Both the position numbers and the translations under genes were made by a program. The notes below the pieces were generated by a model. The model made no database searches and had not been told where the DNA came from. It saw only the letters and a program-made list of their open reading frames with translations. A stretch of 54,654 nt of DNA, filler included, from Dimargaris cristalligena (taxonomy: Eukaryota), in NCBI GenBank assembly GCA_003614675.1. It is 2 parts of 2 records of this genome, joined end to end, with 100 filler letters (N's around TTAATTAATTAA, not from the genome) between each part and the next. Parts side by side here need not be neighbours in the genome. Positions count along the whole stretch, not along the records: positions 27,393 to 54,654 come from ML002521.1; 1 more part is not named here. One strand, given 5' to 3'. Numbering within the stretch: the stretch's first letter is position 1; every line of letters starts with the position of its first letter. Shown piece after piece: positions 1 through 54,654 of the stretch.

Positions 1-693
1 CCTGGAGAAGCCACCCTGCCCTTTTGATATATTTTTGTTGTTCATTTTAGTGGCCTGACACCACCACTCTGTGACACCGGGGGGTACAATATGGCGCTAT
101 ACGGCCTGGTATGACGGCGGTCATATCGGTTGGATTAGGACGGATTAGGAGGGGCGATATATAAGAAAAGAAAATATAATATTGAAATAAGTGAAAAGTG
201 AGGAGCAAAGGGTGGATGTCCTGACTAAACCACTCTCCCCTATCTCTTTTTCCCGCTGTATCAGGCTTATTATGATGGCACCGGAGGCTCACTGAGCGGA
301 ATGTTGGACTGCATCTCCCCCCGAGTACCATTTACTGTATTGGGTATTTTGAGTGATCCTATTGGTCAAAACTACACTCAATAAATACCACTGCGATGAG
401 CTTAATTCTCATCTTGCAGTTCTTTCCTACTTTTATCCATCTTAAAATAAACTTCATCTTTAGTCTATCTCGGATTATCATTGAGAGAATCTGAGGTTAC
501 ACCAACAGGAATAATATCTAGACCAAGTCTATTTTGGTAGAAGAGATAATTGGGCCAATATAGCTCGACATTCCACTCTATAAATTATATATGCTATTGT
601 GGGGATTAAGTTGGGGTTGAAGGTGTTTATTGGTATATATATAAAAATATAGGTCAACGGTGCCGTTGATTATATGTTCGCCACGCCCCATGG

Positions 694-942
694 TTATTTT
701 TTAGTGGCCTTCTTGCGATTCTCCAAGTTATACAATACCGTACCTACGGCTTTTCCACTCTGTCGATAGATTTTTTTACAGTATGCCGCAACGCAGTTTT
801 TCGATTCATCGGGGATTCCAGTGCCGCTATCATTGGGACGCTTGATCCACTTGTTCTCGTGAACGAAGGATATCACACCACCGGCGACCAAGTGGGCGAG
901 TAGGGCAGTGATGACGAGAAGGTATCCATTAATTACGCGCAT
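694..942 (-). CDS. Putative small secreted peptide precursor (82 aa from ATG 942)
   Basis: MRVINGYLLVITALLAHLVAG looks like a signal peptide. It is followed by a dibasic KR (HENKWIKR), a C-x4-C pair and a basic tail. TATAAAAG lies on the minus strand near 1278-1285. No recognisable family; a possible donor (GTACGG) near 743 could change the C-terminus. Confidence 0.45.
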   Translation of the reverse strand: MRVINGYLLVITALLAHLVAGGVISFVHENKWIKRPNDSGTGIPDESKNCVAAYCKKIYRQSGKAVGTVLYNLENRKKATKK

Positions 943-3928
943 AGTGGAGAGTGGATAACCGGTCAATGAGAAATGGGTATGAATATATAAACGTGTGTGT
1001 GAAGGGGGTCAATAATTATGGACTGGGAAATGATTTCAATTGTGATATGGTTACGGAAAAGGAAAAGCAATAAAGAGTGGGCTAGTGGAAGCTGGATAGA
1101 GGGGGGGGATGTAGTAATGTAATCAATCCAAGAGGGAACAGAGTGAAATGATGAAAGGGGGTGGGGTGGGCCAGATGTGGAGATAAATAAAGTTACATGG
1201 GTACGGTAATGGTGGATAAGGGGAAAATAGAAGAGGAATGGGTTGATGGACTACACTTTCACCGAGCAAGGAGGCGTCTTTTATAGTGAACAACTGGCAA
1301 TATAACATACCCATGTAACAGCGTCTATACCCATAGATTAACTACCGAGTACGCTGTAGCATGGGACTAATGAATGTCTCCACCAACAGCGTGTCTCTCG
1401 TGTCAATCATCTCTTTTTCCTTCGCGTGTTTATCAACGGCCCCTACGTTTCCCCTCTATTTCCCGGCCCCCTTCCCTTCTCTTGGTTTGATGCGATTTTT
1501 CGGTCGCGGACACTCAATATAATTGGCCGCCGTAGTAATGCCCCCCTTTCCTTGCAATCCATATCAGGCTAGGGGTGCCAACTTCCAATACCCTTGCCTA
1601 GTTATCCGCTGATACGGGGGGTTTTTTTAATCTATCCACAGTGTAAACATCGATACAATCATTAAAGATCGGTGTTGGGTAGCACTTTGTGACCCTGGGC
1701 TAATCTGGTGATCCTATGTTGACCGTATAGTGGTTTATAGTGGTTAACTGCTGGCCATGGGCTTGGCGGGCCTTATCTGGGACCTTGTCTCCATAACACA
1801 TGGCCAAGGAGTAGAGGCTGCCAGTTTGCCATGGAAGTTACGGGTGGCCAGAGCAGACTGCCCTATATTTGGTACTAGAATACATAAGTGGTACTTCCCC
1901 AAAGCGCCCTACACCCTGCCAATCCAAAATCTGGCGGGTAGGTGGTGCCGATATAGGCATTGGGGTTTGAACAGGCGGGATAGATGGGCACTTGAATTTC
2001 CATGACCTTGGTGGCGGGGTTTTTCCACGACAGTATTATCTGACAATGGGCTGTTGAGGATAATATACGCCAGAACTTAGCATTAGACTAAGCCATTCCT
2101 ACCTTTAAGACTCCACAGTTTCTTTCGTCATGGTGCTGTTTCCATGGCTAGGCACTCCCAACTGAACTTAGGCAATAGGGCACTTGGTAAACTAGGAAAT
2201 ATATTGTGCGAGAGGGTGGTGGAGGTTGGTGGAGCTTGAAGCGAGTGTGCGGAAATATGGACAATTAATACCAGTGGCCAAAGTCCAACCTAGCCATATA
2301 GTCTCCTATGAGAGGTTCTAATAACTAGGCATTGTGCCCGCGACTATATAATTACTATCTTAAAATGTGGCTGCGTTCAATTAATAGTATGGCGTATATC
2401 TACCAACTGGAGCAACAACAGCGCCTGACTGACCCTGGGTCTATTGAACCACTCTCATTCCCCCAGCCATTTTATGAGGTAGATCAGTTTTGTTTATAGA
2501 GGGCCCTTATCAATGTTCTCTGATATGTGTTCCTTTATGTTTGTCATAACCAAAGTTTTACCTCAAGCCTCAGGATAATAATCGTCAAAATAGCCTGGGC
2601 CGGAAATAGTCCTACTTCCCTCCATCACTTACACGCCTGGTTCCGTGTTATTTCATGCGCAATATTCTCACTATTTGTATGCATATGAGGGGTGGGGCTC
2701 CTTGGGATTTGACCAGAAATACACCATTTATACCTAAACTACCCCATTTCCTCCTACCCTGTTTATGAATATTATAGGTACTTTCTACTGCTCCTTTGCC
2801 TTTATCCGATCTTTACTTACCACATTTCCTTGGCAATCGTTCCCAGTTATCTTCTGGATTTATTAAATTATTCCTTCTCAAACTAAAAACCAGCGATATA
2901 TATAAATGAAATATAACGTAGAAGGATAATAGCAAGTCGATTGCAATTATATTACGCTAGTATATTAATATGTTCCTAGCGATTACTGACATAACCTAGC
3001 ATGTTAGATCCTATAATCAGAGTTATTTAAGAATCTCGGCCCGAGGGTTCTAGCGGTTTATTGTATAGGAGTAAACATGTAGTGGGTTCTAATTTTACAA
3101 CAGCATTATTATTATATAATCCCTTTTACTTTCCACAATCCAGCTATCCGCTACTTCTCAATATTTTTAGTGTTGGTACCTAACAGCATTGAGCTTTCAG
3201 TCTCATATACATTACTTTTTCAAGAATTGTCTCCAAATCTTAGTCACAAGAAAGGAAGTCGAAAAATGAAGTATATTACATTGGGGGATTTTGGACTTTC
3301 GAATACCGTTTTTTTTTTATAAATCAGGGTAAGCATTTAAATGCATAATACCTTAATTCATTACAAAAACCATTTTACTTATTTCAAATGAATTAGAGTT
3401 AATTCTTGCAAATACAATACACCAGGGTTATATAGGGATGGCAACTCACCACTATCATCCTTACGGCAACTAGCCCTGGCTCGTTTTGACCGGAGTTTAT
3501 TTATGGCCATTCAAAACCCAAATGTATTTTTTAATCAAATTGCTATTATAAGGGATCTGTCTAATCGTTGATTAACCAGTAATGAAGGGAGTGGGAGGGG
3601 GTAGCAACTCCCGAAAAACATAAATCTAGGTCATTCGCAGACAGTATACCCGAATCCGAAAGAACTCTGGTAGAAAACGACTCAAAGCATCATCTTAGGC
3701 ATGAAAACCCCCCTCGAATGAGTGCAGTAAAGAATTATATATAGAGAGTCGTATATATATATAATACAACGTAGGACGAGAATAGAGAGGTATTTGGTAA
3801 GACGGAAAGTAAATAAGGAAAGATAAACAATGGTCTCAAAATCAAAAAAAATAATCAAACTGATATCACTCTGAAGATATTTAATGGGTGCTATTATATT
3901 TCCATAGGGGAGGAACTCCGTTGACTAG

Positions 3929-5856
3929 TTACACGGTTCGTTTGGATCCGACTACCTTATTCCCCAAGCTCACTTCGGATTCGTCGTCTGAGCCGTCCCA
4001 CACCCAGCTGTTACTCGACAGCCGAACCCCACTAGGCCTAGTAGCGGGTAAATGGTTGTTAGTGGACGACGGTGGGTACTGGTGCTGATTATTGTTGGTA
4101 GAGTTGATATGCATCCTCTCGGGCGAATCCAATGGCGTAGTATGTTGGCGAAGTACCGGACTTGATATATCTCCGAATCCGTCGGGACCCCCGATGGTCG
4201 TACTATCATCCGGTGAGTCGGGGGGAATCTCGGCGAGACTATCGATGGCCCGCTGGGTAAGCCGGTAGACATATACCATCACGCCTAGACCGACCCCGAA
4301 ACCGAGCAGCATCAGGACCACTTGCCAACCTGCCATACGCTCGAACAGATGGTTGGAGAAACTGGTTAGGTTGGCGCCCACATAGACATGGGTGATGAGT
4401 TTGAGCAGACTAATGGCCGTCGCGATGGAGTAGGATTTGAGCGTGATATTGGTTCCCGATAGTAGTGCGTTGATAATGGTGAACGGGTACGGCGAAATAC
4501 GGATCAGTAGAAGCAGCTGTAGGTAGATAAACACAGACATACTAATACAGGCGGTGGATTAGTGGGCAAGGCATATTGTTCAATAGGGTGCGATGCAAGG
4601 CCTACCTAAGCCATCATATTACCAATCGATTAAAAACAATCTACAATAATGCGTTCCCCCAAAAGATTGCCTACCTTGAACCCCTTCTTCTCAATGGCCT
4701 TAACCGCGGCTGTGATATGGGGATTCCAGTTAAACACCCATTGAATATGGTGCTTACCATACCGACGGCATAGCATAAAGCAGGCAATCGCCCCAGTAAG
4801 GGCCCCGATGAAGGCTGGTAAAAACCCAAGGGGGAATCCGTAAGCGAAGCCGGATAGGGTCACTGAGGTCGAATAGCCCATCATGGGCGGGAAGGCGGTG
4901 GTGAAAATGAAAAGGGTCATGATGACGGCGCCACTGAGTGTAGGGGATAGTAGTGAGAATATAAAATATAGCGGTGATACCTCCGTATTGTTAGTACCGG
5001 CTAGGGTTACGAAATAGAGTGAGCTGGGTGTCTCTACCGAACGCCCCGAGACACGGCTCTGGCTATAAAATAGCCGCGATTTCAGGCAGGGGTTGGGTAA
5101 GAAGACCAGCAACGACGAGAAAGTCTACAGGATACTTCAAGCTTGGGGTGAACCATAACCGACCGGTCATTGACCTTCTCCCAGTGTCTCTAGCCACGTC
5201 CGAACAAATATATATATATATATATGCAAAGATAGAGCGTGCGGAAGAGAAGCAGCCGCCGTCACTCAGCCAACTTACATTAATCCCGTCTCCCGAATTT
5301 TAAGACCGATATGTTCTAGCCATTCCAGGATAGGTTTGTGGTACACCCAGAATACTCCCCCCGACAAGGCCATCAGCATGAACATAAAGGCAAATGGCAG
5401 CCAAGGGTGGCGATTGAACAAAGCCATCACCCGGCCCATCGTGGAGTCGACCGCCTCGGCCGCCACGGTGCCGTTGTGTTCGAGGAGGGAGAATGTCGAT
5501 GGACTGCCGCTCAGGGGCTCGAGGTCCAAGTCCACATCGACGCCGGCATGGTCCCGGTCCCGGGTGCGGCGCTGACCGCCGCTACCTACGACGGTGGACC
5601 CCTCCTGGTCATCCTCGCCGTGACTCGAATCACTCTTATCCTCCTCCGTATGACTAAACGAGGTCCGGACGGTAGGCATGGCGCCATGGGGTAGGCTGGG
5701 ATGGGTTGATATGGCGATGCGGGTACTGGTGCTTTCACCAACCGGATGGTCATCGCTGGGATCGGTGGTGGCCACGGAGTCGTACTCCCCGTGTTGAGTA
5801 CCTCGTCCCGACATGGTGTTATTAGAACGCTGGCGGGTGACGCGGAGGGTCGGCAT
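3929..5856 (-). CDS. TVP38: TVP38/TMEM64 (SNARE-associated Golgi, VTT/DedA domain) membrane protein; exons 5856-5279, 4933-4675, 4516-3929 (474 aa)
   Basis: Family motifs FTTAFPPMMGYST..LSGFAYGFPLGF, AIEKKGFK|LLLLIRISPYPF and multiple TM segments. GTAAGT/GTAGGC donors and CAG acceptors give one open frame of 1425 nt. Confidence 0.9.
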
Positions 5857-7265
5857 TCACACAAAAATTGGGTAAAGAGTGGGAAAAGGAAATTTAATAA
5901 ATGGGGAGATTATATATATATATATATATACGTATATAGATATGGGATAGTCGATAGTTATCCCAAAACAAGGTCAAGTGTAACAAGGGGAACGACTATA
6001 CACCCATTTCATTGAATAGAAGGGCTACTGATGCATGGTAAACCAAAGGTCGAGTTTTTTTTTGGGGGGGGATGGGTAGAGACTAGAGAATTTCGGGGAG
6101 CAAGATTCAAAGTACATCCTGGGGGACGGTACAAAGTAAATTGGGTTGCTCATGCTGACCAATACGATAATATTACGGACTTACTTTGAAGTTGGGGTTG
6201 GGCCACAGTTCGCATAGGCTATTTGATTAAACCTGGGTGCGTAGCCTTGTGTAGGGGGCTCTATGGGTTATAAGGCCGAAGGGTGAGGGGACAAAGAGGA
6301 CTGAAAGGGGAGAAAGCACTCTACTGTACGGCTTGTTTTTAATAGTCCAAGAAGTGCAGAGGAAATAAAAATATTAGAAAAACTTACGAGCTCGTGAAGC
6401 AGCTGTTGTGAAGTACGGCAACTTCCAACCGAACTTAGAAACTCGACAAAGTGAACATTATGGATATAGAAAAAATAATTGTAAGCCTAAGGGGGGAGGA
6501 ATCAAGTAACACTTGGCAAAAGGTGAAGAAGAGGTGTGGATAGTGCCAAGAAGTTTAGGCTATTTGTGGCTAAACAACCATCGCTTGGGTACTACGCAAT
6601 GCCATGCTAATAAAATAAATACCACAGTAGGCCTCTCCCATTGCGATGGATGGCTCAGTTCCTCTACACCAGCGCCGATCTAATAATATACTGAGAGTTT
6701 TAGGCCCAGTAGGAATGCGAAAATGAAGACGGTTTTTAGCCAGAGTTATTAAAGATGCCGTAGTTGGTCACAACCATCATAACCACTTGGTAAATTGAGA
6801 ACTGCACTGCCACTTACTTATCTTTGGCAAGTACAAATGGGCGATCAAATAAAAGGCATCCAACTATTCTGGGGATTACGCCACCTTATATTACACGCAA
6901 GCCCCTATTACCTGCAGGCCAGTCTAGGTTTGGCGGGACATTGATTATTATCCGCGGTGGCATGGTTCGTATTATCTGGGCCGAGAAAGAATCCCCGACT
7001 CGGTTGTCGCTACCAACATGAGGGTTGGAGGTTTTCTACCTCTCTATGCCGTATCATTTATGAGTGGGCTGGGCGGTTCATGTCCAATGTGCCATTAAAA
7101 CGATGCCTAGCCAAGGAGCAGTAGATATTGCAGAGGGTGTTTTATTGGCGGATAATTTAAACTGAGATGCAGCGATATAAAAAATCGAGCATTACTATAG
7201 ATAGCTAAACCAACAACAGATGTACGCTTATAGTAATTTGTTTTGGACAACTGCGATATTAATCA

Positions 7266-7409
7266 ATATGGGAAATATTCAGCCAGGCTGTATAGCGAAG
7301 AATCCGTTGGATGAGGCGAATATTACTTGTTAAAAATTGTTATCCCGTCTATTTTCCTGTACACTTATCATTCAATATCTTTTACAGCTGGGCCGAATTT
7401 CACCCATAT
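7266..7409 (-). mobile_element. MITE-like dispersed repeat, copy 1 (reverse orientation)
   Basis: Reverse complement of the 11146-11291 element; ends atatGGGAAATATTC ... GAATTTCACCCatat; shares the internal GGATT(T/C)TTCG(C/T)TATACAGC block. Confidence 0.8.
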
Positions 7410-10400
7410 ATTTTTCGAGGTCAACGCAAAAGGTGATGGTGGTCTACAGTAGTAAATTAGGGATTTTCCCCATCGGCAGTCCGAGACAGTTATTTTGAAT
7501 ATTGGATAATAAGAATCTACCAGGGTAAGTAGACGATGGGTAATTAGGAAATTAATAAAAGGTTGAGTTCATTACTTCACAAAATAACTGAGAGGAGTGG
7601 AGAGTGCGCCAACTGTCATTGCAGGAGTGAGAAATCAAACCACCAATATAGTGTACATTTTCATTCTTTTACAAGGCTAACTCCAAATGAAGTGAAGGGG
7701 TGAATACCTGGCAAAAAGGCATGGAGGATCCATTCTCCAGTCGAAAAACTACCAAGGTAGCGGTTGATTCCATACATGGGCATATTCCTTGGGGTAACTA
7801 TTAGTGGCCCTAGGAGGAGGTGATCGGTGGGAATAATCCACAATAAATTAAATTAAGGGATTAGATAAACGATCTTAAAGTAAGGAATACGTTCTTACAT
7901 GCAACGCAACCGCCAGCCCTCTGACATACTCTACCTCACAAATGGTTCCATCGACCTTTAGTGAGACGGATGCGCAGCTGCGAATATAAATTTGTAATCC
8001 GGCATTGGAAATCTACTATACAATGGGCGCCTGGCTTTGCCTGTTGGATCCTTAATGGCAGTAATCTACAGTTCGTTGTACTCGACAACTGAAACAGCCA
8101 GATATGGATGGCCAGGATGTAAGATGGTTTCCATAATTTGGCACTCCGGGATAGTCAAGACAATTCATCCCAAAAAGGGGATACAGCCTCTTTAAAATTA
8201 ATGCTAAGCCAACTTATCTGTGGGGCATGTCATCACGTTTGCCAAGAGTGCCTGTTGGTCCTCTTCATAGCAGGCTATCCCAGAAACAGTATGGGCTACA
8301 CTAAGTACTACAGGCCGAGAGAAACGGGATGCCCCAGCTATTGCTAGACTATGGTTTTTGCGACTTACAACTTTCCCTGGCCGACCGATAATTAGATGTA
8401 CTGTTAAAAGGAAATACCCCTACTAGAATACATCTACTATTTGAATAAATGTATAGAGGTTGGGGCGAGAATATAGTTGAAACAAGATAGGGATGGACCT
8501 TCTCGATACCACTGCCATAATGTATACCGACTAATTAATGCCCCTTGCATTAGTTCCTTGGAACCCCTTTACATTATAGTTCGAGATAATAGGAGAGTGC
8601 CTAATAAGTGGAGGCTTAGGGGGCATAGGCAGGGCGAATTGATAGACAGCATTATTAGTAGATGGCACTAGCGCAATCGGCTTGACGACGATATCCTAGC
8701 CTTATTTTACGTCCCCTACTACATTTGGGGGTATTATTCACGGATACTGGACCAATTTAGCCTGATTAAAGTCCTTTAGTGCTAGACCCCTCCCTGCCTC
8801 TTCCAAGTGATAGTCATCTAGCCGTGACGAATAGGCATTACCGGCTGGGGGATGACCTAGTCATATTCCTGCTTTTGCTTTCTGATTTCCCATTGACTGC
8901 AGAATAGGCGGGTATTGCGCTCGAATGCTGCCTTTCGAGAAGAATCAGGTGGTCCAAGGCTGTGATTGTCAGTTGACCTTTTAGAAGGGTTCGTGGTGTG
9001 GGGGAAAGAATGAAGGGAGCAGCAAAAGAAAAAGAGAGAGAAGGAGGGAGAGGATTCGGGTGCGGGAACGGGAACGGGGGAAGAGGAGGAGGAGGAGGAG
9101 GAGGCAGGGGGAGGAACGAGGGGAGGAGGAGAGAGATACGAGCGATAGGGGGCTGGCCGACCCCCCATAGTCGCCCTAGCCACCGAAACTATTCACGGCT
9201 CATTCATATTCACCCTACCTGTGGGTTATACAGAATTTACCCGGACCTGGGGCCCTGGAACCGTCCACCAATTGGTACCCCGTCGAAAAAGTACAAGCCC
9301 GATGCGCCCTCTCTCCCCCCTCCTCCTCCTTCACAGCCACTAGTACCTTCTGGGACAGTGCTTTGACCGCGCTGATACCGGACATATTGATTTAATCAGT
9401 TGTATCGTATACCTAATTTTGGCCCCGAGGAACTTCACATCAAACGATACTTCCGCTGGTTTTCACAAGGAGACTGTACTTAAATAATAAGATCGGCGGT
9501 GGAATCAACCCTAATTGGGGCATAATATCGACCCTGCTAGGTACTTCATCATATAAACAGTAACGGTCGGAAAACGGGGATTTGGCAACATGTTAGTTAG
9601 CCGGGATAATGGACCGGAATGGCCTATTTTCACACCCTCTCTTCCATTATCTACGATTTAGTGATCTATGGAATACCCTTATATCCCCACATACACACTT
9701 CCAACCACGCCCTAGAGTCGATACGGAGTGTAAACAAAAGGTCGTGTGGATGTCGGAAACTGATGCACGGGACAATGGGTTGGATGTGATAAAGAAGGGT
9801 AAGGAGTCAAAGGAGGGCAATCGATTCAAAGCTCCCGCTGGTTTTATTTGAATATATTTTTAAATTTTTTGGAGGGCGTTGGGGGGAAAGGAGTTAATGG
9901 GAGCTTCCCGCGCCCAGTGTCGTCCATCGGCTTCTAGGATTCCGATTACAAGGGGGGCCTCGTACCTTGGGAGTCTATCAGCAGGGCTACACCTCCGCTT
10001 GGTCCATTGTACTGACGCGCTCGGATAGCGCCGTATTGTTATGTACGGGTTTTATATTTTTATTTGCAACCCAACTTTTGGCTGGCGTATACGTCTGTCT
10101 CCCCAACCGATGATCGTACTTGGGCCAGCCTAGCCAACCTTAACCCCCTTCCTGTCCAAATGTCATATAAAAGGCAACCATGGAGACGCATCCTATGGCT
10201 CATCCTCATCAATCTTGCCTTGCCTTCAGCGTGCATCAGTGTCACCCCCACCAGGTCCTTGGTGCTTAAATATCCGCCTATCCATTCGATAGCCACTATT
10301 CTCCCACCCGTCCACGTCGCTGCTTCGCTAGCCCGATCATTCCCTCTCCATAGACACACGCCCCTTCCCAATCTACCTCCCCTTCGCTCGCACGTTCGCC

Positions 10401-10435
10401 CATTCATCCATCGGTCAGTCGGAATCCTAGTGAAC

Positions 10436-10537
10436 ATGTACGCCCCGGTCGTTCATCGCACCCCCCAACCCAATTACCCGCCCGTCGTGGACGGCAACTG
10501 CCCCGACAGCCCCACCCTGCCCCCGGAAGATCGGTAA
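10436..10537 (+). CDS. Candidate 33-aa Pro-rich microprotein MYAPVVHRTPQPNYPPVVDGNCPDSPTLPPEDR
   Basis: Codons are C/G-ending like the real genes here. TATAAAAG at ~10166, a pyrimidine-rich leader and AATAAA at ~10968 frame it, and there is no other gene between 5.9 and 12.4 kb. No homology recognised. Confidence 0.3.
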   Translation: MYAPVVHRTPQPNYPPVVDGNCPDSPTLPPEDR

Positions 10538-11145
10538 TTAGCCCCTCCCTTTGGTGTCGTTTCCCGTGCAAGGCCCACCATCCGGATATCCCTATATCTA
10601 TCTCACCACCCCTCGTCCCCGCCATCTCCTATAACCTTCACCATGAAAAGGTGCTAGCCAACAACAACAACAACATCTACAAAATAACAAAAAACCAAAA
10701 AAAAAAGATGATGACCATTCAAGTAGACCACCTACCGTCTGTTCGCTGCTTTATTATTTGAAATGATTTTTGCCCGCCGCCTGTGGTGACAATATCGTTC
10801 AATTCGTGTACAAAGTCGGTTTCCCCCAATCTCCTAAACAGAAGAGTGGAATTAAATTATTGGGTAAAAAACACTCATATAACTCTATATGTGGATCTTG
10901 CTGCCTTCTAATTTATCGGAGTTTCCTCGTTCAGATTTATACAGTTTTATTTTTCTAACAAAAAAAGCAATAAAGGATTTGGCGCTATATTAATACGGTG
11001 GTTGATATATTCAGTCTGGACTTCATTAAAAAACATATAAGAGAGTAGGAACAGCGAGCCAACACTACACCAGCTAAACAAGAGCCTCTGTTCCCAAAAT
11101 TATTATCATGAACCATGGCTAGAGAGAGGGCTTTGGTGGAGTATA

Positions 11146-11291
11146 CATATGGGTGAAATTCTGCCCAGCTATATAAGGGCTTGCATTATATGTGTATGGG
11201 AGAATATATGGGAAATGTATTTTTAACTAGTAATATTGGCCGAATCTAATGGATTTTTCGTTATACAGCTTGGATGAACTTCTCCCATATG
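11146..11291 (+). mobile_element. MITE-like dispersed repeat, copy 2
   Basis: Imperfect terminal inverted repeats CATATGGGTGAAATTC / GAACTTCTCCCATATG; non-coding, 146 bp; homologous copies elsewhere in the window. Confidence 0.85.
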
Positions 11292-12490
11292 GATGACATG
11301 CATAATTTCCATAGCCACACACGCAGGATAATTACATCCCATTCGTTGTAATCCCCGCTATGAGCATTAAAGCTGCCTCGATATAGTAGTGGTTGGTTTG
11401 GGTCAATATCGGTCAATCGAAATGATGTACTCATCATGAGCAAAGCCACGTCTCCCTCCCCCCCCCCCACCTACCACGACAATCCCCCCCTCCTGCCCAC
11501 ATATAGGCCAAGAAAAGATAAACGGCGGGACACATTCACTTTCCAAGCCCAGTCACAAGACACAAAACAATACACCACGCACCTTCCTAATTTGGTATTA
11601 CAGAGCTAATCCCTACTATTATACTATATTATTGGTATTGGCATAGTCACCTGCGCATACCAAGCCACGGGACCCAAATGTGAAGATAAGATGTGTTTAT
11701 TTTCCAGGACAATAGGGAGGTTATGTATAGATACGGAATAGTATATACTGAAGATCGGATTCAACATAATGGGTGGAGTTAAAGGGGTAGATATAAAAGG
11801 GTGAACATATAGCACGATCCGGTGGACACATGTGGTGCGGGGCGGGGCAATTAGTGCTTAGCAAGTCCGGCACCAATAGAAGAGCGAAGGGCATTATGCA
11901 TATGACCTATCGTCGAGGCCAAGGGGAGTGAATAAAAAAGCGAACCGGTGGGGGAGTATAAAAAGAAGGAGGCCATAAGTACATCGAGGGAGTAATAATA
12001 GCAATAGGAAAGCATAGGAAAGTAGGTAGGTAAATGGGGGGGAGGATGAGAAATGAGAGTCAAGCGTAATCGGCACGTGGTGGTGTAAACGTACAGGAAT
12101 GATAAGGGAGAAGGGGTATAAAATAATCAAATAGTAACGAAGAAGGAAAGTGCGTCAACTAGCCTAAATAGATGCAGTGGGTGGACAAGCCCTTGTTTTC
12201 CCTCCAATCGTGGGAGGCTAAGCCATCCGAACCTCATCAACGGCGCAGGCGGGATATATGCATGCGGCTGAGAAGGGAAAGGGAAGGGGCAATCGTGTAT
12301 CACAGGGACGATGAGGTGGGTGGAGCAGTTGGCTTGCAACGGAATTAAACGGTGCATCCTGGTGCCACCTACACCTACCTATCTACAAGCACCCTCTCCC
12401 CCACCTGCTGCAAACGGAAGTGCCTTGCCACTATGACATTCCGGGACCCAAGTGATTGAGAGGGGGGGAAAGGTGCAGGGGAGGAGGGGG

Positions 12491-13594
12491 TTAGGAAGTG
12501 GCGGAGAATAGATAGGCGGGAACCGGTCCCGTCGCGGACGAGGCAACGGTGTGACTCAGATTGCTACCCAGAAGCCAGCCAAAGTAGTGCAGGAAGGCAT
12601 CCAGCGCCGGTTTGAAGAACTGACCCTGGCTCTCGGTAACATGGCGCTGCAGGTTGCGGCCCCACTCCTCCACGACCTGCTGGCCGTAGAGTTTCCCCTC
12701 GGTAAGCCGGCCCGCTGCGATACGAATAGCCCGCTGGTAAGCGTTGGCCAGCTCGCCCAGCAGCTGGGTCCGGATAGCGTTGTTCTCCACGGTGTCCCAC
12801 TGGGGCAACCGCAGCGCCATATCCGTAGCCGTCTGGAGAAAGGCAAACGACGTGGTGGTGGTAGTGGACGACAGACCTGCTTCTTCGCTGGTAAAATAGT
12901 GGGTATATTGGATAATGGAGTCCCGGAACTCCTGCAGTTGAGGGCGCACTCGTCGGAAGGAGTAGTCGTCGGTTGAGGGGCCCCATTTGGTATACGGGAA
13001 ACTGTCGTACAACTGCTTTTGCTGGGCCATTAAAGCCGCCGTGACCGTTTGCAGAGTCGGCTGGGGAGTCAGTTGCACAATGGCGTCTTCTATTAACGGA
13101 TCCTGCTCGGCGAGTTTGCCCAGGAGCACCACCAGCTGTTCTTTGTTTAGCGGTTCCAGCAACTTGTTCAGGGGCAGCTTGGCTAGCTGAACTTCCTTGC
13201 GGGTGCGCTTGGTTTTGTGGCTACCCAACGTAGGGGAGCCGGCCGGTTTAAACTCCCTGGAGGCGGAGGGGCTGTTGCGCCGCTGGGCGGAAAGTCGGTC
13301 TCGGCTAAAGTCCCGGGTGGGACGATTCGTCGGGGTCTTATGGGAAGAGCCAGGAGTATCAAAGGGCGAGGGCAGAGTACGAATACCGGGGGACGGGGAA
13401 CGAGACATCATGTCGGCATCGTCATCATCGGTCTTGCGTTTAGTGCCTCTCATGTTGTCGGCGGCATAGCCAAAGGGACTGGCGATGAGAGAGGCCAAGG
13501 CGCCGCAATTGGTGAATGGCGAGTGGGGTGAGTACGAGGAGCTAGTCTCCAGGATAGGAACCGACAAGCAGGGGGAGGCGGTGAAATCGGCCAT
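12491..13594 (-). CDS. STS1: Sts1/Cut8 nuclear proteasome tethering factor (367 aa, intronless)
   Basis: Bipartite-NLS-like RGTKRK...KRTRK, then LPLNKLLEPLNKEQLVVLL, PQPTL, SFPY and DDYSFRRVRPQL, which match the Cut8 domain pattern. Confidence 0.88.
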   Translation of the reverse strand: MADFTASPCLSVPILETSSSYSPHSPFTNCGALASLIASPFGYAADNMRGTKRKTDDDDADMMSRSPSPGIRTLPSPFDTPGSSHKTPTNRPTRDFSRDRLSAQRRNSPSASREFKPAGSPTLGSHKTKRTRKEVQLAKLPLNKLLEPLNKEQLVVLLGKLAEQDPLIEDAIVQLTPQPTLQTVTAALMAQQKQLYDSFPYTKWGPSTDDYSFRRVRPQLQEFRDSIIQYTHYFTSEEAGLSSTTTTTSFAFLQTATDMALRLPQWDTVENNAIRTQLLGELANAYQRAIRIAAGRLTEGKLYGQQVVEEWGRNLQRHVTESQGQFFKPALDAFLHYFGWLLGSNLSHTVASSATGPVPAYLFSATS

Positions 13595-15146
13595 TCGACA
13601 GACTAACTCGATGGAGGGGTGGAAGGAAGAGAATGCCGAAGGAGTAGGGTGCGTTGAAAATATAGGGTTATCGAATTGCCTATGAATAAGAAAGGGTGAT
13701 TAAAAGAAGAATAGGAAAAAAGGGTGGACAAGGGAAGTGGAATGAGGTGGTACCGGTTACAGTGCTCTAACCACAGGTATACGAGAAATAGGCTGAAATA
13801 AGCGAGTGGAATGAACCGGGAGGGGGCTGCAGACGGTTACAGCACAGGGAGGAGGAAATATACCCACCCTCCAAGCCAAGGAATAATAATAAACAGCCAG
13901 CTGTAGACAGAGACACACACGAGTGCTGGGTATTATATAAAAGGGGGGAGTGGGCAAAATAGATAGCAGCGGCCACTACGGTCTTCTTCAAAGAGTAGCT
14001 TGAAAGGTGAGACGAGTCAAAAGGGCAAAAATACAAGACGGGCGATACCACAAAGAACTGCAAAGGAGAAAAATAATAATAGGCGAGGTGCAAATGTTAT
14101 ATATGGAGACAGAGTGAAAGGAAGAAGGGATAAGAAGTAAGTGAAAGGAATAGAAGAGTGCGGCAATTAGGGGAATGTGGAGTACAAAGAAAGGAAAGGA
14201 AAAGGCAAGAGATGAGACGGCGGGACGACAGGAGCGGTTTCAAGCGAAGAAAAGCCGTTGTAATAGAGAATGTGCCTATCCATCATAGTGGGAAATCAAC
14301 CCACCTAAGACCCTACTTGCCTAACGCATACACCCACAAACTCCTCTAATCTACGCGTGCATACATCCCAATTTACACCCATCCACACTATACGCGCGTA
14401 TATACTAAACTCCATCGAGAGAAAAAAAGACCAGTGGGAAGAAAATCGACACTCCCCCATATGGCCCCGTGTGGTTGCCCAAAACCAAGCCCCACAACCC
14501 CTCCTCCTCCATATCCCCTCACACACTCTTTTCCATTGGCCATGGTCATATAACCCACTCACACCCCCTCCCCCGACGAACCAACGGCCCTCCGCCATCA
14601 CCATACACCGACATGCACCCACATTAATGTTCCCGAATGACTAATAGCCAACAGAGAGGCCTACAGTTACACCCACAATAATGCGATACAGCCAGTTTCA
14701 CTCACTCCCATTCGACGGTGTACGGGGGGACCAGTCTCGCAGGGATGTATGCCGACACAGCAAACAGACCCTATAACCAGTATGTGAAACCCAAGGAGTG
14801 CGGAAGGCCGCTGTTAAGTGAGCTAGTCAACAACTAGCCTAGCTGTATGTATGTATTTCCATCGCCGCTTTCCCGCTTGTTAGCCATCCGCACTCGTGAT
14901 AACAACCAGCCCATTTATTCCTAACTATTATAATCCAAAAAGGCTACATTAAGCAACTGAATAAAGTAACGAATAGCGCGGGGGGTATGAGGGGGGGGAT
15001 ACCGCCCAAGGAGGTAGCAACTCACTGGTTCGTGATGCAAATCGACCGAACCGATGGCTATAGAACTCCTCCATCCATATAAAGCAACACTTCCCCATGT
15101 GGCCTAAAATAGAATACGGGGCGCATACACACCCAGCGTGGCCAAT

Positions 15147-17591
15147 TTAGAAGTGGGGGCGCTTACCCGCCTTTTTGGTGGTGGGCGAACCCGCCTCCTC
15201 TTCCTCTTCGTCGGTGGCTTCAGAGGCAGTGTCGTCATCCAGAAGGAATTCTGCTCTAGGGTTAGGATAGTTGGGGATATAGGATGATACCAAGGATATC
15301 GTATTATACATGTATATATATATATAGATATATATTCCAAAATAAATTCAGAGGTTAGTCAATAGCTATACATTACATTAACAATTTGGCACCAAAAAAA
15401 AACTAATACCCAATGGTGTAGCCGTACCCCCAAAATGCCTTTTATAACACCGACTTACTTGTATGCCAAATCGTCTAGGGGAATGCGATCACTGCCATTC
15501 CCCTGGTCATGTAGAGTAGCTGCCGAAGAGCTTGCTTCCCTATCCATAAACCGCCCGTACCAGGACTTGGATCTAGAGCCACCTTTATCGGTCCCACCGA
15601 TATCGCCGGGGTCTTCGTTGGGATCAACCTGGCGATACTCTTGGCCATGGGCGGCCTGCGAACGTCTCCGTTTAGCCCGGTAGTACAGCCCGTAGCCAAT
15701 GGCCACTAGCAAGAGAACCGTTATCACAAAAGTACCGATACTTTAGGGTTGAGGGGCCGGGGTGATACAGTAATCCATAAATCAGTCGAACATGCGCGTT
15801 AGTTGAAATATGTGCTAACCAACTTCAGGCCGTTAGGCTCGTAGGGTTCATGCAGGCCAATTAAGCACGGTTAAGTCGCCTTATAACATCAGCTCATCGA
15901 GAAATCCACAAATGTGTAAAATATGAGAGGAACGAGCTGGCATGGAAAATCCATTGTGAAGGTTACATAATAGCCTCGGGTTATACTTACAAATAGCCTG
16001 CCCGATTTTTAGTGGGAAGTTGAATCTCATCCTCATCCATATGGTTCTAATGATAGAGTGCGCCAGAGATGGGGTGTGATTCAGATACGGTTAGTGCATA
16101 GAGCGATATAGTGTCGGCTGTTTCATTATCAACCCGATGACTCTTGCAAGCCATGTCAAAGCCATTACTACAGAGGTGGTGAGTCGCTCACACCAGGGAA
16201 AGGTAATCTCGTCATCCTAAACTTACCACTGGGAGCAAATCCGATTTGTAGGCGTAGCGCGACCGGTCCGTGCCAATCAATCTAGCCATAAGGTCGAACA
16301 ATTCGAGGGGCGCGTCCACACCGGCCATGTGACTCGCATTAAAGAGACGCACGTAGGTTAAATTCCGTTCCGAACGGTAGTACCCCGCCTCGCCCCCATC
16401 GACCCGCCACGTCTGAAACCGGGGCTCCCGGAATCCCTGGTGGCCGCCCCAGGTCATGTGCTGATTCGACCGCTCCACGCCCAAATAATTGCAAAGAATA
16501 TCCTTATCGCCGTTGATGAGCATGATGGGAATCTGATCCAACAGATCGGGCAACAAGTCCACCGAGGGCCGGTTGATGGTATTGGCCAACCGCTTCCCCA
16601 CTTGGGTATTACATTCGTTCCACTGGTCCCAGCGGCGGTCGCCGACATGGAGGGCCCGCCATACCTCCGGTTGCCGGAAGTACTCGGTGAAGACGTGGAT
16701 TTTAGGAGGCCAGTTCATACCGCAGTCCGGGATGGTGTCCACCAGACGGTAGTCGTAGGAATTGTAACATTGGCCTTCAGCAGGATTCGAAAGGTCCAGG
16801 TACCGGGTTACTCCGTTTTCGCAGACGGGGCTACTTATCCGTGGCGCGTGTTGCACATAGTCGGCCCGGCACTGCTCCCACAATTCCCGTAGGGCGTTGT
16901 TCTGACTCGCGGGGTGGAGCTGGTGGAGCGTCGAAAAGTCGAAGAGGGCCTGGTACTGGATGAGCGGATCGAGCCAGGCACTGCCGATGGATGCCCCACG
17001 GAGCGGGAACGGAGCCCCCTGCGCGTGATCATCATTACGCCGGAGCATCTCCTGCGCAATGTACGGAATATACACGCCGGCTTGACTCTCACCGGCCAGG
17101 TAAATGTCGAAATCCCGGAGTTCGGTAAACAGGGCCCAGAATTTCGTTAAAAAGGTCAAGAAATGGTCCGTGGACACGGTATAGTCCCGGGCGTAGTCGG
17201 CGATGGGCGCGTAGGAGAATCCCGTGCCCAGTGGCTGGTCCACGTACAGCATAACCGCTTGTTCGGTCATGCTCCATTCCCTCCGTTCGACCGTATCGTC
17301 CTCCGCAGCGAACTGAAAAGGGCCGTTCTCCAAGAACACGCCGTCGAGGCTGGTGCAGCCGGGTCCGCCGTTGAACCACACGATAAGCTTGTTGACCTTA
17401 TCGGGGGCTTGGATGTCGGGTATCAGAGTGGTGTTGAGCATAAGCCAAAAAAATAAGCTGCCCTGCCCATCCTCACTGACCGGAATGTGGCCAGCGTATT
17501 GGGTTAGGTCTTCCGCGGGCGCCCGTTGGCGAGGCAATTGGCCGACCCGGAAGGGCTCCACCGCGGGGTTCGAAAATACTGGACTGGCCAT
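15147..17591 (-). CDS. KEX1: Kex1-like S10 serine carboxypeptidase, type I membrane protein; exons 17591-16227, 16046-15991, 15740-15459, 15255-15147 (603 aa)
   Basis: WFNGGPGCTS, YVDQPLGTGFS, GESQAG (catalytic Ser), NGDKDILCN (Asp) and NASHMAG (His). The spliced C-terminus gives a TM helix (FIGTFVITVLLLVAIGYGLYY-RAKRRR) and an acidic cytosolic tail. All donors are GTAAGT and the frame is continuous over 1812 nt. Confidence 0.9.
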
Positions 17592-19973
17592 TGATGAAGG
17601 GAATGGATGAATGGGTGGCTGCGAAGACTAGGGGGGAAACCCGGTCGAACTGGGAAGTTGGCGTAGGACTACTGTCTGGGTAACAATTGCTCTATTTTTA
17701 GAAGTAACCGAACCGCCTGGTCTGAATGGTATATTACAAGAATGGAGGAGATGTCTCGAGGCTAAAGCCAATGGTCGACTAAGTAAGGAGGTCAAAGAAG
17801 GCGGTAAGAGACAGCGACTTACTCAGTAGGAGGAATTCGGCGGGTCCTGGTTGTCCAAGGTAAGTGGTTGGGTTGAGTCAGTAGAATATTCTGACCAGGC
17901 GGGGGCGGGCACACTGCCTCCCCCTAGCCTTTCTCCACTACTTTACTGTGGGAGCAAAGCTCAACAATCAAATTCGCCACTTTTGATATACACCCCCTTT
18001 CTCGTCTATCATGCGGCCGTGGTATAATAAAGGGAGTTGGCGGAAACTACTTCGAATGGGCCCCCTATCTATATATCATAAATAAATAAATATACACCTC
18101 GTTTATGATATAGACTATAAATATTATTGTTTGACAGATAAAGAGCGTGACTAGGTGATGGTGTACGCCAATGAAAAAGATGCAATGGTTTAGAGCATGT
18201 CTTACTTGTTTAGATTGATTTCAATACTATTAGACGTACTTACTATTCCAGCTGGCTGATTTGAGTCGGAAATTTATTGGGTGACGCCAAAACAATACGC
18301 CGAGAGCGGCACAAGAGCACTGAGTTAATCAGACACAAGGGTCACCATATTTCCCCAACCGGCTTTTTGGGACATTATTAATAGCTCCCACGCACTTATT
18401 TAGGGGACATGTATCTTCCAATTATAACCCATCTGGGCCAAGCCTACGGAAGTTGTCGTTCCGTCCGTCTCCCTCCCCCGTATATCGTCGTTCGGTATCT
18501 TCATTCATCCCTTGCCTTCCGCCCGTCCATGTGTTATAGTGGGCCCTTGTAATGGTTATTGCTCAAATTAGGGATAATCACTGAGCACCTCCGTGCGTGA
18601 TGGAAAGCCCAGGTGGGGGGAATAGGTATATAGGAGGGCAGGGCTTCCACTTTGTCCTTACAGAATGGGTTCTCGATTCCAGTGAGCTCGAAAATCCGCC
18701 AGCAAACCATTTCCCTCTTTGATTTTACCGAGAGCCCTCCTCCATAACCGAATTTAAACCCCCGGACAAATATCATCTACCCTTACAGCCTTCCGTTCTC
18801 CACATTACAGGTATTCATTAAAAGGCAATCCAATAATACATTGGGCGCGAATCCTTTCCCTACTTCCTTCACGTAGTAGACCCTGATAGGTGAAACCAAG
18901 TTAGGCCTAACCTTTCCAACCACTCATCCGCGACCCTTTCAACCGAAGTGTGACTCAAAGGGTTCGGAAATCACTATTCACTACTTGGCACTGCACCCAT
19001 CAATAAAATGTCGGTTCCAGTTGGCGAGAGCACTGAGTAGCGGAATATCTGGGGTGCGGACCTTCAACTTAACTCAACTCAACTTCGCCATCGGGCTCTA
19101 CTGTATACAACTACTGGTCGGCTTCATTAACCAACCGCGTGCGCATCTTCCCAAGATTCGATTCTCGACGACATTGCCTATTTTACATCCAGGCGGCAAT
19201 CACTTTAATAATGCCACCCATGGACGAGGCACCAATACAACCCCCGCTTGTCCACCCGACGACGGATCACCGGCCAATCCACTCCCAAAGGTGCAAGCGT
19301 CAGCGACTCAGACTAGGAAACCCCTACTTGTGAAAGGGCAGGCTCAGCAAGTCAAATTTCGTGTTCCGCAGGTTGGATTAGGGTGAATGGGTGGAAACAC
19401 TGGTTCGAAATACGGCGTATGAGGGTAAATCGCGTCGTTGAATTGCCTATTTAGGCATGCACATCGGTAAATTTACGGGCAAAGCATGCGGAGTCAATGG
19501 ATGGGGGATGTGCCTCCCTTGCCGAGCCCCTATTTGCTTCAGGAAACGGCTAACCACCCTCCACCTCACCTCCCCCAGCCACTTGTATTCCCCACCCCCA
19601 CTCCTCACCGTCTTTTCCACCTGTTGGTACAACGATTGGGCTATTTTAGATGAATGGTGCGACCATACAGGCGCCTCCGTCGGATATCACCCTCCCATCT
19701 CTTCATCATCACCGTCCCCGTTTCGAGTCCAACGAGTACACCCCCCGGCATTTTGGCAAGATATAAAAATGTATTTAGTTCGCCCCCCGGAGCGATAATT
19801 CACAGATTACCATTGATTTTATCCCTTAATTCACAGATATTCCTCTTGACACCTTAATATTAGGGTAGTTCGGTTCCCATCCCCACACTGTATTGTCTAT
19901 TTTCGCTTTAAGATTATCCTCTCTCCACATTCTCCAAACCCCTCGTTTTAGGAAACTACACACCACTGTCACC

Positions 19974-20534
19974 ATGAAGATCACTTTTGCTGCCTCTGCT
20001 TCCCTAGTCCTGGCCCTCACCGCCGTTTCCAACGCTGAGCTGTCGGCTGACAAAATGTCCTGTATTCGGGAGGCCCAGTGCCTCAGCGACCCCCAAGTAT
20101 GCCTCGCCGAGTGCTTCAACATGTCCAGCGAGAAATACGCGGAAACCGAAACCTGCTTCAATGGTTGTCTCAACGCCGCCGGTGACGCCGACCAGGCCTG
20201 TGTAACTAAATGCCAGGCCGAGGCTACCCAGATTTTGGGCGCCAGTTTGGATGATATCCAGCAGGCCCTTAATGACATTTATGACGAGGAGCAGGGCCAG
20301 AGTAGCTCTACTTCAGCTTCCGCCACCACCACCTCTTCGGCCGTTTCTTCTGCGGTTTCCTCCGCCTCCAGCAGTGCCCGGGCCTCCTCCTCGACGACTA
20401 CCAGCACCCGTCCCTCAAGCAACTCTTCATCAGATGATTTTGATGACGACGAGTCTTCGGGTACCACCACTTTCGGCGTCCTTAGTGGCTCAATGACCCT
20501 GGCTGCTCTGGCCGTTGCCCGCTTCCACTTGTAA
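19974..20534 (+). CDS. Secreted 8-Cys, Ser/Thr-rich, probable GPI-anchored surface protein, paralog 1 (186 aa)
   Basis: Signal peptide MKITFAASASLVLALTAVSNA, 8-Cys domain, S/T stalk, acidic patch and hydrophobic C-terminus GVLSGSMTLAALAVARFHL; TATA at ~19761. Confidence 0.88.
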   Translation: MKITFAASASLVLALTAVSNAELSADKMSCIREAQCLSDPQVCLAECFNMSSEKYAETETCFNGCLNAAGDADQACVTKCQAEATQILGASLDDIQQALNDIYDEEQGQSSSTSASATTTSSAVSSAVSSASSSARASSSTTTSTRPSSNSSSDDFDDDESSGTTTFGVLSGSMTLAALAVARFHL

Positions 20535-22002
20535 AAACGGATGGTCCAGTGTTTGGATCAGTGCAAGCATGCATAGGATTGCTGGACAAAGTGGCCGAGT
20601 GAAGTTTGGACAACCACCCCTCCCACCCATGAGGAAAAGTACTGTAGAGACGTTCGATGATTTCCCCTACCATATATAGACCGGGCCTGGATTATTTAGT
20701 GTTTTTTTTTAGTTTCCCACCCATCCTTTCAGGTCCCCTTCTCTCGCATTCTTTTTATGCGTTATTCGGTTAAACAGCCTCCCCCAAACTTTGGCCCTTC
20801 AACTGCGTTCTATTGTTATAATAAAATCCCCCCATAATTTAGCGTCGCCTATTTCCTTTTTTTATATGTATTTTTTGTAAAGCCTGGCCGCCGGGCCTGA
20901 AACTTGTTTGGGTGCGTTGCTGTGGAAAGGGTTACTCCCGGCCCATCAATTAGCCCTAATTCACACACATCACGGTACGGTGTCTGGGTGCTCACCAAGC
21001 GAGCAATCCACACGTCGGTCATTTTTCGACCTTAGCAAACGGGTACAGGAAGTACCGCCGCACACTACAACACTTGGATAACGGGATTCACGAATGTCAC
21101 GTATAATGAATGGATGCTACCTAATGACCTTTCGGATAAGGGTCCAAATCGTACTCCAGTGTTTGCGAACACTCCCGTTTATTCTACATCCCCTGCTGTA
21201 GAGTCTGCGTGTTGTTGAATGTTAAGGTCTGCTTTGGAGACCCAAACTGGAACCAAGTTCCTCCGGTCCTATCTGTTAGTGTAGATAATATTCAAGCCAT
21301 TAAATGTCTATTCACGTGGGCTTCGGCCCCATTTTTCCAACGGATAACACGCTACGCTGACTGCCTTTCTTATAGCGACAACGTAATAGCAATATAGATA
21401 CTTCGGTATAGCATTAAAGGGCCTACTATGGGTATAATCTCAGGACTTGATTTAGCCCATGGGGCCTACAGTTGCATTGGCTTTGTAATGCCTATTGGTA
21501 ATGTCGAGGGGGGGGGACGTATGCGCTAACTTTAACCCAATATCTTCAGTGTGGCCTGCGAGGAGACGCGGGTAGTGACGCCTTGAAATTTGAGTGTAGA
21601 CGTGGGATAGACGGCAAGGCTAAGGGCCTCCAATTAAAATTTAAGAAAATAACAGAAGGGGATCGTCATGGCTGATCTTACAATCAGGTCATAAACGGTA
21701 TGATTGTTTGGACTTGGGACGAAAAACGTGCGGGTGCTTCAATTACCAAATTCCACCTTCTGAACCCTCTCCGCCCCTTCTACATTTTCAAAGTTCTACC
21801 ACGTACACCCAGCATCCCGACTGGAATATAAAATGAATCGAAGTTCACGCCTCAGCTGAATATTCCTTCATCCTCATTTATATACCCTTTAATTTTAACG
21901 ACCCACCCGCCCTTCTCCCCTTGCCAGGCAAGCTCTGTCCATCTAACACTTTTACGCCCCCTCCGTTCACATTTCGCTAAAAGATAAATATAATCAGTCA
22001 TC

Positions 22003-22662
22003 ATGAAGTCCACCTTTGCCGCCACTTCCGTCCTCCTTGCCATGGCCACCCTGACCAACGCTGCGCTGCCCGCCGACAAGATCCAGTGTATCGAGGATGC
22101 CGGCTGCACCACTGGTCCCAAGCTCTGCTACACCAAGTGTTTCATGACCGAGGCCCAGTACGATGAGACTGACGCTTGCTTCAACGGCTGCATTGGCGCC
22201 GATGGTACGCCCGACGGTAACTGCTGGACCGACTGCCAGGCCAAGGCCACCGCCATCGTGGGCGTTAAGTTGAGCGATATCGATGGTACCATCGCCCAGT
22301 ACTACGGTGACGGCGCGGCCGATACCGTCGAAAGCTCCACCGCCGCCGCTGACTCCTCCGCCACGGCTGCTTCCTCGACCGGTGCTTCCGTCACTGCCTC
22401 TGACTCCGAAACCGAATCGGCCACCGACTCCGCTAGCAGCGCCAAGTCCACTGGTGCCACCAAGACCGCCAACAGCTCCGCCGTTTCCTCCGTCGCCAGC
22501 AGTGCCAAGTCGACCGCTTCCAGCAGCAAGAGCACCCACGCCGTCACCACCCCTTCGTCCGGTGATGATGATGAGGACGACTCCTCGTCTGCTTCCACCA
22601 TCGGTGCCCTCACCGGTTCCATGACTCTGGCTGCTCTGGCCGTCGCTCATTTCAACCTCTAA
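22003..22662 (+). CDS. Secreted 8-Cys, Ser/Thr-rich, probable GPI-anchored surface protein, paralog 2 (219 aa)
   Basis: Same architecture and Cys spacing as paralog 1; C-terminus GALTGSMTLAALAVAHFNL; TATA at ~21826. Confidence 0.9.
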   Translation: MKSTFAATSVLLAMATLTNAALPADKIQCIEDAGCTTGPKLCYTKCFMTEAQYDETDACFNGCIGADGTPDGNCWTDCQAKATAIVGVKLSDIDGTIAQYYGDGAADTVESSTAAADSSATAASSTGASVTASDSETESATDSASSAKSTGATKTANSSAVSSVASSAKSTASSSKSTHAVTTPSSGDDDEDDSSSASTIGALTGSMTLAALAVAHFNL

Positions 22663-23920
22663 ATCTACATATCTACACATATGTTAGAGCGACCAATTGA
22701 ATGGCTAGGTAAGGACAGGGAGATTTATTCTCGGTGAATAAAAGATATCATCTGCTTCAGATGGGTATTTCCGTATGCAAGCTGACCCTGGCTTCCTAAT
22801 GCATGTATGATTATCTTCGTCCATCATTTTGGCCTTTTCGCACTCTCCCTCCACCCCGCTCATTTAGCCCTGTTATACAGCCTTGCCAGCTCCAAATCTT
22901 TCGACTGTGCTATGTTTAATAAACACTTAACTTAATTCTGCATGCGAAATGCAAGTATTGATTATTAGCAAATCAACCCGAAGGAACTCTCCCCCTACCA
23001 AGCCCTTGGTATTTGATACTTAGCGCGAGCGAATGTTCCAATTTAATGAAACACGCTGCTTTGAACAAGTGGTATCGTTTGTATTCTGACACCAGACTTT
23101 CCATTGATTTCAACAGTATATTCTCTTTACTACTTTTTATTGTGTATATCCGCCTCAATAGTTCGAAACCAGACAGAGCTATGAAGCGAACACTGTCATG
23201 ATTATTAATCGTACAACCCACTTATAATAGAGCGTTAACGGTTGGTGATGGATGTGGATCTAGGTCACCCTTGTTTTACACATTACCCATATACTTGGGC
23301 AATTGATCAACAATTGACAAGGTCCCACAGTCACTTAATTATGAAACACTATGCTTTGACGCACTTCCCACCTGTCTTAATATAGTGCACCTTTGCCGTC
23401 AATGTCCCGCGAGTTGAATACAACGGATATCTTCAAACTTGATTGCCTCAAATTGTTGCGGTCAGGCCGAATTGGACTGAGGTCTATCATAGTAACTGAG
23501 TGGAGTTTCGAGTGGGGTGAAGTTGGTAGCATAATTTAAGTATAAGGTTTTTATAATAGCATTTTATAAAGACCTAAGGTTCGCCGGGTGATGCGAATCA
23601 ATTTCTAATGTATACCGTAGGTCGTTTAGTATGTGGATAGGGCCGGTAACCGTTCTTTGCCTTTCGGGCGGAGCTTTTACTTTAGGAGGATCAGGTGGCC
23701 TCGGCGTTGCTAGTAGGGTCGGTCCCTTCCAGTGGTTGCAAAATGATATAGCCATCACTGCAAGATCGACGATGCGGTTGCTTGGAAGATGATTAATCGG
23801 TATAAGTATTGCCATGTTGCCTATGGTAATGTCATATCTAGGCCTCGTGTGGTCTATGCACAGACCTCGGGGCTAATGCTAAACCTTTACCATGTATTCA
23901 CTGCTAAAGGCTCATAGACA

Positions 23921-24063
23921 ATATGGGTGAAGTTCAGCTTGGTTGTATAAGGTTTTAACTGATGTGTATGGGAAAATCAGCAGGATGTTCATTTTAAACC
24001 AGTAGTATTTGCCTCATCAAATGGATTTTTTGTTATACAGCCTTGTTGAACTACTCCCATATG
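23921..24063 (+). mobile_element. MITE-like dispersed repeat, copy 3
   Basis: atatGGGTGAAGTTC ... GGATTTTTTGTTATACAGCC ... GAACTACTCCCatatg; colinear with 11146-11291. Confidence 0.85.
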
Positions 24064-24971
24064 GTGTGTGGTTGGGGGTTGATTCATTGGTATTGTAGAC
24101 AGGTCGGCTTGGTAATTAGAGTTGTAGATCCATTGTCAGTGCACATAAACAGTGGTGGCTGATTGATTGAGCCAATACAGTGAAGATCTCTTTTGAATTA
24201 CACCCTCCCCATCCCTATCCTCATCCCTATCCTCATCCCTGTCTCTTCCACTTTGACTCTACAATAGCATATTTCCAACTTCCGGTTAAGGTACGGCGTA
24301 TATTATTGGATCGAACACCCACTAAACAAACTCGGCTCCAATGCTTACAGTGGTTGAAGTATTTGGGGTTTGCATTAAACTTCACCTCTTTTTGTTCCGC
24401 CGAACTTAACTACCCCCTACATCACCGCTGGAGAGGTTAAATGGCCAAGAGTCGGAAAAGCACACCATTTTAAGCCAACGTCATTGACTTAACACGTCTG
24501 TTTATGCGTATATTAATATCCATGCATATGTCTAAATATAGCCCTACTGTATTAGTGATGTATGGGCTCACTTCACTTTCAAACTAAATCATATTTTTGG
24601 GGAGACTTTTCTTTACAAGGATGTGCGAGTTTTTTAGGGACATGCAATAGCTCACGTTGCTCCGAAAAGATACCCGCTGTCAGCCTCTAGCAAAATCTAA
24701 CCCTACAGCCTATTATTACCTTGACAAGTCTCATGTGGGTCTTATTGTTATACATACATAAGCTGTGTATAATATCCGCAATAGGTAAACACCCCCTCTT
24801 TATCCGATGCACATGGTTTACAGTTCATGAGACTAAACCTCATGGAATAATTGGAATGTAGGGAGTTCAACCATGTTGCTCGAGTTTTGATAGTTGGCCT
24901 TGGAGCTCAAGATCCACCCCATTCTTGCCTATCATTTTTAATACCTGAACTTGTAAATTATATTAAATAAA

Positions 24972-25115
24972 CCATATATAAGCGATATTCAACCCACCGG
25001 TATAATTTAGTGAATGAAATGCAACCGATAAAAGTCGGTGGAAATGCATTTTCAACCAACCAATGCTGTTTGATTAACCGGATTTTTCGTTATACGACTA
25101 AACTGAAGTGTCCCT
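24972..25115 (+). mobile_element. Highly decayed copy of the same MITE-like repeat
   Basis: Retains GATATTCAACCC, CATTTTCAACCA and GGATTTTTCGTTATAC blocks at the expected spacing; termini are eroded. Confidence 0.5.
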
Positions 25116-26305
25116 CTCCCGCATCCAAGCCTAAGTTGTTGAGGGGTTCGGCTCCAAATACCGCTACATATGGATAGCTGACCACATAGTTACAGCCTGA
25201 GTTATTACTAAGAATCCGTCTGAGGTTTGCTCTATGCCTACCTGTACAGCTATCTGGCCTGCTCACCGGGCTGCCATGCTGGTCACGAAGTATTCAGGGA
25301 CATACTTGCAATTATACGTATTGTATAGCCTGGTCGATTAACTTGATAACAGGCTTTTGTTGTTGGTTGGCCAACTGTTGTGTCCTGAAAGTCAGTATCT
25401 AGCTGAGTAGCATTATCCACTACATCGACTAGGATTGAAGGATTCCCACCTGTTCAAAAGCCACTTTCTTTGGTTGGACAAAGCGGGCATTCTTTTATTT
25501 GGCCGCCGACGTGCTTCACAAGTGAAAGAACACCCAATTCCCGTGGTTGAGCTCCAGTAATTATGCTTGGGCCACTGATCGTCCGGTCACAGGACCCGTG
25601 GTGCCCACTTCTAAGACGTGGCCCTACATCTCCCCCCTCTCCTCTCCGCTCGTTCGCCCTACTGCCCGGAAAGATGTTGTACGTATTATGGAAGGGGCGG
25701 GACAACAACAGGTCAGTTTATCAACCAAACACAGACCCTAGTTTAATCCTTTGAACAGGGCTCGCTGCTGTAGTTCTTTGGTGGTACACAATCTTGTCAA
25801 ATTCCTGATGGTCACCCCGGGGCCAATTGGAGAGGTCATAAAGTGATTCCGTACATGAGGCGTCTGCGTATGTCGAATAAACAGTCGGCGCGAGGCATGT
25901 GGATGCGCCAAGTACTTCCAATTGAAAAGCAAGGCATTGGGAGGCTGGCAATCAGTGAGGTTGATTACTATACCGTTGGCCTATTACCGCAATGCTTGCC
26001 CTTGCCAAGCACAATGGAACGGACATACATCCATTCGAGACTCCCCCTTGCCCACCACACCTTCCGTATTTCAGCCTAGCAAGTTGAGGTTTTATTGTTG
26101 CTCGGAATATATAATGGGCTATTAGTTCACACCTTCACACTGTACTTTTAGATCATCCCCCTAATTCCCCGTTAATTCACCGATAGTTCGCCTAATCAGT
26201 TAATATTCAATATAGTCATCTTCCCCCTTGGTCATTCAATTACCATCCCCGTACCACGTAATTCAACCCACATCCCACCTCACATTTTTTAGGATAACCG
26301 ATATC

Positions 26306-26932
26306 ATGAAGACCATCATTGTTTCCGCTTCCCTGCTTTTCGCTTTTGCCGCCACCGCTGCCGCCGAGCTGTCCGCTGACAAATATACCTGTCTGGAAGA
26401 GGCCAAGTGCAACAGCGGTCCTGCGCTCTGCTACTCCGAGTGCTTCGGGATGACCGAGGCCCAGTACAATGAAGTCGATGCTTGCTTTAACGAATGTACC
26501 ACTGACCAGGTCTGCGCCGCCAAATGCGGGGCCCAAGCCAGCGAAATCCTGGGTGCCGACCTAAGCGACGTCCAAAAGGCCCTCAGCGAGATCTACGCTG
26601 CCGATATTGACGCCGCCCAGAGCAGCGCCACGGCCTCCTCCACTGAATCGACCTCGGCGTCCGAATCCGCTTCGGCGTCGACTACCGAGAGTGAGTCTGT
26701 CTCGGATTCAGTATCTGCGTCGGCTTCGACCACTTCGGCTGCTTCCTCGGCCGCCAGCAGTGTCCACTCGACTGCTTCGGCTTCCCGAAGCGCTTCTTCC
26801 TCCTCCAGCCGCCCTTCGTCGGGCGATTCGGATGAGCCGGAGGAGGATGAATCCTCCAGTGCCTCGACCATCGGTGCCTTTACTGGCTCCGTGGCCCTGG
26901 CTGCCGTGGCCGTCGCTCGCTTCAACTTCTAA
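26306..26932 (+). CDS. Secreted 8-Cys, Ser/Thr-rich, probable GPI-anchored surface protein, paralog 3 (208 aa)
   Basis: Signal peptide MKTIIVSASLLFAFAATAAA, ELSADK start shared with paralog 1, 8 Cys, S/T stalk and C-terminus GAFTGSVALAAVAVARFNF; TATA at ~26107. Confidence 0.9.
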   Translation: MKTIIVSASLLFAFAATAAAELSADKYTCLEEAKCNSGPALCYSECFGMTEAQYNEVDACFNECTTDQVCAAKCGAQASEILGADLSDVQKALSEIYAADIDAAQSSATASSTESTSASESASASTTESESVSDSVSASASTTSAASSAASSVHSTASASRSASSSSSRPSSGDSDEPEEDESSSASTIGAFTGSVALAAVAVARFNF

Positions 26933-27292
26933 ACGGGTACGTGTGTGTGTTTCACCATGTCCCTCCTTAGTGCCTTTGCGTTGATTTGAGGGATATTTCA
27001 AGCTAACTGGATTTAATTTCTTAAGTCTTTTTTTCTTATATATCCCTGTCCCAACCCTTGTTTTTAATGTTTGCGATCATCAATGCCGTAATGTAGGCTA
27101 ATTTATCATCCATTTGTTAATGTTATACAGTCCATCTGGTTAGATATTACTTTTTTTTTGGCCCCACCCCCCGCATTTCAATAAATACCCCATCTAATTT
27201 TAAAAATGCCACTCGTTGAGTGAATGAATAAAAGGGCCGAAGCCTTCCAATTTTTCATGGTTTCACTTTGCCCCCTTCCCCCAAAAGTGGAC

Positions 27293-27392
27293 NNNNNNNN
27301 NNNNNNNNNNNNNNNNNNNNNNNNNNNNNNNNNNNNTTAATTAATTAANNNNNNNNNNNNNNNNNNNNNNNNNNNNNNNNNNNNNNNNNNNN
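27293..27392. other. Artificial contig linker (44 N + TTAATTAATTAA + 44 N)
   Basis: Exactly 100 bp and symmetric. TTAATTAATTAA places stops in all six frames and is a standard contig-joining spacer. Confidence 0.95.
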
Positions 27393-29585
27393 ATATTGGA
27401 TGACTAAGCAGAGGGAAAGGGAAGGGAGTTCCCAGATAATAGTATTAACCATCACAAAGGATAGGTAATACTTGGGTAACTAATAAATTCAATATGAAAT
27501 AATAGAAGGGAAAAAAAGAAAGGGAGAAAGCTATTATTAGATATTCTTTGAACAGGGGTGCAGTTGGGCTAGGGGTAGTGTGAATGCAGGGGTATGGTCT
27601 GGTCAGGGGCAGGGGTGCATCACAGTCAAGGGTATAAACTATAATAATAGGAAAAACTATATAATAATGAAAATAGAGGGAAAATGACTATACTCATCAG
27701 GGGCAGGGGCTCATTCACTCGTCAGGGGCATATTTCCGATAAGTGCGAAAAATGGATTAAAAATAAAAGTAAGTAAAAAATGTGGTAAGTTCACCACAAC
27801 TCCTATTTACAGCCCTGTACCATGCTGCCGCAAATAATACACCACTATTTTCCTCACCAACCATACCATATACCATTGAGCTGATGGCCCAAGCAACCAG
27901 CTACCTACTCTTTTTCTAGACCACCCCCCTCCCCCCTTCATTGACTTCACTATCATAGCAATGCACTACTAGGTCCACCCACCATTGTTGGTAAAATATT
28001 AAAGCTCACTTATTTGCTCCAGGTTGGTTTAGGAGTAACAGGGGCTTCTATTAATGTTGGTACACATTGAAAGCAGTGTGTAGAATCTAGCAATGGCAAG
28101 TCAAGCCTAAGTACTGTAGGGTTTGGCATCAATACTCATGGGGTACACCTTTGGCTGCAGAAAGTTATATAATAATGATTGTTTTCTAGTTCATTATCAT
28201 CAGCAATTGTAGACCAGTTATTATTACAATATAGCCCAAAAGCCTACCTTGGCCAAACAAGGTGCCTTCATCAGACTATAGAGGTATTCAAGTACTCAAA
28301 TAGATATATTCTCAATTATTCACTATGGCAGATTTAAGTGATATTTGCCTAGACCCAATTGTTGGAAATATTATGGGTGTCAATAAAACTGGGCAAAAGG
28401 GAAGAAAGCAGCTAGAGGACAGTAGGCATCTTTAGGTAGTTAGTTTTATTGGGTAGTGTAGTCAATAGGGGACATTTTGGGTGATTAAAATGGGAGGACA
28501 TATGGTAATAAAATAAACTAATGTAATTGGCCAAAAAACAGGGGGGAATAATAGACCCTTTGGGATATAATTTTCAACAGCTAGCAGGTTAAACGATGAT
28601 TTGGGCTTGAAGATATTAAACAAAAGGGTGAGGGGCCCAAGAGTTCCTCGATTTTCACCCTTGGCTGAAAACTTACCATTTCCTAGCCCGTCGGAACAAC
28701 GGGGTGTATATATGCTAAGGAGGGCATTACATCGGCAAACTTCGAATTTGCCTCTTCTGGCCGTACTCGTTATTCGGATAACATAGTCAAATAACTATAT
28801 TCATAAGCGGGTAATTAGAAAAGGGGATGTAATTAAAAGGCAAATGATAAGATCAACGGGTACTTTTATTAATGATGCAATTTACATGGTATATATTTTG
28901 GCTGTGGCTGTATTCGATGCGTTTTCCGTTGATAATGGCGTCGTGACGGGCAAAGGAATCAACTAGTGAACGTACCTTTTTATATTCTTGCATTATACAG
29001 CATTTTACTCATAAAATAGCTATACTTTCTTATGCTGCGCGTTGGGGGGGGCTAAAATCCTGTGACTGCTGCACACTCCCTTCCGAAATATAAATTGCAT
29101 AATAACATTTGAATTCATTAGTAGCATATTTCACACAGTATCCGACAAAGCTCGTGTACTAGGGGGATGGGCCAAAATACGCAATAGTTTTATCGTCAAC
29201 GTGGATCCATGCTAAAATAACTATGGTGCCAATACAAAGTATTATTAATAGGATTTAAGCTAATCAGACTATATTAAATCGTGAAAATACGGCTATTTAT
29301 AGTATTGGCCCTGCAACTCACTCAAAAAATTAATAAAAGCTCCACCCGCCACCGTGTGGGTTTTCGGTGGATACTTGAAGGTTGTAAAATAATACCGGGG
29401 GCAACCGCCCGTGATTTAACGAACACACCAGTCATTTGGTTGATGGGCGAGTATGGCATTGGGACTGGTCCATTACTATCTTCCAGAATAAGGCTAGCGC
29501 CACCCAGCTTTTTAAATATGCCATTAAGCGTGCTTACACGAAAATTGATACCCCACAATATAACAATCCAAGAGCCATATGGTCA

Positions 29586-32330
29586 TCAAAGGGTTAGTAA
29601 CGCTCTACAAAAATTAAGGGCTCGCAACTGCCGAACTTCATTGGACATTTGGCGGATATTAAAAATGTTGAGGTTCGGCTGGCCATCCGTGTATTTCAAA
29701 GTCCCCGAATTAGTGTCCTGCGCATCTTCCTCCGTAGGTGATTCCACTCGGCTCTCTAGATTGGTCCTGGACCATGATGGACCACCGGAGGTGTCTTTAT
29801 CCTTTACCCACCGGGCCATTACTTGTGGCCATAGCAGCATCAGCCGTTGGCCGGTTTCATAAGTGTTGGTGTCCGGGGCAAATCGGACTATTAGTCGAAA
29901 GAGACTCTGGGCTAAGCGGCTCTGAAAAGTGTCCAGGATGAGCCAATAGGTATAGGCTAAATGAGGGCGTCCGAAACCCTTCTTGGCAATGGACCAGCTC
30001 GACAGTGAAGTAACCGGGATCGTATGCCCGAGGGCCGCCAACACGTTGTTTAAAGGAACCATATGCGATGTAAGATTGCCCATTATGTGGAGAAGATAAT
30101 GGTCAATCACGCTGGAGTGCCCCGGCAATGGGTCGTAAGCGGGTAGGGGAAGACGAATGGCTATACCAGACTTGAGGGAGGCTCGGTACTGGCGGGTAGT
30201 GGCCTCCAGGCTATACGTGTCCAAGGGAGTCAGTATCAGGGTATGCCCATCAATTCCTCCACCAGAGTCCGGCATATCAACGGAATTAGAGTTCGTCCGG
30301 TATTTCCCTATGCGGAGGCGTTTCTCACCATGAGACTGTCTGCCCGGAGCGATGGGTTGCAAGGCCTACCCCGATAAAAACAATAAATTTCCTTAATATT
30401 AGAGTTAGTAGCCGCCACAATACCCCACCCGAATGAATGCCTAATGCCATCAGGGGTTGAAAGTAATATACCTGGTACCCTTGTACTGGCATATTGACCG
30501 GGTTAGGGCACTCATGAACTAGACCTTTATAAATAAATCACTTACTGTAGCCCATTCGTGGCTGGGAACTAACAGGGAACCCCAAGGGGATCCTTTTTCC
30601 GCACCGAGGAGTTCGTCAAACATTTGCCGAATATCCGCTATGAAATTAGTACGAGAATATGGGAAGATGGTCTGATGTGACCGGAGCCACCGGTGAATAG
30701 CGAACCACCATGCCAATCGGTCGGAGCTTGCTCCCAATTGCGCCTGGTTAGGATACGGTTTGGCCCAGTGGTTGGCAGTGACGATACGGGAAATCACCCC
30801 AAAATAATTAGCCATCAGGTCTAACAGAGCGCGTAAGTCGTCACTTTCCCAGTGGCCTTCGGTGTAGCTTTCCAGTAAGCCGGTCAACGGGTCGGCGCTG
30901 GTCAGCAAATCGACAAAAAACCGGTAACTCGTACACTCCACTGTAAGGGTTCGTGTGGGCTCGGGCGACGTTGGGGGGATGTGAAGCCAGTGGTGTTGAG
31001 CACAAGGCAGGCGAATCCGAATTTGGGTGGGGGTGAAGGCCACTGCCGAAGAACGGGGTTTCCGTACGGCCGTCATTTTGGACAAAATATCCATAACCAC
31101 TAGTATGGCGCGGTACTCAAATGGGGTGGGGGCTAGGGCACCAATGGACTGGGGCATGGGTTCCGGTTTGGGATAGACCGGTAGGCAGCGGGAGTAGGCC
31201 AGTCGTGCGGCTTGGTAAACGATCCGTGGCATGGTGAAAAACGCCGTCAAGGGGTAACCAACTAGGATATATAATAAACTCCATCCGTCCAAGCGGTAGC
31301 CGTGACCAGTTACGGAGGCCATAAATTTACGGTAGCGCCCGTCATCATTAGCTAACATATCCGGTACGTTGGCATTGTCATTGGCATCATGGAGCTGAAA
31401 TTTGCGATCCGCATTGAGCTGGTCAAAGAACGTGATACAAATAGCCAAATAGGCCGGGGAGTCGAAACAAGTGGAGATGCGATACTGACCCAGTCGATTA
31501 TTAAAGGGTGAAACATGAAAAAGCCGGTCTGTGGTAAAGCTGCCCGTGGTACACGAGGTCCCCTTTGGTTTCTTCGAACCCTGAGCTGGAGGAGTTGATG
31601 AATCCACAGGAAGTTCGTGGATGTACAAGTGCTTTTCGCCAAAAGTATTATTTACTTCCAGGACAATAAATCGCAGAGTTTGCTGAATTTCTGGAGACGG
31701 GTTAGAGAGACGTAGGTCGCCGGCGAGAACGGAGCGGCGGTAGCAAAAGTGGAATGAAACCGGATTGAAGGCGTACCCCAGGAAACGCGGCGTAGTCACC
31801 AGCTCGGCGTGGTTAATGTCGTCGACGTTGGCGAACCCATGTTGCCGCAGCTGGTGGCGAAGCTTGACCAGGAAGGAAGAAGGCACGCCCATTGCTGAGG
31901 GTGGACTGGCTGAGTCTTTCGCCGACTCGGTAGGTCCTGGCCCCAGGTAATCGCGGTTCCAAACGGAAAATAGTGCCCGGTTATTGTATCGAAATACCGG
32001 GAGCGTACCCCACCCACTATGGCGAGTAGTGCATGGTTCCGCTATCCCCCCATCCATTTCCTCTGATGCCACCTTGAAGTAAAAGAGGGGGTATCGAAAT
32101 CTATGTTTGACGGGGAAGTAGCGCATGTGCTGTGTGTTCACCAAATAGATACCTGGCTTGGTCCGATCCAGTCCTTCGAGGGACACCAGTTCTCGAAACA
32201 GAAGGCTCCTTAACACAAGGTAAGTGGCCAAGATAAGTGCCACCGCCCCTAGGCCATACTGCCATGGAACATGGGTGAAGGTAAGGTGTCCAATTTTCGA
32301 TTGGAAAAGCATTTCCATAAGATAATTCAT
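29586..32330 (-). CDS. DUF1365-family protein with an N-terminal TM anchor, fused to a degenerate CFA-synthase-like region; exons 32330-30546 and 30365-29586 (~854 aa)
   Basis: DUF1365 motifs HMRYFPVKHRFRYP, FSVWNRDY, TTPRFLGYAFNPVSFHFCY, LEVNNTFGEKHLY, FHVSPF and PRIVYQAARL. These are followed by TLTVECTSYRFFVDLL..DPLTGLLESYTEGHWESDDLRALLDL, which resembles the CFA-synthase N-terminal domain. A phase-0 intron (GTAAGT...TACTAAC...TAG) joins the next ORF. Confidence 0.82.
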
Positions 32331-35300
32331 TCTCAAAAACAAAGTCGAGCTACTGTAATGTTGATAATGGAGGTCCGATAATGAATGCAAATGTCTTGTT
32401 GTCGAACTGCTATAAAGGACTAAAGCGACGATAGGGAATAATGGGGCGAAGGGTGGAGCTTACAGGACATACGGGCCAATCGGTCGAACAACGTATTGAA
32501 ATAGTAATGAAGGGGCGCAGACTTGGGTTTTGCGCGTGTTGCCATTGATTAGCCAGGGGACTGTCTAACACAATGGCGAATTGTTTTGGATGTAGTAGGT
32601 ATTAAGTATACTTATTTATCGAGCAGAAATAGATATAGCGGATCTCTAAGAGGGGATACCGCCCAATCGAATCGGGTTTGATTAGTTACGTTTTAGATAG
32701 ACACTAGCAACTCGGGGGGAGGACGGTGGACAGGACTATTGAAGAAGGGGTAGCGGAAGGAGAGGGCGACGACCTCCGCGCATTACTCCCAGTCATTTGA
32801 TTTCTGCAGTGACCACACTGAACATGCAGCGTAGCTGTGTGTATATGTGGTGCACGGAAAATCGAACAGTGAATCGGTAGCATATCGGGGGTCGCTGGAA
32901 CAGCGTACATGAAGACTCAGAAATCATGTCGATGTTTAATAGATGGTACCATTGTAACTCTTCGTCCGAATGATCGCCCTGGATGCAGTAACCACGTAAT
33001 GGTTCCTCTGCCAAATAGCGGATAAGTGGCGAACTGTGTATAGTGTCGTTAATAAGTATTCTGCCGTGAGAATTGCATTGACACAAGGGCCAACCCCCCC
33101 TTCTCAGCCGACAATATGACTATCGAAGGGATGGTGGAAGACAGCACCTATATTGACCCTAACTCTTCAATTAATCCTAAAATAGGTTTCGAAGCGTCTG
33201 GTTGAATATGCTGGATTGCATTGGTCTACCAGGGCATCTCAAGTTCGATATCGCTTTACAATGTAGTGATAGACGATACATTATCGTGTGTAGAGACGCT
33301 AACAGGTTCAGACACCGGCCCATCTCTAATACTTTCACAATTCCGCCAAGCCGTTGAATAAGTGATGGCTATATTCGCCGAGGCCCTGTATTGGCAGTGT
33401 GCAATAGCAGGTATAATCTGAAATGGGCAACTTCAGACTATATTGCGCCTAGATAATTACTATGCTAAAACTATAATTTATCATGCGAGTTCGGCTAATC
33501 GCTTAACGCGAGGGTTCGAGTTGTCAGCCTTGTGTGTGTGTGTAAGTAATATCAGGGCAGTATTATTGACCGGACACTTATAAATGCCCATTTTACATTA
33601 TATAGAGTAGCTGGAACCTCGACGATTCGTCGTGCAACGCTTCTAGTGCAGTTGGATATCATACTTGATACGCTATCGATGGATCACTATGTATAAAGTT
33701 ATGATTATTTCGTGAGTGAAGTAGGAGGTTATAATGGTGTTACCGATGGCAAGTAGCCAGGATAAGATTGAATACCTAAGGGGGTGAGCCGTGGACATCA
33801 AAAAATGTGGGAACTTGGGGATATTACCTTGATCTGCATGGGTATTTGAAATGGGAGTAGGTTATGTGTAGACTATCGGGCTTTATTCCAAGGGTCGTCA
33901 AAGCTGATTATTGGTACAAGCGATAGAAAGCGAAAAAAATGATATCCAGTAGTTAGCGATCAACTCCATTTCAGTGGCAAAAATTAGGGGGAGCTCCTAT
34001 CACATTCTTATAGACAAAGCCCCTTTAACGATTTTATAAACACTAGACACATTAAATACCACGCTGTTGGCAGATTGGCCTAGTCAATAGAGCTCAATAT
34101 ACATATATTCCCGTAAAATATAAACAGATGTCGTTTGATTGGCACACTGGCCTAGTGTCAATGGTGGTGGTAAAATCCCACCGAAGTACGATTTATCTAT
34201 TATTTTTTTGCTGAATACCATTATACAGTCTTTGATCGTTAGCATCAAACCCCAGGTTCTTAAAATCGGTTATAAGAATGATGACCGGGTTTTCCTAAAT
34301 CTGAGATATATTTGTAGTTTATTTGAGCTACTGGAACAAACATATTAACGTAGAATTCATCGTGGCTAGGTGCACCCTATTAGATAAGAGAAATTCCCCT
34401 GTCAAGTCGTAATTTGGTAAAATCCCGAACCAAACGGCAGCCCTATTGTGATTGATTTTATCTCAATGGTGTATGTACAATGCCAATGGTATGCCAAAGT
34501 GACCTGGAGAATATTGCAGTTGCAATACAGCCCCAGTGGCATGTAATATGCTATTAAGGCGATGTCAAGCAGCAGGAAAAGTACGGAAGAGATCGAAGAG
34601 GCCCTCAGCTAGTTATTGCCACTAATACAAGGAGGTATATTCCGATGTTCAACATGGGCACATGGTACTGTGGCCACTTGATACTCATCGAATCGGGAAC
34701 AAGGGTGATGTGTTAATCATGTAACGTCAAGTCCTCCTGGTTGCAATTTCTCGATTAGCGTAATGCGCCGTATGGCAACCGGAGGAGGCCGCCCCACCAC
34801 TCAGAGGTGAGATGTCCATCTCCCCCGTAGCACTCCTAACCCAAATGAGGGAGATCCCCAGGATTAAGATATGGTCCGTGTGACCCTCTCGCTGGAAGAG
34901 AAGACGTAATTACCCCAATAGCACAAGAACGACTCCTCACCTCCGAGGAATAAAACATACCGCCCTGGGCGGTCGACTATTGCCCGTTGTCTTTTGAAAT
35001 AATAATTCTTATTTCATATAATTCGATCTAGGTATTATTTAGGTATCTGCCCCCCCGGTACTTTAGTTATCTTTTTACAGTTATTCGGCCTCACTCGATT
35101 TGTTCAGTCACAGTAGGTACCGTAATGGGAGCATCACACCCATCATTTCTCTCGCGTTCCCCAATAATTATTATGTAGGCGTATTTAACAAGGCGGTTAA
35201 CTGCGCCAGTATAGCATGGGTGGTGTGTCAGCTTTCTGCGTCGTGGGTTCAATCGCAGTGCCTGGGCTTGAGCTACCATCGGCTGATTAGAAAAGCCCAG

Positions 35301-35408
35301 TCGACACACTGTACCTGTCGCCTGGCAGCTTCAGGGGGAAGACTGACGAGGATACTTTAACCACCTCATTTCCGAGTAGCATCCGATGCCAGACTTATCT
35401 ATAGGGGC

Positions 35409-35687
35409 TTATATAAATCCAGGCCAGCTCCTCGTTTTATTCCCGGTTCGCTATTAACTTGCGTTTGCTGTTTTTTCCCCCGATTGCGACATCATTAGTT
35501 CTTACTTGAGGTCTATTTAAAACGTACCATAATTTTTTGTGTTTTTCTTACTCGATACACCTCGACATTAGCGCACACGACGTACAAGTAAGTGTTAACT
35601 AATGAAGGGAATTGGACCGGCCGGTTCACTGACACCGATTAGGGTATTGTGGCCAATCTCCAGCAACATTTACTAACTTGCTATTAG
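35409..35687 (+). promoter_or_regulatory. TATA box (~35409-35418) and probable 5'-UTR intron (35588-35687) of the CFA-family methyltransferase gene
   Basis: TTATATAAAT; GTAAGT at 35588, TACTAAC at 35671-35677 and TAG at 35685-35687, all upstream of ATG 35719. Confidence 0.55.
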
Positions 35688-35718
35688 GTCCATCGGGGCC
35701 TATCATTTTGATACAGAT

Positions 35719-38097
35719 ATGAATCCATCCTCGTCAGCGGTTCCCAATTCGCTTCTTGCCCATATCGCCAACACCTTGCGGTCCGCCAAGGATTCGGCCT
35801 TAAAAGGGCTGTGGCCAGTTCTGATTGGTTTCTGTAAGTACTTGTCCCCGTCTCAGGGAATATATATCTCGATTTGTAGTATGGTCTCTTTCCCGAATTG
35901 GCAATATCCTCACCAGACAGATTGGTTGAGAACCACGATCTACCAAAGACCACAACGCCTGGTCCCCATATCCAAGCTTATTGATCAACTTTTTTAGGGG
36001 GGGGGGATAGTGTAGTAGGCATTGGGTTAGTTGGTCAAAGAGACCAGCTAGTCTGGAAAGTGGCTTATGCATCCGTCTTTTGAGGAAATTGCTCGAACAG
36101 TCGGCCCGCACTTACTATCATCCCATTCAAAGGAATCCATGAATAATTGACTATTGCCCAAATTCCGGCGTGCAATACGTTAGTTATTTATGGGTCATAC
36201 CTTTAGAGGCTCAATTCTCACCCGTCCTTTCCCAGTGCTATTGGGCTGCTCTGCAGTTCGCCGCATGGAGGTCTTTATTACCCATTCTGCCAACTACGCC
36301 TCATTATTACACCCTCTAATTAGTATTTTTATTGTGAGGTATTCGTTGTTCGATATAGGCAAAAGTAATGTGCTCGGCATTCTGGCGAAGATCCTCGTGG
36401 GTCAGTTGGAAATTGTGACCGATGAAGGCATCCACTCCTTTGGCAGTCCCAGTAGTAACCTTAAGCCAGTCAAGATCCGAGTACTAAGCGATACCTTCTG
36501 GGTTCGCCTTGTCTTGCGGTCCGACCTGGTATGTTGAGTTTTCTTTTTAAAAATTAGATGCAACTGACCAAAATGATGCTGATATTTCTCAATTCAATCC
36601 GTTTGGGTATGAATACGGCCTCCATCCGTTATGTATGCCTAACTAGCTGTTTTTGGCCGAGATTTTCTTACCAATTGCCTCGGTGTATTATTAGGGATTT
36701 TCCGAGGCGTACATGAAACGTGAAATCGAAGTCAGCGACCTGGTTGGGTTTATCAAGGTAAGTCAGCCAATAGAGACCGCCCCGCTTTCTAACTCACCGG
36801 TCGAAGACAGACCCGTAACCTTCTTTGTCAAATGGTTTAATATACAGCCGCATTTAATGTTTAGTCCTTCGCCTCTATCTCTAATATTTTTTTTCGACCC
36901 AGTTATTCCTTAATAACCGGGAATCTCTCAGCGATGGTAGTAACCAATACGCAATCGTATTCAACAGCCTCGATGTGTTGATGCACTCCCGCTTGGCCAA
37001 CACTATCAACAACGCCGTTAACAACATCAGCGCCCACTACGACCTGGGTAATGACATGTTTGCCGAGTTTCTGGACCCCACCATGACTTATTCGTCTGCC
37101 ATTTGGCGCAACCCTGAGGATTCGTTAGAAATGGCACAGATCAACAAATTAACCATGGTGATTGAAAAGGCCCGCATTGTAGAAGGCGACCATGTGTTAG
37201 AAATCGGTACCGGCTGGGGATCATTAGCCATTTTGGTAAGTACGAGCTATTATAATGTAGCGGATCATGCCATGCTATCTCCTCCCGAGGAAAACCGTCA
37301 TCGCCGATGTGTATTGTGTAAACTGCTTAAGAGTGGACAGGAAAGCTTGGTTGATTCAGTGAGACTATGCATTACTCTGAACCAATTCCTATCCACTTGA
37401 CCTGTAGGCAGTCCAGAGAACGGGTTGCCGAGTAACCAGCTTAACACTCAGTAGCGAACAGAAACAACTGGCCGAAGAACGAGTCGCCAAGGCCGGCTTC
37501 TCGGGCCGGATTACGGTTCTCTTGTGCGATTACCGGAATTTATCGCCCACCGAACACCAATTCGATAAGATTGTGTCCATTGAAATGATCGAGGCCGTGG
37601 GGGCCGATTTCATGCCCACCTACTTCAACTGCTGCCACCAACTGCTGCATCCGCACCACGGCGTGTTTGTGCTCCAGGGCATCACCATGCCCGAATCCCG
37701 CTATCCGCGGTACCGCAAGGGGGTTGATTTTATCCGCAAGTACATTTTCCCCGGCGGGGAATGTCCGACCGTTACTTCGTTGGTGGAAGCGGCCCAGGTG
37801 GGTTCGGACGGGGGCCACTTGGTCCTCGATCATTTGGAGAACTTCCCGTTGGATTACGCCCGCACTCTCCGTGAGTGGCGCCACCGGTTTCTCCAGAATT
37901 ACGACAGTCAGATTGCTTCGCATTCCCCGCTTAACGACCAAGGTGCACCCATCTACGACGGTGAATTCAAACGCAAGTGGGAGTACTACTTTGCCTATTG
38001 TGAGGGGGCGTATGCCACCCGTACATTGGGATTGGTCCAAATGGTTTTTACCCGGATGGCCAACGCTCGCCTATTGGACAGTCGTAGTGGCTACTAA
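35719..38097 (+). CDS. Cyclopropane-fatty-acyl-phospholipid synthase family SAM-dependent methyltransferase (CMAS domain); exons 35719-35833, 36359-36528, 36695-36757, 36903-37235, 37408-38097 (456 aa)
   Basis: SDL|GFSEAYM, NISAHYDLGNDMFAEFLDPTMTYSSA, SAM motif VLEIGTGWG, SLTLSSEQ, CDYR, FDKIVSIEMIEAVG, DFIRKYIFPGG, YARTLREW and KWEYYFAYCEGAY. Canonical splice sites give a continuous 1371-nt frame. Confidence 0.93.
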
Positions 38098-40781
38098 TAG
38101 TTGGGGTACGGGGTTATAATTAGCCCCAACTCGGGGCCAGCTGGGTCCGAAGGGGGGCCCTGGTCACATCGCATAGTTGACTGAATGAGTCCGGTTGGAA
38201 AATACCGGTTCTCAAAAGGCTCACGCAAGTTGTCTGTGGCTTATTTATGGTATCAAGTCAATAAACCAGGACTTTACCACTAATATAACACATAATTTGA
38301 GAGCAACGAATGCGCCTAGGTTGTACCAGGCCATTTGACATTGACTTGCCCCTTTTAAGCAGAACCATACATATATTTAATATTTTTAAATATTATCATC
38401 GCACTTGGCCCATTCTCTCGGTATATTATCTAGCATTCACCTCCTTTCCACCCCCATCCCAGATGGAGGGGGCGTGTCCTAACCTGCACCAACATGGTAA
38501 ACCACGTGAATGGCGTATTACAGCTATAAACTGGCGGAGAACCAAGGTGAGAGTTTTCGTCACGATAGAAAAAGTGGTATGCATGCTCTACCCTCTAACA
38601 CTAAACCCACCCCAATAAGAGGTTACATCAACATTTTAACAAGTGCACCTTATAAGGCTGTTCAGCAATAAATATTTAATTATCACAATAAAAAGAAGAG
38701 TTCTGAAATAAAGTTCACCCGACCTTTTTATGTCAGTATATAGTCCTAGTAGTGAGGAACAAGAGGTCTCTGCAACACTTGATCCCAAAACAGCATAATG
38801 GTTATTTACCTAAGGATATGGCCGGTGGGAAAACACTAGTTTCATACATAATGCCCGATTGGAATAGCATAGAAAGCGCTCACTATATACACTTTTTTCC
38901 TCTGACCGCCATCAAGATTTACATTTCAAAGTAACTACCAAAAGGATCCGAATGAAAATATACCCTTATAACTCGCGAATACCTTATTCGGGCCATGCAC
39001 TATCACTATGATTTATTCACGTTGTCTGATTACTGGGCGGTATTACCACCACCATTAAAAAACATCATGATGACCATGGCATTTCACGGACCATTCCTAT
39101 TGCTCTATATGGGGGGATCGGTCAAGTAATGCTGAGTTTCAGAAGGGTTCTTAAATCATTAGCTAGCTCCGAAGGAGGAGGAATACCCATTGGTTTGGAT
39201 CTTAAATACAAATAGGTCTAAAAAACAAAAAAAAAAAACACTGTATTAGCCCAGCTAAAAGGCATATTCCCGGTTTATACTTGCTACTTTATAGATTACA
39301 GATATCGTTCCTAGCATACTGGTGGTTAGATCAAATCTGGGAAGTGGAATGTTTCAAAAATACAATTCAGGTGGGGCTTCAACAATGGTCGCCCAAGAAA
39401 AATAGACGTAAGCCATACGACTTTGAATACAAGTGCTGATATTAGGAAGCTGAGGGTATGGCAGAAGGGGGCTTAAAACCCCGCCAGAGTGGAGAGCACT
39501 ATGAAGGATGGATAAGAGAGCGGGTATTGGATTGTTCTAACAATTGGCCATAACCAAGCGTGAGGGTTAGTACCAGTTGGCTTATTAGTGGATAGTACAC
39601 ACGACAATTCCGATGATATGACCGGGATCCCTAGATTATCAGCAGAACCTTGGGTCGCGGTGCCCATCTACTTAGCGATGGCTCCTAGATACATTGCAAC
39701 CAAGGGTGATGCACGTAGTTCAACTTCATGGTCCTCTGGCGGGGGTACCCAATGCGTCGATTAGTATACTTATCAGAGTAACATTCCCTAATGTCTACCT
39801 GAGCCCCGTATTGGCACCCCCTCTCACAACAATATTCCCCTGCAGACCGTCAACACAGGTTTAGTACATTTCTACCCAATGGACTAGAGTGCGACTCTTA
39901 AGCAACTAATGATTGTGACAGGGTATCTCTCTCGGGCTGGTATTCAAAGCTCTTGGGCGGTAAACAATGCCACGATTGTGGGCATCAATCCTAACTGGGA
40001 GTATAGATGCAACCTCTAACCAATTAGAGCCGGTAACCAATAGCAAAACCAATGAGCCCTTATGGCGGATTTGACTCGTTCTATCCAGTTAACCACTGGT
40101 GGGCGGTTTATGTCCTAGCCAAATCTCTCCCTATCGTATCCGTCGTGATTTGTACTGAATATTCGTCATTGCGGAGAGTCCTCTCGTAGTAGGACTACTG
40201 GTAGTATATATTATCTACTAGACTGTTTTGACAAGGGCAGCAGTAGCACGTATATCCTGCTTCTCTGGCCCATGCTGAAAAGGACTCGTATCTCGAACCA
40301 CGTAGATATTGTACACTCATTAGGCGACGCATGGGTTATAGCGGGATAGAACAGGGAAGCGCCATGGCCATAGATACTTAACAGGCAATAAAACCAAAAT
40401 CCCAGAATTTTCTTCCCACTCTGAACCACTGCTTATAAATCGAAGTCTAATCCATCACTCCCAGCCAAACGCCCGGCCCTGTGTGTCTCATTTGCGGTTT
40501 CCGCCTGTAAACCCACTACTACTGACTTTCGTACTCACGTCACTTTCCCATTGCTACCCGACAGACCCCCCCTCCTTTATTCCCCGCTATTTACTGCTGA
40601 CCAACCCATTCTGCATCCGTTCTTTCTTTCTTGACATACCCGCACAATACTATTCATCCATACTGCTGATTTCTACCTTTGTCGGTTGGGGTTCTTCACG
40701 CTACAAGCGAGACTCCATTGGTACACTACCACCACTACCCAGCCGTTACCCCCACTCCCCATAGTACCATTACACGCCATC

Positions 40782-41942
40782 ATGATACGCATTCGCACTT
40801 CAGAAGGCATGGAGCTAGAAGTTGAGCGCGAAATTATGGAGCAGTCGATGCTCATCAAAGGCCTTCTAGAAGACGTAGGCCATTCGAATGCCGGTAGGTT
40901 GGTTTAGGCTTATTCTAATCCAAGTACACCTCTCCCCCATCCCGGTGGTCTGTTCCCGTAACAAATAGCAGGAGCGAACCCAATGCAGCAGAGCATATAG
41001 ACTTCATTGCAGCATGCCTCCCCGCCCCTTTTGTAACCCTACTGACTAAAACTCTGCCCCACGATACAACATCAACCTCTCCCACACCTTGGCATTTCCC
41101 CTCTACTAATCCCAACAGTCCTACCCCTGCCCAATGTGAGCGGCCCCATCCTGGCCAAAGTCATCGAATACTGCCGCCACCACCAGCTGCATAACCGCCG
41201 CCCGGCGGGCCCGAGCGGTAGTACCCCGGACGGGACCGTCGGTTCCGTTCGGGACGACGATGAGGGCGTCAGCCAAGATGGGGGCGATTCACGCATGTCG
41301 GGCACTACTATTCCTGCGGGTGGCGCAGGCCCCGACCCCATTCGCGTCACCTTTGCTCCGCCCTCATCGACGGTTACGGTAGCCAATAGTGCACGCGTCA
41401 CGGCGTTCACGACCACCAGGGCCCCACCCGCCAATATTTATCCCGTTCACGAGACCCCAGCGGACCTGTCGACCAGTACATTGACAGCGTCGGCCGCTAT
41501 GGGACCCCAGCCGGCTCGCCAGACCATCACCCTCGGGGATTGGGATCGCGAGTTTTGTAACGTGGACCAAGGTGCCCTGTACGAACTGATCTTGGCGGCT
41601 AATTACTTGGATATTAAACCCCTGCTGGATCTGACCTGCCTAACTGTGGCCAATATGATTAAAGGTAAGTTACTTTAGAATTTTAGAAAAGCAGAACTAT
41701 ACTCGTAATGAGTATACGGTACTTCTCAGCCCAGCACATTGTGTATTACAAATCACCGATTGCTGAGTGCGATGTTTGATATATAGATTAACCCTAAAGC
41801 TGCATATTGCCTCTCAACACCATCCGATTTGACAGGGAAAATGCCCGATGAAATTCGCCGGACATTCAACGTAAAGAATGATTTCACCCCCGAAGAGGAA
41901 GAGGCGGTGCGGAAGGAAAACGAATGGTGTGAGGACCGCTAA
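40782..41942 (+). CDS. SKP1: Skp1 family SCF adaptor with a long internal insertion; exons 40782-40893, 41119-41664, 41836-41942 (254 aa)
   Basis: [87 protein letters not shown] and [29 protein letters not shown]. Confidence 0.95.
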
Positions 41943-42130
41943 ACTACTCTACCGGGTATACCGAAATGTGTCATACATTGTTAACCCAGGGCCATATGCT
42001 ATGTAGCCCGCCCTACTTATATCTAAATCACCACTATAGTCCTCCTGATACTCTCATTTCATCCCCCAATCCGAATGTCCAATATACCCTAAATTAACCA
42101 GTCTTCAGTGTTTCTGGCCAATGAATTAAA

Positions 42131-42273
42131 ATGGGTGATATTCGACCCAGCTGTATAGGGATTTAAATGACAAGTGTACGAGAAAATGAGTGGGTGGTTC
42201 ATTTTCAGCCAGTAATATTGGCCTCATCCAACGGATTTTTCACTATACAGCCTGAATGAACTTCTCCCATATG
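42131..42273 (+). mobile_element. MITE-like dispersed repeat, copy 4
   Basis: atGGGTGATATTCGACCCAGCTGTATAGGG ... GGATTTTTCACTATACAGCC ... GAACTTCTCCCatatg; lies ~190 bp downstream of the SKP1 stop. Confidence 0.85.
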
Positions 42274-44312
42274 ATGGTAGAAGACGCACAAAAGAATGAT
42301 TCACATCGCTAGAAACTGGTGACGGCCGCTTGGCTTGAGTCAGTAACCTCTTCATGATTCTCCGAGTTCCTGAGTTACCGATTTAAAAACGGAACTCGAA
42401 TTACAAGGTAGTCCAATTAAATCCCCTACTATACTTAAGATGAAACAGCTTGAATGGAAACCTATCATTTGGATGAACTTTTTGCAATCTTCCAAATCGG
42501 GCGAGGGGTTCAATTGAGGTTCGTCAACCTTGGCCAAAACCAAAAATATGGCCTCATAAAGTTAAGGTGTAGAGGGTTTTCCATAACTTACCCACCCTGC
42601 CTAAGAACAGTGCCCAACCAAAGCATGTAAATCCACACGCGTTTCACCACGATGGGCAGGCATTTGATCAAAGAATCTTGCCCATGCCCTCGTATTTCAA
42701 TCAGCCATGTTGGTCCATTATTCCCATAAACACCTATTTTTTCACATGAGGCTATGGGGCGCTATCGGCATTGATTTCCAAACTACAGTAAGGCATCTGG
42801 GGGGAAAAGTGTGGGGGACATGATTTCCCTAACCTTTTTTTCTTATAACCAAATTACATTCCCTGGTTTCCTGACGCCCCCAACTTTTCTTAAAAAAACT
42901 TGTTGATCAACCTTTTGTTATGGTTTGGTTGGAAAAATTTAGCCCCCGGACTTTCACATTGGTTGGCCCATGCGTATCAGACATTTACTCGGTATTATAA
43001 AGTACGCTTGGTTTCGGGGCTAATTAGCTTTTAGTTGGGGTAAAGTGATGGACTCTAATGACCAGTCAGATGCAACTCCCAATTTGGTTGAATAGGCCGG
43101 GAGGAGGTGAGGGGGGGCGGTCGATTTTGGGCGCCTATAATTACATGGTTTTTTAATTATTCGGCCCTAACTAAGGCTGCCCTCCTCCCCTCAAACTCCA
43201 TCATTGAATAATATGTCTTAGCAGTGTTTAAACGACTCAACTATTAGACATACTATTTTACATTAATCAAAGTTAACCAATTGGGACAGATTAAACTCGG
43301 TTGGTAAAGAAGAATAGAGGCTGGATGAGAAGCGCACCACCTTCCGTTTTGTTATTCAGTGAAACAGGATATTATTATCTGCAATAATTACCTGAATTGA
43401 ATAAGGCTGGTCCAGTGGCATCCAAGAAACCAAGTCCAATTACGGTGTTCATTAGCTCAGTCCCCTCTTGCGGATGAATTCGTACACCTAATGATCATAT
43501 ATGTACATATATATTTGTTTGTTTACTCTTGCTAAATTATATCATTTTTCTTATTACCCAGCATTAAAGTTGTAAGTCCTGGCCATTTGACCGCGGGGGA
43601 TCGACGGACACTCCTTGACCTGATGTTTACCCCAACCAATACTACAAAAATACCCATGCGGCTGAAACCTAATACAAACCGTCTGCCCCAACCCATTGTT
43701 TTCTAATCGAGTATTATCTTAAGATAACCTCTTTGGCGTTACGGGAAGAAGTCGATGAGGGAATGTCGCTTCAAACCCCTCCAAAAACATAACCTATATT
43801 TATATACGACTTTATTCAATTCCCAATTCCACTTATGGTTCACCTTTGGTTGGATGATTCGCCCATTTCTATTTTAACGGCACGATTTGCCTGTCTGGTC
43901 CGTTAACTATAGGCGTGCAATTTTATTTGGCATTCCCTAGCATGACCAAACTACCACCAACGAGCGCCCTGGTCGGTTTGTTTTGATTTAACTAGAACCG
44001 TCGGCGATTGGCTCGCCCCATCTGTTTATTTATTTTACTTACACCATAACATCTTGTTCTACCCTCCCCCCCTCTTTTGGTCCCACCACACCTCTATCCA
44101 CTGTTTTACTTGACACATTCCACTGGAGCCGGGGTGGAACACCCACACTCCCCCGGGAGCCTATGTTAAATTAAACCGAACCTCCATATAGTAGTACACT
44201 TGGCTTAATCCAATACTCTAGAATGATTACGTTAAGAAGGAGTGTATCCGTGTGGTCTGGGGGGAGGGGGGGTTTCTTACAGTCGGACACCCAAAGTGAC
44301 TGTTCAACCGTA

Positions 44313-44315
<3 letters not shown>

Positions 44316-44352
<37 letters not shown>
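44316..44352. repeat. (TA)n microsatellite
   Basis: Uninterrupted TA run; shorter runs occur near 5207-5225, 5911-5930 and 48402-48426. Confidence 0.9.
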
Positions 44353-44356
<4 letters not shown>

Positions 44357-47334
44357 CGAATGTATATTGTGAACACGAATGAGTCGGTATGCGGGGTAAA
44401 ATATCTGTAAAACTAGACTATCCCCCCTCCCAATAAAAATAGTATTGCAGCCGCGATCTCGCATGATTGTTCACTGAAAAAGGTCGCGCTGAGTCAGTCG
44501 GGGAATGCGACTAGATTAGTGTATGGCACTATTTGCTGAATTATTCACAGACCGCGTCGAATAAGGAGGCGGGCTAGGAAATAAAGGGTACTGATTCTGT
44601 GGAGAGAAATTTAAAGTCCGTTAAAGAGGGAAAGTTACTGAGCCATCTCCTTACTGAACCTGGGCAAAAAACCACGGAGGACTCCGAAACGGCCGCACCA
44701 GAACCGTACAGTTAGGTGGATTTAAGGATAAGCCCGTATCTACAAATGCTTTACGCATATTCTGGTTTGTTTACCTTATTCTCGATTGGGTTGGGTCGGG
44801 ACATCGTTACACCAGGCGAATAAGCATGAGTCCGAACAAATGCCGAATGGCATTCTTGAACATCCTTTACCGACCAGGGCTAACCCTGGTCTGATATGAA
44901 CTTATATAGCAAGTATGTCTACATAAAATTGCTTATCCCAGACACGAGCTGCTAAACGGGGGGGGGGGGTTGTACAGACATGCGCAGTAAGTTGGCCGAT
45001 TTTCTGACACCTAGTACGCGGATAAAGAGACTGGCAGGTGTCCACACTGCTTCAGAAGAGCAGCGGTGTCGACGCCAGGGACTCCATCTTTGTTGAAAGT
45101 CTTTTAATCGGCAGACTCGCTCTAGGGCCAATCCAAACCGGAGCATCTTGCGAATTTTTACCTTTTAAAATTGAGGGATCGCACCCCAGCAGCGGTGATT
45201 ATAAGGTCTATCCCCGGTGGGTCTCTGGACTTTCGCTGTCTTGTTTAGCAAGGCACATGCCAAAGCATAAATGGTATCCTTCAGCCAGTTATGGCTCCTC
45301 CCAATTGGGAATTGGGGCACGTCAGCAGTAAACTGGCTGAAGCGGGACCATGCTCGACCCAATCCGACCCGACTGCTGGCAATTGTGGCTGGGCGCGCTA
45401 GTCTGCTTGCCGTGGAAAATCGATTTACCGAAAGTTGTGCGGATTCATGCATAAATGGGCGCGCCTTTTATTTTAGTTTATGGAAACCCTCTACGATGTT
45501 TGGGGCTCCATACCTGCAATTGGACGTGGTAGCCGGCTCGGGTTGGTTGTGTTTCATGGTATAACAGGGTGGATTTACTATCGACCTTCGATCCGATTAG
45601 TAAAGTGCTTGCTACAAGGCGATATTGGTCAGCAACGTTTATGCAATGGCTACCAGTTCTAATTCCTCCTGCGGACATACACATGCAAAGTATGGCGGCC
45701 ATTGAATGATGTGAGCCATCGGCAGCTTAACGCAGTGCGAAACCGGTGTGGCAACCAGGGGTAGAATAGCCAGATGTCATGTCGATAGAGCGGCTGGAAG
45801 AAACGGGGGACTGAATAGCAGAAGAAAATAATAATGCTGTTTAAGACAGAGAAAATGGGGAGTGTGCAGTAGTGGGTCACTATAGAAACAGCCCAGATTG
45901 GCTTTACCAGCGCCGTTTTATTGACGCACTGTACGAAGCCAAACTGCATGGAAGCTTTGGCTTGGCGAGGCCATGACACACACACGCACGCACATTGGAG
46001 CTCCGCATTCTTTTGTTGTACCCCCTTTTTTGCGCTTTATGGTCGGATTGAATACCCTTTACGAATAATTAGCTGGGAGGGTGTAAAAATAAAAAAGGGG
46101 GGAGGGTGTTCGACATACTCGCGGCCTCCTATCAAGAGCCGTTTTATCTATTGGAATCTTCGCGCCCTCCATCGCCACCTCCTTCTTCCTTCCATTCACT
46201 CCAAAAGCGGGTCTCCGCGAAGCCGTAAGAGGACCAAGAGGCGGGGGATTCGTACGTGTTTGCTCCTGGAACCTATTATAGTAATTTAGAGGAGGGCGAT
46301 CTTCGACGGCCGACCAACTAACTGGGGGGATATATATGATATATTGATTTTTTTATAAAGAAAAAGCATCGGCTGGTGCGTCCACTGGGATTGACGGGTG
46401 GCTCCGTGGAAGTCCTTTATTCACCGCTCGTTTCGGCCATACGCAAGACCCGAGCGCAAATAGGGGGTAAAAAAAGCTGGAGCTGGGCGGGTGGAAATGG
46501 CTTACACAGGCCACACTCGGGGTGCCTTGGAACCACTGGCTGTATACGTTTCACCATACTTGGGGTGTTTTGGCTGTCTATGTTACTCCCCCTTGGTTGC
46601 TCTGCCCCCGCTGTATTTTCTTTGCACTCGCCACTGGCATCGTGGATCGTCTGCTTAAAAATCATCGCTTTCTTTTTGGGCGCCAATCTGTTCGCCCTTT
46701 CCTCAGATTACATTATAAATACCCCTAGCCCCCCCCTCCACCTGCCATTCCTTTACTCAGTATTATACATTGCTTTTAATTTTTACCAATTTATACAATC
46801 ATTTATATCGCCTCGTTTCTATTATATGCTTAGCTATTTCTATTTCTATCGATAGTTCATTGGCCTGTCGTCGTTTCTACCTAACTTATTGTTTACTTCC
46901 AGCCTAGTTGTATTCCCCCTTTTCCTTACCTCAACCATACTACTACTACTACTACTCTTCGTGATATTATCATAATAGTTTTTGGCCTCAGCCAACAGAG
47001 CACCATCTCAGAACCCAATATAACCACCACAGCCCAGCCATATTATTTTACCGCGAACCCGCTTTCTTCGAAGCGTCCTCTATCCGAATATTTGATTTAG
47101 TCATTGGTACTCGCGTAAGTGAACCACACCCGCTATGTTATCCGTACTATCAGCCCACCGTGTCTTATTTTTCCATGGGTTTGATCGACCAGTTAAACCG
47201 GCCCCCCTAGCGTCGATCTCTTTAATCATCGTTGCCCATACTCCCCCTCTCCTTCCCCTTCCACACTTGCCTCCAATCACCTAGTGTTCCCACCCGCCCA
47301 CTCCATATACCCCCCGCCCTCAGTCGCCAAGAAG

Positions 47335-48357
47335 ATGTGGTTAAAACTCATACGCTGGTCTCTATTCGCTCCACCGCCTTGCGAATTTCAAGGCCTGCGA
47401 CTCCGCCATGAGGCCGAGGAAGAAGAGCGCTGCATGGCCGAAAAGTACCAGCAACTCGAAAACCTCCTCTTGAAGGGTCACTCCCACACCGACCCTCCTC
47501 CCCAGCGCGGTTTCCCGACCAATACCACCGCCCATTCGGCAGCCATTTTGGACAAAGACAGTAACGATCAAGATGCCCTCACTGAGGCGTTTGAGAGCCA
47601 ATCGGGGGCCGCCAATCCATCGCTCTCCCAAGCCGCCACCAAATCTATCCGCTCATCCCTGACCTTTACTTTAAAGAGTCGGACGGTAACGGCCGTTCAC
47701 CCCGGTGGTGATTTATCCCTAACCCGCCGCCCCAGTTCCCTGACCGTCCGGGAGCTGGCCCTGCTCAGTGACATCCGGTCCCACCAGCAGCGGTCCGACG
47801 AACTCAATCGGTTGGCCTCCTACCACATTTACAAGGCCCGTAACCAATACTTCGATAAGGAGACCATTGATTTGAGCGGCTTACTAACCGATGACATTCG
47901 TAACAAGCTCCTAAAGCGCATCCGATTATGCCAACGGCGGGGAATCGAGCGACTGGCGGTTATATTACCCCACCTTTCTCCCGAACCATCCCCCCGGTCC
48001 CGACAGTCTAATAATCTCCCCCTACGGTCCACCCGGTCCTCACTCATATCCGAGGTGACTTTCATCGATACACCATCGGAATTCATGCTCGATGCCGCCG
48101 CCCCTTCGAATATATTTGCTCCTTGTCGGATGTCTTCGGTATCCCACCACCACGGCCCTAATGCGCGGCCGCGGTCATCCCTAATTAGTCCGTCGGTTAA
48201 ACCGGCCCGGGTGGAAGAGGATCGACCCCGGTCGGCTGCTGTCGTTCGGGAAACCGTACTGTTTTTGTTGCGGGAGCACCGGCTGCGATACTCCCTGGAC
48301 AGTCCGCAAGCTGGATCCATTATGGTCCATATCCCTAGTGCCCGGGAGCGCAGGTGA
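47335..48357 (+). CDS. DUF1771/Smr-domain-like protein with degenerate Smr motifs (340 aa)
   Basis: LRHEAEEE...HQQRSDELNRLASYHIYKARN (DUF1771-like), TIDLSGL...LAVI (Smr strands; canonical IDLHGL) and VRETVLFLLREHRLRY...QAGSIMVHI (Smr C-terminal helix/strand). Confidence 0.7.
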   Translation: MWLKLIRWSLFAPPPCEFQGLRLRHEAEEEERCMAEKYQQLENLLLKGHSHTDPPPQRGFPTNTTAHSAAILDKDSNDQDALTEAFESQSGAANPSLSQAATKSIRSSLTFTLKSRTVTAVHPGGDLSLTRRPSSLTVRELALLSDIRSHQQRSDELNRLASYHIYKARNQYFDKETIDLSGLLTDDIRNKLLKRIRLCQRRGIERLAVILPHLSPEPSPRSRQSNNLPLRSTRSSLISEVTFIDTPSEFMLDAAAPSNIFAPCRMSSVSHHHGPNARPRSSLISPSVKPARVEEDRPRSAAVVRETVLFLLREHRLRYSLDSPQAGSIMVHIPSARERR

Positions 48358-48395
48358 AAATCGATATTTCTTAACTTGCTCCTATATTTCAACCC

Positions 48396-48426
<31 letters not shown>

Positions 48427-49452
48427 CTCTTTATCTCCATATACATACCCATTATTTCTTACTGTTTATAAGTTTCGATAACATTAAGCTAGCAAATCGT
48501 CCTTGCCTAACCTCTTTTTAAAATTATTTTATAAGTGCACTGCCCATCACATTTTATTGGGTAGGATTCACGTGCTTTTCAAACCATTATTTTTGTAATT
48601 ATTTTATTTTTACTTTTGCGCTACTTTCTAACCCCTCATTTGTACAACATCTATTCGAAAATTTTCATGACTACATACCATATAAGTATGTACTAGTATT
48701 GCATTGATGCTTTCAATAAAATTCATTATGTTTGCGGTTCACTTTGCTAATTTTATTCTATAGAACCATTTGACGGGTGTAATTTTTAAAGTATGCTGAT
48801 ACTGCAAACTTGTTGAGTCTTCAAAATTAATGATACTCTTTTCACGGTGCTTAATCACTCGAATACCTCACCGGTCTCTATGCGAGATTTGCTTAATATC
48901 TAAAAAGGCGAGTGTTTTTTTCGACTGGCACTTATTAATAGGGAAGAGCAGATCAGGGACATATCCATCTATGAGTGCCTAGGGCACGGTTACTGACTAG
49001 GGTAGGCGTATAAGGGTTTATCAGGATATACTAAGAACATATAAACTAAGTGAACAGGCTATAGCCTGGTGGTGTATTTATAAGTGGGGACAATGTCGCA
49101 GGGGGGGGGGGTCTTCTAGTAATAATGATAGCACCTGAAAGTAACCTCCGACAGCCGGAACATTCAACCGGCAATTGGTGATTTTGGGCCAAAAAGGGGG
49201 GGGGGTATAGGGAAGGCGTTCTCTGCGAGCTAACTGGGTTAAGAGGTAAACTATAGTGGGTCCCAAAGCTGTTGTGGCATATTAAGACCAAATATCGAAG
49301 TAACTCTAGGCCAGGATGAGCCCCGCTGGTAAAACACATATTATCCTGCACAATAATGCCCAGCATTCGACTAGAACCATTCAGCCATGCCTCACCTTAT
49401 TGAACAGCAAGAATCGCTTCACTTTTCCTTGTCTCTATTTGACCAATTATTA

Positions 49453-50580
49453 TTAAATGACGCGTTCTTTGATTCGACTGGCCCATTTTTTAAATTTGGC
49501 TTTGACAGAAGGGGCTTTCCTTTGACAGTAGAAACTTGTATTTCTAATGAGGTTACGCATTTTGGCACGCTTCCCACATTCCTGCGATAAGCAGCAAACC
49601 ATATTATTGTTACCGTTGATGGTAGAGTATTATAGGAGTGGGTTGATGCGTCAACAATTAGGTTAGTAAACACGCCTGTGCGTCATGGGCAGTCGGGGAA
49701 ATTAGTAAACGGAATCTAAAACAACAACAACAAACCATAAATCATTGACGCAGCGCCTACTTTCGGAATAGGGTCAGCTGAACATTGCCAAGAAGAAGGC
49801 ATGTCTGAGATGCAATTGATCAAAGGACATATCAAGGCGAGAACTTACACTGTTAGTTGCGTCATTTGTTTCCAACCGCGATGTGAAACTGGGGCATCTA
49901 GGGCTGGTTACTTCGGGGTTTGGTAAAATGGCATAACTAGGCAGCAAACTATCACCTAATTCATCTAGGTACAGCCAATCTGTATAGCCGGGACATTCAT
50001 CGTCAGGTAAATCATCAGTATATGTCGAAGGTGTATAATGAACATATTCACTGGCATTTGATTCATTGGAGTCCGTTCGATGTAGAGGTGCCAGATTTTC
50101 CCAGTGGAACGCATCGCCATCATCGGTATGGTTGTCGTTGTCGTCAGCCTGGATAGCGTTGAACTCTTCATCTGGAATAACTCCACTACGGGGAGCGTTC
50201 GGCTCATGTACCGGTTCGGCCGTTCGGGGATCAGTGTCAGCATTATTAGTAGCCGCTCCGCGAACTAGGCCTCCTCCAACACCATCTTCAGGGTCCGAGG
50301 AACCCCAATCCTCCCAATTGAAGTTGGCGGAACTTGCATCGAAAAATTTATCATCATCATCATCATCATCATCGTCATCGCCATTGTTGGACCGCGCGTC
50401 GTAAGATTCAAGATTATCAAAGTAGTTAGATAATGAGGCGGCAACCCCGACATCACTCCTTCCAGGCTCCAACGATAATGTGGTGGCAGGAGGGCCTAAT
50501 CCGACCGGCTGGGGGCGACCCGCGACAAAAACGACCATGGTTAGGCCAAGAACTGAGATTGAAACAATCGAGGGCCTCAT
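49453..50580 (-). CDS. Secreted protein A: signal peptide, acidic region and basic C-terminal exon; exons 50580-49849 and 49581-49453 (286 aa). The unspliced ORF ends at 49774
   Basis: Signal MRPSIVSISVLGLTMVVFVAG-RPQP and a poly-Asp tract. GTAAGT donor at 49848, TACTAAC at 49669-49663 followed by an AG-free stretch to CAG at 49584-49582. Exon 2 is less certain than exon 1. Confidence 0.65.
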
Positions 50581-51993
50581 AGTGGACTTGGAAAGAACCT
50601 CAAGAAGAGAGTGGTGGGTGTTGGACGTTGGGTAGGAAGAGAAAGGGAATGATAATAGGACCTCGTGACCTTACTAATAGGGAGGCTGGTAAAGACGCTC
50701 TGGAGTAGACATAATAGGATAATAGGCGGGGAATAGGGCAGTGGGTTGAAAAAAATATCGGCGGCAGAAAGAGGGGGCTGGGAGGGGGAGCACTCTTATA
50801 TTTGGGCGAGATGCCGGGCGAATATCCGAGCATTTGATAGCCATTTTTTTTATTGTTCCCACAGACGGCAAACGGGTGTACTTGCTATATACTAAGGTTG
50901 GCCGCGGAGTAGCCACATGAAGCTAACTATTATTGTACCTCCAGACCAGCGAATCAATACCGTGCACCATTCCCTTGATGCTCAAGCGGCACCCTGTTCT
51001 ATTTTCATGTCAACTATGCCTTCCAAGAATATCGACGAGGAATGGGAGGGGTGTATACATTTTGCGCCTAGACCGGCCCTGTTCGTCGCCGAGATGTACT
51101 ATACTACCATTCGTTGGTGGTATGACGAAGGTGCAACAAACTAGCCGTGGTTCGAGACTGCGTTCACGAGGTTTTGATACAGCGGCCCTTGGAGGTCAAA
51201 AAGACGGGTTTGGCTCCCAACCAAGGTCCGCCAAATGGTAGGGTGCAGGCGGAAAGAGCTTTCGGCTCCAGCATCGGTCAGCCTAGGCCCTTTCTCTTTC
51301 TTTAGCGATGCCCTTGAGGGTAATTGGTTGACCATGTCAAGCTGCGGATGCCGAATCCACTTCAATTGGGCAGACTCGTTGGTGCGTGTGTTTTCGGGGG
51401 GTACCAACACAGCTCCCATTACCAGCCCAAAAGATGGACCATGCGTTATGAATTCCTGGTCTTGTTCGATGCCGGCGGCTTTTCAATCTGCCAATACAAT
51501 GAATATACAACCGTAATAATTTACGGTTCCTTCTCCCCCCTTTTTTTACGCCTCTTATTCTTTCCCTCCCGTCGGGAATTTGGCATCTCTCAGCGACAGC
51601 CTTCTGTTGCGGGATTTTTTATAGGGTGCTGTTGTTAATGGCCAGCCACTTAGTCTGACTGGAGTATCCACTGTACCCCCCCCACCCCGTAGCTTCCACT
51701 GACCACAAATGTAAAATTAATTGCAAGCCGTATTGCTCCAAGTTGGTTCGACAGTGTGGCTTTGAAGCATTAAGTGCCTTTGGTTGATATTTAATTCATT
51801 AATCAATAATCACTCTTCCCTGAAATCCATTGTTACTACACGCTCCCCACTTGCTTAATCATCGGTTAAATGGCCAGTTCCCTGCTATTAGGTGGAAACA
51901 AAAAAAACTGGTAGTACATAAACGGTTTATTGATATAGGAATAACTGCCGAAAAGGAATATCCCCGAAATATGACTTGACCGGAACTGCTTGG

Positions 51994-53650
51994 TTATGAC
52001 AAAACAGCCGACGAGTAGATCTCCAACCCGTCCTCCTGGTTATATTCTATTTCCTCTTCAATTGGGTGGGCGGCATTTTTGGCCAAAAACACCTAGTCTA
52101 CTTGAAATATTAGTTCATCGGTTTTTTCTTTAGACAGAAGGACGCTGGTGTCGTTGGCCAATTGCAAGGACTCCTTGGGTACGCGAATAGCTACCGTCGG
52201 CGACTCTCCCCCATTCGCGGATTTTTGAATGACAAACGAGTTTAGGAACCCCAGACCGTAGTGACATCTGGTCCTTGACGTATCCGAGTGTATACTAGGA
52301 CTGCTCCCCTTCTCTAGTTGGGCCACGGCATTGTCATAACCAAGTAGTTTGGCGCAATGAAACGGGAGGATTTGCAAGGTCTGGATAATTTCGAAGGCGA
52401 CCGGAACCAGACAGGTAACACTGAATTCCAGCACCATGACGGCCCAGAAGAGCTTGGTCGTCTGGAATTTAGCGGGTTCCTTTTCCTTGATTAATTGTTC
52501 TAATAGGGCTCGCAGGCTTTCCTAGTGACGCGCGCGGGCCTAAAAGACAATCAGAACGGGGGTAAGTAGCTTGTCGTACACGTTTTGCCCAATGCTATAG
52601 GAATGGGGAATAGGAGAACCGGTCTTGGTGAACAGGTGTTCAAATATCGTAGTATTCGGTTGAAAACGGGATGGCGGGTCCTTGAGTCTTACCTCACGAA
52701 AGGTCCTCCGGCGCCAATTGTAAATATCAGGATGCAGGCTCTCATTAAGGATATCGGTGAGAAAGGGGAAGGCCGCCTTCCGCTGTTCGGGGTCCAAGGC
52801 ATCGTAATTGACATAGGCTAGATCGGCTTCAATATACTTGTAATTCAGACTAGTAGGTATAACTGTGTATATATCAGTAGGGTGAGTTTCGTAAGCTAGC
52901 TGTACTACGGTCGAATCATATTCCAAAAGAATCAATGACTGGAGAAAAATTTTGGACTGCAAATAATAATTCACATGGCTACTAGCGGCCCCGTTCTAGG
53001 AATTGATGTATTATTGTTAATAGCGCGGTTAGTGGTAAAATGTTATAGGTGGGTGTTAGTATATCAGCCAACGGCTTAGAAAACACGATTGTATGTTAAG
53101 AATAGCTATGGAAGATTTTTCATATAATTGTTGAATAGTATGCCATTGGCATAGCGTCCGTTGATAACATAAGTACGGCTAGGCAATACATGGTGGGATG
53201 CTTGAGGGAGAAGGATATAATAAACAAAATATCAAAGCTGAACTTACATCAGTAGTCACTTTATCGGTGGCAGCATGTTGAATGGCGGAAAAAGTAAAGA
53301 CAAAATCCTCATCCTTTTCTTCCTTTTTCATTATATTCTTTGCCATCAATCTCGCTATCCACATAGTTAACTTCGTTAGCATCAGTGCCAGCATCGGCAC
53401 CACCTGAAGTTTTACGCAGTCTATTTATCGAGGTCTCGATGCAATAGGATCCCGGCGCTGTTGTCATTTCAGTCGTTCCATGGTCTGGGCCATCATTGGT
53501 AACTGTATTAGAGGGCATTTCTCCGACACCTTTGTCGGGACCTGAATTACCCCATTTCTCGCTGGCAAGCTGGCCAGGTTGGGGGCAACCTGCAATGTAA
53601 AGGGCCATGGTTAGGCCCAGGACTGAGACTGAAGCAATTAACGACTGCAT
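51994..53650 (-). pseudogene. Secreted protein B, paralog of A, disrupted by a frameshift and in-frame stops; exons ~53650-53248 and 52995-~51994
   Basis: Signal MQSLIASVSVLGLTMALYIAG-CPQP is homologous to that of A. There is an apparent +1 A in an A-run at ~53324-53328 and a GTAAGT donor at 53247. ORFs 52540-52974 and 52093-52437 are in the same frame, broken by TAG at 52542-40, 52524-22 and 52095-93. Confidence 0.7.
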
Positions 53651-54139
53651 GGTGGGCAGGTTAAAATTGAAAGGAGTAGAGGTCGGGTAAGTGGGAAAAA
53701 GGAACATATGGGTGGACCTAGTAGTCTACAGCAATGGTTGGCAAGGACACTCTGGGGTAGATAGAATGAGATACTTAAAGGTAAATAAGGTAACAAGGTA
53801 ACCTTTCTATCAGTAAAAGAAGGAGGGGACTTGGGGTCTTTTTATATTAGAACAAGATGCCTGTCACCCAGTTTAACAACTCTTAATCCATCAAGAGTCC
53901 TAAGGATAGGCTTCTAATGGTGGATGGGGCTCAGGCTTGGCTAAGCAGGTCACTAGCATTAGGTACAGATACAGTACTAACTAATAAAGGCTCAAATGCA
54001 GGTATAGGCAAGGGTATGCAGCAAGCACACTTACTAGTCAGCACAAGGGGAGTGAGCATATATGGGGTTTATTAGGGAAAACCAGGGGGGTAAGAATAAG
54101 CTAAAGAATCTAACCAGTCCTAATGGGGCCCAGTTATAT

Positions 54140-54171
54140 ATATGGGTGAAGTTCAACCCGGCTATATAGGG
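54140..54171 (+). mobile_element. Truncated left end of the MITE-like repeat
   Basis: atatGGGTGAAGTTCAACCCGGCTATATAGGG matches the first ~30 bp of the other copies. Confidence 0.6.
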
Positions 54172-54654
54172 TAAAATCAATATAGGTGGGTCATTATGTT
54201 CAGGTCACGTGACCTTTGGGGGATAGACATAACCTTCCCCCCCTATATTATCTACCCATCCATCACTACCAATATAAGCTAAGGAGATTTAGCCTATATT
54301 GCGATGGGGAGGGGGCACACCCAGAAAGGGCAGGGGCAGTGCTGATACTCAATTGAGTACCAGCATAGTTGGTGGGGTTATATTTACACTTATAATTATA
54401 CTAACCCCATAATACAATTATAAGACCTGTCCTTTTAAACTTTGCCCTGTTTGTTTTAACCAGCTCTTTAGCCAGCTGTTTTAAATAAAAAGAAAGGGTA
54501 CTAAAAAGTGCCACTAATTGGCAAAAAGGGAATGCCAATTGGAAAATAAGAGCCAGAGGCTTCTAAATTCGAATAGGAGTAGCCAACTGGCAAATGGGGG
54601 ATGGAGATTCCCTTTTTAGTATGGTGAATGTAGTAAAAGGGAATGGGGCCCTGA

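Follow-up and report, generated by a model that had tools for sequence, protein, structure and literature searches.

A DUF1365 gene on the minus strand (29586-32330, two exons) and a CMAS-family methyltransferase gene on the plus strand (35719-38097, five exons) lie head to head in the fungus Dimargaris cristalligena, and we put the probability at roughly 0.55 that the two are native fungal descendants of a bacterial FAD oxidase/DUF1365/CMAS (UfaD/UfaO/UfaM-type) fatty-acyl module, most likely still serving the same lipid. The two genes are probably coupled in function in the fungus. All coordinates are positions in the window, the whole 54,654-nt stretch of DNA that was analysed (Table 1).

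Table 1. Features of the DUF1365-CMAS pair, in window coordinates.
Feature	Position	Strand	Basis
DUF1365 exon 2, 259 codons + stop (29586-29588), C-terminal extension	29586..30365	-	open frame, without Pfam family
DUF1365 intron, predicted, 180 nt	30366..30545	-	GTAAGT 30545-30540, TACTAAC branch site 30410-30404, T-rich tract, AG 30367-30366
DUF1365 exon 1, 595 codons, ATG at 32330	30546..32330	-	continuous open frame and Pfam match
CFA-synthase N-terminal (SCP2-like) domain look-alike, residues ~393-520	30771..31154	-	hhalign, profile, structure
DUF1365 domain, modelled beta-barrel	31158..32150	-	Pfam 1-235 of 235; barrel at model residues 55-348
N-terminal hydrophobic helix, residues 23-50	32181..32264	-	AlphaFold model
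Divergent intergenic region, 3,388 bp	32331..35718	.	Pfam/tRNA/Rfam null; GC drop
CMAS gene exon 1	35719..35833	+	exon chain
CMAS gene exon 2, N-terminal lipid-binding domain	36359..36528	+	exon chain
CMAS gene exon 3	36695..36757	+	exon chain
CMAS gene exon 4, CMAS domain start, SAM-binding motif VLEIGTGWG	36903..37235	+	Pfam 3.4e-27; motif in P0121
CMAS gene exon 5, remainder of CMAS domain, stop 38095-38097	37408..38097	+	Pfam 7.6e-42

The start codons of the two genes stand 3,388 bp apart, and the outermost positions of the pair, 29586 and 38097, fall exactly on their stop codons. Inspection of the interval between them revealed no further gene: none of its 21 frames of at least 50 aa reached the Pfam cut-off, and a tRNA search and an Rfam search likewise found nothing there, confirming the first-pass annotation of a divergent pair about 3.4 kb apart with nothing between. 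The interval has a GC content of 0.43-0.47, versus 0.52 in the coding parts, and presumably carries the promoter(s) of both genes; a spacer of this size is nothing unusual in the window and does not in itself point to a shared promoter. The pair is flanked by genes of eukaryotic type, for Cut8, Skp1 and a serine carboxypeptidase, and the best database matches of both proteins are Dimargaris cristalligena entries at 100% identity. By an order-of-magnitude estimate, not a computed value, two named genes among several thousand would stand side by side by chance a few times in ten thousand.

On the minus strand, the frame at 30519-32459 matches DUF1365 (PF07103) over profile positions 1-235 of 235, with an E-value of 1.8e-51 and 175.5 bits against a Pfam cut-off of 25 bits. 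The splice, predicted from the DNA, joins this frame to a second exon that drew no match in a Pfam search and that encodes an F..A.F...P....R-type motif common to other fungal DUF1365 proteins (alignment A1). The annotated model, P0001, aligns to 29802-30212 at 99% identity; a fungal homologue, P0002, aligns from its own residue 11, at 32270, down to 30804, which favours the long N-terminus over P0001, where it is skipped. Because P0001 finishes on an extra small exon, the 3' end of the gene is uncertain. The modelled hydrophobic helix within the N-terminus is likely a membrane anchor, and fungal homologues have comparable hydrophobic N-termini (alignment A1). The barrel model shows weak fold matches (Z 6.2-6.7) to nitrobindin, fatty-acid-binding-like and bilin-lyase barrels, and the Dimargaris protein keeps every invariant or near-invariant residue of the family, including His68, His76, His234, His272, Glu232 and Arg369 (alignment A2).

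Examination of the segment that follows the DUF1365 domain uncovered a look-alike of the N-terminal domain of CFA synthases. Comparison by hhalign of 42 such fungal segments with an alignment of CMAS N-domains gave a probability of 96.3% (E 1.5e-9, 100 columns); the sole match of the A1 profile among PDB sequences was E. coli CFA synthase (6bqc_A, residues 35-134, E 0.011); and the best structural match of the modelled domain was again 6bqc_A (Z 7.7, with SCP2 at Z 6.3). No methyltransferase catalytic domain comes after it. This relic points to an origin of the fungal protein from a fused DUF1365-CMAS form, and both it and the putative N-terminal membrane helix are new here.

The plus-strand gene encodes an intact methyltransferase, as had been proposed. 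Frames at 36885-37400 and 37408-38097 match CMAS (PF02353) with E-values of 3.4e-27 and 7.6e-42, the four introns start with GTAAGT or GTATGT and end in AG, and the spliced product equals database protein P0121 exactly. Its CMAS domain retains the SAM motif together with residues equivalent to Glu239 and Tyr317 of E. coli. The enzyme shares fold and two-domain layout with E. coli Cfa (PDB 6bqc), its best solved-structure match (E 1.5e-48), but it scores 246 bits on the NCBIfam Cfa equivalog model, below the cut-off of 400, and it differs at two residues, His266 of E. coli being Gln throughout the clade and Cys139 being Ser in Dimargaris.

Of 173 rows, made up of the top 150 representatives for the fungal methyltransferase and some added sequences, 52 are DUF1365-CMAS and 12 FAD-oxidase-CMAS fusions. 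In the trees, which took in neither UfaM (RSP2144, RPA2569) nor cotton GhCPS1 and GhCPS2, the fungal clade (SH-aLRT 100) joins its sister group, the plant and red-algal enzymes fused to an FAD oxidase, along with an amoebozoan clade (93), and the eukaryotes as a group branch from within the bacterial enzymes fused to DUF1365, a placement that is new here. E. coli Cfa lies outside the clade in both trees, so that, judged by sequence, the fungal enzyme belongs to the lineage tied to DUF1365 and FAD oxidase and not to the Cfa type. The Dimargaris DUF1365 and CMAS proteins each fall in a clade of solely fungal-type sequences, which, taken with the introns in both genes, indicates that they are native and genuinely eukaryotic, as first thought, and not contamination.

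The bacterial loci that we surveyed were picked because their DUF1365 genes are those nearest to the fungal one, and they are therefore not a random sample of bacteria. In them, 60 of 77 DUF1365 host ORFs from genomes are fused to CMAS, a single open frame holds both domains in 61 of 80 metagenome loci, and 51 of 64 upstream ORFs are of amine-oxidase type. FAD oxidase, DUF1365 and CMAS are neighbours in operons there, and the grouping of the three in bacteria that was stated at the outset is thus strong.

Conservation of the linkage among fungi held up only in part. Of five species with usable contig data, two have the genes linked, namely Dimargaris and Calcarisporiella, where both lie on one 1.24 Mb contig (locus tags 11292 and 11294); the genes are on different contigs in the close relative Dispira, in Gigaspora rosea and in Fimicolochytrium, and no CMAS gene lies close to DUF1365 on any of the three fungus-like metagenome contigs that were informative (L136, L140, L156). 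As initially observed, the window contains no detectable UfaD-like gene (best tblastn E 0.03, best profile E 0.35), and a limited protein search returned no named fungal protein among the best 120 matches to the eukaryotic UfaD-type domain. The earlier suggestion that the fungus retains parts of a lipid-modification pathway thus stands for the CMAS lineage and the DUF1365 family; the furan step is so far unsupported, with no UfaD-like gene in the window.

From these features we infer a substrate, a product and a mode of regulation. The methyltransferase would add a one-carbon unit from S-adenosylmethionine to a double bond in a phospholipid acyl chain, giving an alkenyl chain with a methyl branch, or else a cyclopropane. 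The N-terminal helix and the SCP2-like, CFA-synthase-N-type lipid-binding domain would hold the DUF1365 protein at the membrane, and its beta-barrel could take in the modified chain and convert it further, probably in an O2-dependent step as UfaO does. With 3.4 kb of divergent sequence shared between them, the two genes could be regulated jointly. Since the UfaD desaturase step lacks a candidate here, the product may be something other than a furan acid.

A possibility that we take seriously, while giving it the smaller share of belief, is that the two genes are neighbours by coincidence or as the decaying remnant of an older link, the methyltransferase being a stand-alone cyclopropane or methyl-branch synthase of the plant CPS or Coprinopsis Cfs1 type and DUF1365 acting elsewhere. 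The genes are, after all, unlinked in most checkable fungi, members of the CMAS clade are found in many fungi (Coemansia, many Ascomycota) with no DUF1365 among the matches listed, and cotton GhCPS1 deprived of its oxidase domain retains ~30% activity (PMC3132707). RSP1089, a CMAS gene beside ufaO in R. sphaeroides, is moreover not required for furan acids in the account drawn on here (PMC7380195), so neighbourhood is no proof of a shared pathway. Chance sits poorly, however, with the fusion or adjacency of DUF1365 and CMAS in the great majority of related bacterial loci, with an N-domain relic that joins both histories in one protein, with a separation of two locus tags in Calcarisporiella, and with co-induction in Chlamydomonas (PMC4067076). 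Rather doubtful, to our minds, is a pathway to methylated furan fatty acids in which the methyltransferase plays the part of UfaM and DUF1365 that of UfaO, the conjugated diene coming from an unlinked desaturase, whether a homologue of UfaD or some other fungal enzyme. UfaO does contain DUF1365 and builds the furan ring by inserting O2 (Lemke 2020, PMC7380195), which bears out the identity first suggested, and UfaM, UfaD and UfaO suffice for 9M5-FuFA (PMC7380195); eukaryotic homologues of all three are in print, and the authors concerned have already proposed the pathway for eukaryotes (PMC7380195, PMC10940516, in the passages drawn on here). The lineage of the fungal CMAS and the intact family-invariant residues of the DUF1365 protein agree with such a route, but the searches for UfaD described above, whose limited reach falls short of proving absence, do not, and GhCPS1 and GhCPS2, the nearest characterised relatives of the fungal methyltransferase, make cyclopropane acids (PMC3132707), their sister-clade position being inferred from FAD-oxidase-CMAS architecture since the tree was drawn without them. 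Our literature searches found no paper on fungal DUF1365 and nothing useful on furan acids in fungi.

Sphingolipid C9-methyltransferases share a Pfam family with the CMAS methyltransferase, and close homologues of the latter exist in many Ascomycota, so a housekeeping enzyme of glucosylceramide synthesis (Mts1 type) with no tie to DUF1365 might be considered. We find this improbable: the nearest non-fungal relatives, at 40-46% identity, are DUF1365-fused and FAD-oxidase-fused enzymes; none of the 120 best matches bears the C9-methyltransferase name; and the clade has many chytrid members, whereas C9-methyltransferase is described as reduced in flagellated fungi in the part of PMC13161914 drawn on here. 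Both families are mainly bacterial, which could suggest bacterial contamination or very recent horizontal transfer, but this we regard as refuted by the introns, four canonical spliceosomal ones in the CMAS gene and one predicted in the DUF1365 gene; the eukaryotic neighbours and fungal-type clades also speak against it.

Set beside known systems, the proposed descent of the pair from a bacterial fatty-acyl module finds several parallels. The Ufa pathway of Cereibacter (Rhodobacter) sphaeroides and Rhodopseudomonas palustris likewise combines DUF1365 with a CMAS-family, SAM-dependent acyl-chain methyltransferase, and in R. palustris the three Ufa genes adjoin (RPA2569-2571; PMC7380195). The fungal locus, by contrast, has no UfaD-type FAD oxidase; at ~850 aa its DUF1365 protein is longer than UfaO (250 aa) and includes in addition the predicted membrane helix, the CFA-synthase-N-like domain and a long tail; and its genes are divergent, intron-bearing and eukaryotic instead of forming an operon, the likeness to the Ufa pathway being one of protein family. 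Plants, like fungi, keep a separate DUF1365 gene, AtUFAO1 (AT1G30130) accompanying AtUFAMD1 (AT3G23510) in Arabidopsis, where the DUF1365 and fused CMAS proteins are both at lipid droplets (PMC10940516); linkage of the plant genes goes unreported in the portions of the literature drawn on here. Plant CMAS (AtUFAMD1 of Arabidopsis and the cyclopropane synthases of cotton and Sterculia) is fused to an FAD oxidase, a fusion that fungi do not have, and GhCPS3 gave no cyclopropane acids on heterologous expression, nor are any present in Arabidopsis tissues (PMC3132707).

In Chlamydomonas, singlet oxygen induces DUF1365, CFA1, CFA2 and DUF2177 together as part of a SAK1-dependent regulon (Wakao et al., 2014, PMC4067076), which provides eukaryotic evidence that the DUF1365 and CFA families act together, although the tie there is co-expression rather than physical linkage, in a photosynthetic alga. 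Outside the fungi, both proteins are most closely related to the bacterial DUF1365-CMAS fusions (~655 aa, after an amine-oxidase gene). Unlike these, the fungal DUF1365 protein has no catalytic methyltransferase domain, and a complete CMAS gene stands apart on the opposite strand; the order within the fusions, DUF1365 followed by the CFAS N-domain and then the catalytic domain, explains why the fungal DUF1365 protein carries an N-domain relic.

Database searches returned Dimargaris cristalligena proteins at 100% identity as the best matches of both genes, a 671-aa DUF1365 protein (P0001) and a 456-aa methyltransferase of the CFA-synthase (CMAS) family (P0121). The DUF1365 profile PF07103 matches the minus-strand frame 30519-32459 along its entire length (profile positions 1-235 of 235; E 1.8e-51, 175.5 bits where 25 is the cut-off), and PF02353, the 'mycolic acid cyclopropane synthetase' profile, matches the plus-strand frames 36885-37400 (3.4e-27) and 37408-38097 (7.6e-42); P0121 also carries the SAM-binding motif VLEIGTGWG. 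All four methyltransferase introns start with GTAAGT or GTATGT and end in AG. The start codons of the divergent genes have 3,388 bp between them, a spacer in which none of 21 frames reached a Pfam cut-off and in which neither a tRNA nor an Rfam family was detected. The first-pass annotation had described a DUF1365 gene (minus strand) and a linked CMAS-family gene (plus strand) lying head to head with about 3.4 kb and no gene between them; this arrangement is confirmed, outer coordinates included, as are both family assignments in the Pfam check that it had proposed. The pair is real and native to the fungus.

Exon structure of the divergent gene pair, in window positions
Feature	Position	Strand	Basis
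Methyltransferase, five exons	35719-35833, 36359-36528, 36695-36757, 36903-37235, 37408-38097	+	exon chain identical to P0121
DUF1365 exon 1	ATG 32330 to 30546, unbroken, then GTAAGT	-	read from sequence
DUF1365 predicted intron signals	TACTAAC 30410-30404, T-rich tract, AG 30367-30366	-	sequence
DUF1365 exon 2	259-codon frame 30365-29589, stop 29586-29588	-	predicted 3' end

The intron and 3' end of the DUF1365 gene are predictions, which together give a putative protein of about 854 aa. Inspection of window 32018-32330 (minus strand) revealed that the first 37 residues of the annotated protein P0001 (BJ085DRAFT_31464) come from a different frame, and that this model splices past the first conserved DUF1365 strands along with the hydrophobic N-terminus. 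Because the conserved domain start missing from P0001 is aligned by three fungal homologues, we prefer the long N-terminus; the unbroken frame from ATG 32330 suits these homologues better, and the public annotation therefore probably needs correction. Exon chaining on the window did not reproduce P0001, and four residues of the model near the first splice cannot be matched in frame there. We take P0001 to be the weaker model, possibly one built on another assembly.

The cluster is limited to these two genes, with no lipid-related companion in its surroundings. Among 36 other frames of at least 110 aa in the window, the recognisable ones encode VTT-domain, Cut8, serine carboxypeptidase and Skp1 proteins, and among 63 frames of at least 75 aa in 18000-29500 and 38100-49000 Skp1 alone was recognisable. 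Several frames of 222-386 aa lack a Pfam match at E <= 0.001 (47197-48357, plus strand; 21994-22683, both strands; 26216-26932, plus strand; 49774-50670, minus strand) and represent either uncharacterised Dimargaris genes or non-coding frames. The partner that the earlier annotation had reported as not visible, a counterpart of the bacterial FAD-oxidase-type desaturase UfaD, is indeed missing from the window: with 51 bacterial UfaD-like proteins as queries, the best tblastn match there (E 0.03) fell inside the CMAS gene, and a profile of the same 51 proteins reached E 0.35 at best. The window thus holds no match for the UfaD-type desaturase that the three-gene furan module requires. The dinucleotide-binding N-terminal parts of several of these queries align weakly with 5743-5883 on the plus strand (E 0.13-0.8; 32-34% across some 44-47 aa); because the profile search missed this segment, it is probably a chance match, or else a Rossmann-like motif in a gene of another kind. 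Beyond the window, the best 120 of 4,238 matches to the UfaD-type domain of P0374, an oxidase-fused protein, were from plants and bacteria and included no fungal name, many being unnamed, and the ESM Atlas matches listed were bacterial clusters, none of them fungal. Together, the protein and ESM Atlas searches are weak evidence that fungi lack UfaD.

The bacterial furan-acid enzymes were first defined in 2020 by Lemke et al. (PMC7380195), who describe conversion of vaccenate to the furan acid 9M5-FuFA by the methylase UfaM, UfaD and the oxygenase UfaO, with the ring oxygen supplied by O2. They state that UfaO contains DUF1365, bearing out the first-pass annotation on this point, and report that RSP1089, a CMAS gene adjoining ufaO in R. 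sphaeroides, is dispensable (PMC7380195). The use of O2 to turn an acyl chain with a methylated conjugated diene into a furan has been demonstrated for the R. sphaeroides and R. palustris enzymes alone. We sampled 80 genome and 80 metagenome loci chosen for a DUF1365 nearest the fungal one, and hence not a random set of bacteria. A host ORF was found at 77 of the 80 genome loci, and in 60 of these 77 DUF1365 and CMAS form one protein of about 655 aa; 51 of 64 immediate upstream ORFs encode an amine-oxidase/NAD_binding_8 protein of about 425 aa, mostly with a 4-bp overlap with the DUF1365 start. The metagenome loci are similar, with all three families present in 60 of 80 and DUF1365 and CMAS in a single open frame in 61 of 80. 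The claim that DUF1365, CMAS and FAD-oxidase genes are recurrent neighbours in bacteria is therefore correct and, if anything, understated.

Some loci in this sample depart from the common layout. Longer DUF1365-CMAS frames of about 1,070-1,120 aa occur at L024:5989-9291, L032:4696-7965, L086, L114, L120, L121 and L160, and the surplus of about 400 aa may be a third, C-terminal domain or read-through into a neighbouring gene. A different order, with one or two CMAS genes followed by an oxidase and lastly a stand-alone DUF1365 gene of about 270-300 aa, is seen at L106, L109, L130, L133 and L137, and the CMAS proteins encoded downstream at L047 and L048 (about 365 aa) group apart from the main lineage, as a deep clade of their own, in both methyltransferase trees.

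Phylogenetic analysis of DUF1365 places 25 fungal-type sequences in one clade (support 99) among bacterial forms. In an alignment of 64 sequences, the Dimargaris protein retains all 11 invariant columns as well as the near-invariant His68, His76, His234, His272, Glu232 and Arg70. Profile-profile comparison (hhalign) of 42 fungal segments that follow the DUF1365 domain with the CFA-synthase N-terminal domain (CFAS-N) gave a probability of 96.3% and an E of 1.5e-9 over 100 columns, and aligned this segment with residues 24-123 of the methyltransferase. The homology is clear only by this type of comparison: the DUF1365 tail and the methyltransferase gave no match in BLASTP (best E 3.0), and a CMAS N-domain profile produced single weak matches in fungal DUF1365 proteins (E 0.004-0.1), collinear in many of them. 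The sole PDB sequence match of the DUF1365 alignment used for that search, which contains one bacterial protein with a CFAS-N-like tail, was to residues 35-134 of E. coli CFA synthase (E 0.011).

In structural comparison of an AlphaFold model of the DUF1365 protein (pLDDT 77.7, pTM 0.79), CFA synthases rank first, those of E. coli (Z 7.7) and Lactobacillus (Z 7.0) matching model residues ~406-603, and SCP2 lipid-carrier proteins match residues 403-514 (Z 6.3). For the DUF1365 core (residues 55-348) the model shows a beta-barrel whose best matches, all weak, are nitrobindin/THAP4, Rv2717c, OlmO (a spirocyclase) and bilin lyases (Z 6.2-6.7); Foldseek found nothing in the PDB at E <= 0.001, the best match being nitrobindin 2a13 (E 0.013). 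Because all VIA-align Z values lie below 8, where chance arrangements are not yet rare, these fold assignments serve as leads only, and as such the barrel matches would be consistent with a ligand-enclosing barrel. To our knowledge, UfaO has no known cofactor or structure. A preprint places DUF1365 among families computationally predicted to bind haem. The protein thus carries, in order, a likely membrane helix, the DUF1365 barrel, a domain of the CFAS-N/SCP2 type and a tail specific to fungi. This arrangement is most simply accounted for by descent from a bacterial DUF1365-CMAS fusion that lost its catalytic domain, with the function now supplied by a separate CMAS gene; it is the CFAS-N relic that points to an origin from the fused enzyme.

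An exhaustive search with the methyltransferase P0121 returned 12,576 representatives at E <= 0.001, beginning with about a dozen fungal-type clusters and continuing with proteins of ~660 aa aligned over their C-terminal two thirds; 52 DUF1365-CMAS and 12 FAD-oxidase-CMAS fusions were present among 173 rows (the best 150 plus extras). In a FastTree phylogeny of 164 rows, the fungal sequences form one clade (100) whose sister (97) comprises 17 rows, 11 of them oxidase-fused. An IQ-TREE analysis (quick search, LG+G4, 69-row subset) likewise recovers the fungal clade (100), unites it with the oxidase-fused sequences and a three-row clade (93), and nests this group among bacterial DUF1365-fused and operon enzymes, leaving E. 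coli Cfa and a further bacterial type outside (100). Named members of the oxidase-fused clade come from Arachis, Pteridium and the red algae Porphyridium and Rhodochaete, together with the entry 'Clim_evm17s134', and the three-row clade includes the dictyostelid Tieghemostelium. Against NF008686, the NCBIfam equivalog of E. coli Cfa, P0121 scores 246.3 bits where the cut-off is 400, and E. coli Cfa is an outgroup in both trees; we therefore reject orthology with Cfa. The tree placement and this score thus assign the fungal methyltransferase to a branch, spread across eukaryotes, of that CMAS lineage which is tied to DUF1365 and UfaD.

A family likeness might instead point to a sphingolipid C9-methyltransferase (Mts1/MT1/MT2). 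None of the best 120 matches of P0121 bears that name, however, and the P0121 clade is common in chytrids, where PMC13161914 reports the C9-methyltransferase to be reduced. On these comparisons, such an identity appears unlikely. The five residues of the bicarbonate site of E. coli Cfa (Cys139, Glu239, His266, Ile268 and Tyr317, their identities checked on the E. coli sequence) correspond in the Dimargaris enzyme to Ser, Glu, Gln, Ile and Tyr, and Gln at position 266 is common to 19 of 19 fungal, 52 of 52 DUF1365-fused and 11 of 12 oxidase-fused sequences. Since the oxidase-fused type includes plant enzymes that make cyclopropanes, residue 266 does not separate the two chemistries. Cotton GhCPS1 and GhCPS2, which have the oxidase-CMAS architecture, produced cyclopropane acids in yeast, while heterologous expression of GhCPS3 yielded none; cyclopropane acids were likewise absent from Arabidopsis tissues and from an Agrobacterium oxidase and CMAS pair (PMC3132707). 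From their architecture, the GhCPS sequences being outside our trees, we infer that the cotton enzymes belong in the oxidase-fused sister clade, and both outcomes, cyclopropane and non-cyclopropane, seem to occur among close relatives. The chemistry of the fungal methyltransferase is thus not readable from its sequence.

Contig sizes and locus tags in the database records of P0001 and P0121 matches, covering five species, place both proteins on a 27,262-bp contig in another Dimargaris assembly and on the same 1,236,294-bp contig of Calcarisporiella thermophila (tags 11294 and 11292), and on contigs of different size in Dispira parvispora, Gigaspora rosea and Fimicolochytrium jonesii. Synteny in fungi, which the first-pass annotation had proposed as a check, thus holds in two of five species and fails in the other three. 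Five of the metagenome loci look eukaryotic, of which two (L094 and L148) are too short to inform; none of the remaining three (L136, L140 and L156; 5-14 kb each) has a CMAS or UfaD gene, and L140 carries HET, oxysterol-binding and kinase genes. With two of five species linked and no CMAS gene on the three informative metagenome contigs, linkage is patchy, reflecting either an ancestral state that is eroding or re-clustering on repeated occasions. The adjacency could be incidental and the methyltransferase a stand-alone cyclopropane or methyl-branch synthase, a rival reading that we hold to be unlikely. A cyclopropane synthase beside an unrelated gene would make this a case of ordinary annotation.

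The fungal pair belongs to a known, bacterial-type module for lipid modification inherited by eukaryotes, and our preferred reading is that the two genes are functionally coupled, to which we assign a probability of roughly 0.55. That a furan fatty acid is specifically the product of the pair is a good deal more doubtful and, on balance, improbable. More speculative still, and very doubtful when taken as a whole, is the idea that early-diverging fungi make oxygenated fatty acids with methyl branches, possibly furan acids, by a two-gene route free of UfaD, with DUF1365 as a membrane-anchored docking oxygenase. In such a route, the beta-barrel would act as an oxygenase dependent on haem or a metal, the membrane of the ER or of lipid droplets would anchor the protein, and its relic CFAS N-domain would dock at the bilayer patch of the methyltransferase or onto the methyltransferase itself, recreating the bacterial fusion enzyme in trans. 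Were this so, the smallest set of eukaryotic genes for such chemistry would be that of Dimargaris, and it would offer direct access to the origin of eukaryotic furan fatty acids. The compact pair is easily tested, and a test would tell a furan from a cyclopropane or other acyl product and establish whether UfaD is dispensable.

Homologues of UfaO and UfaM in eukaryotes have already been suggested in print. What is new here is modest but concrete, namely the linkage in the fungus, the placement beside plant and algal fused enzymes, and the CFAS-N relic and likely membrane anchor of the DUF1365 protein, the relic suggesting a way in which the two proteins, though separate, might still come together at the membrane. 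Among literature mentioning DUF1365 we found none on fungi, and a search for furan fatty acids in fungi returned nothing relevant; furan acids have been reported analytically in mushrooms. The CMAS-family protein Cfs1 of Coprinopsis is required for fruiting initiation and reportedly shows strong induction one hour following blue-light exposure (PMC10282164), an induction that echoes the light and singlet-oxygen control of bacterial and algal homologues. In Arabidopsis, a DUF1365 protein and an oxidase-CMAS fusion both localize to lipid droplets, and their names, AtUFAO1 and AtUFAMD1, were given by homology alone (PMC10940516). Singlet oxygen induces a DUF1365 gene of Chlamydomonas together with CFA1, CFA2 and a DUF2177 gene, in each case in a SAK1-dependent manner (PMC4067076). 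At the bacterial locus L034 (78-1805), a UfaD-like oxidase is fused with a DUF2177 membrane domain, so that DUF2177, co-induced in the alga and oxidase-fused in the bacterium, may be an additional member of the module.
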